From Lingula anatina (taxonomy: Eukaryota > Animalia > Brachiopoda): a stretch of DNA of 64,000 bases. Below are positions 1 to 64,000 of the stretch, in pieces. Both the position numbers and the translations under genes were made by a program. Position 1 is the first letter of the stretch. Every line of letters starts with the position of its first letter. Location of the stretch: the NCBI GenBank assembly GCA_051362555.1, contig CM120644.1:8564954-8628953 (forward strand), in the 5' to 3' direction. Below the pieces are notes generated by a model, which was not told the origin of the DNA, did no database searches, and saw only the letters and a program-made list of their open reading frames with translations.

Positions 1-91
1 AAATAATATCAAATTTGTAAATTAACAAAACTAACCATGCTATCGTAATGTAGTAAAAGATCCCTTACAAAAACAATCTATGCTGCATGCA

Positions 92-649
92 TTAATGTTC
101 AATGTATTTACAAATAGGACAATGTGCCACTGTACTGATAGTAAGATCAGAACAAATTCCATTCCTTGTAAATTTAAGAGCAAGTCGTCGAAATCGAGTA
201 TACGTCATTTCTCGATCATCATTCATCAATAATTCATGATAATGCTTAACAGGAATATTCAAACGTCGCAATAATAGTACAGTAACTACAACTAACTTAG
301 TAACACTCCATGCATAATATAAAGATTGAATAATACATTTACCAAAATCTAATGGTATTTGATGCAACATGTATATCATGTAATCTTCAGATATCATCAA
401 ATAATGAGCACAGCCAATTAACTTCATAAAGTCCAACTTCTCGTCTAGGTTATTAAACCTTCCACAAAATGCAAACAAAATTGATTCATTTATCAAATCA
501 GATGAAAACTTAATCTGAAAATTCGGTTCTCTTTGTTGTTTGAAGTATAATTCATTTATATATACAGAATGTTTACGGAAGTTCTCGAAAAGCTTAAATG
601 ACAAAGTTACAATTCTGTCATCAATGTAAATGTGATGTACAAGTTTCAT
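92..649 (-). CDS. Unknown ~185-aa ORF downstream of env (putative accessory ORF of the retroelement)
   Basis: Open frame 92..742. ATG at 649 (MKLVHHIYIDD...) follows a pyrimidine tract and TTTGCAG acceptor at 656/655. The C-terminus has C-x8-H-C-x2-C-like residues (GICSDLTISTVAHCPIC). No recognisable family. Confidence 0.5.
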   Translation of the reverse strand: MKLVHHIYIDDRIVTLSFKLFENFRKHSVYINELYFKQQREPNFQIKFSSDLINESILFAFCGRFNNLDEKLDFMKLIGCAHYLMISEDYMIYMLHQIPLDFGKCIIQSLYYAWSVTKLVVVTVLLLRRLNIPVKHYHELLMNDDREMTYTRFRRLALKFTRNGICSDLTISTVAHCPICKYIEH

Positions 650-1159
650 CAGTTTCTGCAAAATCAAATAGAAAATAAGAAAAATGATAATAGACATATT
701 TACAAAATCATAATTGTTAAAAAAAAAAAACTCTAAGTACAACCATTAATATTCATAACATAGTAAAGTAAGTACAATACAGCATGCAAATAATAATGAT
801 CATGATTAACACAAAAAATCCTAATTATATATAAGTGATATGTAATAGATTTTATAAAAGCGCAAATAATCGTATTACATTATTCATAAAATAGTATATA
901 GTGATTAAAACAAATTCAATTTTTGTTAAAACTCATCGAGTTAATTCTGTGCGTCTCGCACACTCTCAATAATAATAATACATAGATCAGTTTCTTCAAT
1001 CATTGGAGTAACAGTGAGAAAAACTCAATCATAAAGTCATTAAAATGCTGTGATAGTACACACACCCTCTTACACCAAAAGTCCGCTCGCAAAGATCAAT
1101 GCACTTAGTAAATACTAGACACATGTAGCAAGTCAAGTCAAATTTAACTTGGACAAAGA

Positions 1160-3673
1160 TTAATCTGCATTGTGATCAAATGGCTCAAACTGAATATAGA
1201 AAAGTGCATTAGCATGTTTAATGCGCAAAAATGCATAATATTCACTCTTGAGTAATTTTCTGAGTTTAAAAGCTGTGACCATAGACAATGGGATAGCTCG
1301 TTCCAAAGTGATGATTTCGTTAGTTATAAGGTTTGTAATTTGCAGACCATGCCAATCTATTGTTAGGTGTGGACTGTAGGTACCTTCAACCTTTAAAATA
1401 TCAAAGTACGATTCATGACTTTGAAAAACCCAGTACTTTGGACATAATGACAGTTTTCTGATAGGAACCGAAATACATTGTTCATTGTTGGAAATCTCTA
1501 AAACCAGAGCATTTCTCTTAGACTTAAAGAATGTTCTCCTAATATGTCCCACAAGGAAAATCAAGAAGATAATGGTAATTACAATTTGCATTATTAAAAT
1601 AGGAAATGTCATTGAATCCGTGATAATCAGTACCTTCGGCTCATTACTATTTGTTTTTGTTGTGGAATCTAGTAACCAATACGGCATAGTAGGAACTATA
1701 TCGTTTCCACGTGCCTTCTTCAGCAAAGCCACTATAATTGCCAATTGCCTGACCTTGATTCCTAGGCAAATTATTATCACGAGCAATAAGCCCGACAACC
1801 CTATTGAAATCCAAACCAGTATTTGAGAAAAATCATCTGTAGAAAATATTTCGTCTGCTAGAATAGCATCTGCCATAGAAGAATAGATTTGCTCCTGACT
1901 TTTTGCTGCTTGAGCCATTTTTTGTAAGCTCAAATGATCAACTGAATCTTTCGCAAGGAAATGGGAAAAATTATGTTGAAATAATTGAAGAACATTCGAT
2001 TTAGAACTTAAGGGCTCACTAAATAAACCGTTGCTTCCAATTTTTGCAATTTGTGATGGTGAATAAAAGTACTGCAACAAACCTAAATTAATAGGATGTA
2101 GCTTTGTTATCTGCGAGTTGTTTTGACAACTTGCCACTCGGGGTGGGAGATAAAACTCGTCTAAGTTCAAACTGCAATAGCAAGGAATTTGAATGACACA
2201 ATAATGACAGCCTCTTAAAGAGGTCGACGTCTTAGGGCATTTCAGGGTAATGTCAGTTATGTTAACTAAAAGTAACTGACTCGTCAAAACGTCTCTTATC
2301 TGTGTTTTGACGGCATTGTGAATGAATCGAAAATTGCAAAACCGTTGAATTTCATCTGAAATCTCTAAAAACAGTGCAAGAGTGCAGTCTGGCTGAGTTA
2401 CAGATATCAGAGGAATATTATAACTGCAAAGTTTAAAATGGCTACCTTTGCAATGTCTCCAAGTAGATTCGTCAGGAATAGCATAATGTTGCCTATCTTT
2501 CGTAACTGCAAAATACTTGGGAAGGTAGAAAATTTGAGAGGCGTGATTTGTGGATTGATTAAGCGGGACTGGATACGTTATAACTTCGTACACTTTCAAA
2601 ACATGTGGATTAGATGCTACGGGAATTTTAAGAGTTATATACAACGAACGTTTGTACAAGCCGTATGTGAATTGAGCATGATGGAAATAATATCTCGGAT
2701 CCGAGTGAATAAGCTTCATTGGGATTGGCATCTTACGTAACTCGTCTTTAATCCTGGTAAGCGCCCTACCTAATTCCTCTGGTGGAACTAAAAATGATGA
2801 CAATTGTCCTTTTGTCAGCTGAATGCATGCTATTAATAAATTTTGAAATGAAAATAATAATTGAGAATTCGCCATCTCTTCATGTGCAAATAATCTTGAC
2901 ATAACCGCTGCTAATTCACTATTTTTAGCATAAATGTTTAAATCGAAACTTAATTTCTTTGCAATTTGATGGTTTTCAGCAATGGCAGATTTCATGTTTT
3001 CCATTCTACTGTCTACTGTGGTAATAAACGAGGACATTTGATGCTCTTGCTTAGTAAACAGATTAATTGTCTCCTTCTTTAAACTGTTAACATAATTTCT
3101 TAAATTCGTAACATCTGACTCACTAGAAACTCCAAACAGCATTTTAAATAAATTACCTGTCGGTAACAATGATCTTTTACTTCTGGTTTTTGATTTAATA
3201 CTTCGCAACTTAATTCGTGGCATCATATACAATATTGTCTTAAGGGTGAATCTTAAGTCGCGTATTGTTTGATTCTTTAACGTCGACAAGGTGCGTATTG
3301 CATCATCTATCCATATTTTACATCGTGGATTAATTATCTTACTGTCACCAATCTGTCCATCTGGACATGGCGTCAACCTTGTCGGTATTACATCAATTTT
3401 AGGTAATTTAAGCTCGAAGGAATGAGACCAATGGCCTACATTAAACAATACGTCAGAGAACGGTCTAAACTCAACACCATAATTTATGCGTTGCTCCGTC
3501 TTTGTTGTAGAGGCTGTCACAACGCTAATGGTCGCGAGAATCCATAGAGCCATTCTTTTGAAGGTCAATGCTCTGGGTTTGCAGCGCATACTGCTCAACT
3601 TATCCTCATCTAAGAAAAAGAGAAGAAACATAAGAGATAGGATAGATAGGAAAAACAGATATCCGGATATCAT
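1160..3673 (-). CDS. env: Envelope glycoprotein, class I fusion (baculovirus F / errantivirus env-like)
   Basis: 837-aa intact ORF. Signal-like MALWILATISVVTAS; furin site KTRSKR followed by fusion-peptide-like SLLPTGNLFKMLFGV (cleavage near 3173); heptad-repeat region; Cys-rich ectodomain with N-x-S/T sequons; TM ILVWISIGLSGLLLVIIICLGI plus a second hydrophobic segment. Confidence 0.88.
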   Translation of the reverse strand: MISGYLFFLSILSLMFLLFFLDEDKLSSMRCKPRALTFKRMALWILATISVVTASTTKTEQRINYGVEFRPFSDVLFNVGHWSHSFELKLPKIDVIPTRLTPCPDGQIGDSKIINPRCKIWIDDAIRTLSTLKNQTIRDLRFTLKTILYMMPRIKLRSIKSKTRSKRSLLPTGNLFKMLFGVSSESDVTNLRNYVNSLKKETINLFTKQEHQMSSFITTVDSRMENMKSAIAENHQIAKKLSFDLNIYAKNSELAAVMSRLFAHEEMANSQLLFSFQNLLIACIQLTKGQLSSFLVPPEELGRALTRIKDELRKMPIPMKLIHSDPRYYFHHAQFTYGLYKRSLYITLKIPVASNPHVLKVYEVITYPVPLNQSTNHASQIFYLPKYFAVTKDRQHYAIPDESTWRHCKGSHFKLCSYNIPLISVTQPDCTLALFLEISDEIQRFCNFRFIHNAVKTQIRDVLTSQLLLVNITDITLKCPKTSTSLRGCHYCVIQIPCYCSLNLDEFYLPPRVASCQNNSQITKLHPINLGLLQYFYSPSQIAKIGSNGLFSEPLSSKSNVLQLFQHNFSHFLAKDSVDHLSLQKMAQAAKSQEQIYSSMADAILADEIFSTDDFSQILVWISIGLSGLLLVIIICLGIKVRQLAIIVALLKKARGNDIVPTMPYWLLDSTTKTNSNEPKVLIITDSMTFPILIMQIVITIIFLIFLVGHIRRTFFKSKRNALVLEISNNEQCISVPIRKLSLCPKYWVFQSHESYFDILKVEGTYSPHLTIDWHGLQITNLITNEIITLERAIPLSMVTAFKLRKLLKSEYYAFLRIKHANALFYIQFEPFDHNAD

Positions 3674-3856
3674 TTAGGATTCAGTTAAGCTGCATAGCTG
3701 GTACTCCCAAAATTATACATTCGACCTTGTTTCTTTTTTATGGCATACCTTTTAGTTTTATTTTTCGTGTCTGTTATCTTCAGTCATTTTTATCAATGTA
3801 TCATTTGAAATTTTATTCGTAAACTCTTCTCTTAAGAGATTATAGCATCCTCATTT

Positions 3857-6800
3857 TTAATTTCTACGTTTTTTTCGTCTTCCTTGTAACGTCTTATTGA
3901 TATGATAATCTCTTTTTAATGCATCTGAAATATTTTCCTCAGGTTCCCAGGAAGAGTTCTTATAACCCTTCCACTTAACCTTGTAATGTCTCTTTGCGTT
4001 TATATTCTTACAACATAATAATTTTTCTACTTCATAATATTCATACGCGTCCTGTTTTTCGTCCGATGCGAGATCCGACTTTCTTGTTTCGCGTTTATCT
4101 ATGTCTTGTGTCTTAATATTCGTTTTCTTCCTGTTTGCCATGACTAGGTCGTGTGTACTGTCATTTAACCTAGTGTATTTATTATAGTCTCTAGGATCGT
4201 AGTACATTTTTAATCTGTTTGCATGAACAGGAGATTTATGTTCCTTATGTGTTTTACAATCTCTCAAATAATATGTGCACCCTGTTGATAATATCTTCGT
4301 TATGTAATACGGACCTTTGTACTTGGTGTACAATTTAGAACTTAATCCTTTAGGTGTCATTGGAGTATATATCCAAACTCTATCACCTACTTTATAACTC
4401 GGTTGCTTTGATTTAAGGTCATACCTTGCTTTATACTGTTTCTGAGCTACTTCCCTATTCTTTGTTGCAATTTCTTTTGCCGTTTTAAGGGCATCTTTCA
4501 ATTCTTCAATGTACTGAGGTAAATTTTTATTCTCATGATGTTCAGGGATTAAATCACTATCCAATGGCGTACGCATTTCTCGTCCAAAAACTAAATAATA
4601 AGGAGAAAACTTTGTAGACTGTGTACAAGGAGTTGCACGTAATGCCATCATTACTCCTGGAAGGATATCAGGCCAATTAGTTTGATCTTTCTCACAGTAT
4701 GCTCTCAAAGTTTGAGCAATTATTGAATTAGTTCTTTCACAGGCTGCATTGCTTTGTGGATGCCATGCGCTAGTATGATAGCGCTTGATATGGAATAATT
4801 TACACAGCGATTGAATAATTTGAGACAAAAAATTCTTTCCTCGATCAGAAACGAGATATGACGGACAACCATATCTTGTAAACACTTCTTTGTAAAGAGT
4901 CTTGGCGATTTCTTTGGCTTCCTGAGTTTTCAAAGGTATTGCTTCAGCAAAATTAGAAAAAGAACACGTTACCAACAAAATGTACTTATATCCTTCTTTT
5001 GATTTGATTAAGGGACCTAATATATCCATATGCATTCTTTCAAACACGCCTGCGATGGGTAAAGGATTCAAAGGTGCTGGAGCATCTCTACGCAAATGCT
5101 TAACCTTTTGGCACACTTCACATGATTTGACGTACTCCATGACGTCTTTATAAAGTGACTTCCAAAAATACTTATTCCTAATGGAGGCAAAAGTTCTATC
5201 ACAACCTTGATGACCGCCACCTGTCAAGGAATCATGATATGTATGTAAAACGTCGCTTCTGAGTGTTTCAGGGACAGCTAATTGTTTTATTATTCGCAGC
5301 TTCTCTGGCATTCCTCGCGAACGCGGTTGATAAAGGTGATACAAAACGTCATCTATCATCACGTATTGATCTGATTCTGCGATGATTTTACGCGCTTGTT
5401 TCAAGTCGTCGGGTAAATCGTTTAGTTCCAGATATCTTATTATATCTTGAAATTCAGGACATTCACGTTGGTCTTGTTTTAATTTTTCTTTCTCGTCTAC
5501 ATTTGTAACATCAACAACGTTTATGTCATCACATTGACTTAAGTGCTGCTCACTTCTCAATTTGCTAGTTTGTTTCGGTAAGTACAGCCTAGCTTGGGTG
5601 AAATTTTTATCTTGACACCTGTCAGTATCATCCGCGCTTAAGTGACTATCGTTGCTAACGGTATCTAAAACATTTACTGGTTCATATTCGCGTCTTGATA
5701 ATGCATCAGCTGGGTTTGTTTTTCCAGGTCTGTGAATTATTTCAAAATCTAGACCTTGTAACTTCAATGACCATCTTATAAGCCTGCCAGATGTATGTTT
5801 AACATTTTGTAGCCACGAAATTGCTTTATTATCTGTATACACTTTGAAGTGATTGTTAGACAAATATTGTTCAAATTGTTTTATCCCTTCAATTACTGCC
5901 AAACATTCTAACTCATGAATGGTGTAGTTCTTTTCGGCCTTGTTTAACGATCTCCCTCCATACGCAATAACCCTATCTTGATTGTTATCATTTTTTTGAC
6001 CTAAAATATAACCTATAGCGGAAGTAGATGCGTCCGTTGTTAATGTAAACTCGCGCGACATATCTGGATAAGCCAGTATTGGTGGTGACATTAACGCTTC
6101 TTTTAATGTTTGAAATGACGCTTCACATTCAGGACTCCATAAGAATTGTACGTCTTTCCTTAAAAGTTTATTTAAGGGATCTGCTATTTTACTAAAACCT
6201 TTAATAAATTTTCTGTAGAAGTTACACAACCCTAAAAAACTTCTAACGTCTCTTACAGATTTGGGGGTTGGAAATGATTTTATGGCTTCAAGATTTTTCT
6301 CATCTGGTCTTATTCCATTTTTATCTATTACATGACCTAAATATTTAGCTTTCGGTGTTGCAAACTTACATTTTGATGGCTTAAGTCTGAGATTTGCAGA
6401 TCTTAGTTTTTGGAATACTTGATTTAAATGTTTTAAGTGCTCGTCAAACGTTTTACTCATGACCAAAATGTCATCAATGTATATAAGTATTGTTTTCCAG
6501 TTCATGTCCCTAAAAATGTGACTCATTAATGCCTGGAAACTAACACCGGCGTTACGAAGGCCATACGCTAAACGTAAGAATTGGAAGTGACCATGGTGCG
6601 TGATGAAAGCAGTCTTGTGTTTAGTTTCAGGGTCAAGAGGTAATTGCCAGTATGCACCTGCCATATCTAAACTAGAGAAATATTTAGCACCTGACGTACC
6701 TATCGTTTCAAAAATATCTTCTAAACGTGGGAGTGGCCAGTGCATAGGTTTTGTAACTTTGTTCAACTTCCGGTAATCAATTGCGAATCTGTATTCTCCG

Positions 6801-7369
6801 TTTTTCTTTTTTACAAGTACTACTGGACTACTGTACTCGCTCATGCTTTCTTCGATTATTCCGTGTTGTAACATTTCGTCTACCTGCTTGACAATTTCAT
6901 TTTTTTGCTTTGGTGACGCACGATAAAATGTTTGTTTCACAGGAACATCATTTATTGTGTCAATTCTATGCTGATACATATTTGCTGAACCTAATTCTGA
7001 AAGATTGGTAGCAAAAACATCGCGATTACGGCCTAACAACATTTTCAACTGTAATTTTTGATCTTCACTCATGTCTGAATCGGCAAAGTTTATATTTAAT
7101 TCGTCTGCATTCCGCAATGCTTCTTGATCCGATAATCTATCACTTTTTTGCGTTAAGGTTCCTTTTGACATTTCATTCAAAACACTGACGCTAGTCAGAC
7201 TCACTGAACTCGCAATAGCTAATATTGTTCTTTTGGGGATGAAAATACTTTCATCGCTAGGGTTCATTATTCTGTAAGCAGAATTGTTTTTATCAATAGG
7301 AACCAAACATTTTGCTCCGATAAGTTTTTTCTTGGACTCAAGATTTCGTACTGGTTCTAATAAAGCCAC
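3857..7369 (-). CDS. pol: Pol: reverse transcriptase, RNase H, integrase with GPY/F motif and C-terminal chromodomain
   Basis: RT motifs SPVVLVKKK-YRFAIDYRKLN, YGLRNAG, IYIDDILV; RNase H TTDAS...ELECLAV...YTDN; integrase H-x-H...CEVC, HMDILGP, VSDRG, NAACERTN; YKGPY; chromodomain YEVEKLL...YKVKWKGY..SSWEPEENI. Confidence 0.97.
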   Translation of the reverse strand: MALLEPVRNLESKKKLIGAKCLVPIDKNNSAYRIMNPSDESIFIPKRTILAIASSVSLTSVSVLNEMSKGTLTQKSDRLSDQEALRNADELNINFADSDMSEDQKLQLKMLLGRNRDVFATNLSELGSANMYQHRIDTINDVPVKQTFYRASPKQKNEIVKQVDEMLQHGIIEESMSEYSSPVVLVKKKNGEYRFAIDYRKLNKVTKPMHWPLPRLEDIFETIGTSGAKYFSSLDMAGAYWQLPLDPETKHKTAFITHHGHFQFLRLAYGLRNAGVSFQALMSHIFRDMNWKTILIYIDDILVMSKTFDEHLKHLNQVFQKLRSANLRLKPSKCKFATPKAKYLGHVIDKNGIRPDEKNLEAIKSFPTPKSVRDVRSFLGLCNFYRKFIKGFSKIADPLNKLLRKDVQFLWSPECEASFQTLKEALMSPPILAYPDMSREFTLTTDASTSAIGYILGQKNDNNQDRVIAYGGRSLNKAEKNYTIHELECLAVIEGIKQFEQYLSNNHFKVYTDNKAISWLQNVKHTSGRLIRWSLKLQGLDFEIIHRPGKTNPADALSRREYEPVNVLDTVSNDSHLSADDTDRCQDKNFTQARLYLPKQTSKLRSEQHLSQCDDINVVDVTNVDEKEKLKQDQRECPEFQDIIRYLELNDLPDDLKQARKIIAESDQYVMIDDVLYHLYQPRSRGMPEKLRIIKQLAVPETLRSDVLHTYHDSLTGGGHQGCDRTFASIRNKYFWKSLYKDVMEYVKSCEVCQKVKHLRRDAPAPLNPLPIAGVFERMHMDILGPLIKSKEGYKYILLVTCSFSNFAEAIPLKTQEAKEIAKTLYKEVFTRYGCPSYLVSDRGKNFLSQIIQSLCKLFHIKRYHTSAWHPQSNAACERTNSIIAQTLRAYCEKDQTNWPDILPGVMMALRATPCTQSTKFSPYYLVFGREMRTPLDSDLIPEHHENKNLPQYIEELKDALKTAKEIATKNREVAQKQYKARYDLKSKQPSYKVGDRVWIYTPMTPKGLSSKLYTKYKGPYYITKILSTGCTYYLRDCKTHKEHKSPVHANRLKMYYDPRDYNKYTRLNDSTHDLVMANRKKTNIKTQDIDKRETRKSDLASDEKQDAYEYYEVEKLLCCKNINAKRHYKVKWKGYKNSSWEPEENISDALKRDYHINKTLQGRRKKRRN

Positions 7370-7387
7370 GGAGACAGATGAGGAATG

Positions 7388-7924
7388 TTATATTTTGACT
7401 GGAATCAAACATTCACTTCTTGGTGGAATAAATCCGGATTTAAAGTTACGTACTAAACCTAATACAGATGGACTATACAAGGGTAAGAGCAAATCATAAT
7501 CAGGCAGTGTCATGCTATCAGACGATAAATCAATTTTCACATTGTGTTTTCTTAGGAAATCTGTGCCTAATATCAAACCTCTTGGCAACTGACTAAATAC
7601 GTGGACTTTATGCTTTATGATCACATCACCAAAACAAAGAGGTAACTCTACTTTTCCCAGAACATTTATCACCGATCCATCAACAACTGAAACTTCTTTT
7701 AATGACGGTTTTTCGTATGAATTTCGATCCTTTTTCCCTAATTTTGATAAAAGGGATTCCGATACACAAGATATGACGGCACCTGTGTCAACTAAAGCAT
7801 TTACATGTACTTTCTCGATTTGAATTGATATTAAATTGTGAGGTTGATAATTTGACATAGCTACAAGTGGCACTTTTCTATTTTCAATTTTGTAATGAAA
7901 TTTTTCTTTTTTACTTTTTCCTAG
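7388..7924 (-). CDS. pro: Retropepsin-type aspartic protease, in frame with gag (after TGA) and with pol (before a single TAA)
   Basis: ALVDTGAVISC and LILGTDFL motifs. Reading codons by hand, 7924..7874 is open and in frame with the gag stop (7927-7925) and with the GTG at 7873. Confidence 0.9.
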   Translation of the reverse strand, partial: LGKSKKEKFHYKIENRKVPLVAMSNYQPHNLISIQIEKVHVNALVDTGAVISCVSESLLSKLGKKDRNSYEKPSLKEVSVVDGSVINVLGKVELPLCFGDVIIKHKVHVFSQLPRGLILGTDFLRKHNVKIDLSSDSMTLPDYDLLLPLYSPSVLGLVRNFKSGFIPPRSECLIPVKI

Positions 7925-9496
7925 TCATCTATTCACACGTGCAGCTTGACAGACTTTCGCTACGTGCCCAATCTTACCACAAAAATAACAACTAAGACTG
8001 CGAGCGAAACAATTTTGTCTGAGATGTGTGTACTCACCACATCCTTGACATCTTGGCCATTTGTTCATCGGTTTTCTCTGTTGAAGACGTCCAGCTGATG
8101 GTGATTTGTAATCTGGGCGACGCTGATAAGTGTTGCGCTGGAGCATACGTCTTGGGCCGTTGACGTTGGTCGAGAACCTTCTGGGAGGCACAAAAGGGCT
8201 CGCTCTTGGAGGTGCCAAGTCTCTCTCATCGCTAGTCGGCCTCGGGTTCTGTACCATATGGATCGCCGACTCGGACGTACGTGCGTTGGTACGTACGACA
8301 TCACTGATGGCGGTTTGCAACGCGTCTATTTTTTCTGTTATGAGCTTTATGTCAGTCCGTTCGTTCCTTTTGGTCGGCTGCACCGCATTTTCCGCGATAC
8401 GCGCATGGTGCATCAGAGACTCAAAATCCGAGGGTTCCCTCTGTACTACAAAGGGGCGGATCTCGGGGAGCAAGCCATTCATGATCATCGTAAGAGCCGT
8501 TCCCTCATCCAGCCGTGCAAGCTTTGCGTCGTGCCTCATTGCCGCAATATAGTTCTGCACCGGTTCCTCTGGCAGCTGATGCCTTTTGAAAAATTCTGAG
8601 GCTCTCGCCCACGTTTCTCCGTCTCGTAGTTGGTATCGAGCACGGAATTCGCGGACGAGCAATTCCCAGTTCTTTTTCACTGTCGCTGGTAACGACTCAT
8701 ACCAGTCTATGGCCGATTGCTTAAGCAATAGAGGGAATATTGACGTTATTTGTTCTTCGGTCAGTTCTTTATAACTAACATAGTTCTTAAAATGGGTTAA
8801 CCATCTTTCTACGTCTTCATCTCTGGTACCCTTGAATTTTTCAGGGGCTAACCCTAAATCTGAGGCCATGTTAGTTTTTTTATTAGTTTTTTGGACTGTT
8901 AGTACACTGTTCGTCGCTACCCACGATGCTTTCTGGGGATCTTGCCTTAATGTATTCGGTGTCGTCCTCAGTGAGGTCGATGACGATTGGGGAGCTAGCA
9001 CGGCTTGTGTCGTCGTCGTCGTCGTCGTCGTCACTGATGACGATAGGGGATTCTGGGCGATTTGAGATCGACTGTCGTCCGTTACCCTCGAATCTGTTGT
9101 AAGTTTGGCTGATACAAATGTTCGCAACGGTGTCGCTTCTTTGAGAAAAACTGACGGTGACTGTTGTTGAATAACTTGATTTATCAGACTGCATTTGTGA
9201 ACACCAGTTTTTTTATATTTAATATCAAGTAGATTTTCGTCTTCGTCGGACGATTCACTGCTAGACAACGAAATGTCAGTTTTTTGTTTACTTTCGCCTT
9301 CTGATTTAGTTTCAATAGTTTTTGGCGCGAACGTACAAGTAAAACACGGCGTGCCCGTGAACAAAGTTGGTATTTTCTCAGGTTTTTGCGGCGTCTTACA
9401 CGTACCTTCAATTTCTGAGACCAACAGTTTTTTCTGTACCGCAATTCTCGTGTTCGCTGCCGGAGGACTCCAAGTCTCTGGTCGATCAGCTTGCAT
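7925..9496 (-). CDS. gag: Gag polyprotein (capsid-like region plus two CCHC zinc knuckles); core start probably ATG 8869, with an in-frame upstream ATG at 9496
   Basis: MASDLGLAPEKFKGTRDEDVERWL (F-x-G...W retrotransposon gag motif), LKQSAIDWY, QLPEEPVQNY, CQGCGEYTHLRQNC and CYFCGKIGHVAKVC. Confidence 0.92.
   Translation of the reverse strand: MQADRPETWSPPAANTRIAVQKKLLVSEIEGTCKTPQKPEKIPTLFTGTPCFTCTFAPKTIETKSEGESKQKTDISLSSSESSDEDENLLDIKYKKTGVHKCSLINQVIQQQSPSVFLKEATPLRTFVSAKLTTDSRVTDDSRSQIAQNPLSSSVTTTTTTTTQAVLAPQSSSTSLRTTPNTLRQDPQKASWVATNSVLTVQKTNKKTNMASDLGLAPEKFKGTRDEDVERWLTHFKNYVSYKELTEEQITSIFPLLLKQSAIDWYESLPATVKKNWELLVREFRARYQLRDGETWARASEFFKRHQLPEEPVQNYIAAMRHDAKLARLDEGTALTMIMNGLLPEIRPFVVQREPSDFESLMHHARIAENAVQPTKRNERTDIKLITEKIDALQTAISDVVRTNARTSESAIHMVQNPRPTSDERDLAPPRASPFVPPRRFSTNVNGPRRMLQRNTYQRRPDYKSPSAGRLQQRKPMNKWPRCQGCGEYTHLRQNCFARSLSCYFCGKIGHVAKVCQAARVNR
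8883..9194 (-). CDS. 103-aa leader ORF with two SUMO-interacting-motif-like sequences, overlapping the gag-frame extension
   Basis: ATG at 9194; stop ends at 8883, just upstream of the gag ATG at 8869. Contains SPIVISDDDDDDDD and SPIVIDLTEDD. Confidence 0.55.
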   Translation of the reverse strand: MQSDKSSYSTTVTVSFSQRSDTVANICISQTYNRFEGNGRQSISNRPESPIVISDDDDDDDDTSRASSPIVIDLTEDDTEYIKARSPESIVGSDEQCTNSPKN

Positions 9497-9530
9497 CAGT
9501 AGAGCCGGGACCGCCTTTTCCTCCACCACT

Positions 9531-10002
9531 TATTATAGTGACAACAACGACGATCTGGAGCTTCAGATATTTATTCCCCACACTCAATTTTTCACAGAAT
9601 CTACAAGTATTTATATTCTATTTTCCATTCTCATATTTCCCATTCTCATATTACAAAACTCTATTCAATATTTCCTAATTTAGTAATTTAAATGAAACTT
9701 GTTTATGATTTAAAATATTTAAAATATTTTCCGAATTACTCATTTTGGATCCTGTCCAATTCAAGTATACATGAGTTCTACACGTGTTAAACACGCGCAA
9801 ATCGATAGAAAAATTAACCAATCGGATCCAACTATTTCGGACTCTGAAACGTTCCACCCTTTCCATCTTCGAGAACAGTCTCTACACTCGTTGACACTTT
9901 AAGAAATTTACTTTGTACTCGATAACTTTCTACACATTTGATTCTGTTTTAATTGTTTTGTAATTGCCGAAAGTGTATGTCATTTGCTTTACAACACTGT
10001 CA
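9531..10002 (-). repeat. Putative 5' LTR of the Gypsy element
   Basis: Non-coding segment between a candidate PBS (TGGTGGAG, 9528-9521) and a host exon ending at 10109. AATAAA on the minus strand at 9575-9570; possible TGACA...TGTCA termini at 10002/9539. No second LTR is available in the window for confirmation. Confidence 0.4.
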
Positions 10003-10108
10003 CAAATCACGGCACGATCGAACACTTTAAAAAGTTATTCAGTTCATCTCAACTATCATGTATGTGAAACACGACTTGCATATATATATTATGCGGTAAA
10101 GCACTTAC

Positions 10109-13100
10109 TTTCCATCGAACGTCCTCATATGCGGGTCGTTGTTCGACATGCATACCTGGCCGATGGCATCTACATCCGTATCTAACACCGTAACCTGAAA
10201 ATGGTTTTTAAACTTTTGAAAACGTTAATATAAATGCTTAATTTTTAAAATCATAACATTTTAAACCAGCATTTTATTGCACACCGTATATGTAATTTGA
10301 TATTTGATTCCATTTAACTGTCATACGAATGCCATTTTTGGTATATTTTCTGAGTAAACACTGCAATTTATCTTGGGTGCATGATCAGTGTCTGTTTATC
10401 TGTTGGCCAGACTACTATGAGAAATTGTAGGGGAATATTTTACACCTAGTTGGTGCGTATGTGGAGAAAACTAACATAAAATGCCGTGCTGTGGATAGAT
10501 TCGGTCATACTTACAGGTATATCGGGCAGTGTATAGTCGTTCCATGCGGGATGAGTAGTGAATTCCCCAGTGTGTACCATAACTTTGGTGTTCGTGTGGC
10601 CGTCATACACGCCATCGACAACCGGAGCTATCTTGAAGGTGTGTGTTTTGTTCCAATTCATTGCGTTGATTTCTAATCTGCAAGGTGTCCTCTCAAACTC
10701 TGAGACAAACTCCAGTCTTTCTCCGCTACTACATAGTCGCTTCTTTGGGACAAGCGGGATTCTTATCTCCACTGGGAGTAGCTGCTCATGGCAATAGCTT
10801 TGGAGCTTCAGATCAGAACACAGGACAGGGACTGTTGGTTGGAGTCTTATTTCGGTTGAGACAACATCGCTTTCCTTCAAAACTATAGGCAGAGTGTTAA
10901 GCACCTGCAAATATAAGTTGCCTTAATTTTATGCAGTACTACTGGTATTTATTAACTGGTATTCTATATATACATGTACTGAATATCTGGGCGTTACATT
11001 TCTTTGTGAATGTGAAGCGGCGTTTAACTTTTGAATTGAGAAGTAGGTTCACATTGTTCTGCCCGGAAAGACCGAGTAAGCATCAATCGTTCTAGATTTT
11101 ATCATACCAGTTAGTGCAATAGAACACCTATATTTATTACATCCATAGGATTTTTACGTTAAGCCAGCGTCAGGAATTATGACCATGTGCAGCCTTTGGT
11201 ATCTCAATGATTTGGGGCAGGAGTGCACTTCGATGCTTTATATCAATAAACAGGCCGATTGAAAGAATGATGCAATATGTAACGCCAATCGTATCTTAAG
11301 TTTTATAGCAACTGTAACTACAAATTAATTTTCTTCTAGACAAATTGTGACAAAAACCTTCCAGTACAAATCAAAGAAAGACAAGTAAAATTCTCAACAT
11401 AACAAAATAAACAAAACGTGAAGGTAACTTCTTTTCTGGGGCGACCTCTTACTCTAAAATGACTGACGAATTTACATTAGCTCAAGTGAACATACACCAA
11501 AAATACACATTGGGCGAGCAAAAAAGATCCCTTAGCCTCTTTAGCCTTTGACTTTTAGGAGTGCACACGTTGTGAGGCTGTGCTTTCCTTTACCTTTAGT
11601 CCCGCAAAAAACTCCTCGCTTTTCAAAGGTGCACTTCGTCCACCATGTATTATTCCATTTTTCATGAACTTTGCCCGCACGGTGCACTTAACCTTGAACA
11701 AATGACAATTACCCAGTTATAAGGAGGCTAGATTTACCTATCATCTTTTAAACTTAGATTTGTTCCAATTTTTTGAAATTTGTCTTTTATCTCTGAACTT
11801 AATTTTAAAAGACAGTTGAGACCATTACTTACTTTAAACCCCAGTGAGTGCTTCCCAACCCAGTGGGATTCCTTTAACGTCGCTGGCATGTTTTTGGTGG
11901 GCATGTCCTCGTCTTCTAGTATCTTTTTGCCATCAAAAAACCAATACACGTCGAAGAACAGCTCTCCACGTTTTTCTTCGGCAATTTGACCATACTGTTG
12001 GTCGCACTTGAACACTATTTCTTTAAAACGCTTCCCCCACTGATTTTGTCTAATGCCTTCGCCGACGCTCACTTCTGGGATTTGAGTGATGTTGGGAAAT
12101 ACATCTGTGGAATGTAGTTGTGAACATAAAATTAAGTTGAAAAGCTATTTTAATGTAATCTGCTCATTTTGTACCATTATATATGTAATATGCTGAATAC
12201 ATGTACGTGCAGTATCGATAATAGGACATGCGGTTCTCTATCTTTCAAATTAAAAGGATTAAAGATTAAATTCGGTTGGTATTCAATGTTCTGAACCCAC
12301 AGCTCGTTAATTAGATTGTTAGGGAGCACACAGTTACATGGGCCACATTGGATAATTTTGTACCATCAGGGCCAAAGGTGAAAGTTGCATGCTTCTCACC
12401 TGTACATCCCGGTTGAAATCCAGTTTCAGACGTGTGGCCTGGTGGGCAAAGGACCTTGTCACCTAGAACATTTGTAGAAACAGGGATTGTTTTCACAATA
12501 CGTTTAACTGTCATAATATACAATGGCTTTGTCTTACAACTTGACTTTGAATAAAGTCTCAGAAAATTAGTTTTTATGTTTGCAGACATCAATTCTTGTC
12601 TCTGTCTTAGTCATCCAAAGCCTCCACATACAGACTTGACATTTAATATGGAATATTTTTTTCCAAATCATTTTTCATCAGTTTTTTCCTATTTTGCTGA
12701 CTGATAAATGAAAATAAGGCTTAAAATTGGGTTTTAATAACTTTTAATTATCCTTTTGATGTCATTGTGTCTTCAGTTAATTAATGGAATTCGCCAGAGA
12801 AGCAAACAAAAACACATTGCCTATTCTATGTCATACGACAACAATTAAAAGAGATATTTTGGATCACCATATTTTCCAAATTATTTTCTGTAAAAGAGTT
12901 ACACGCCTCACAAAGAACCCCCATGTCAGTGTCTAGTCACAGTAACGGTCGCTGTTACGCTTGACCTCTTCTGTCTGCTACCAGCGCTCTCAAGGGGCAA
13001 GGCATTCCTTGGGTTAGGTTTTTAGAGTTAAATCTGGAATAACATTCCAGGCATCGGTCAAAATCTGTCCAATTTGGTCCAGTTTTGTTGTAGGACATGT

Positions 13101-14517
13101 AGGCCATTGATTCGGCGAGTAATGGCCTACCCACATATTGTCTATGTGGTTCAAATGTGGCGATTTTGATTACCAAGGTAGCTGCTCATTCCCTTGGTTC
13201 TGTAAGTAATCTGCTTTAAAAAGTGCTCTGTGTGTACCGGCAATTTCAACCTGCAACCTAAAATTGTTCCTAAGGTGCCCCCTGTCAAATGATTGTCAAG
13301 TGGTTCCCAGATTATTCCTTTATTTGATCTGTTTCAGGTTTTCGTGGATGACCATCATTGGTGTTTTGGCACCAATGTGGTATCCGCTCCAATTACCGAC
13401 GCTGTTAATGAACTTAGTCACTTTAAACGCGGCACACGCTTAGTTGTTGGCCTCTTCTGGATGTCTGTAAATTCTGTTTTGACAAGTTGAGCGGTATAGG
13501 TGAAAACTGACCTCAATAAAGAAGGCCACGAGTTTTCAGTGTTCAACTCAGAAACAGTCAAGGTCCCCAATTCATTAGAGAAACATACAGCGATGTTTTG
13601 CTGTTTACAGTGGGTTCCCCCGAGGTCGTCTGGTATTCTAACCAGCTAAAACCAGTTTGGTGTTCGCTAAGGGCCTTGAAAAATGCGTTTTGGTGGCAAT
13701 TTACCCCTCATTCTGAACGGACTGGGTGGTTTTTGTTTAGTTGCAACAACATATCCCGACAGACAGTACGTCCTGTACCCTGGTGGTAAGATTTCAATAC
13801 ATTGGGTGTGGTCTCTGTGTAGGTGCATCAGTCTGGACATTACTCTATAAAACTGTGCGGACCGTTTCGTTTGGCGCAATTATCTGTCTGGCAATGCCTG
13901 GCTTTTTCGAGCCATTCTGCCACAGATTAACAAATTTGCGGAGCAGTGCATAGCTCATTTTACACCTTGCAAAACTGACCACTTGCATGCCAAATTTCAA
14001 ATTCTTCTATGCAGTAGTTACCGACATATGGATACTTTTTTGGAAGAACCATGCTTTGCCAAAGCCAAGCTTTGACCTGCCCAAAGGAGCACTACCCAAT
14101 TAAATCACTGCATATTACATAATGCAGCAGCGCAACAAACCTGGAATTCAGTGAATTGGAAGCGACACACCTGACTACACACCTCTCCATTCACATATCT
14201 TATATGAGATCTGAGTTTTTTGAAAAAAGGATGCATTTTTACCTAGGCATACCTTCGAAACTGAAATATTCCATATTAAATGTCAAGTCTGTATTATCTC
14301 AAATGCTTTTGGCTTGCACAAATAACGCAATTCTTATGTGTTAAATATGGTACCAAAACATTTATTCTATCTCGTCACATGTTTGACACAAACAATTAAA
14401 TCACTCACACTTTGACAATCCCATAACGTACCTATGCAGTAGCGTTCTGGACAATCCGACACTGATGGCAGCCTATATACCATAAACGTGGAACAGTTCT
14501 TGATTTGAATGTCGTAT

Positions 14518-14554
<37 letters not shown>

Positions 14555-17500
14555 TGCAATAGAAAAAAAGCAAGTACATAAATTTTTACAAGCACACAAT
14601 ATTCATTACAATACCAAAGTCCACAAGGATTTAACGAATAAGAAAATTATAGTCAATAATTTGTATACATGCAACTACACAAATCCATATATACCCCTCC
14701 ATTTCTGCCATATAACATTGAATTTATCTAAGTCTTGAGATACAATGTATTTTTGCTTATAGATTTTGTATATATTTTCTAAATAAAGTTGAAGTTTTGT
14801 GAGTAACAGTGCGTCTTTCTGACATTTTGTTTTGTATATGAAAAACTTAATGTGTATAGTCATGATTATATTGGATACATTACGTTCATTAATGTCAATT
14901 AAAATAAACTGTATATTACTGAAATTTAAATATATATTACAAGAAATTAACCATGCTTCTACTTGGCGTAAGAAGTTTTGTACAATATTACAATCCCAAA
15001 GTATATGATATATAGTTTCTACCTCCTCGTGGCAAAATGTACACATAGGTGATTGACTTAGGCCAGTTTTATATACAAAGTTATTTGTGGTGAGGATTCT
15101 ATAGAAAATTCGAAACTGGAACCACAGCATTTTTGTGTCCTTTACCGACACATTGGTTTTCTTATATATCTTTTCCCAAAAACTATGATCCCGAGGAGTA
15201 AAAATATTTGACCATTTTTCCTCAAAAATAGGCCTAACATTCGAGCTATTTAATATGTCGTACATATCTTTTGATCCCCTTGTTTGTCTTACAATAACTC
15301 GTATACCTTCTGGTTGCCACGGACCGTACATTTTGATTTTATGTGGATTGAATTTTTTTCTGTATAGATCATTTATTGTTGCGATAATACCATTGTATTG
15401 TAAAAAATTGATTTTAATATTGGAGAGTTCAGAAAATTCTTTATATGAATAAAGTCTACCTTTTTCATTGATAAGATCGTTCACTTGTCTAAATCCTTTA
15501 TCATACATCTCTTTATGGAACAGCGTCTCTTTATTTATCCTCAAAGAGTCACTGTACCATAAGGGGACTTTATTCAACTCGGTCATTTGTTCTTTTTTTT
15601 TCAACAATTCCTGCCAAGCTAAAAAAACATCCTTCCAAAATAAATTCTGTGTGCCTGTTTGACAGAAGCGCAAATATTCACAACCACAGTTTAGCATCAA
15701 GTCTAATTTATATCTATGCAAAAGGATATTTTGCCAAATACCCTCCCTATTTATCAACCGTCTCACCCAAGTTAATTTTAATGCCATTATTGTAGCTTCT
15801 ACGTTTATCATATTTAGTCCTCCATCTTTTATTTTTTTACATACTATTTCCCTTTTTACTTTATCCGGTTTACCTTTCCAAAGAAATCCAAAGATTAGCT
15901 TTTTTAGCTCCTTAATTATTTGGTTAGATGGGTTAGGCAGTGAAATAAAAAGATGGTTAAATTTCGATATTATGAGACTTTTAATCACTGTAATTCTGCC
16001 GACGGGGGTCAAAATTCGTCTTTCCCATAGTTTAAGTAATCGTTCAGTACTTTCAATTTTTCCCCGATAGTTCCTTTCACATATAGTATCTAGTTCGACA
16101 TAGAATTTAATACCTAATAATTTAAAAGACGTTGCACCCCATATTAATGTCCAATTTTTGCACAGTTTCTCATTTGAATTTTTTTTACTCCCTATCCAAA
16201 TAACCTGAGTTTTGTCATAATTTATTTTTAAACCCGAAATTTTTTCAAACCATCTTAGATCCTGTAGGGAGGCGTTAAGGGATTGTTCAGAACCATCTAA
16301 GATTAAGGACGTGTCATCTGCATATTGCGATATTTTGTATTCATTTTCCCCAATTTGTATTCCTTTAATTTGAGGGTTATTCTTTATGCTTACCGAAAGA
16401 ATTTCAGAACATAACAAAAATAAATATGGTGATATCGGATCACCTTGTCTCAGTCCACGCTGTGGTTGAAACATTTCGGATAAATGACCTCCTTGATTTA
16501 CTCTTGAAGTAATGTTTTTATAAAAGGTTTTAATGTAATTTATTATGTCTGGACCAAAATTAAAGAAAATAAGAACTTGATTTAGAAAGTCCCATGATAT
16601 ACTATCGAATGCCTTCTCAAAATCTATTAGAAGTAATATTCCAGGTACATGGTTTTCCTCAGTATACTGCATGAGATCATAGATTAAACGAGTATTTTCC
16701 CCTATGTATCTTCCTTTTAGGAAACCAGTCTGTTCTTTACTTATCAGTTTATCCAATACCGTTTTTATTCTACTTGATACGACACCTGAGGCAATCTTGT
16801 AAACGGTATTCAATAGTGTAATAGGGCGCCAATTTTTTAAAAATTGTTTTGGTCTATCCTCCTTTGGAATGCATGTTATGATTCCCTCCCTTTGGGTGAC
16901 AGAGAGCTGCCCATGTGTAAGACCATAATTTAAAGATCGTATAACAAAGGTCCCTACTTTCGCCCAAAAAAACTTTAAGAATTCCACAGTAAATCCGTCC
17001 GAACCTGGACTTTTATCGTTTCTCATTTTTGTGAGGAATATCTTGGCTTCAACATTAGTTATTGGACCTTCTAGGCTTTCCCTCTCATCTGTAGTCAGTT
17101 TTGGTACATTAAAATCTTTTAAATTTGTTTGCCAATCAATATCAGCACACTGTGTATTTTCTGAGTACAATTTTTCGTAAAACTTTTTTGTTTCTTTTAA
17201 GATTTCATTCTGCTCAGTAATATATTCATTTTCACCAACCTGTAGTCGGGGAATAATTTTTTGTGTAAATTTTCTTTTTTCAAGGCTCAAAAAATATTTT
17301 GTGGGTTTTTCTCCCTCAGTTAACCATTTCTCGCGCGATCTAATAATACTACCTTTTAACCTTGCACTTCTCATCTCAACTAACTGTTGTTTTTTCCTTT
17401 CTAATTCTAGTTGAAGACGGGCATCACACTTTTCATAATCTTCTGTTAATTGTTCTATTTCTTTCATAAGCCCTTTTTCTACCTCTTGTAATTTTTTCTT

Positions 17501-20500
17501 TTTAAAACATGCATACGAAATAGTCGTTCCTCTTAAACGTAAAAGCAAAAGTTCTAGAAACATCTGATCATTCACCATAAACTGCAATTCTTGGTCAGGA
17601 ATGTTGTCAACATTTTCAAGATTGTATATAGGAATGCAATATTCTTTTTTAAAATCTCGTATGGATTCATTAATTTTTTCGACATAGGTCATGTCGTATA
17701 GAAGGGAATTATTAAATTTCCAGAGTCCTCTTCCTCGCTTAAAACTGTCAAATTTTACTTGAAGTTTAATTGGTGAGTGATCTGATCTATAACTAAGTAG
17801 GGTGCTAACTGAGACCAAATTTGGAACTAAATTATCTGAGGTGAGAAAGAAATCCAGCCTGGCTTGTTTAACTGGATTTCTTTTGCGCCAAGTGAAATTA
17901 GACACATTCCCATATAGTTCTCTAAATGGGTCTAAATAGCCGTTTTCTTTTATCATATTTAAAACACTTAATCTTGCCTTGGGGTTATTTATCCGTGAAT
18001 AATTATAGTAATCAGTATCTGGATTCAAAACCAGGTTAAAATCTCCACAAATTATTTGAAATTCGCTGTCCATTTCATCGATCTTTTTGAAAAGGTTTTC
18101 AAAGAATGCGGGGTTATCAGTGTTAGGACCATAGATATTTGCAACTGTTACTATTTTATCATCAACGTCAAATTTCAGAATAAGCATATTCCCGGATTCG
18201 TCCTTGAATTCCTGTAGCAATTTAAAAGTTATGTTATTTTGTAGTAGAATTGCTACGCCTCGGGCGTTTGAGGTATAAGAACTGAAATAAGCTTCGTAAC
18301 CCCATTCATTCCTTATCTGAGCTTCTTTTTCATAAGTAAAATGTGTATCCTGTAAACAGAGGATATTACATTTCAAATTTCGTAAATATTGAAAGACGTC
18401 TTTTCTCTTCTCAAAACTCCCCATACCTTGACAGTTTACGCTGATAATTTCTATCATTTCAAGTTGTTAGCTATATTAATATTCCATGTGACTGCAACAT
18501 CGTCTAGCGGGGTCTCCCTCGTCTTCCTCTCTCGGCACGGTCTGACAGGCTGCGAGCGCGTTGTTGACCCGTGGCATGAATCACATCCTGCTGAGAAGTA
18601 TTTGTTCCACGTGCCGTGCTCTGATGCATGTCGGGTGGGATAAACTCACGATCGTCAATATATAATTTATCCATCACCAAAACAGCCTTCTTTCCATCCC
18701 TTTTTGCTGCCCTCAAATGGGTCATCAAAAGTTTTCTCTTTTCGTTGATCTCCTTCGGGAATTGTTCGTTTACTCCAAAGGGTTTGCCAACTAGGGTGCG
18801 CGGCGCGGCTTTCCTCACCATCTCCCGATCTCGATAGGATGAAAATTTTGCTACTATCGGTCGATGTCTACCATTTATTCTCCTTCCTATCCTGTGCACC
18901 CGATCAAAGTTTATGTCCTCGTCAAACCGCATCTCTTTTTTGAGGAAATTCTGTAATAAATTTTCCGGTAATTCGTTGTTTTCCTCCTTAATTCCGGTGA
19001 AAATTAAATTGTCCCGCATCGACCTTGCCTGTAACAACACGTGACGATCACGTAACTCATTCAGTTTTTCAGTCATATTTACTATGTCAGATCTGAGTTG
19101 TACATTTTCTTTTTGCAGCTCTACTTCATTTATTTGTATCTCTTTTAAAACGGTTTTTGTTTCATCGTTATTCAAGTCATTCTCGTCCAATTTGTCACAC
19201 GCAAATTTCACACTTTTCTCTAGTTCATTTACGTGTTGTCTTAGATCTTCTACTTCAGTTGTGACCTTATGAATCCGTAATTCAAAAACGTTAAGTTTAC
19301 TTTCAATAACGTCTAGTTTCTCAAGTTTTTGGCACATTTTTTCTAAAGTTTGTGCTATGTCTTCAATCTTTGAGTCGTGGACTGCTTGCTGAGTACTTAT
19401 CGTTCTTGTTTGAGGGTTTGCTGGCGTAACACGGAAAGTATCATTGTTATTCATGACTTTATTGGGCGCCGCAGGCGTTGAACAAAGCTGTGCTAGCGTG
19501 AAATCCTCACTGCTTTGAGAATTGCTCATCACCGCGATCTTATTACAACTACTCAGGCTTTCTTCTTCACTGCCAGATTTTGATTCTTTTTTCCTCTTTT
19601 TTCCTATCTTTCTCTTCTTTTTAGCGTTATAGGACATTCCAAAAAGGTTCACTTATAGTTCATACGTAATCCAGTCATTTTTTAATACCTTCTGATCAAC
19701 CAAAAAGTGTTCAAAACTCACTTTTACCGGAGAGGTTTTGACCCTTGTGTGTGCTTGTCTCGGCCTCGTTTTCATTACCTGAATGTCGTATGACTTTGCA
19801 CAACAGTTTCCGGTTTCCTTCATGCAAGCGGTTCTGTTGACAACGCCTTCTTCCTCATCGGGGTGTGAATCTGGAAGCGAAGAAAGAAACTGCGATACTG
19901 AAACACATTTAAAAAGATGAAAGTGGGAAGGAAATGATGAATAGTAAAAGTGACAGTTTGCCAAATGAAAATGACCAAAACAAACAAATGAACAAAAAAG
20001 CATAATGGCTTTTGGGTCTGTCTTTGGGTTATCCGTGCTCAAGGTAGGTTCTACTAACGTTACAGAACAAACTGCCCACCGTTAAGCCAGATAGGTCTCT
20101 CTGTCCCACAGTTCCCGTGAACAATGCACGTGGTCGGCATCGTGCTCCCAGTTAACATGTCGAAGCGGTACCAGCTGTTGTTGAGGTGATTGTCGCAATT
20201 TATGGGCAATTCAGACAAAAAGGTCGAGCTTCTGGTTACTTCATCCTTCCGCACAGTGTGTTGCACACAGGGATTAAATTCTTTAAGTTAAAAAATATGT
20301 AGGCCTATATTGTTATGATTTGGTTTTAAATAAATATACATTATAAAGTTTATGTAGCCAATGAACAGTTAAGACATGGAATCTTTTGCAAAATCACCCT
20401 GCACTTTAAGCAATTACAAAGTGCGTTATACTATTTTACCTGGTATATGCAGTGTGTTTTGATGGTCTTACGTTCAGAATTTTCATGTTCATATCGGATA

Positions 20501-21091
20501 CATGTCACTGTTTGTCGGCACGTTTCTCCGCTGCAGGCCGACAAGTTAATCTAAGCTCATTGGGTACAGGGTAGACGTGTTTTACATGTTTGTATCTGGT
20601 GTACTCGCAAAAAGGGTCGATTGATGAATCAATATAATATACTGAATAAATTCGAATTCATTACCTTGACATACACTTTTATAATCTTTACAACAGTCAC
20701 TTGCTATTAAGCAATGCTCGTCACACATGCATCCTGCCCTGGTACGGCAACCGTCGTCTTGGCCAGGGCAACATCCATAGTCAGCACAGAAACCATTGGT
20801 CTCTTAAAATAACAAAGGGTACAAGAACTGAGCAAAAAGTTACACATATTTTTTTCTTTGAGGACAACCATAGTGTTACTCTCTCCCAACAGAATGAGTG
20901 TTATTTTCATCAAAACCCTTTTTCAAATGCGTTATTCTCACTCCTCCTTAATTCATTGAAAATTAGAAAACAAACATCGGAATGATTTGTTCGACGATCT
21001 TATTGCATATTACGTAATTACCTGTAATCCACTGGGAAATAAAGACAAACACGACACATGTGAAGCCCTTTTCAAAAGGAAGTTTTGCCAT
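10109..21091 (-). CDS. Secreted VWDE-like gene (signal peptide, somatomedin-B-like, UMOD/GP2/OIT3 D8C-like and start of VWD domain); 5' part only, one exon disrupted by a LINE
   Basis: Phase-compatible GT-AG exons: 21091-21022 (MAKLPFEKGFTCVVFVFISQWIT), 20802-20665 (FCADYGCCPGQDDGC...CMCDEHC...DCCKDYKSVC), 20280-20080 (CDNHLNNSWYRF...MPTTC...CGTERPIWLNG), 19870-19780 + 14505-14432 (VVNRTAC...CCAKSYDIQIKNC...VYRL...CPERYC), 12462-12400, 12104-11833, 11692-11594, 10904-10515, 10194-10109 (CMSNNDPHMRTFDG). Confidence 0.85.
12631..14291. mobile_element. Non-autonomous TIR DNA transposon, Tc1/mariner-like (TA target site)
   Basis: Perfect 28-bp TIRs CAGACTTGACATTTAATATGGAATATTT (12631-12658 and 14264-14291), flanked by TA on both sides; no transposase ORF inside. 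Confidence 0.85.
14675..18457 (-). CDS. LINE ORF2: AP endonuclease, reverse transcriptase, C-terminal zinc finger
   Basis: ISVNCQG, CLQDTH, NIYGPN, GDFN, RLDFFL, SDH (APE); KSPGSDG, WRPITLLN, IDFEKAFD, GLRQGDPISP, QYADD (RT); CTFC...ETIYHILWDC. Confidence 0.97.
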   Translation of the reverse strand: MIEIISVNCQGMGSFEKRKDVFQYLRNLKCNILCLQDTHFTYEKEAQIRNEWGYEAYFSSYTSNARGVAILLQNNITFKLLQEFKDESGNMLILKFDVDDKIVTVANIYGPNTDNPAFFENLFKKIDEMDSEFQIICGDFNLVLNPDTDYYNYSRINNPKARLSVLNMIKENGYLDPFRELYGNVSNFTWRKRNPVKQARLDFFLTSDNLVPNLVSVSTLLSYRSDHSPIKLQVKFDSFKRGRGLWKFNNSLLYDMTYVEKINESIRDFKKEYCIPIYNLENVDNIPDQELQFMVNDQMFLELLLLRLRGTTISYACFKKKKLQEVEKGLMKEIEQLTEDYEKCDARLQLELERKKQQLVEMRSARLKGSIIRSREKWLTEGEKPTKYFLSLEKRKFTQKIIPRLQVGENEYITEQNEILKETKKFYEKLYSENTQCADIDWQTNLKDFNVPKLTTDERESLEGPITNVEAKIFLTKMRNDKSPGSDGFTVEFLKFFWAKVGTFVIRSLNYGLTHGQLSVTQREGIITCIPKEDRPKQFLKNWRPITLLNTVYKIASGVVSSRIKTVLDKLISKEQTGFLKGRYIGENTRLIYDLMQYTEENHVPGILLLIDFEKAFDSISWDFLNQVLIFFNFGPDIINYIKTFYKNITSRVNQGGHLSEMFQPQRGLRQGDPISPYLFLLCSEILSVSIKNNPQIKGIQIGENEYKISQYADDTSLILDGSEQSLNASLQDLRWFEKISGLKINYDKTQVIWIGSKKNSNEKLCKNWTLIWGATSFKLLGIKFYVELDTICERNYRGKIESTERLLKLWERRILTPVGRITVIKSLIISKFNHLFISLPNPSNQIIKELKKLIFGFLWKGKPDKVKREIVCKKIKDGGLNMINVEATIMALKLTWVRRLINREGIWQNILLHRYKLDLMLNCGCEYLRFCQTGTQNLFWKDVFLAWQELLKKKEQMTELNKVPLWYSDSLRINKETLFHKEMYDKGFRQVNDLINEKGRLYSYKEFSELSNIKINFLQYNGIIATINDLYRKKFNPHKIKMYGPWQPEGIRVIVRQTRGSKDMYDILNSSNVRPIFEEKWSNIFTPRDHSFWEKIYKKTNVSVKDTKMLWFQFRIFYRILTTNNFVYKTGLSQSPMCTFCHEEVETIYHILWDCNIVQNFLRQVEAWLISCNIYLNFSNIQFILIDINERNVSNIIMTIHIKFFIYKTKCQKDALLLTKLQLYLENIYKIYKQKYIVSQDLDKFNVIWQKWRGIYGFV
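18504..19637 (-). CDS. LINE ORF1 (coiled coil + L1-type RRM/CTD RNA-binding protein)
   Basis: Heptad coiled coil followed by RSMRDNLIFTGIKE, FDRVHRIG, RPIVAKF, VNEQFP and KLYID motifs typical of L1-type ORF1p. First ATG at 19637. Confidence 0.9.
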   Translation of the reverse strand: MSYNAKKKRKIGKKRKKESKSGSEEESLSSCNKIAVMSNSQSSEDFTLAQLCSTPAAPNKVMNNNDTFRVTPANPQTRTISTQQAVHDSKIEDIAQTLEKMCQKLEKLDVIESKLNVFELRIHKVTTEVEDLRQHVNELEKSVKFACDKLDENDLNNDETKTVLKEIQINEVELQKENVQLRSDIVNMTEKLNELRDRHVLLQARSMRDNLIFTGIKEENNELPENLLQNFLKKEMRFDEDINFDRVHRIGRRINGRHRPIVAKFSSYRDREMVRKAAPRTLVGKPFGVNEQFPKEINEKRKLLMTHLRAAKRDGKKAVLVMDKLYIDDREFIPPDMHQSTARGTNTSQQDVIHATGQQRARSLSDRAERGRRGRPR

Positions 21092-22954
21092 GTTGTACTT
21101 TGTATCTGGAAAAAAGTCGGTTTGCCATTACTTATATCTGGGATGGAAGAATATGAAAAAAAAAAGCATCTGAAAATATATTGTTTTGATTGAATAATCC
21201 ACGTAACAGCAAAATATAAGTCCAAAATAAAGAGCTTATTGTATGATGGCCGTCTATCCAGTAGATATATACACATTCACTCTATTATTTTCTACATCCT
21301 ACCAGTACATTAATAAAGTAACTCAAGAATATGTGCCTTGAAGAAACAATATCGTCTAACTTGTCCAGAAAGTGTGTTCCGGTCGCTATCTCACTCGTCG
21401 TTGGTTTAATCTTGCCACACTTGGGAAGAATTTATTGCTAATGTGCGATATGCTTACATACATACATGCATTGTCTATCTTTCCATCTAAATGTATAACA
21501 AGTGGAACACTCAAACTTATGTCATTAATGTAAATGTTATGTAAGCGTGTAAATGTTATGTAAGCGTGTTTTTTATTTAGATCCCCGAGTAACATATTTC
21601 AGAAATCATGCATCATCTCACCTTTTCTGTCCTTATCTTCACAAAATTTGACTGAGAGGCGTCTTTGGCTGCGTGCAGTGTGTAGACTGTTGCCAGCCTT
21701 TCCCCTCAAGAAACCAGCTGAGTAGTGACCATAATAAAGAGTGATATTGTCGAAGTTTTATAATTCACGTTTTGTACTTGTCTAGACTGCTTACAGACTT
21801 AACAATAAATAAATCGGCTGACATATGGCCGTAACGAAGAAATACTCGCGCAACGCTGTCGAACTCATGTGATTGAAAGCTGTATTTTGAACCTTTCTAT
21901 TGATTTTTGTACTAACTGGAGCACAGGCATGGTATCTTATCAAAAAGGAAGTTTATTTAAACCAAGAACAGATGGATGTGAACTTGGCTAGCCTGTGGAC
22001 TCTGGCATTAAACAACACGTTTGTCACCTTATCTCACTTTTTCCCCCTGACGTCGGCATAAACAATTGCAGCGGCTGGTTGAGCACTCCAGGAACCTGTC
22101 TGTGAGCGGGCACGCTGCTGCTGGGAATTCGGATGGGGGGGGGGGGCATTTATTTCGTATTAGCCTGTGCTGGTTACGGTTGTGCCACTGTCGGTGCAAC
22201 CGATTTAGCGACAGAGACTTTCATCACTTTCCTCGTACGGGATGTATATAACAATTATTTTGTATTAAAAAAAATGTTTCTAAAATGCAATGCAGTATCT
22301 CATATCAGTGGGGTAACTTGTGTCATTATATGGATAATATGAATAAAATGACAGGTGCGTAGTCCTACTGTTATCTAACATCACAAGCCTTTACATTGAT
22401 AGTGCTATTGAAAGTGTAAATCAATTTATATGTGGCATGAATAAAACTATACCGGCAACAACAACATAAAGGTTTCTACATTTCACTTCACATAATAGGT
22501 ATAGTAACAGATAGTAGTAATTTGGTAACGGACTACGGTTCCTGGCGGACTACAGGATAATTGAACATGATCTACCATCTATTGAGAGAATCAGAATTGA
22601 GAAGATGAGGGCACACACGGCCAGTGACTTTTAAGATCCTTAATTAAGATTGTTTACATTTCTACCAAGCAACAAGACAGTTCTGAATTTTAAAGGCAGT
22701 AAGCAGTTCCTAAAAAACGTGACGTCAATGCTTGAACGAAGCTGTTCATTGACATTCAGACTCCATTACCACAAACACCATCGGTTTACTCAGGGACTCT
22801 CGCAAAGTGCAATTCGCTTGACTGAACGAACGCCTCCTCCAATTATAAGAAACAATAATAAAATATGAGTATACCATCTTGTTTAGGTTCGAAAAATACG
22901 CAAAATCTACTTCAAGCCGCGCAAAGAACATTGATACGTCATGTTATATTTTGC

Positions 22955-23478
22955 GCAGTCGGTAACGAAGCAACTCGTTTGAATAAAGACAATTTGGCAG
23001 AAAAGAATATGATATGAGCGCGGTCTTTTTGAGATTTAACCAATGGGTTATGGGAGATTTTTATTTTATTAAACCCACTTTCATATAACACGCCCCGTAT
23101 TTTGATAGTATTCTCCACTCATAATACTAAGAGAAACAGCTCTATGTGTTTGAAAAATCTGCTCTCTCTACGCACACACGTTTCAGCTAAATAGTAGCGT
23201 GATACTTGCAACATGACCTGCTAACCTACAAGTACCCCGGTAACTCCATCCTTGTGCTCACATCACGACTTTATCCGGAAAATAGCATTTAGCATGTACT
23301 TGTACATGTGCAGAGTGGTAAACAGTGTCGTTGTCAACTAGGGAGCAGACAAAATTGCCTCACTTACACGCAAATCACCTACTTAAATTGCTCTGTTGGT
23401 AAGTGTTACTTACAGTTGATGTCAAATTTAGTGGTACAGTAAGGAAGAGCATTGTTTAGAAGTGAATGATTAGTACTG
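22955..23478 (+). repeat. ~500-bp dispersed direct repeat, copy 1
   Basis: Collinear similarity to 27106-27601, including an identical block CTCTGTTGGTAAGTGTTACTTACAGTTGATGTCAAATTTAGTGGTACAGTAAGGAAGAGCATT. Confidence 0.85.
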
Positions 23479-25333
23479 GAGGACTGTTTTGTCGCCATTC
23501 GCCATTCACTTGTTTGGAGAGACATGTCAGCCCTATTTTGTTAGTTTGCAGACTTTCAATGGAATGGTTTTCCTCGAAATTGCAGATATACTAAAAAAAA
23601 GCCAGCAAACGTTTGTAAAAAATGGTGCATTTAAGCAATTATGACGAAGTCGACAGCGACGACAGACGCAAATGGTGACTATAAAAGACTTCTTTTAATT
23701 TGTTGACTAAGGGTCGAGAAGCCATTCAATACAGAGACATTAGCAAGTTGAAGCAATAAGATAGAAAAGGAACCAAATATGCCTGTATGTCTCTATATAA
23801 CGAACGGAATAACGTTAGCTAGTTTTCCCGTGGAGTACGGTGTACTAAGGTAGAAAATTACCTTCTTAGTTGTAATGAAAAAAAAAACATATAAAACGTT
23901 TTGAAGTTCACAGATTATGTATTTGAAAAAATCCCTTGAACTTGAAAACTTATAATCTTGAAACTTCTGAAAACTTATGAAAACTAGTGGAAACTGATAA
24001 AAATTCTATACAATATGGTCGGGGAAGATCGTGACGCTGAACTGAATTAATAAATAGGGCGGGAGTTCGAATATACAGGTAGCTAGGATAAGTCATGTGA
24101 CACATATGAACACATCTTCTGAACAATAACTCTGAACCAACAACGTGCTGTAGCTACATGGCTCCCCAAAAATAACAAATTTTCCTTTAATATTTATTAC
24201 ATTAACGTAAATCATTTTAGTGGCATTTTAAATAACAAATTGAATTGACAAGCATTAATTACCTTTCATCATAGATACCATTCACGTCATCACTAATGCT
24301 CTGATATTCCATAGATATCTTTACCCTTGACCGTGGTTGTAAACGTATATAAAGTATAATAAACCGTAAATATAGTTAATAAGCCATATACCGTATGATA
24401 TCACTGATACACAATAGTATACTATGACCGCATTATCTCTGAATAGCACAGAAATACCCAAATTAATGCTTTTTAATTTTTACGGCATTCTTGATGTAAA
24501 CAGTACCTTTAAATCATGTGCTCCTACATTACCTTCTAAAGTAAACGCCAGAACTACTTACTGCACTATTACATCATTAATACACATCTGAAAAAATTCT
24601 AAATGATTATATATATATATATACCTTAACAAAAAAAAAAACAGCAAATATAGATAACCAATTAAGCATACACAGTGTGTCCGTACGACCTTCAGCAAAA
24701 GAAGTGTGAAAATGTTCATGTAAAACATCCATATAGCACAAACCTGAAATGATGCTTTGTAACAGCTGGATTCCATAACTATTATACCATCATACTTAAA
24801 TTTATTATTCATGCAAGTGCTATATTTAATTTGCAATATACCGTGTAGTACGTGGTTTGAGCTTAGAAATACTGTAGTTGCAATTAAAACCATAGTGCTT
24901 GTATACATAGAAGATTACAAAGAAGGTTTTTAGTATAAGTCTTTCAAAACGTCAACCTTCATGTTGTTACCATAGCCATCATGCTGTTATACGTTTTTAA
25001 GTTAATTCTGCTAACATCTATTGTCGTGTATATTGTGGGAACGAGTCAGAAATAGAATCCACAATTGTCGATAAAATATATAAAATGTACTTCGTAAGGT
25101 TTTATTGACTTTAAGTATATTCTAGTATTTTACTGCATTAAATGGTTTCTAGCTTCTTAAGTAGCATTACAAAAAAATGTGAAGTGCAGTTTTACCTGTA
25201 TGTTGCTGACTTTTATCGTACAAGGCCATGAAAACCACGGTGTGATATCAAACGGAGCACCTGGTAGGAGTTTATTTCAATGCTGCTACTGAGCATCCAC
25301 AGTCTTAACTGAAAAGTTATGTATGTATTGTTT

Positions 25334-26374
25334 TCATTTTTGAAACCCCAGCAAACGTTTAAATCTTTGTCGGAATAATGAACCGCAAAGCCCGTAAAAG
25401 AAAAAATTAACTGACGAGTTCAGACTTGCTAGAAAAAAACCCGTGGGTGTTGTCCAGCTTTCAATGACTGCAATGATCTCAAACTGTCCGGCCATATTAT
25501 CCACGAAAGCCAAAACGAGGAATGTAAGAGTAACAGGTAACACAGTTAATATATAAAATGTCATCAGTAACATTACCGTTTTCATTATCTGTATGGAATT
25601 ATAACTGTTCGTATTGTTCATTGCTAGTCGAATTTCAGCTTGCCTCCTCAAGGACTGAATAAGTTTCGCGTGTAGAAAAAGCATGAACCCATTTGGTAAA
25701 ATGTTGAAAATGAGAGGAAGCACCTTGCGGTAAACAAGTTCATGGCTGTTGGTCCATTCCTTTAAACGAACATCCAGACAGAAGTCACCCGAGTTGTATC
25801 CACAAGGAAGAAATCCAACAATTTCAGTGTCAAAAAACTTCGGAAATTGATACATTGTGATCATTGTTAATAACACAAGCGTCCTCCACCGCCATTGTGA
25901 TACCTTTCGAAACTCAATGCTTTTCACAGGTCTGTCAATTGCGAGATAACGGTCGAATGCTACAAAAACTAGCAGAAAAACGGAAGAAAGTCTTGCAATC
26001 AGCATGATTGGCCAAATATAAACGGTGATCGGCTGCATTGCGACAAAGTACCAGTCAATCCACCCTGAATAGACATGCAAAGCAGGTAAATGAACGATAA
26101 ATATCGCCGTGATTAAATATATATTATCCGTGATTGCTATCCAGGACAGTAAATAATTAGTCGATTCATTTGCTCTCTCCTTGTAGAATACAATGAAAGA
26201 CAGGGTGTTGCAAATTATTCCAATCAGACCAACGGCCAGTGACACGAATCCTAGAACAACGACGGTGTACAAGTTTAAGGCCGTTCGATGAATGGCGGTG
26301 CCATTGACCAGCGTACTGTTCAATGTATTTGCTGAGAAATTCAATTCGTCCTTATCGTCAAAGAAAGTTGCCAT
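25334..26374 (-). CDS. Intronless class A GPCR, FMRFamide/sex-peptide-receptor-like expansion family
   Basis: Seven hydrophobic segments; GIICN (TM1), STNYLL...AITD (TM2), FDRYLAI (TM3), FPKFF, NSSVNFFFY (TM7), FRQRF helix 8; N-terminal N-glycosylation sequons. ATG at 26374. Confidence 0.9.
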   Translation of the reverse strand: MATFFDDKDELNFSANTLNSTLVNGTAIHRTALNLYTVVVLGFVSLAVGLIGIICNTLSFIVFYKERANESTNYLLSWIAITDNIYLITAIFIVHLPALHVYSGWIDWYFVAMQPITVYIWPIMLIARLSSVFLLVFVAFDRYLAIDRPVKSIEFRKVSQWRWRTLVLLTMITMYQFPKFFDTEIVGFLPCGYNSGDFCLDVRLKEWTNSHELVYRKVLPLIFNILPNGFMLFLHAKLIQSLRRQAEIRLAMNNTNSYNSIQIMKTVMLLMTFYILTVLPVTLTFLVLAFVDNMAGQFEIIAVIESWTTPTGFFLASLNSSVNFFFYGLCGSLFRQRFKRLLGFQK

Positions 26375-27105
26375 TATGTTTCGATAAGAAACAATAACGC
26401 TAATAAAACAAACCTGTCTTAACAATAACTGTACTTATGAAGCTGAGTCTTTATATCTTGCGATTTGTCCACCTTCTTAACCAATCAGAGATCAGAATAA
26501 CAGATAATTGATTGTCACTGTTACTAGGAATCCGCCTTGCAACAGAACAAGGTACAGTTCATTGGTAAAAGAGACTTACCGGTCGCAAGCATTCGAAAAC
26601 ATGTCGCTGGAAGGTTGCAAGCGACCACAATAAATAAACGTAAGGTGGGCGTACCCTTGTCTTGCATGCTTTCTAAATATCATAATCGTAAATTATACTA
26701 TTTTAGAAAAAGAAAACATAATTGTATTTGTTGACAAGATTTTACACTAACAGAGTAATGTGATAATTTTAATGCTATGTTAATTTCTGTAATTATTTTG
26801 TAAAACTCATTGGTAGGTCTAAATATGCTGATATGTTTCATCACTGTATGTCTTTTAAAATTTGCAAAGTCATATTATTTGAGGTAACAATGAAACAAAT
26901 AGACTAATGCAGAGAAAACGGAGAATAAAAATAATTTAATGACTCTTAGACATTTTAACGATCTATCACATTATTTGTAGATAATTTCAAAATAACATTT
27001 TTCTGAAAAGTTAAGATAGACGTTCACATTCCAATAACAGAAAACAATATTATAAATGGAAATTAAAGATTTCTGATCAAATTATTTTTATTTTCCCTTT
27101 TCTCT

Positions 27106-27601
27106 GCAGTCGGTAGAGCAATTCGTTTGAAGAAAGACAAGAAAATATAATGAGCGGAGTTTGCCAGAGATTTAACCGAGGAGAATGGGGGATGTAACTC
27201 CTTGATTTAACGCACTTTCATAAAGCACGCCTCGTATTTTTAATAACATTCGCTACTCAGAATACCGAGAGAAACAGCTTTATGTGATTGTAAGATCTAT
27301 TTGCTCTTCGCACACACGTTTCAGCTGATAATGTGCTTCACGCTACTTGTAATATAGCCTGCAAACTTTACTCCCTTTGTGCATTGACATCACGACTATA
27401 TCCGGAAAGGTGCATTTAGCATGTACTTGTATGTGCAAAGAGTGGTAAACGGTGGCATTATCAACTTGGGAGCAGACAAAATTACCTCACACGCAAATCA
27501 CCTACTTAAATGCTCTCTGTTGGTAAGTGTTACTTACAGTTGATGTCAAATTTAGTGGTACAGTAAGGAAGAGCATTATTTAGAAGTAGACGATAAGTAC
27601 T
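27106..27601 (+). repeat. ~500-bp dispersed direct repeat, copy 2
   Basis: Homologous to 22955-23478. Confidence 0.85.
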
Positions 27602-28557
27602 TGTTACAGCACGAGTCGTCCACTGTATTCGTTACACAAGAGCACAGTTATATCGAATGAGTGTTTGAACCTTATTATATATGCACCGAGTTATTGCTCC
27701 TTTGGACTAAGTGCACAGATATATTCAGGAGTTGTTTGATAAAACCATAATATTTCACGTATTTCAATGGCGTTATTTAAAAATAAAAACATGTTTGAGG
27801 GTTTGTATTGGTAGGATTGCGTTAGTTGAGAAATGCAATGCACAACTAACCAACAAAGTAAAAAATAAAAGCAATTGGTTTCAACAAACTATGTAACTCC
27901 ATTTCTACAATTACGTACTGCATCTTTTGTGAGTTAGAATTTTCAAAAAATTATTTTTAAAATAGAATTATAGCTCTATGGATAGTTGCTTTTTATAAAT
28001 ATGTTAATTGCTATTTTCTCCTTTGATCCATCACTTCTTCCGCTCTTTCCTCTCTCCGTCGTGTCTCTTGTTGCAATATATATATATATGTAAATTATAC
28101 TAAAAACATCGTCATAATTTTAATATCGTTGTATTTTTATTTCTATAATGTTACAATCGTATCTTATAATACAGCGGAACAGTGTGATATAGAAGGTGAT
28201 GCACACATTGACCCGGGTGTTTTAACATATTATTTGGCAATCGCCGAAGAAAGCCCCCATCCGCATTGCAAAACTTGGTCTGGCTTCAAGGTCTTTCGTC
28301 GTATGATTATTTCATCGAATCTCCTACTTGGCAGGTTTTAAGTCTCTGTTGCTTCCTGTGTAGCTTTCTCTGCTGCGCCTAAAAAAGTCACATGCAATGT
28401 TTTACCTAATTCATGATGACACTTAAAAAGAAGGACCCTTATAAGAAAGATATTTGAATGTAAGATAAAAGATGCTTGTCATGTTTGGGATTTTCATTCA
28501 TAAATAAAATCAGATCAAGGCTAGTGAAGAGTTGCCACAGTAATCGAAAAAATCTGT

Positions 28558-28560
<3 letters not shown>

Positions 28561-28596
<36 letters not shown>
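28561..28596. repeat. (CA)n microsatellite
   Basis: Perfect CA run followed by an A tract. Confidence 0.95.
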
Positions 28597-28600
<4 letters not shown>

Positions 28601-29193
28601 AAAAAACAATGCTCATGTACTTCTAGTTGTTTGAAAAGGGGAAACACAAGGCCCGTAAAGGATAATCGCTTAAGTCGTGTTTCTACAGTATTGTGAAAGA
28701 AAAAATTGAGCGAATGAAGAAAATATTACTTAAAACGAAAATTAGAGGAAACAAGAACTCTTACTTGATTGTTTATTCTTTCACATTATAAAATAGAGTT
28801 AAAAGTGTAGAGCCAGTTATATGAATTGCCGTGTTGATAACTTAATGAAGTCAAGCAATTTAAATTATTTAAACAAATAAACAGAAAAAAATGACAAGCG
28901 AGGCAATCCAATTCAAAACCATATGTACTGACAGTCAATGAAAACGCATCAGAAAACTTCCTTGTACTTTTTTTTTTACCAAAAATCGATCCCAACCATA
29001 TAAACGAGTACAAATGCACTTGTTTGGTCAAAAGAGAGTGGGCTGACCACTAGGAAGTTTAAAATTTCCGCTTCAGTGATTTTGTGATCAGCTGTTACAA
29101 AATCATGTGTTTTTCCTGTCTCGTGATTGGTGTGAATTAATCAGGTTCAATATCACCAAACCCAGTATGACACATGACAAAAAAGGTTCAGTG

Positions 29194-29260
29194 ATGCCAC
29201 GTCTGACACTGGAAGAGCAACAGCGGGACCTGGGAATGCTGGAGGATGGGCGAAACTAAA
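29194..29260 (+). mobile_element. Tc1-like transposase N-terminal remnant
   Basis: Translates as MPRLTLEEQQRDLGMLEDG then a stop; resembles the MPRL...RAIGML start of Tc1-family transposases. Confidence 0.45.
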
Positions 29261-29457
29261 GAGATTTGATCACGTGACCTTGCATTTTAATGATCTTTTT
29301 TTTTACCTTTATTTCACCTTGTGTGAGTGAATAATGGGTCATATTTAACACGAAAACTGTTATTTTCTTAATGTGCCAAAGAAACCTCAAATATTATTTG
29401 ATAAATAAATGATGCGTTTTCATTGACTGTCAGTATATATTCTACTTGTACCTTCAT

Positions 29458-29835
29458 TCAACCGTATCTGTTATAGTAGTTGGCGTAATAGTTTCTCAGG
29501 TAGTTCTGATACCAGCGGTTGTACGCATTGTATCCGCTACTAGAACTGCTCGAGTGGGAGGTGCTGTAGCTGTTGGAATAGCCGTTGTTGTAAGTCATAT
29601 CCACCCCGTACTGCACCTGTCCCGGGTGGTCCTCGCGGCCTCCGTAATCCACGCAGCTACAGCGGGCGTAGTCACAACGGTGGCCAAAGCAGCGGTAGTA
29701 CCCCCCTGGACAGCGGCCAGTTTGACAGACCATCCAACCTCGCCCGGCTTGGGCTTGGTCAATTAAAAGCACAAGGAGGGGCAGCAGTAACGGCAGTAGC
29801 AAGAGGAGGGGTTTACCGTCGCGCACAACCGCCAT
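29458..29835 (-). CDS. Secreted 125-aa peptide: Leu-rich signal, 6-Cys domain, Ser/Tyr/Asn-rich tail
   Basis: GC-rich ORF in AT-rich surroundings; ATG shortly after a CAG acceptor near 29852; signal ...LLVLLIDQAQA; CQTGRCPGGYYRCFGHRCDYARCSC; GT donor just after the stop. Confidence 0.8.
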   Translation of the reverse strand: MAVVRDGKPLLLLLPLLLPLLVLLIDQAQAGRGWMVCQTGRCPGGYYRCFGHRCDYARCSCVDYGGREDHPGQVQYGVDMTYNNGYSNSYSTSHSSSSSSGYNAYNRWYQNYLRNYYANYYNRYG

Positions 29836-32800
29836 GTTGATTGACTAAGACCTGTTTAAGAAAAACGAATGTTTTTAATCTGTTATCGAAGTAGAAGTCG
29901 TGTAGCAGTTCGAAATATGAAATCATTACTTAAAGCCTTTTATTCACTTTCTTTTTTTTTTTAGGATTTTGGTACCTAATTCGGGACCCCATTTAAATTA
30001 TAGGCAAAGTGACTGGAATATAGGAACAAAAACTTCGTTTTCCATGATTATGACCGCATTTCTACTTGGCTCTTTAGAAAACCAATATAACCATGTGTAT
30101 CCTCATCCGCATCCTTTCGAAGCTTTACACGTACTCGTGAGCGAATTTCTTAGAAAATTCTACATACGGTTCCACAACCATTATTCTTTATCGTCTCCGG
30201 ACACTTTGATTCTCTATGCCAGTTTTCGTATCATAATATTTTTTCACAAGTAAAATCATCCTGTTTAAGCCTGAGAACACTACAAAACTCGCCTTGCCAT
30301 GACCCAAAAACTGACCATTTCATTTACATTGTAAAATACTCACAGATGTTACAGCGCGTTGTACCTGTAGGGACAACACTATCTGGATATGCTGGTGATC
30401 AAAAGTATAATGTTTGCAGATGTTTAAGTTACATGTGAGGTCACATCTTTACAACTAAACCCGCCAAAATACCATCATTAAGTGTAAAATAGCATAACTA
30501 AATGAAATAACAAATGGTATCGTCTTATACTTCCCGAAAATGATATTAGCGCAGATTTTTTCTTTGTCGTTTTCTTCAGCCCTCATTGAAAATGTTATTT
30601 CAAACGCAACAGCTATGTGTAAATGTTAGGCCTACTAGGTCATTTGGCGGGCCTTTACGAACTGATGGAATGGATTTATAGGTCACATTTAAAACCAGAA
30701 ATTTGAATTTAAATCATATTTCTGGCTGACTGAGTGATTTATTTGGTTCATTCTTCGGTACATGTATGTCGACTTTACTTGAACCGTATAAGAAACCAGC
30801 AAACGTAGTTTATATGCATTACAGGGATTCAAGACCTGCTTCTCTTTGTAAATGGAAAGAAAACAATAACTTAACTCCCCAAAAAGGAACACAATTAACC
30901 CAAAACGGTTATCAAATCCATATTCCCTCTTCAGTGACAAAAAGAAGACGGAAACAACTCTTCAGGCGTATGCCACTTTATCAGAATCGACCGTAATCCC
31001 ATTCCCTTAATAAGGTTTTAAGTGTTTGTTTTAAGTCTGCACTGTACGTGAGCTAACGAAATAAGTTAACTCTGCGTTATATGTGTCTATCAGTACCACC
31101 TGGCCGTCATTAGAAAAAAACACCACCTGCTGTTCGTAATAAAGAAGAAATGCCAAACTGGTGAAGAATGTAACAATTCACTTCAGCAAAAGGGTTTCAA
31201 AAGCGGCGAATGCAGATTTTTTTTTGAAAAGGAACAGATCTATGGTAGAGGAAATACTACAGATGAGAGGAACTTTGCTTAATGCTGTGTTCTGAAACTT
31301 TGTCATTATTATTGCAAATACACGTAGAAGCCGACTTATATGCACCCCAGAAAGCATCAGTCGCCTCTTAAATCATTATTCATCTTTTTAAACTAAAATT
31401 AAACTTCTTTGTATTTTATGTTGTACAGTCTATTGAACATTTTATGGATTTTAGACTCGAAATAAATATATTATTATTATTATTATTATTATCTTTTTTG
31501 CTACTATCTAAACAAAACATCCTTGGGACTCCTGGCGCCTTGGCCGTTCCTTGTTTTTTTACAAACCCGGGTGAACTTCCATTGAGATAGATAGCGCAAC
31601 AAGGGTATTTTTTTCAATGGCATCATTACTGTGAAAGGTTAACAGCATATGGCACCACTGAGCAGTATGTACTCGTACGTGTAGTCCTCTGGATGTCACA
31701 GTGTCATTTCAGTCTCTAAATATGCTGCGTAGAAAACCCGTAGAGTCAGAAATAACGAAGTAAAATTGAACCGAGCCCACAAAATTCCTTAATCACTTGG
31801 TGCATTAAGGCCTATAAGATTAAACTACTACATAATTTTTGTTTAAAGAAAACGGGCTATGTTGGGAACATGATGCACAATTCGTTGCCAGACTAATGAT
31901 CAAGGTGTTACGTAAAATGTTCAAATGTTTTGATACAAACTTTTTTGCGCGAGGTTTTATCGATGTACAACCGTTGCTCAAGGGTTAAAATATTGGTAGA
32001 ATTTCTTCACTAAATCTAAACGGTGTACTGGGTTTCTTTGAATAATCTAAACACTTTAAGGTTCCCTGAACAGATCGTGGCACATAAAATGCAATGGAAG
32101 GGTAACATCTTAATTGAAAAAGGAAAAAGTCTTGATCTTGGTATCGTCGGAAATTAGTAATGCCTGTTTCAGCAAAGAATGTGGCACCCTATTTTCCACA
32201 GTCTACTTGTAAGCCGATCCCTACAAACTCCTTGCCTATGCCGTTTCCCTGTGCCAAAAGTGTATGTGGAGGAGTGGAGAGATACAACGGCCACGTGGTG
32301 CTCAGGGTGATCACATCGTCACGTTCAAAGAGCTATGGCGTTACTAAGCGAGCTTTTTTTTGTTTGTTTGTTTTCAGGAACAAACATTACACTTTGGAAT
32401 TCTCATTTTAGGAGTTTGATTTCAAAACGAGTAACATTAAGTTCTGAAGTACAGAAACAGTCCCGTTATACTCCTACGAACCGGGAAATAGCTTGAATAC
32501 CAGTCAGTACACATTTTCTAGTGTGTTCTCAAGTTAATCCGCAAAGTTAAGAATGCTTTACTTCGTATACAATTACCAGCAGTTTTCTAACTTAATTTTC
32601 CTTGTTAACATGTAAACAATTATATATATACATATACACTCAATAATGATTTTAAAATTTGCTCCCATGTTTTTCTATTTCTTTTAAAGAAATATCGATG
32701 ACATTATACACCTAAGGCTAAAAATCTACTGAAAAGAATCTGAGAATCATAATAAGAAATATAAAATATACTGTCGAACACAATTCTAGTCATTTTTGCC

Positions 32801-35028
32801 ATAATGCTAAGAAATCGAATAAAAATATTTGCTGCACAACAAATATTAAAACGATTTTTCAGCCGAAAAGTACCATACATACCTGACAGACTTTCCTCGC
32901 ATAACCTAGGGAATGCGCCTAAATTGAGTTTACAAATCGTTCTGTAAAGATTTTTAACGGGTCACGTGGTTGCCAGCATGTCAGCGCCTGCTTGGAGGGC
33001 GAGGTCGAGAGTGAGGGCGAAGTCGTTATTTAACCCACACGATTCCAACTGCGTTCAAATAAGGGTTTTGTTCACGTCGTCATCGTTAGCTTGATGTTGT
33101 CGCAACAGTTTCGTTCACTAAATATAAACATGAATTGCATGTAAACTTGAATATCTTATTTATATGGCTGTATTGTGACATGGTATTTTTAACTTAGTGC
33201 CATCTTCTTGTATACATAGTCTTGTATTATCTGTACAGTTTAGCCAGTACATACTTGCGCACAAGTTACAACAAAAATTATAACATAATATTTACAGTGG
33301 AGGAATTGAAGAAAAACCCCTTACGTGTATCTAAGGGAAGAAGGAATTCATTAACTGGTCTTTGGAACACTGATCAAGTCGTTTTCTCTTCTGAATATCC
33401 TAGCACAGACTTCCTGATTGTAGACCAACCTTCAGTCCTAAATTACCCTGGTACCGACGCTGATCAAGGAGGAAAAACTAATTATACTAGTTGGCCCTAG
33501 GTGGCTCGTTGGAGTTACGTGCTACGATGTAAGTAAAGGTGTCGAACGCCCCTGCATTTTTTCTCAATTTAAGCTGGAGCGGTAGAAATTTGGTTATCAT
33601 GCGAGGTTATATAGAGCTCTCAATGTTAAAAAGTTTCAGGTCCTGAGTCAATTGTTGTCTGACACACTTTATGGCGCCGGTGTCTGACTGAAAGAGAAAA
33701 AAAAAATAGTGTAGCCTTATGTATTAGGTCGCTCATTTGGAAATACTTGGAGGTGTCAATGTCGCTTCACATTATTTCAAAAATTAGTTTTCACCTTGTT
33801 TGATTCCTTTTTTTATACCTTTCACTTACTGACTTGCCACCAGATGTTTACGTGCGTATTTATAGTTATAGTTCTTTTTTTACTTACTTTCTTATTTTTT
33901 TTTCTTTTTTTGGCTTTTGGTTCTGACTCAGGCACAAAACAGCAGGATATGGCTCAGAGGAAAACAGGCCTTGAGCAATGCCGAAGCCGGCTATCACATT
34001 TTTTCTTTCCGTAGATTAAAATGACCTTCTCCCACCTATGCCCTCCTGGTTTGAGAGAAAAAAGGGCCGGTAAGCTCAATAGCATATCAACCACCACGTC
34101 AACATGTCAGGTGTTAGTTGAGACGAATCTTACCAATGGTCAGGAGAAATTTCCATGGTAAAGCCTTAAAAAGAAAGTAACATAAATGTTATTAAGCAGT
34201 AACTGGAAAGGGTACATTTGAGAAATAAATATGCGTATTTGTATACATTTTTAAAAAAAAAATATTAAAATCCTGTCAGTAGAGTATAAACAGACCATAC
34301 ACATGCTAGTCTTGTGTTGTGTTATTCTAATTAGGAAATGTAAAAAAAGATACAGATTTGTTCCCTACGCTATATATATATATTTCTGGTTGATTACAAT
34401 AAGTGGGAAATGCAAACAATTTGATGAATGGTTTATATAGCAGCTGGAATTTGAACGTGACCTGTGTGCATTTGTTCTGGTGTGGAGACATTCTCAACTA
34501 ACACAATCACAGTGTCGCTTTGTTTGCATAAAAGAAAAAAAAAAGACGAGACTCAGATAATGCAAACAGATGTGATTGGATAAATGAATGCTTGTATGAT
34601 TTCTTGGTCTCGGCGTAAACTACTAAATTAATTATATGGCCCAATATAAACGACGCAAGACGCTCTGGCTGATCAAAACGTATCAGGACATCTCAAAATA
34701 CGACAACAACGGTAAGCAATTTTATTTTTAGTTTAGGAATAATTCGTAGTCTAACATGGTTATAAATATGCAAAACCAGACATTACAATTATACAATTTA
34801 ATCGTGTACAGGTATAACCTTTGAATAAATATACTATAGGAATTATTACACTTTCATTGTGTCAGCGGTATATACAGATTATGTATCCATTGTGCCTACA
34901 TGGCGTGCTTCTTTGTTATCATCTTCAATTCGAGCGTCACGTTATTAAAAGGTAAACAATCGCCCAAAGTGATACTTGAAGTCCAATAATTATCATTATT
35001 ACTATTATTTTAGATGGATAGTTCGCCC

Positions 35029-36280
35029 ATGTACACGTTTACCTTCGTGTTAAGCCTAGTGCTGTCTACAGGATGTGAACCATGGACACGTGAGGTGAGT
35101 TCCATGTGATATCCATGCACACATAGGGCATATATTGAAGAGATGACTAAAAGGTAGGACCTATTTATCAGAAATTCCACTGGAATTCCACTTGAGTCCA
35201 TAGTAAGTAAGTCAGAGTTATACATGTTTTCTCATTAGTCAAATAAAGTTTACTTAAATGGAATGCCAGGCCATATCGGTGTTCTTTGGATCGAGTCCCA
35301 CTTCATCATATTAGGTTAGTTCATACCACGTGGGAACTAGGATTTAACATAAATCAATCTAAAATCAGTTATTCCATCACATATAGTGTTACCTGTGTGC
35401 ACATGGTGATTTGAATATTATATAAGATAATTTTCCATGCATGGTATGCATTTCTAATAGCTGACATAGGATCAAATTGTTAAAATTAACTAAACGCTTG
35501 ACAAAAGAGTTTTGGAATATATATTGTATTAGAATTAAAATAAATTTAATATTTTTTTGTAGTTGAAAATTGCAAACAATATAATGCAGTGCAAAAGAAG
35601 ATAGATCTAATTTTCAAACCTAAAATTTACGTTGATCCCTTAAATATTTTAGATATGTACACTGCAAAAGAACATTATATGCTGTTAGCAATTATATGAT
35701 GCATCAATCAGCAATTATGATACTTTATATTAATATACAGGTTAAAGAAGACAATGAGATATCTGGTCTTTTGAGAGAGAAATTAAGTAAAAGTTTTAGA
35801 ATGAGGGACATCAATGGAGATGGGAAGGTTACCAGGTTGGAGTACGTAGAGGGAACAGCAAATAGAAGTCGTCAAGTGTTGTCCCCCTGGAGAGCCAAGG
35901 CCGTTTACGGAATGATGAGCGCCGATTGGGATTCTTTGTTTCTTCCTGGAACAAAAATAAGAGACGAATTGAGCCTCAATTTGTGGCTTGATTTAGTCAC
36001 ATTGTGCTCCTCCTCGCTGGTTTTCTCTCAACTGCAATGGTGTTGGAACTGGTTTCATATCATAGATGATGACTGTGATGACAAAGTCTCTCTCACAGAA
36101 TATGCAAACTTTTTCTTCATATTCTATAGCGCAATGTCCCCAGAAGAACCATTCAAAGCAATTGACCACGATGTCAGTAATTTCATGGAGGCGGAGGAAT
36201 ATGTAATGGGTTGTTTCCATTATATGTTTGACCAAAGTGACGCAAAAACAGCAGAATTCTATGGAAGTCCAAAATACTGA
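35029..36280 (+). CDS. Secreted EF-hand protein 1 (SCP/calexcitin/photoprotein-fold-like)
   Basis: Exon 35029-35094 (MYTFTFVLSLVLSTGCEPWTRE; in-frame ATG also at 35014) spliced in phase 0 to 35741-36280. EF loops DINGDGKVTRLE, DDDCDDKVSLTE, DHDVSNFMEAEE. Confidence 0.85.
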
Positions 36281-36439
36281 AGAAGACAAAAACATGTATG
36301 TCAGAAGGAGTTCGTTCTAGTCGAATTCCTTATATCTATTTTCCAAATAAAATTCCTTTTGACAAAACAATTCAAACTAAAGTTGTTATCAGCCAACCTA
36401 TATCTTTCCCGAGTCATATATTACAATATCTTTTCTAAG

Positions 36440-36691
36440 CAGTGGCGGAACTAGGGAGTGTCAGGGGGTTCCTGATCTCCCCTTTCGATTTCCGAAGAAA
36501 ATTCATGCCAATGGTACTCTTTTGAAAAGTAGTTTTGTCTAGCAGAATCATAGTTCTTAACCATACCAAATGGCACATTTCGCCCTCTAAAATACTAAAT
36601 GAAGGGTCCCAAACCCCAACGCAAGGGGGGGGGGGGGGGCGTCTTTGCATCTTCAGACCCCCCCTTTTAAATAATCCTGGATCCGCCCCCG
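36440..36691. mobile_element. MITE with CAGTGGCGGA...TCCGCCCC(C/T)G termini (hAT-like), 5-bp TSD CTAAG
   Basis: TIRs and internal sequence shared with 48251-48493; CTAAG on both flanks. Confidence 0.75.
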
Positions 36692-37887
36692 CTAAGTCAT
36701 ATTTTTAAAAAGTCAATGTTTTGGATTAGACCTAAGGACACCCTCTTCTGTTTCATTTCAATGTTACAATTGTTTTTAAGAAAGGAAAACAGCCAAAATG
36801 CCTAAATATTTTAAAGATATGTTTAACTCAAATTATACGTTGGGGAATAATGCCCATGTACGTCCTTATATGCCCGGAAGAATTGTTAATGGGTTATTTA
36901 AATTACGTTTGACCAAAATGACACAACAACAGCACGGTTCTGTGTGGGCATCGTGAAAACTGAATTACAGTAGATAATACCTAAGGGTGCCTTTTATCAT
37001 GAAGACTCTTATCTTTTTTCCAAATTATATTGTTCCGATGAAGGTTCCGAAATGGAAAACGGCCACTTCCTTTCCGTTCTGAGTATATGCTGTGGGGTGG
37101 TTGGTGACTGGCTTTACTTATTTTGCAATGATCTCTTTGCGCGATGCGTTCAGTTAATGACACTCATAAGATATCTGATATTCATTTGAATGATATAGTT
37201 TTGGTTTTGTACCCGACTAGACCTGCCGATTTCATCTGGTGCAGACGCATTACTGATTTTACAACGTCAAATTACGAAAAAATCGTCAAAGGCAGGCTAT
37301 CCATGCAAAGCGACACTGTATTTGTGTACAGCCCATATCGTCCCTAATGTTTCTTTTCTTATCACTTTATGTTTACATGAATGTTTGCTGTGTTTCTGAA
37401 TAGATACAAACAATAAAGAAAATGTAAACCAATGTTTATGTGAATATAAATGCTGGCATGACTTCATAGTGCCCGCGTGAAAGTTGGAATTACTTGTTTG
37501 GTAAAATATAAACGAGACTTCACACGCTGGCTGTTTATACCACTGCCAGAAATCACCAATAACGGGCTCAACTGGTAAGCATAAGTCGTCCCTGGAGAAA
37601 TTTTGTTTCACGATGCACTTTGTAATGATATTTCGTTCAAAGAATGCAGAACTATCCGCCACGTGATAAAACCAAAATTCATGATTATTTATTAAGCCTG
37701 ATTTAACTTGTACACAATAAGGCTATTTAGATTAGATTTCAATTCATTGGTTTTTTAATCAACATATTATGTATTTTAACAGGAATGTATTACTTTTTCT
37801 TGGCCTTGACTTCGGCATCAGGGTGTTCGAAGTAGTTAGAGACGTAAATGCCTAATATTGTGATTATTTCAGACAGAAAAATTGACC

Positions 37888-39011
37888 ATGCACCTTTTGA
37901 CCTTCGTATTAGCCCTACTGTTATCTACAAGCTGTAATGCTGCTGACCATGAACCATGGGCCCGTGAGGTGAGTTCCACGTGCTGTCTGTGTCCATTAGG
38001 TGCATATTTAGGGTCAGCTAATATTTAAATAGGGTTCCATCCTTAATTGTTTCAACTAACGTGTAAGTTTGTAAAGACAAAGATGCCGAAAGGGGCTGAA
38101 AGGCTTTACAGGTATTACTTAAATATTTATTTTTTGTCTACCACAATTCCCACAGTGCCCACGTGGGATCTTAGCAAAGGAAAGAAAAGTGCTCAGCTAT
38201 ACTAGCTTTTAATAAGTCAATAATGCTTTTGAATATGTCATAGGGTGCGTTCACAATAAAACTATCGCACTAGGTAGATAGACCGAACTCCACAGGAACT
38301 CTCACTAAATACAATCAGGAAATGTGAATGTCATGTCTCTGCAAACAGGGTTCGATCTTTATATAAATTAGGTATGTACATTTTACATTGTCGAACTGCA
38401 CTATTGTGTGTGTGTAAATGTAATTGTAAATCATTGCACCAATGACCGATTATGAAATTTCTATCATTATATAGGAGACTCAGAACGGAGAGGCCTCTTC
38501 TCTCTGGAAAGAAAAAGCTCGTAAAATATTTGGCATGCTGGATGCAAATGGAGATGGAAACCTCAGAAGGCAGGAGTATGTACACGAAACAGCAAACAGA
38601 AGTCGTCAGGTGCTGTCCTCATTCAGAGCCAAGGCTGTTTACGGAGTGATGAGCAATGATTGGAACTCTTTGTTTCTTTCTGCAAAAACGCCGAAACAGG
38701 AATTGAGCTTTGATGAAGTGCTTGACTTGTCTTCATCCGGTATTTGCAACAGCAGAACGATTTTCTCTGAACTGCAGTGGTGTTGGGACTGGATGCATAT
38801 CATCGATGAAGATTGTGGCGGGGACGTGTCTGTCAACGAATATGCTAATTTTCTCATCATATTTCGTAGCACAATTCCTCCAGAAAAAGCATTCAGAGAA
38901 TTTGATCATGATCGGAATAATGTACTAAGCGCGGAAGAATTTGTGATGGGGTGTTACCATAATAGATTAGACCAAAACGGAACAACTGCAGTACCGTTCT
39001 ATGGCCACTGA
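37888..39011 (+). CDS. Secreted EF-hand protein 2
   Basis: Exon 37888-37968 (MHLLTFVLALLLSTSCNAADHEPWARE) + exon 38475-39011. EF loops DANGDGNLRRQE, DEDCGGDVSVNE, DHDRNNVLSAEE. Confidence 0.87.
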
Positions 39012-40164
39012 ATTATGCAAAATGATGACAAAAGGTGTCCGTAATATTTAGATGATTTACCTTTTCTCTAAATAACATTGGCTTTGTTGAAACATGAAAT
39101 GAAAGACTACCTTTCATTCCCATTCTAATAATGATCTTTCACAGTCAAGATGCCTGAAATTGTTCATTGAGTCTATTTAAGGTTGATTAAAATTAAGGTT
39201 GATTAAAATCAATTTACAACTGACGCAACATTTGTACAAGCAGGGGCATAATATCAATTTGAATAAATGCTGTGCAGCAGTTGGTTCTTGTCTTTACTAA
39301 TTCTACACTGGTCATTTTGGTTTTAGGTAAACTTTCCATGACACTAATGACTGATTTATTATTAAAAAAATAAAAACACTACAATTAAAACCATATTGCG
39401 TGTCCACACTATGCACACTGCGTGCTCGTGTCATTTCTCTTTATAGGCTAAGAATGAGTTATACCGTTTTGGTCAAGGGACGGGGATGTGAGAACCGGTC
39501 TCGATTATATATTTTGCCTTTAGTTAACGCCCCATTGCATTTACATTTGGTTAGCCATACTTATTCGATCAGGTGCAGAAATAAACCGCTTTAAGATGTC
39601 ATTTTCAAGCAAGGTAAATAATGACTGTCACTCCCTCAAAACAAAGCTGAAGCTAAATTTGAAGCCCACATCATCTTCAGTTTGATGATTGCTTTTGTTA
39701 TCTCTACAAGCTGACATAAAGGCTTGCGATGTTTCAAATTAAAAACAAATAATTTAGATAATGGAAACTGATGTCATACGTTAATACATACTGGTATGAT
39801 TCTATGTTCTTAGTGTTGAAATTTGAATTACACACACTGGTATCACCCAAAGTAAATAAGGCATCAAGCAATGACTGATCATTGTGAATACAGGGGAAAA
39901 TGAATAAGCAAGACATCCGGTAAGCAGAAGTAATATATTATTTAAAGAATGTAAAATTAGTCAGCTGTCGTTGTATGCAGATTTCACAATGCTCATTGTG
40001 TTATAACGGGAGATTGCTTGGAAATAGAAGATATATGTGTCATCATATTGCGTAATTTGCACCAACTCAAATCCGCTATTTTTTAAAAAGAAATTTCACC
40101 CAGATTTATCATGAAACTAAAAGAATTTCCATTGATTTCATTATTTCAGACAGAACATTTGATC

Positions 40165-43100
40165 ATGTGTCTGTTCACCTTCGTGTTAACTCTTATGCTA
40201 TCTTCAAGCTGTTATAGCCGTAAATCGTGGATACGTGAGGTGAGTTATATTTAACTGCCCTATTGAGATTTCGCCTTACAACCGTCAGGATTTCTAGTCT
40301 ATTGTTAGCTTGTAAAAGCATAGTCACCCAACGACCCGAGAGCTGTAAAAGACTTCTTGGTTCCCATGTGAGATGTTAACACAACACCAAAGCAACATAA
40401 ACCCACTCACACCACTTTTTTTTCCAATTTCGTTTCCAGCTGAATGTCCTGTTTGAATATTATCTTCAAAGTCAAATGTGAACAAATAGATAAAAATTAA
40501 GCAAAAAAAAAAAAGTTTTAGTAAATGTCTGTTTAATATATTGTGAAAAAGGTTAACAACCTGGATGCTATCTCAATATTTGCACATTACTAGAGCACTG
40601 TCCCAGATAACAAACAATGCACCGATGTCTGCAACTGTCTGCACTATCGGCACTACCGAGTATTCCTCTAAGTTTGGGTACCAGTCTGTCCGTCAGATGC
40701 CTCACAGTCCGACTTAGGTCAAATTTCCGCAATCTAGTGTAGTCCCAACGTGTGTCTACTATAGGACGTTGGACTAGGGGCAAATTTCAGGGGCGTAACC
40801 AGACCTTTTTAAAATTGTACGCACAGAATTTCAAAATTCCCAGGTATAGCTAAATGTAGATCGACTTACGCAAAAGATGAAGGGCAGTTTAAATTATATG
40901 TGCCAAATATAATAGCTTAGTTTTCACCGTTTATAAAATCATTACTTAAAGTTTAAAATATTCCCACAGTATAATTAAGTTCCAGTAAATTATTTCACCC
41001 AGAACCAACGCTTTTTCCGGCATTGGGGTGCAGGCCGTCCATAATTGCCATCTGTATCTTATTTCAAAATTTCAGGGCCTCAAACTTTTCCAAAAGCCGT
41101 GAGCGGGGGTGGGGGTGGGGTGCAAATTAATGGAGTATTTTTTTAATAATAAATTTCATTGGGAAAGAGGGTTAAAAATAATTGATACCGATTTCCCGTC
41201 ACGCTCTTCCACGAAAGACCGCCCTTGTATGAATATAAAAATTGCCTTCTCGTCTCGCTCGGATCGCGAACGATCTCTGGCTGACAATCTTCTGCGAACG
41301 AAGTCCATTGAACGAATGTGAAAATCGCTTTCTCTTTTCGCTCAGATCACGCTCGATCTCCCGCTGAAGATACGAAAATTGGCTTCTTGTCTCGCTGCGG
41401 TCGGTAACAATCTCTTGTTCCCGATCCTCGGTTAACGAAGTCTCTTGAACAAATATGAAAATTGCCTTCTAGTCTGTTTCGGATTGCGAAGAATCTCTCG
41501 CCGAAGATATAAAAATTGCCTTTCTTATGTTTTAGCTTTGTCAGATGCCATACGTATAAAGATCCGAAAGGTGTCCCCTTTCATAATTTGGCGGCAAGTT
41601 GGGTCATATTTCATTTAGGGCGTACACGTGTTTTGTACCGAATGTAGATGATTCTTGTCACTTCTGCATTATGTATTTTAAAGTTAATGGAAACATTTTA
41701 TTGTGTTTTGTAAGCTTTAGGTAGTAGTTACGTCGTGACTGAAAAACACCGTGCACTAGAAAGAAGTTTAATATTCATACGTCAAATTACTGCAATGGAT
41801 TTTCATACGACGTCCACAGCTGCCCCGACAAGTTAAGACTTTTTTTAATCAGCTGCCGTCCAATTGGCAGCTGGAGGACTCGCTGAAAAAAGCCTTGCTT
41901 AGAATGGTATATTTATTGAACTAGGGGCTTACTGACACAAACTATGAAAACATATGCAAATTATGCCCGCTTGTATCAAGCTAAATTCTAAATAACGGTG
42001 AGGCACCTTTGTTCGATGTGGTTTGTTGCGGTTATCCCGAGTTGTCAGAATATAATCTTAAGAACAGTTGATCGTTGTAGGATTGTTACACCTTCTTGCT
42101 ATATTATTCGTCATGTCCATGGTCAGCTTAATGATGAATCTTCTAAAAGTTGAACTTATATATGGTATCATCCAAAATCAACCAATTGTATTACAGGATA
42201 AAGCTCTGTTTGTTTGTGAAAATTGCCCATATCACCCTGTTAGTTTAGAGGGTTAAGCTGGGTCAAGTCCGTGTCAAAATTCTTTACAGTTTTGCAGGAA
42301 ATATTTTTTTTTGTTTCTCTGGCTCCTTATAAAGCCCGTTGTCCAGATTTTATCTAGTGTCCTCAGGTCTGCTGGAGCTGCTCTTTGAAAATAACACAGG
42401 TAGATTTTTATCTGAGATAAATATCGCCAGCGAGTGTGCATTCGACACACTTAAGACAAAGGCTACCTGAGAGTTGAAGGGCATTCAAACTTCCAATTAA
42501 GAGGTAAAGGAAGTTCCAGCTAGATGGACGATTAAGATAGGACTTCTGGAAGTAGCTAGTATTGTTTATTTACCTCAGTTCTGTGAAAGCAAACGAGACG
42601 GGGGGCGTCAGAACAATGGTGCGTATACGATTCATACAGAAGATTTGTACATTCAGGTGACTCTAACTTGCAATCGAAGAGGATTTTTCGTGAAAATACA
42701 CTAAATTTATAGAGAATAATATCATGATTGGCTCAAAAAAATTGTACGCACAGTTCATCCGTGCGTATGCCTAGTTACGCCCATGAATTTTAAATAGAGG
42801 GATACCTACGGATACGGAGCTTTGTTAGTATCATATTAACTTTTTTTCTATTTTCATGTAAGTTTTATTTTATGGAATTTTCACCGCGGTGGAAAATAAT
42901 TTACACCGCGGTGGAAAATAATTTTCAATTACCGCCGTGGTAATTCCTGGCCATCTCGGCCCGGGTGATGAATAGGTAATGAGAACCTTACATTTGCCAG
43001 ATGCCGTCACGGTGCATGCTATTGTACTTACACACAAGGCTGGTGGATCTGTTCGTGGGGCCACTGCCGTTAACTTAGGTTTCCCATCAATATTTACCAC

Positions 43101-45613
43101 CTATATAATTAAAGTCCCGCTTGCAGTTTTATGCAAAGGGAATCCCATTGTTATTACTAAATACTTAACGTTATTTTTGGACAATGTATTTTTAAATATT
43201 TGTGTGATGTGTTTGCCCATAGATCTTATCTTAATAGATGTAATCTCGGTTTCTTCGGCGAGGTTTCTTTCTACCAATATTCCCAATAATACGCAAGTTA
43301 TTATAAAGGGAAAAGCGACGTACAACATTGCAGCATTTCGGTGATTTTTAATCTGTTCGAATACTGTCCGCTTCCTCCACATTCCTGGGATGATTGGCAC
43401 ATAGACTGGTTAAACCGCGTGCATGTGCATGTGGGTGCCTTTATCAACTTCCTTCCCAGACATCTGGTAAATTTTGGATTCGTATAACCTACACCTGTAT
43501 GCATCACCCGGGCTGAGATGGCCAGGAATTACCACCGCGGTGAAAATTATTTTCCACCACGGTGAAAATTAATTCCCACCGCGGTGTAAATTTATTTTCA
43601 CCGCGGTGAAAATTATTTTCACCGCGGTGGAAATTCCATAAAATAAAATTTAAATGAAAATAAAAAAGTTAATCCCGCACGAAAATGCAGTAGTATCGAA
43701 GTAGCAAAGAAGCATTAACGCAGTAGAGGTGTGGAGCATATTTGCAGTAGAAATGCAGTATAGCCTACTGCAATTCTACTTCAAAAATTACATAGGGTTG
43801 TACAGAGGAGGAGCATTAATGAGTAGATTAGCAGCTTGATAGAAGTATGTTTCAAATATGCTAATTAGCTCCCACATCGAAGCAGATTTGAAGCATGTTT
43901 GCAGTATGATTGCAGTAGTCTACTGCGCTGGAGTATCTACTTCATTTTTGTGCGGGATATGATACTAACAAAGCTCCGTATACGTACCTGCCCTGTAGGG
44001 AACTACTTCAGAAGATTCCTCAGTTAACTCCATCTGAAGTAACAATTAATGAGCTATTCAGAAGGGGCCATTTTTATCTAACGCAAATGAGTAAGTATAA
44101 AAATAAGAGCAATTAACTGTTTTGATTGCTGTCAGCTAGGGAGCACTTGGCTTGGACCTGTTAAGTGGTGGTGTCTGGGCAGTTATGCAACCAATAAACC
44201 AGCCATGTAATCATCCTTAAAAATTCATTACAGGGTGAAAGATTACCAAATGACCGTCTATTTATCTAAAGCCATATCTGTGGATATATTGTGAAAAATT
44301 AATCTGTCGTCATGGTAGAGGGTACTGACGGCTTTTGGTAGGCAGCTAAGGCGGAACTATGTCTCACTTATAAAAAAAACTGTTATTAAAGTTGTTTAAG
44401 GCTTTCATAAAACGTGTAGGAGGCATTGAAAACAACTTGATATCATTTATTTTTGGGACTTCTTTTGAGCCACTTACTTCCATCGATACTGACGTTCTCG
44501 TTCCACAGTTACCTTTAAAGGCAACAACCTGTCGTTTTCATCTATATTCCCAGTCAGAAATTTAGGCGATTAAAGCGCAAAAAAGTTAGCTGAAGTGTAC
44601 AATAAGTTGCAGTTTTCTTGTCAGACTTCTTGGTGTCCAAGGTGGTGGTCGAGGCATCTTGCAACCTCACGCGAGAAATAAAATCGTATTACACGTGATA
44701 CAATGCATTTATATAAAAATGTCTCGTTTCACGTGTGAACGTCGAGGGGGAGGGCAGATATCGTACTAAGTGACCTGTCAGTCATTTAAAACGATATTGT
44801 GAAATTAAACATATAATTTAACATACACGCAGGAAATGATCTTGCAATGGTTCGTGAGTACGGGAAAAATCACAGAAAGAAATTCATTTCGGAAGGGAAA
44901 CATAATTAAGATACATGCATGTAGCCCCAAACTAAATTCAACCCCGTCCAAGTTTGTGGGATGTTTACACTATCGAAATATATACCACTGTGTAAGTGTA
45001 AATGAATATAAGTTTACCAATTCACTTGTGACTGATCCTTGTTGTTTCTTTTAATATATAGGGAACTCAGGATGGGGAGGCACAGGTATCTGCCCTTTGG
45101 AAAGAGAAAGCAAGTAAATCTTTTCGACTGCTTGACGTCAACGGAGACGGGACGGTTAGCAGGTGGGAGTATGTGGAAGAAACAGCAAACAGAAGTCGCC
45201 AGGTCCTGTCCTCCTGGAGAGCCAAGGCTGTGTACGGACTGATGAGATCCGATTGGCAATCTTTGTATTCTTCCGGGATAGATATGAAACAGGAAGTACA
45301 CATCGATAGCTTCGTCGAGGTGTTTAAATGCGAAAATTCGGATTCCGCAATACTTTTTTACAATTTGCAGTGGTGTTGGAATTGGCTTCATATCATTGAT
45401 GCAGACTGTGATGGGGATGTGTCTGAAAGGGAATATGCTAATCTTTTCGTGATATTCCGTAGCACACTGCCTCCGGAAAAGCCATTCAGAGCTCTTGACC
45501 ACGATCACAATGATGTCCTAAGTTCGGAAGAATTCATCATGGGTTGTTACCATTACTCGTATGACCAAATTGATACCAGCACTGCAAGTTTCTTCGGAGA
45601 CCAAGGGATCTGA
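40165..45613 (+). CDS. Secreted EF-hand protein 3 (intron expanded by transposons)
   Basis: Exon 40165-40239 (MCLFTFVLTLMLSSSCYSRKSWIRE) + exon 45062-45613. EF loops DVNGDGTVSRWE, DADCDGDVSERE, DHDHNDVLSSEE. Confidence 0.85.
40788..42785. mobile_element. ~2-kb non-autonomous TIR element (hAT-like termini), 5-bp TSD AATTT
   Basis: Left CAGGGGCGTAACCAG and right CTAGTTACGCCCATG imperfect TIRs; AAAATTGTACGCACAG near both ends; degenerate internal tandem repeats at ~41235-41520. Confidence 0.65.
42815..43978. mobile_element. Foldback-like element with long modular TIRs, TA TSD
   Basis: CGGAGCTTTGTTAGTATCATAT... inverted at 43957-43978; arms extend to ~42970 and from ~43500 and contain repeated palindromic CACCGCGGTG units. 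Confidence 0.85.
43674..43956. mobile_element. MITE nested in the right TIR of the foldback element (CCC...GGG termini, 2-bp TSD AT)
   Basis: CCCGCACGAAAATG ... CATTTTTGTGCGGG. Removing it together with one AT restores the TIR match (GTTAATATGA). Confidence 0.8.
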
Positions 45614-46577
45614 TTAAGGAAAACATTTAAAAGGAAGTTCGTTATCAGCGAACCTTTTGTCTCTTTTTCAAAGCACATTGAGTATTTTTGTTCAGCATCC
45701 TTGCTCATATTCGAAGTGATATTGGGTGATATTTGTTCACGTTGATCTGTCACAAAAGAAAACCTCAAATTTAGTCAATGAAGCAACATTTTTTGCAATT
45801 CAGATTGGTTATCTTAAAATAAACACAACACGTATAAAAAAGGGTGTTGGTGGGGAGAAATATAATGATGCGTCATTATACGTATTTGTAAAGGTTGGTT
45901 CTTAGTTTAAAAAATTGAAACTCACCTATGACCATGTGGAATTTTGCCTTTAGCATTAATTGGCCTCATTAAAAGTGGATAATGCAGCCTTCATGTGTAA
46001 CCATTGACTACTCACAACTTCTGTATATGGCAGGATTTTTTAATATTTTGTAAGAAAAAAATATGAAATGAAACTCGTAGAAACAGATACGTTTGGATAG
46101 ATGAATATGCTGGTAGTTTTACACGGTCTCAGCGTAATTAAGCTACTGGATGATGCATACGACCCAAATGCCAATATAAATGTCAAAACGCGCTTTGACT
46201 GATCATTATGTAACAAGGCATCAAATTAGGAAGAAACCAGGTAAGTAAAAGTTTTCTTAGGGACATTAATGATACATGATATGTTTTCGCATGTACAAAC
46301 GTAACATAACTTATTTCGAATTCAATACCGTAGAATTTTAGGTAAATACATATGTAAGTTATGAATAACAGCTATTTAAAGAAATCAAATATTGTATTTC
46401 AACGTAAGGTCGGTCGGAAAAAATGTATATCTGCACGAGGTTAATACTTATCATCCACAAATCAGATGTGGATTTTTTTAAAAGTTGAATAATAGCCAAA
46501 TGTGATTCAATCGTTAACTATATCTATAATAAGACTTTTCGTGATTGTTCTTAGAAAGAAAGGGATAAATTTTCACC

Positions 46578-47520
46578 ATGCACCTGTCAACCTTCGTGTT
46601 TACCCTTGTGCTGTTTACCAGCTGTAATGCCACTGGCCACGAACCAAGGACAAGTGAGGTGAGTTCTGTGTGAGCTCTTGATACAGGTGTTGTGGGTTTC
46701 ACTTCAGTCTCTTGTAAAGTTGTCAATATGTTTTACGGCCCATCAGATTTGATGTATTTTCACATGAAATTGTCCTATGTAAAACAAGCTGAAAATGTGG
46801 GTGAAGGCCACGAACACCCAAGTGATGTATATTAAAATGCACAGTGTATATTTAAATTGTGAAATTCTCTTTTTTCTTAGACATGTTGGGTATGCATATG
46901 GCCTAAAGGACCTTTGAATACATGTAAATATCACTGTAACCGACACTATTGTAATCAATAAGCAACACTGATGTTTTCTTTAAATATAATAGGATAATCA
47001 ACATAAGAAGTTATCTGATCTTTGGAAAGAAAAATGCCGCGTGTATTTTCGAATGTTCGACGCCAACGAAGATGGGATGCTAAGCAGATGGGAGTATGTA
47101 GAGGAAACAGCAAAAAGAGCTGGTCAGGTTCTGTCCTCCTGGAGAGCCAAGGCTGTTTACGGAGCGATGAGCGCTGATTGGCAATCCTGGGCTCCTCCCC
47201 AAAGATTGAACTTGAGCTTCGATGAATTTCTTCAAATATTCGGATCAGGTTGTGACGACACAATGATTTTTTCTCAACTTCAATGGTGTTGGGACTGGTT
47301 CTATATTATTGATGCAGATTGTAATGTAGAAGTGTCTTCCGAGGAATATGCAAACCTTTTCATCATCTTTCGTAGCACAATCCTTCCAGAGGAACAATTC
47401 CGAGCACTTGACCATGAGGGCAATGGCGTACTAGGGGTTGAGGAATTTATTTCGGGTTGTTACCATTTCACATGTGAACAAAATGACACGACCACAGCGC
47501 GTTTCTTTGGACTGTACTGA
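46578..47520 (+). CDS. Secreted EF-hand protein 4
   Basis: Exon 46578-46658 (MHLSTFVFTLVLFTSCNATGHEPRTSE) + exon 46993-47520. EF loops DANEDGMLSRWE, DADCNVEVSSEE, DHEGNGVLGVEE. Confidence 0.85.
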
Positions 47521-47959
47521 ATCCTGGATTACAAACTTTTGGACAAAAAAGAGTTCCTTTTCAGCTGACATTAACATTGTCTATCTTCTATATGGTATTT
47601 GTTTCAAGAACAACCATGGAGTATTAGGTTTAACTGTCGTGTTTTATCATTCAGATGTATTCAGTATATATTTTCCTGAAAATGTGTTTTGATTTGTCTT
47701 TTTCCGACAAGAACTAAAAAAAAGTCGGTCACTTTTTCCAATCCTCATATTAAAATTATTTTTACTATTATCTAAGAATGAAAGAACTTGGTTCTCAATT
47801 AGTTGTCCAATATTGTTTGCTAAACTCAAATTTATATAATCTAAAGAGTCGCTTGGGAATTACAATTGACAAAATACTTTATAAGTGGAAAGAAAAACAG
47901 AAAAGAAAAAAGACATCACCGATGACGTATAAATTTACACACTGTTTACAAGTTGTTCC

Positions 47960-48235
47960 CATGCTGTGCTTTCTGACTTGTCCCCATCGTACCCGTTTGG
48001 AAATAGGGCCGTTACGCGACGACGCCATTCTGTGCGGTCTTAAGCTACTTTACAAGCCTCGCCCCAAGGTCAAACCCATCTCCTGGATCGATTTTTTGGG
48101 ATTCTTCACTGCTTCATCCTGAGGACATGGCCAAGTCAATTCAGATGACGGCATTTTATTTCACGTACAGTGTTGTTGGAAACCGCTTTGTGATAAAGAT
48201 CTTCGTTGGATATCTTTTGAGGCCAAAAGATGCAC
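47960..48235 (-). mobile_element. Degenerate 3' fragment of an RTE-like LINE
   Basis: Minus strand reads ...RHLN*LGHVLRMKQ*RIPKK..., resembling the W.GHV.RM...R.PK tail of RTE ORF2; contains stops. Confidence 0.5.
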
Positions 48236-48250
48236 TATATCTTTCACAGG

Positions 48251-48493
48251 CAGTGGCGGATTTAGAGGGGCGGTAAGGGGGACCAGACCCCCCCCCCCCT
48301 TCGATTTCTGGTCCCCTCTTGACATTAGAATTTTGACTAACTGAATCATAGTTCTAATCCGTACCAAATGGCACCGTTCGCCCTCTCAACTACCAAAATT
48401 TTAGGGGGCCTTCAGCGGGCCCCGAACCCCACGCCAGTTTGGGGGGTCAGCTTCCGCGGACTCCCCCCTCAAATAATCCTGGATCCGCCCCTG
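48251..48493. mobile_element. MITE of the same family as 36440-36691, 6-bp TSD CACAGG
   Basis: CAGTGGCGGA...TCCGCCCCTG termini; CACAGG at 48245-48250 and 48494-48499. Confidence 0.8.
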
Positions 48494-49359
48494 CACAGGC
48501 ACTCGTTGTGGAAAACACTGACCTTATCTATGTCCGCCAACACTGAACATTAACAACACTTAAGACGTGGACAATATAAGGGAAACACTTTAAAGAAATG
48601 CGTATGCTTTTAAAAATAAAGCAAACGATGATAAAAAAGAGGCATTACACGAGCGTTCAGAAGTTAAGCAGAAGTAAATACTGAAATTACCTTAAAAAAA
48701 GCAAAAGAGTTAAAGTTAGGTTATCACCAAAATGATCCCCATGGTACTTAAGTCATTTGTTAAAGTTGAATTTGTGAGGGTCTGCGGTTGAAATACCCAT
48801 TGGTAGTAATTTTTGAAGGAGTAGGAAAATTTTCCACGGCTCCAGCAATGATTTAGATGTCAACTCATCTCCTTTTTTCGTACATCTTGTTGAAACACAC
48901 TTTTTTTCTTTTTGATTTAGCCAATATTTAGATCATTCATGAAAAACAAACAGCAGTTATGTCTGTAACCTGCATTATATGTTACTTATATATATTCTTC
49001 CAGGAAGGCCTTTGTTCGAAACAAACACTGAACTTTTTGTCCTGGAGATGTAACGGCTGCTATAATGTAATGATATAGTGGTAGTCGAGTGTGGCGCTTC
49101 TATGTAATTGAATGGAGGTTTGATGTTTGCAACACGGCCTCATTTGTGTCGTTATCTTTCAATGACATAACAACTGTGTCAAATAGTACGCCATATGCCG
49201 GTGCTACCCGACTGCACGTGGAAATTCTTACATGCAAACGTGACAAGACTGCTGAAATTGATTTTATCTAGGAATCACCCAAGATTTTAATAAAAAATAA
49301 TTGTATTTATTTTTGCAACTAATGACATATCGTATCTATTAAATATTTCATGGGTGTAG

Positions 49360-49440
49360 ACAAACACTCAGCCATGTTACAAATCCTTCTTGACCTGCCA
49401 GCAGCTTTTGATACGGTAAACCATCAATTATTTCTAGCTT
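49360..49440 (+). mobile_element. Short LINE RT remnant (L2/CR1-like)
   Basis: Translates as KHSAMLQILLDLPAAFDTVNHQL, matching the RT motif LLDL..AFDTV.H. Confidence 0.5.
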
Positions 49441-49909
49441 TCCTAGAGGAGAACATGGCACCTTGTACCCGGGTAGTCAATCATTCGCAATTGAAGCATT
49501 TTTGTATTGGTTCAGCACCGGTTTGATAACATTCTGCCTTTATCATGAAATGTTGCAACTTTGACAGGGAACATCGAGCATTAAAAAGTTGGTAAAAAAT
49601 TAATCGGTGACATACTTTTAAGCGCCCCTGAGACATACACCACATATGGCAAACCCTATATACATTTAGGACTACGCCACTAACAGCCATGTGATACATT
49701 TTTTTTCATAAAAAAAAAAATACATGGACTCTTTTATTCGTAAAAGACCCTTCCGGCTAGAATAGATGAACAAGGCAGCAAAGCTGTCAAATGTACAGAC
49801 AAAAAGCAGGAAATAACAAAAAAGGCTACTGTCAATTCTGATGCTAAAGTACATTATGTTAAACTGCAAATTCAACATCAAATTTTAATTATGCTCAACA
49901 GGTAAAATA

Positions 49910-51851
49910 CATCTGTGTCTGTACATAAAAACGGCATTTCTTAAAAATAATGGCCCGATTATGCTGATTTTTGAACTCAACCTGCGATTTAGCAGGAATG
50001 ACCACTCCTGTGAGTTTAATGACAATTGGCCTATCTGTTTTTCTTATATTGTGTTTACAGTGTTGCATATATATGCTGAAAAGTGAAAAAAAAAAGCATA
50101 ACTACTAAAATAGTGGCCCGATCATGCCGATTTTTGAACTTGACCTGCGTTTTAGTAAGATCAATTACTCTGCATTTTAGTCCTGTATTTCTTTTTTGAA
50201 AGTTTGACAATCATAAGTAACATGGTTTTCCCATAATGGTCATCTTGGCAGCAGCACCCAAAATTGTTTTCTTCTATTCTGATGCAATATTACATAATGG
50301 TTAACAGCAAAATGACCGTTAATTTTTAATAATAAAATACATGTATCATGGATTTTCAGAAAATGTGACTAGCATGGGTCTTCAAGCCCGTGGAACATGC
50401 CGATTTTCGAACTTGACCTGTGTTATAGTAAGATCAATTACTCCTGTGATTTTCATGACAACAGGCCTATCGGTTTTCCTTAAAATGTGTTTACAGTGTT
50501 GCATATATGCTGAAAAGTGAAAAAACAGCATAACTTCTACAATAATGGCTCGATCATGCTGATTTTTTAACTTGACCTGCGTTTTATGAATATTCATCAG
50601 CTCTGTAAATATACAGCCAAAAAGTAAAACTGCCTTCCACTTATCATGTTTACAATGAAAGTGCACGGTGTCGGCACCGGCGACGACGGCGACGACAGAC
50701 GCAGGTGATGGCAATATGTATAGACACATCTGTACATATTTACTGTACTGTTTGAGAACAGTAAGTGACATGGTTTTTCTTACATGGTCATCATGGGAGC
50801 AGTGCTCAAAATAGGTTTTTTTTTCAAATTTTGATGCAATATTACATAATGTTTAACAGCATAATGACCATCAATTTTTAATAATAAAATATTAGTATCA
50901 TGGATATTCAGAAAATGTGACTAGCAAAGGTCTTCAGGCCCATGGAACTTCCAAGTCACAACTTGAAAATGCCAGAATGTAAACAAGACAGCACTGTTCT
51001 GAAATGTTTTTTTTTCCATTTTTAACACTTTTTTTAACATAAAACAAAATTAACAGGTTACTGCCATTTTTATACGATCAACTAAGAAAATTGATGAGAT
51101 GGGAAAAATATCAATACAACAGTGTTAAATGTCCAATTTCCTCCATTCTGAGATTCTGAACATAGTGAATGATTGAATCTGACAAACTGCAATGATATGA
51201 GTTTATTTCCATTTTTGAAACTTTATTACACAATACACGATAACAAGTTTACCATCATTTTTACACAATCAACTAACAATGTTGTAAAGATGCAGGAAAT
51301 GTCAAACAAACGCTTTTACGTATCTTATTAGTTCATTAATGAGACTGTTAACATGCCTAAGAGTTGAGTCTGAGGAAATTTGAAAAAACAGCATAACTTC
51401 TAAAATAATGGCCCGATTATGCTGATTTTCGAACTCAACCTGCGTTTTAGTAAGATTGACCACTCCTGTGAGTTAAATGACAATTGGCCTATCTGTTTTT
51501 CTTATATTGTGTTTACAGTGTTGCATATATGCTGAAAAATGAAAAAACAGCATAACTACTAAAATAGTGGCCCGATCATGCCGATTTTCGAACTTGACCT
51601 GCATTTTAGTAAGATTGATTACTCCTGTGAGTTTCATGACAACAGGCCTAACGGTTTTCCTTTAAATGTGTTTACAGGGTTGCATATATGCTGAAAAGTG
51701 AAAAAACAGCATAACTTCTACAATAATGGCCCGATCATGCTGGTTTTCGAACTTGACCTGCGTTTTATGAATATTCATCAGCTCTGTAAATATTAAGCCA
51801 AAAAGTAAAACTGCCCTCCACTTATCGTGTATCTGTGTCTGTACATAAAAA
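49910..51851 (-). mobile_element. Cluster of rearranged HINE/Helentron-like non-autonomous elements with ~80/160-bp core repeats
   Basis: Reverse complement of 61506-63200 in several partial copies; terminal motif TTTTTATGTACAGACACAGAT on the minus strand at 49931 and 51851; microsatellite block at ~50670-50740. Confidence 0.7.
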
Positions 51852-53159
51852 GCGTTCGGGATATGCTTCAGAGGGCCAATTTCTTGAAGTATGAATTATT
51901 CTTTTGCATAATTACAATTTCATGTTGTATTTAAAGCGCTCTACGTAGCTATACAGCTCAGCATGAAAATGTATCAAAGGCTTGGGAGAATTTTAAAATA
52001 TCTTTATTTTCAGCAAAATTGCTCAGTAGCTTGGTAGATGATATTTATTTTGAACAAGCTGTAACTATATGTAAATAGGTCCTGGCTGCTAAATCAGCAA
52101 AAACTAAGGTCAGTCTTATGAAGACCTACGGCTAGGATGACCGCAAGCTAACGGAAGGTAGAGATTTTAACATCTACGACCTTTATCCTCAGTTTCAGCA
52201 CATTCCCACCTCTGTCCTCTCTAAAGCACCATCTTGAATGAAATAAAATATTAGGCCATGAAAACGTCTAGCTTCACAAGCAGTTGCATAACTGAATAAA
52301 TTATTCAAAATCTGAATAGCACTAACTGACCATTAGACATATACTGTACTTTAGCACCTTTGTATTTCACTCTCACAATAAAGCGAAGATACAAGCTATG
52401 TGTCACTTGTACACTGACATTCATTGCACACCTAACACAAATATTTATGCCAAACCTAATGGCAATTTTACGTCCGTTGTACCTCTTTCAAAAAGCAAAT
52501 GCACACTTTTTTGACATACAAATAGGTGTACCACGATTGAATAAACAGTTGATATTCCTTCACAAATAAGTTAAATGTTGCTGCAAATGGCGTTTCATTT
52601 CCAATATGCACATAATAACATTATCTTCCATCCCCCTGGCTGACTAAACTAAGCGTCTTCTCTTTGATGGTCAAAATAACACCTATCTTTTCATCCGGTT
52701 TTCTGAATAAAAAAAAAAAGACCAATACTTCACTATCTTACCATCAGTATAACTTACAGCAATTAGCTAAATACTAGTATAAGCACAAAAATAAACTCCA
52801 TTCTGTTTAAATGGTACTGCTACAATGCAATATAGCCATTAGAATCCGACAGGGTTGTCTTGTTTTTCAACTTCTTATCTCCTACATCTTTTAAAGATAT
52901 GAACTATTTTCTTTCCACAGTTGTGTAACATACTCCCTCTCAAGTCAAAAAATTGCTGGCTCAAAAAGCACATTTGGCAACTCCATTGTATTATTACATT
53001 AAGTTTTTGCAACTTCAGTTTGTTCATTCCCCATTTCTTTTGCTTCTTCTTTCATGGACGTAATTTTTAAATGGACACTCCGACCACTCCAAAAAATCAC
53101 ACATATGTTGAAAACACATGTTGAAAACAATTGATCACATTCCTGAGATTCATGTTGGT

Positions 53160-56100
53160 TTATTTCCTCTTACTGACAGTCACCCAGACTTCGTCCTCAG
53201 GGTGAGTGACCAATCCGTAAATAGGTGTCGCCACTATACCTTCCACCATGTGCACCTACAAGACAAGACATGGCAGTTTTTATCATACAAGGCCAGAGAT
53301 TTATGTTAAAGTAGTCCAAATTTGAATCTAGACACGGTCATCCACCCATAGCAAAAAGGAGAAAAAACATCAACAACAAAAAAACTCCTTAGGACGACCT
53401 CATCAGTCAAATATTCACGGCAATTAAAAAACAATACAAGTGCCTCCTTTGTGTACACTTTAGCAAGGTCGAGTACGTAGCAAATTTGGTGTGACAATTA
53501 AAATCTGTCAATCAAAAGTTTGGAAGAAGTTTACAGCAGTAAATCTAATCAGTCAAAATCCTAAGGACTTACTGTGAATTTTTGCAGCAGCACTGCCACG
53601 ACAGAGCAGATTTCTATGTATGTGTATTTGAATCCTGGGCATCTTCTGCGGCCAGCAAATCCAAACGGTTCAAAACAAAACAATGGGAGATCAGCCTTAG
53701 CATCTGCTGAGAAACGATCTGGATCAAATCTGAAACAGAGATAGTAAGTTACTTTGTATTTCTGAGATAATGAATTTCACAGAAAGGCTAGAAACAATTC
53801 CAATATTCCCCTTTTATGATCCGTCTGTGAGACTTAAGTTTTAGCCAACATTTTACTATACATGTTCAAGTAAAGATTTCAAAAAGCTTTACATTTATCA
53901 ACATTGTTGGTCTCTAATTTGGAGAAATACGTGTACATCAGAATGCTCACTTAAATCATAGCCATGTTTCCATTCAGCTAGGACATAACTCAAACTGTCC
54001 CATTTCAGTAGTGCCACTAAATATATTGAGCCTCATATTGTCAGCAAATCTAATCCTTTTTACATCACCAGAAGTCTGTAACTGTGAATTGTCACGTGTC
54101 CTTATCATGTTCTTCAGAGGTGGGGTAAACATAAGGTAATGATACTGTGTACTATAAAAGGTCAAACAAATTGACTAGAAGCAAGCTATGAAGCCGTGCT
54201 CAGGAGTGACCAGAAACAGTCAAAATTTGATGCCATACCAGTAAATAAAGGGCTCCATCTCATCAGTCTGGACCAGAAACTTTTAGACAACACGCCCTTT
54301 GGTACATCAGGGCCTTAGAATATATGGTCCCAAGATTAAAAAAAAAATAACAATCAGTTATTGAGCAAATTACATGATTCTACTGGGCATTCTGCAAAAA
54401 GTGTTCAAACCACTGACTGTTCAAACTCTCCACTGCTTTGGTCACTGTGGGTCACTTACTTGTTAGGTACTGGCCACAAATTCTCATCTTGTAACACAAC
54501 TCCAAGAGCCTGGATCACTGGGGTCTGTAAGGAGACAAATATTAACACTCAGCACATTTTCACATGAAAAGCACCTAGGTACAATAGATCTACCCGCTAG
54601 ACTATTAACAAACAGCGAGACGAAGAATACTGACTTTTTTTTAACCACATATAAAATGCTTGTTATTTAGGTTTACACACACATACACACACACACATAA
54701 AGATACATATAACATTGTTCCTTGTAATTAGTATTTTTTTCAGAAAACATGATCTAGCAATCTAATGGATAATCTTTATTATATACAGAACTCACATTTT
54801 TTACAATTTTATGACCTGCCAGTTCTGTATCAAAGTCCTGTTGCCTAGCAACCCATGTAATAAGACCAGCACACCTTAAACTTTCATCTATAACTTGGTG
54901 GAGATATCTGAAAGACAATGATATCATATTATTACCGTGATCAATGAGTGGCAGTATGGAATTATCCATTACAGATAATTATCCATTATCTGTCCCTCCA
55001 TTTTCCCCTATCTCTATAAAACACCCTCGTTCATTTAAGCAACATCCCCTACCCCCCCCCCCCCCCCCCAACACTCCATTTCACAATGATGTAACAAACC
55101 CTCCCAGCCTCCCCACACAATTTTTTTACCACTTGTTCAGCAGAACTGGCTTTGTTTCTTACTTCAATCTGTGTATGCTGAGTGCTTAGCAAGGAGACAA
55201 CAGGTACCATATTTATGATAGTCTTAGGCATGACCCGGCCAGGGATTGAACCCATGATCTACTGCACAAGAGGCAAGCCATCTGAGTCATTTGGTACACA
55301 CACTTACTCCATTTCTCACTGATGAAACAACCTCCCCTCCCACCCCACCCCCCAAACACACACACACTTACTCCATTTTGCTGATGTTGGAAGGGTTGAT
55401 CTTCCCCGTCTCCCCTAGAATACTTTTAATCTCATCATAGACCTTCTGTTGGACATCTTGGTGGGTAGCCAGGAAGTAGATCAGCCAGGACAACACTGCA
55501 AGGAAGCCAGGTTTTTAATTGTTCTGATTGTATTCCTAGTCTAAGACCCCATTCCCATACACACCACCATCAGTCTTCACTGATCAACCTGACTCACTAA
55601 ATGCAATCACTTTAACTGAATGACATGCCTTCTCTTGTTCCAAACATATTTGTATAATCACCAGCTTTTCTGTATTCTAACTAACACCATGAGAGGCGTG
55701 TCATTCAGTTGAGCTGATTGCAGACAGCGAGAGTACCTGCAGAGTTGGGACAATCCACTTAGACCGCTGGTGTCTTTTGGGGACTTATGCTATGCCATGA
55801 TTAAAATGATGCTGACCTCAGCTGCTCAATGGTGACATGGTCAAAAACAAAGATCTACAAGTAGCCAAATTCCCCATAGCATTTATTGATGGTTTTAATT
55901 TTACAGATTATCATATAATTTCATGAAATACTTAACATATTGTAATGAAAAAAATCTAAAAAAAAATTTAAAAAAAGGTCAGAATAATTCTGCAATACAC
56001 TCACAGTTTCCAGTAGTCTGAAAGCCTATCCCCAGATATGTGATGGAGTCACTGAGAGCCTGTGAGTCAGAATGCATGGCAGCTGTGCTCAGGAAACTGG

Positions 56101-59100
56101 CTGGACCATGGACAGTCTTATCTTTGGACTCACTGACCACCTGCTGGAAGGCTGTATGCAGGGCTGTCTTGGCTGAAACAGGAGATGAAATGTGTTAGGT
56201 GTAGCAACTGGATGTGTAGTGTGTTAGGTGTGACAACTGGATGAGTAGCGTGTTATGACAACTGGATGTGTAGTGTGTTAGGTGTGACAACTGGATGAGT
56301 AGCGTGTTATGACAACTGGATGTGCAGTGTGTTAGGTGTGACAACTGGATGAGTAGCGTGTTATGACAACTGGATGTGTAGTGTGTTAGGTGTGACAACT
56401 GGGTGTGTAGTGTGCTAGGTGTGACAACTGGATGTGTAGTGTGTTAAGTGTGACAACTTAATGTGCAGTGTGTTAGGTGTGACAACTGGACGTGTAGTGT
56501 GTTAGGTGTGACAACTGGATGAGTAGCGTGTTATGACAACTGGATGTGCAGTGTGTTAGGTGTGACAACTGGATGAGTAGCGTGTTATGACAACTGGATG
56601 TGTAGTGTGTTAGGTGTGACAACTGGGTGTGTAGTGTGCTAGGTGTGACAACTGGATGTGTAGTGTGTTAAGTGTGACAACTTAATGTGCAGTGTGTTAG
56701 GTGGGACAACTGGACGTGTAGTTGACAACTAGACATGTAGTGTGTTAGGTGTGACAACTGGATGTGTAGTGTGTTAAGTGTGACAACTGGATGTGTAGTG
56801 TGTTAAGTGTGACAACTGGATGTGTATTGTTATATGTGACAACTGGATGTGTAGTGTGTTAAGTGTGACAACTGGATGTGTAGTGTGTTAAGTGTGACAA
56901 CTTAATGTGTAGTGTGTTAGGTGTGACAACTGGACGTGTAGTGTGGCAGTATGTTGTGTGTATGATTCCCTCAGTAATATGGGCATTCTAAATTTTCAAC
57001 ACAAATTTGTAAATGCATTTATCAAGCACACGTACCTGTTATATGTACTTCATATACAATAGTACTCACCATCTGTGAATCGTTTCTCCTTTTGACTTCC
57101 CTTCTCTGGAACTTCACCAGTTAAAACCTCTTGTTCCATCTCATGCCAACACTAGAATATAATTATACAACTTTCAAGTACACAAATTTTCATCAGTGAG
57201 TCATGCATTTATTAAATACCTTATCAAACACATATACCGTATCAAACATAGTTTGCCTTAATATCTGCTGCATCGAAAGATGTCCAATTACGTCAAAATC
57301 ACATGCGCCTAACATGACACAGCCTTCAGGCACAGACATAAGAAAGCCTTAAGGACCAGGATTTATTAGAATCGACTCGATTTTTCTGAAAATCAGTACA
57401 TCAGATGTTTTGCAATAAAAATTCTTAAATCAAAAATCAAATACTGGCACCTAACTGACATAATAGTTTTGAAGCTTGTAAATCCAAATGTCCAGCAATC
57501 CCACCAAATATTTTGCCATTTTTATGCTATAACTAAATCACACACCAATTTTCACTGTGACATCATAATAATTTGCCACTTACCACATCTAAATTCTTTC
57601 TTAGGGACACAACATCTTTGTCATCTTTGAAACTTCCCGGGAACAATGTCCTCAGTATCCCTTTAAATGACAGGGCCAGCATGTGCTGTGTGAGTGGAAT
57701 GTGTTGGTCATCTACCATTGTGCCCCATTTGGCAGCTAATTCTTCAGCAAGCTGGAATTGCATGTACATGAAATAATTAGGTCAGTGAATCTAAAGCCAG
57801 ACGACCTCCTGGTCAGAACATCCGCCTCTACCTCATTTCATGTGCAAGATGGAACTGAATACACAAGGTGACTCTTTTGCTGCTCAATATGATTATTCAT
57901 GATCACCACCACAAACAGTGTCATGACAATATATACAACTGACCTTTGAAAATATAGGACTCATCTTCAGGAGCTGCTCGTTCCTCATGCTGCCATCGTA
58001 CATCTCTCGCCTTTTCCTCCCTGCCCCGCCATTGGTAAAGAGAATGCTGGGAGCACCAAACAAAGGTTTATAAACTTCATATAATTCAGCTGAAATGAGA
58101 CAGTTACAAGAAACATTACATTAAATCTTTAATAATTGTATTACTTGGCTTTACAATTTTAAGAAGTATTGAGATTTTTAATGGAATGCACCATACAAAA
58201 ATAAATTATTATTACTATTACATTAACAGTGGTCAGAATTGCATTCCCAGCCTATTCAGAATAGAAGATCCACAGATCAAATATGGTGGACCCTATATGA
58301 AAGAAAAGACAAGTAAACCACCGATGGTCCCCCCATCTCCACACATGCCATCCTTGCAGGGTCTAGCAATTAAACCTTGCAGCCGTGATTTAATCCATTT
58401 AATGGCGCATATGGAGGCAGGGAGACCATCAGGGGATTAGAAAGCTCTTCTTTCATGTAGGGTCCGCCATATTTGTTCCATATATCAGGGGATCCTCAAA
58501 TCTTCTATTCTGAAGGGGCTCTCAGGGTGACACACCTGGTCAAGTCAACATGAAGAGTGACATACCTGGTCTATCAAAAACATTGGACTGTTGACTAAAC
58601 AACCCTGGCGACGCAGTGCTGACCACCATTTTCTGACCCATCCAGAATGAGGCTATAGGTCCGTGTGTCTCATGGAGTTCAACCAGAAACTCATGGAGAC
58701 TTCCAGCCTTGGCAATGTCAGCTAGGTTCCCATCACTGCAAGTAGAGAAGAAATCAGTGAAAGATACAAAGAAGAATGACCATCTATGTAACCTTATAAG
58801 TGCTTTCTGAGCAGCAGCATGTAGACTATTTTGAAAAAAAAATTAGTGATTCATTTAAACAATGCCTATAATCACTTTCAAACAGATTCTAATAGATACT
58901 TTTAATATAATATAGACTTAATAATTTAGTAACATTACCTTGCAATGACAATATCTATCAACCATTTTCAGTGACATTATTTTATCACTACAAGCTACTT
59001 TACAGTGGTATTTCATGATTCATCAACTGAAATACCACAATATATCACCATAAATGAACCAGACAAGACAAATATGTCTGTTGTCCATTACCATCATAAT

Positions 59101-59625
59101 TATTACCATTCACACAATTGTGATAAGTAAAAAGTATGTTAAGTTGCATCAATGAACCTACTTTGGATCAGAAGGATCTAATCCAGGAATACTGGTCACT
59201 TTTCTTGATCCCTAAAAGTAAGCAAAATATCAAATCTATCCGTTTTTCATGCAATCACATAAGCATGCAATATATTTTTTTCTAAAAACATGTTCTATTT
59301 CTGCGTGGACAAATTGTATGCACGGGTGCAATATGAACATTTTCCTGTTTGCTCCTGTATGCAGAAAATGCACTTAAATAAATGAAATCGATCAGCAGAA
59401 AAAAAGAAGTACTTGTACATGTACTTATACCACTACTGTACATGTACTAGTACATGCACGGCACAGTATGAGTCACAGATGGTGCTTTAACATGATGTTG
59501 TATTTCAGCCAAAATCAAAAGCAGACATTGTCATAAACCAGTGCAATACTTACAGGATATAAGTAAATAACTGCTCCCAACAGAGCAAGGAAAAAGGTGA
59601 TTGCAAAAATGACAAAATCCAACAT
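53160..59625 (-). CDS. CYP20A1: Cytochrome P450 20A1 orthologue, 12 exons, ~469 aa
   Basis: N-terminus MLDFVIFAITFFLALLGAVIYLYP and DGNLADIAKAGSLHEFLVELHETHGPIASFW closely match CYP20A1; ESLR (ExxR), FDPDRF, heme loop FGFAGRRRCPG. Phase-consistent exons 59625-59554, 59211-59162, 58735-58566, 58089-57944, 57751-57584, 57151-57070, 56172-56005, 55495-55372, 54907-54796, 54524-54460, 53729-53573, 53255-53160. Confidence 0.92.
55135..55290 (-). mobile_element. tRNA-derived SINE fragment (Meta-SINE-like core)
   Basis: Minus strand has a B-box GGTTCAATCC followed by GGGTCATGCCTAAGACT...ATGGTACCTGTTGTCTCCTTGCTAAGCACTCAGCAT, resembling conserved invertebrate SINE cores. Confidence 0.55.
56190..56945. 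repeat. Intronic minisatellite, mixed 29-bp and 25-bp units
   Basis: Units GTGTGTTAGGTGTGACAACTGGATGTGTA and GCGTGTTATGACAACTGGATGTGTA with variants. Confidence 0.95.
58255..58514. mobile_element. Palindromic MITE-like insertion in a CYP20A1 intron
   Basis: TTCAGAATAGAAGAT ... ATCTTCTATTCTGAA termini plus an internal inverted pair CAAATATGGTGGACCCTATATGAAAGAA / TTCTTTCATGTAGGGTCCGCCATATTTG. Confidence 0.65.
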
Positions 59626-60621
59626 TTTCACGATCCCTAGATACTTCAACGTGGAACCACCAGAGCTCTGCAACACTTCCGGATTGAGTATTTATATCCG
59701 CCAAGGTTATCCTAAGGTCAACAAAATAGTCCCCAAAACCATGTGACGGGCAATTATTTTATTTCCATATTCAAAGATACAAATATAATAAAATAAGCAA
59801 CCATACGTTTAATTTATCCACGAAAGGAATATATAATAGGAATGACAAAGATTAAAGTAAGAGAACACAAATGTAATGCGTATGGATATGTATCCATCAC
59901 TTCCGTAAACATTACCCCGCCATGTGTAAAATTGAAAGGTCTTGGAAGCCGTAAGGATTCATTGTTCTTCTTTTATGTGGAGACACCGTTGCTCTGTAGG
60001 TTGAGTGCCTTTATATGGTTTTTGGAATAAAATATTTGATTAGAATATGTGGTATTAACAGAGAAAAATAGAAATGATTAATATTAGTGGGTTTTAATTT
60101 ATCAGTCTGATTGAAACTGTACAGATCTGCTATTTTTATCACCGTTTTCACAAGTTAACAGGGCTTAAATGATTAAACAGAAATTCACAATGAACATTTT
60201 AGTTACAAAGTCAGTAGACTCTGCATCTTTCTTATTAACACCTACAAACTACAAAATAAAATTATTAATCTAAATTCAATTTTAGATGTGATTTTCTTGG
60301 ATCTTGTACTAAAATAAGAAAGCTCAGCAGCCCCCACTGTGTTAGAGGACGTCCATTACTGCATAATGTGTTCTCTGCTGCTGTTCCAACCACCTCCCCC
60401 TGATGGCTATGTCACAGTTTGTGAGGCCAACAGTGAGTTAATTGCTTGTCGGGCAGATGACACGATGGCTCAACAAAGGTATATGCAGGTAAGTGCCACT
60501 TCACAGGTAAAATGGAAGCTTCCAGCTTCTGTTAGATTGAATTACCTTAATCGTAACGGTGACAAGGGCTTCTTGTTTTACGAAGCATCTGTCAATTAAA
60601 GAACTCTTGTCTGGTAAATTC

Positions 60622-60671
<50 letters not shown>

Positions 60672-60828
60672 ACTGGCATATCCAGTCAACAAAGCTTTAA
60701 CTTCACAGATAATCTTTTAAATTGATGACTTGGTTACCATGACAATGAGTGGAAAAAATATATCCTGACAAGCGAAGGATGTTTTTCAAAGCATTTTGTA
60801 CTCAGACACAATCTTAATCAGAGAACTA

Positions 60829-60960
60829 TTTCAGGGTCTAACTTACCCTGAGGTCAGTCTGACAGGAGAGGCACTGAGGACATCTTTGTCCCAGGAACAT
60901 GCTAAGTCTGCCTTCATAGAACATAGAACATCACTGAGGAAGAGGCTGCTGTATGCATGG
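60829..60960 (+). other. Possible exon of an unidentified gene transcribed divergently from CYP20A1
   Basis: TTTCAG acceptor, then an open frame GLTYPEVSLTGEALRTSLSQEHAKSAFIEHRTSLRKRLLYA ending at a GT donor; another exon-like stretch at ~60366-60488. Product unknown. Confidence 0.3.
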
Positions 60961-61505
60961 TAGGTTATAATTGATGATATGGGTAATAATAATAATTATA
61001 ATAATAATAATTTATTCAGCTAATATACACTCAGCCATAAAAGTAAGGAAACATTAATATCTTGAATAATTATGTATAAAATAACCAATTTAGCTAAGGT
61101 TAATATAAATTTATTGCATACAGTAGTATCTCAATTATTGAAAAACAATTTCGTTTCTGAACTTTTTTTTTGGCCAAATGTTTTAAAGATATACATCAGA
61201 AACTGTTTTCTGTTGAGCTCTTGATGCTGTTGGTTAAGGTGATGTCTTTATGGTAAGTTTTTTAAAAGTTAATTGAGAAATGGGTGCTGTGAAGCGTATT
61301 AAAAAAAAACTATTGTGACAATCACTTATTTTTTAATGGTTTAGGATTTTCTTATGACATACTTATTATTTTAGGCATGAACACGGTTTATCAGGTGTTG
61401 TGGCTGAGCTTGGAAGCAGTCGCCTGGAAGGTAATTTTGACCATTTGTAATAATCAGTATTGTGGGACTGACCTGAGGTTTTATTAATTTTACGTGATAT
61501 GGATA

Positions 61506-63200
61506 CATTTTTATGTACAGACACAGATGTGTCTGTACATATAGCCATCACCTGCGTCTGTCGTCGCCGTTGCCGTTGCCGTTGCCGTTGGCGTGCACTT
61601 TTACTGTAAACACGATAAGTGGAAAACGGTTTTAAGTTTTGACTTGAAACTTACAGAACTGATTAATATTCATAATATTCAGGTCAAGTTCGAAAATCAG
61701 CATGATCAGGCCATTTTTAGGGAAGTTATGCTGTTTTTTCACTTTTTTCAGCATATATGCAACACCGTAAACACGATAAGTGGAAAACCGTTTTACCTTT
61801 TGGTTTGAAACTTACAGAATTGATGAATTTGTATAATACGCAGGTCAAGTTTGAAAATCAGCATGATCGGGTCATTTTTAGGGAAGTTTTGCTTTTTTTT
61901 CACTTTTTTCAGCATATATGCAACACCGTAAACACGATAAGTGGAAAACCGTTTTACCTTTTGGTTTGAAACTTACAGAACTGATGAATTTGTATAATAC
62001 GCAGGTCAAGTTCGAAAATCAGCATGATCAGGCCATTTTTAGGGAAGTTTTGCTTTTTTTTTCACTTTTTTCAGCATATATGCAACACCGTAAACACGAT
62101 AAGTGGAAAACCGTTTTACCTTTTGGTTTGAAACTTACAGAACTGATGAATTTGTATAATACGCAGGTCAAGTTTGAAAATCAGCATGATCGGGTCATTT
62201 TTAGGGAAGTTTTGCTTTTTTTTCACTTTTTTCAGCATATATGCAACACCGTAAACACGATAAGTGGAAAACCGTTTTACCTTTTGGTTTGAAACTTACA
62301 GAACTGATGAATTTGTATAATACGCAGGTCAAGTTCGAAAATCAGCATGATCAGGCCATTTTTAGGGAAGTTTTGCTTTTTTTTCACTTTTTTCAGCATA
62401 TATGCAACACCTTAAACACGATAAGTGGAAAACCGTTTTACCTTTTGGTTTGAAACTTACAGAACTGATGAATATTTATAATACACAGGTCTAGTTTGTA
62501 AATCAGCATGATTGGGTCATTTTTAGGGAAGTTATGATTTTTTTTCACATTTTCTCTGATTCAATTCTTAGGCATGTTAAATAGTCTCATTATTGAACTA
62601 ATAAGATTTGTAAAAGTGTTTTTTTGACATTTCCTGCATCTTTACAACATTGTTAGTTGACTATATAAAAATGATGGTAAACTTGTTATCGTGTATTGTG
62701 TAATGAAGTGTCAAAAATGGAAATAAACCCATATCATTGCAGTTTGTCAGATTCAATCATCCACTATGTTCAGAATCTCAGAATGGAGGAAATCGGACAT
62801 TTAATACTGTTCTATTGATATTTTTCCCATCTCATCAATTTTCTTAGTTGGTCATATAAAAATGGCAGTAAACTGTTAATTTTGTGTTATGTTAAAAAAG
62901 TGTTAAAAATGGAAATAAACCCATTTCAGAAAAGTGCTGTCTTGTTTACATTTTGGCATTTTCAAGATGTGACTTTGAAGTTCCATGGGCCTGAAGACCT
63001 TTGCTAGTCACATTTTCTGAATATCCATGATACTAATATTTTATTATAAAAAATTGATGGTCATTATGCTGTTAAACATTATGTAATATTGCATCAAAAT
63101 TTGAAGAAACCCCTATTTTGGGCACTGCTCCCATAATGACCATTTAAGGAAAATCATGTCACTTACTGTTCTCAAACTTACAGGAAAGAAACATGGGACT
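61506..63200 (+). mobile_element. HINE/Helentron-like non-autonomous element containing ~6 tandem copies of a ~161-bp core repeat
   Basis: Starts TTTTTATGTACAGACAC with a nearby inverted copy GTGTCTGTACATA, then a (GTC/GTTGCC)n microsatellite and a near-identical tandem array at ~61600-62550, followed by a tail homologous to 50750-51380. Confidence 0.75.
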
Positions 63201-64000
63201 AAAATACAGCTTCAGTAGGCAATGCAGTCTGTTTGGTAATTTTTCTGGCAGTTAAACAGTTTTTTGTGAAAATTTAATTTTTCACATATTGGCTTGGAGT
63301 GCTTTTCTAGTTTTGTTATGTTTTCCTTTTTAATTTTTTCTCAAACACTGGCATTTGTGACTTTTAACTCTCATCTGCCTTAGGCTCTGCACATTTTCTA
63401 TATTTCCACATAAGCAGTTGTATTGTTTTTTCTGTCTTTAAACATTATGTAATATTATTTTATGCACTGTCATCATTTTTCAAATATTGAGACTTTCATC
63501 ATGAGAATTTGAACTCTCATGGTCCTGAAACTGTAATCTTACTGAAGGGGTCTGGGTCTTCCGGAAGACGGTCAGGTTATTAAGTTTATATTGACTGGTA
63601 TCTATTTTTTTCTGTTGGAAGACCAAAAAAAATGGAGGATGGATCAACATAGATACTTTGGAATACTGTCAGAAAATATCTCTGGGTTCGCTCCTGTTAT
63701 TGACCATGGTACCTGTTGTGCATGATTAAAATTCAGTGTTGACTGACAGTGCTATTATAAGCATTATTTATTATTGCATCAAAATTGACAAAATGACCTA
63801 TTTTGCATCTTTATTTTCTGTTTTTTGTCTGTACATTTGACAGCTTTGCTGCCTTGTTATAACAAGCATAGCTAGGTACAATACTGTGAAAGTTGCTCAT
63901 AGGCATTTTACAGGTTGATGTTGAAAGTGGAGTGTTATTAGTAATTTTAAAAGTTTTGATTATTAAAGTTTTGTAGTTAAGATTATAGAAGGGCAATTTA

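What the first reader, a model, noticed from the sequence alone, without database searches (positions are those of the whole stretch)
92..10002. Retrovirus-like Gypsy element with env, chromo-integrase, readthrough gag-pol and two candidate accessory ORFs
Seen: an almost intact element with gag-pro-pol in one frame, an 837-aa fusion-type env, a chromodomain on integrase, a leader ORF with SIM-like motifs and an additional ORF after env. Known: env-bearing Ty3/Gypsy elements are best studied in insects (errantiviruses), which usually have three ORFs and no chromodomain, while classical chromoviruses generally lack env. Inference: this may be a 'complex' infectious endogenous retrovirus-like lineage of a non-insect invertebrate, with chromatin-targeted integration and accessory proteins. 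It is the strongest candidate for an undescribed system in the window.
Basis: partly seen in the sequence, partly recalled or inferred. Interest (0 to 1): 0.85.

Follow-up and report, generated by a model that had tools for sequence, protein, structure and literature searches.

The report
Envelope retrotransposon with BTB-like accessory gene
This is a retrovirus-like jumping gene of an invertebrate whose main design (envelope gene plus chromatin-reading integrase) is already published, but it also carries an extra gene with a distant relative elsewhere, predicted to be BTB-like, and a small overlapping frame with SUMO-binding-type motifs, which would be accessory genes for dealing with host defences.

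Summary
The anatomy is real: on the minus strand a 466-nt 5' LTR, PBS, gag, pro-RT-RNase H-integrase with a chromodomain, an F-type (class I) env, and a further 201-codon ORF (ORF4). The headline claim is not new: Chary & Hayashi (eLife, PMC13524379) describe a cnidarian/mollusc/annelid clade of env-bearing Ty3/gypsy elements with chromodomains. Corrections: the element has two in-frame stops (TGA-CTAG after gag, likely programmed readthrough; a second that is private to this copy), and env is likely made by splicing, not from the 837-aa ORF start. What my searches did not find in print: ORF4 lies inside the element, is far longer than chance, has a 36%-identical distant homologue, and both score as BTB-like by language-model features only (Pfam, PDB and folding were inconclusive); an overlapping 103-aa frame has tandem SIM-type motifs (absent from the one relative whose leader I could read); and the env model's best viral match is an uncharacterised abalone-herpesvirus protein. 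Verdict: new variant of a known kind.

The parts
9531..9996 (-). 5' LTR (~466 nt), begins with TG; right end does not show the canonical CA in this copy
   Evidence: Contigs end at 9996 with unlike flanks in 3 of 4 DNA runs shown (10, 6, 8 contigs, agreement 0.42-0.5) and depth peaks at 9601-9984 in 4 of 4; 328 RNA reads leave the stretch at 9533
9570..9615 (-). TATA box (9615), likely transcription start (9572-9581), poly(A) signal (9575)
   Evidence: Motifs; read starts pile up at 9572, 9579, 9581 in run X18, from a related copy
9517..9528 (-). Primer-binding site, TGG-initiated
   Evidence: Sequence; the same 12-mer is listed once in the eLife supplements, for Crassostrea ariakensis errantivirus 3; priming tRNA not identified
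7925..9496 (-). gag frame: weak ATG 9496 with a 209-aa low-complexity extension; strong-context ATG 8869 at the capsid domain; CCHC knuckle
9400..9408 (-). Predicted splice donor (last exon base 9406, phase 1)
   Evidence: Only 8/9 consensus donor upstream of the capsid, 1 of 3 in 9.6 kb; no spliced read seen
8883..9194 (-). Overlapping 103-aa ORF with tandem SIM-type motifs (PIVISD + acidic run; PIVIDLTEDD); its frame opens at an A7 run (9208-9214) and ends 14 nt before the capsid ATG
   Evidence: no homologue found
7921..7927 (-). gag stop in TGA-CTAG context, pol in frame behind it; likely programmed readthrough
   Evidence: relative L002 has an in-frame TAG-GGA at the same junction; motif function from PMC4132726
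3857..7924 (-). pol: protease, RT (YIDD), RNase H, integrase; broken in this copy by a stop at 7388-7390
   Evidence: Pfam; all contigs covering the stop differ from the window in 4 of 4 DNA runs
3920..4036 (-). Chromodomain at the integrase C-terminus
   Evidence: PF00385 E 5.2e-8, 33.1 bits vs cut-off 25.1
3609..3628 (-). Predicted env splice acceptor (first exon base 3609, phase 1, in frame with the 9406 donor)
   Evidence: Only 14/14-pyrimidine acceptor in 9.6 kb; not observed in RNA
1160..3673 (-). F-type class I env: signal-like helix after ATG 3553, RSKR furin-type site (aa 164) and hydrophobic fusion-peptide-like segment, two C-terminal TM segments, conserved ~120-aa tail
92..697 (-). 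ORF4, internal gene between env and the 3' LTR; likely start ATG 649; predicted BTB-like N-terminal part and a C-terminal Cys/His cluster

Best explanation
This is a likely recently inserted, singly broken copy of a multi-copy 'ancient errantivirus' (env-bearing Ty3/gypsy element with chromo-integrase) that likely makes Gag-Pol by stop-codon readthrough and Env by splicing, and that carries a real extra gene, ORF4, predicted to be a divergent BTB protein that would act as a host-interfering accessory factor. Shown: LTR boundary, PBS, domain order, class I fusion fold of env, ORF4 inside the element and homologous to a distant protein. Inferred: transcription starts near 9580; leaky scanning over two weak AUGs (9496, 9194) to a strong one (8869) gives long Gag, the SIM peptide and short Gag; UGA-CUAG readthrough gives Gag-Pol; a 9406-to-3609 splice puts the first 30 leader codons in frame with env; the chromodomain steers integration to methylated chromatin; Env allows cell-to-cell spread. 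Most likely role of ORF4 (about 45%): a BTB adaptor or decoy for a Cullin-3 ligase or for host BTB repressors; of the SIM peptide (about 35%): a SUMO decoy against SUMO-dependent silencing.
For: Domains. LTR edges and raised depth over ORF4 (X1 967-1228 vs 51 on the flank; summed depth, not a copy number). Five RNA reads join the LTR start (9996) to position 1, placing the 3' LTR just left of the window and ORF4 inside the element. Identical contigs at 244-272 depth vs 51 on the flank in X1, and an X5 contig identical over 9997-10357 that continues into other sequence, fit a young, possibly polymorphic insertion. Env model matches RSV/paramyxovirus F (best E 2.3e-8); 1 of 7 homologues hits Baculo_F 3e-13. 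All 6 of 6 env-bearing loci found have a pol C-terminus just upstream; Pfam Chromo is significant in 2 of 5 scanned, weak in 1. In-frame stop at the gag-pol junction recurs in L002 (pol 42% identical) with a different leaky context and a downstream hairpin (7 of 200 shuffles fold as well). Only 2 ATGs in the 659 nt before the capsid ATG vs 7.6-10 expected (P 0.015, 0.004). ORF4 homologue P0009: E 3.7e-6 among 1.84 billion, 36% over 112 aa. ESM Atlas: ORF4 top hit BTB 0.91; P0009 22 of 30 hits BTB, 0.92, recognition 2734.
Against: BTB rests on one kind of evidence: Pfam gave no hit for ORF4 or P0009, the 3-sequence profile found 0 PDB chains at E<=10, the single-sequence model was unusable (pLDDT 45), ORF4's Atlas recognition (2146) and shared features (164; 143 for P0009) are under the tool's reliability marks. 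2 of the 3 library hits for ORF4 (P0010, P0011) look spurious. No ORF4 or SIM-ORF match in 0 of 6 related loci, most of them short. The 14 listed ORF4 differences in the expressed relative are 6 synonymous, 8 non-synonymous, 0 stops; not distinguishable from neutral (20-34% expected) nor from pol (13 of 20; p 0.30). Some DNA contigs carry one-base gaps at 644-648 and deletions across ORF4. The 9996-to-1 joint has only 25 letters on its short side and comes from a 90-99% relative. No spliced read was seen; the phase-matched donor/acceptor pair did not clearly recur in L002. No RNA structure follows the window's gag stop (z +1.6). In run X18 the env body and gag are uncovered at 93%.
Confidence: 0.62

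Rival explanations
1. An ordinary three-ORF ancient errantivirus; ORF4 is a captured host BTB-gene fragment that rides along without function, and the SIM frame is a by-product of a low-complexity gag extension.
For: ORF4 differences look near-neutral; absent from 6 of 6 related loci; gaps in some copies; relatives L002 and P0008 also have disordered gag extensions without a SIM frame.
Against: A 217-codon open frame at 27% GC (0 of 5000) that is too diverged for Pfam BTB implies long maintenance, not recent capture; a separate 36%-identical homologue exists; an alternative-frame ORF of this length arose in 0.9% and a SIM-b motif in 0.3% of 5000 codon-shuffled controls (motif chosen after seeing it).
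Confidence: 0.25
2. The SIM frame is the true 3' half of a separate ~200-aa leader gene (reached by a -1 slip at the A7 run, or split by an old frameshift), and Gag starts only at ATG 8869 by termination-reinitiation.
For: The SIM frame opens exactly at the A7 run and ends 14 nt before a strong-context ATG; the gag-frame reading there is poly-Thr/Ser, typical of an off-frame read.
Against: Gag frame stays open across the SIM ORF, expected in 0.18% of controls; near-identical contigs (8685-9071, 0 differences) keep the same layout; no stimulatory fold behind the run (z -0.3).
Confidence: 0.25
3. ORF4 lies in the U3 of a long (~1.6 kb) LTR that starts at the purine tract near 1065, as sag does in MMTV, and the 5' LTR here is truncated.
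For: A PPT-like tract followed by TG sits at 1065-1071; its distance from the PBS (8.46 kb) matches several published molluscan elements with 1.3-1.8 kb LTRs.
Against: Flanks beyond 9996 are diverse across contigs and the 466-nt unit is 2.5-10 times deeper than the ORF4 region in 4 of 4 runs, as expected for short solo LTRs.
Confidence: 0.08

Closest known systems
Chromodomain-carrying 'ancient errantiviruses' of Cnidaria/Mollusca/Annelida (Chary & Hayashi, eLife, PMC13524379)
   Same: gag-pol-env order, Ty3/gypsy pol, F-type env with furin site, chromodomain after integrase, LTRs; PBS 12-mer identical to C. ariakensis errantivirus 3
   Different: The main text has 0 occurrences of 'readthrough', 'accessory', 'frameshift', 'upstream ORF', 'abalone', 'malacoherpes'; no fourth ORF or SIM frame is described. 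Their sequences (GitHub) and figures were not visible, so this family may be among their 1512 elements.
Insect errantiviruses (gypsy, ZAM, Idefix)
   Same: F-like env; env from a spliced RNA (recalled), predicted here
   Different: No chromodomain and frameshifted gag-pol (recalled); a separate clade in the eLife tree
Chromoviruses (Tf1/Sushi, CRM, Reina)
   Same: Integrase chromodomain
   Different: env present; the eLife clade is placed basal to chromoviruses
Bdelloid LTR retrotransposons with captured ORF3 genes (PMC5408684, abstract and word search)
   Same: Extra genes captured behind pol in an invertebrate gypsy lineage
   Different: There the extra ORF (GDSL esterase, DEDDy exonuclease) is the third ORF; 0 mentions of BTB, ORF4 or SUMO; here ORF4 is additional to env
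Abalone herpesvirus uncharacterised protein A0A145VUZ2 (801 aa)
   Same: Best BFVD structural match to the env model: E 5.5e-29, 800 columns
   Different: 16% identity, TM-score 0.31, model pLDDT 58; RNA-virus glycoproteins follow at 3.6e-23; sequence not available to me, so descent is untested

Membership tests
Errantivirus (operational sense of PMC13524379) | Ty3/gypsy pol, order PR-RT-RH-IN | tested here: met
   Pfam domain order
Errantivirus (operational sense) | gag with capsid domain upstream of pol | tested here: met
   PF03732 2e-7, CCHC
Errantivirus (operational sense) | F-type or gB-type env after pol with furin site and TM anchor | tested here: met
   Foldseek to RSV/NDV F; RSKR site and TM segments
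Errantivirus (operational sense) | Two LTRs, PBS, PPT, target-site duplication | tested here: inconclusive
   5' LTR and PBS shown; 3' LTR inferred just outside the window from 5 reads; PPT and TSD not readable
Errantivirus (operational sense) | Intact ORFs in multiple near-identical copies | tested here: inconclusive
   This copy has a private pol stop; identical contigs at several times flank depth suggest siblings, but depth is not a copy number
'Ancient' group | RNase H followed by a 'mini' domain, no pseudo-RNase H | not tested
   Both folding jobs went to env and ORF4
Chromodomain clade of PMC13524379 | Chromodomain C-terminal to integrase | tested here: met
   PF00385 5.2e-8
Chromodomain clade of PMC13524379 | RT phylogenetic placement in that clade | not testable with these tools
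   Reference pol sequences are not in the supplements I could read
BTB/POZ proteins (ORF4) | Profile match to PF00651 | tested here: inconclusive
   No Pfam or PDB profile hit; language-model neighbours are BTB for ORF4 and P0009
BTB/POZ proteins (ORF4) | BTB fold | tested here: inconclusive
   Model pLDDT 45, no Foldseek match
BTB/POZ proteins (ORF4) | Dimerisation or Cullin-3 binding | not testable with these tools
UGA-CUAG readthrough signals | UGA followed by CUAG with an in-frame downstream ORF | tested here: met
   (CTAG by local composition 0.002); motif per PMC4132726 passages; efficiency not measured

The most novel reading that the evidence does not exclude
A 'complex' invertebrate retrovirus-like lineage: an enveloped Ty3/gypsy element with true accessory genes, a BTB protein that hijacks or blocks Cullin-3/BTB-based host restriction and an overprinted SUMO-binding decoy against chromatin silencing, whose class I envelope shares ancestry with the unidentified fusion protein of mollusc herpesviruses.
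Probability: 0.3. Interest if true: 0.8.

Novelty: new variant of a known kind. Interest (0 to 1): 0.5.

Why it matters
Accessory genes that counter host restriction are a hallmark of complex vertebrate retroviruses; none turned up for errantiviruses in my 10 literature searches. If ORF4 is a BTB adaptor and the SIM peptide is made, they point to which ubiquitin and SUMO pathways restrict retroelements in lophotrochozoan-like hosts, and both are small and testable. The structural lead to an abalone-herpesvirus protein offers a candidate for the malacoherpesvirus fusogen and a mollusc parallel to the baculovirus F/gypsy env link. The env + chromodomain architecture itself adds only another member.

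Tried and rejected
No whole genome held, so the 3' LTR, PPT and TSD could not be read. No LTR repeat within the window. Word-index search for ORF4: 70 candidates, 0 hits. Gag search: 1 weak hit, uninformative on the extension. Viral-contig scans with env, env alignment, pol and ORF4 alignment: 0 loci in 4 scans; genome contigs with the ORF4 alignment: 0 of 77 stretches. PDB sequence searches for ORF4, env and the ORF4 profile: nothing significant. VIA search of the whole env model was dominated by helical hairpins; NDV F at Z 8.0, rmsd 19.3, 300 aligned; the env tail was barely tested. No RNA holder was listed among indexed runs. RNA runs X12 and X15 gave 3 and 13 reads, too few to use; X17 (84 reads) fits sense transcription of pol/env, but its few ORF4 reads lie on the other mate direction. 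Complex prediction for an ORF4 dimer was not available. Earlier-findings look-ups: 4 calls, nothing returned (62, 72, 93, 94). No tRNA in the window to match the PBS. Literature searches that found no report of a BTB or SIM accessory ORF, or of a malacoherpesvirus link: (listings only; the library lacks most subscription journals, and Repbase was not searchable). Rejected: chance ORF4; chimeric adjacency of env and chromo-integrase (6 of 6 loci); a shared second pol stop.
Full report
Observation. Pfam gives capsid, CCHC, protease, RT, RNase H, integrase and a chromodomain (E 5.2e-8) in Ty3/gypsy order. The gag-pro-pol frame has two stops. The first (7925-7927) is TGA followed by CTAG, the context shown to drive readthrough in mammalian genes and alphaviruses (PMC4132726, passages). 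A distant relative, L002 (pol 42% identical), also has pol in frame behind a single stop, TAG-GGA, with a hairpin behind it. I therefore read it as programmed readthrough (inferred, about 85%); whether sibling copies share it could not be read directly because the difference tables were cut (40 of 1139 rows shown). The second stop (7388-7390) differs from every covering contig in 4 of 4 DNA runs, so it is private to this copy.

Boundaries. No genome is held. Contigs of four DNA runs leave the stretch at 9996 into unlike flanks and depth peaks over 9601-9984; 328 RNA reads leave it at 9533. The LTR is thus about 466 nt, followed by a PBS whose 12-mer occurs once in the eLife supplements, in an oyster element. 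Five RNA reads of a related copy join 9996 to position 1 (25 letters on the short side), placing the 3' LTR just left of the window, so ORF4 is internal. Identical contigs at about five times flank depth in X1 and a possible empty-site contig in X5 suggest a young multi-copy family (depth is not a copy number).

Env. Seven homologues at 29-49%, one with a Baculo_F hit. The model (pLDDT 58) matches RSV and paramyxovirus F in the PDB and, best among viral models, an uncharacterised 801-aa abalone-herpesvirus protein (E 5.5e-29, 16% identity, TM 0.31), a lead only. All 7 full-length sequences have two C-terminal hydrophobic segments and a 115-140-aa tail conserved at 25-34%. Homologues start near ATG 3553. 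The single strongest acceptor in 9.6 kb (3609) and the only strong donor in the leader (9406) are both phase 1, which would join the first 30 leader codons to env; no read shows this and L002 does not clearly repeat it. All 6 env-bearing loci found (6 of 81 pattern matches) carry a pol C-terminus directly upstream, so env and chromo-integrase are not a chance neighbourhood.

Leader. After a TATA box at 9615, read starts pile up at 9572-9581 in X18. Only three ATGs lie between the PBS and the capsid, inclusive: 9496 and 9194 in weak context, 8869 in strong context; ATGs are depleted (2 vs 7.6-10). ATG 9194 opens the 103-aa frame with tandem SIM-type motifs (motif class recalled). In 5000 codon-resampled controls an alternative frame this long arose in 0.9%, the SIM-b motif in 0.3%, and the gag frame stayed open across the SIM frame in 0.18%; the motif was chosen after seeing it. 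Both frames therefore look maintained, but L002 has no such frame and no homologue was found. Leaky scanning is my preferred reading; a slip or old frameshift at the A7 run is the rival.

ORF4. Open for 217 codons at 27% GC, 0 of 5000 controls. A full HMMER search found 3 hits; one, P0009 (251 aa), is a convincing homologue, 36% over 112 aa, with Cys/His clusters at the C-terminus; its context is unknown. Language-model features place both near BTB proteins, more firmly for P0009 (22 of 30 hits, recognition 2734) than for ORF4 (2146, weak); by eye the motif order fits BTB as I recall it. Pfam, PDB profile search and folding did not confirm it. A 90-99% relative is transcribed over ORF4 in 1 of 4 RNA runs at usable depth; its 14 listed differences include no stop but are not clearly under purifying selection, and some DNA contigs have gaps in ORF4. 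None of 6 related loci matches ORF4. I judge it a real gene (about 75%), BTB-like (about 60%), acting as a Cullin-3/BTB adaptor or decoy (about 45%; inference from poxvirus BTB proteins and retroviral ligase adaptors, recalled).

Comparison with what is known. PMC13524379 (seen: abstract, passages, sections 5, 6 and 9 first parts, 7, 14; supplement 1 rows for 31 of 46 molluscan elements, all F-type; supplement 4 molluscan rows; supplement 2 first part) describes env-bearing gypsy elements across metazoans and a Cnidaria/Mollusca/Annelida clade that all carry a chromodomain; 12 of 19 molluscan elements tested there have one. Its figures and GitHub sequences were not visible and may bear on whether this family or ORF4 is already catalogued. 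Extra ORFs in LTR elements are known in rotifers (PMC5408684, abstract and word search) and plants (listings). Alloherpesviruses are said to use class I-like fusogens (PMC13030845, passages). No listing described a BTB or SIM accessory ORF in an errantivirus or the malacoherpesvirus link.

Verdict. The core is a member, by architecture, of a published group (tree placement untested). The extras, an internal BTB-like gene with a distant homologue, an overprinted SIM frame, in-frame readthrough and a structural lead to a mollusc herpesvirus protein, make it a new variant of a known kind. Interest 0.5.

Noticed in passing
window 9533-9615: In run X18 a related LTR seems to act as a promoter: read starts pile up 35-45 nt behind the TATA box and 328 reads run from the LTR end into one other sequence (chimeric transcript).
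   Followed up: partly
window 1160-1530 (env residues 717-837): Conserved beta-rich tail behind a second TM segment in 7 of 7 full-length env homologues; fold not identified; could be a separately processed or matrix-like domain.
   Followed up: partly
window 1065-1071: PPT-like purine tract followed by TG, 8.46 kb from the PBS, inside the element; possibly a relic of an older LTR start.
   Followed up: partly
window 10006-10018: The flank just outside the 5' LTR resembles the tRNA-His PBS listed for other molluscan errantiviruses; possible insertion into an older element.
   Followed up: no
window 14675-19652 (-): Apparently intact LINE: 382-codon ORF1 and 1263-codon endonuclease-RT ORF2 (L1/Tx1-like by eye).
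   Followed up: no
window 25334-26434 (-): Single-exon 366-codon ORF that reads like a rhodopsin-family peptide receptor (by eye).
   Followed up: no
window 35636-47520 (+): Four paralogous EF-hand ORFs in tandem, like invertebrate sarcoplasmic calcium-binding proteins (by eye).
   Followed up: no
window 49925-51850 and 61560-63110; 56135-57003: Arrays of ~160-nt repeats in opposite orientation, and a 29-nt minisatellite.
   Followed up: no
L003:517-891: A relative's integrase tail scores PWWP (0.0013) above Chromo (0.026): possible divergence among Royal-family readers.
   Followed up: no
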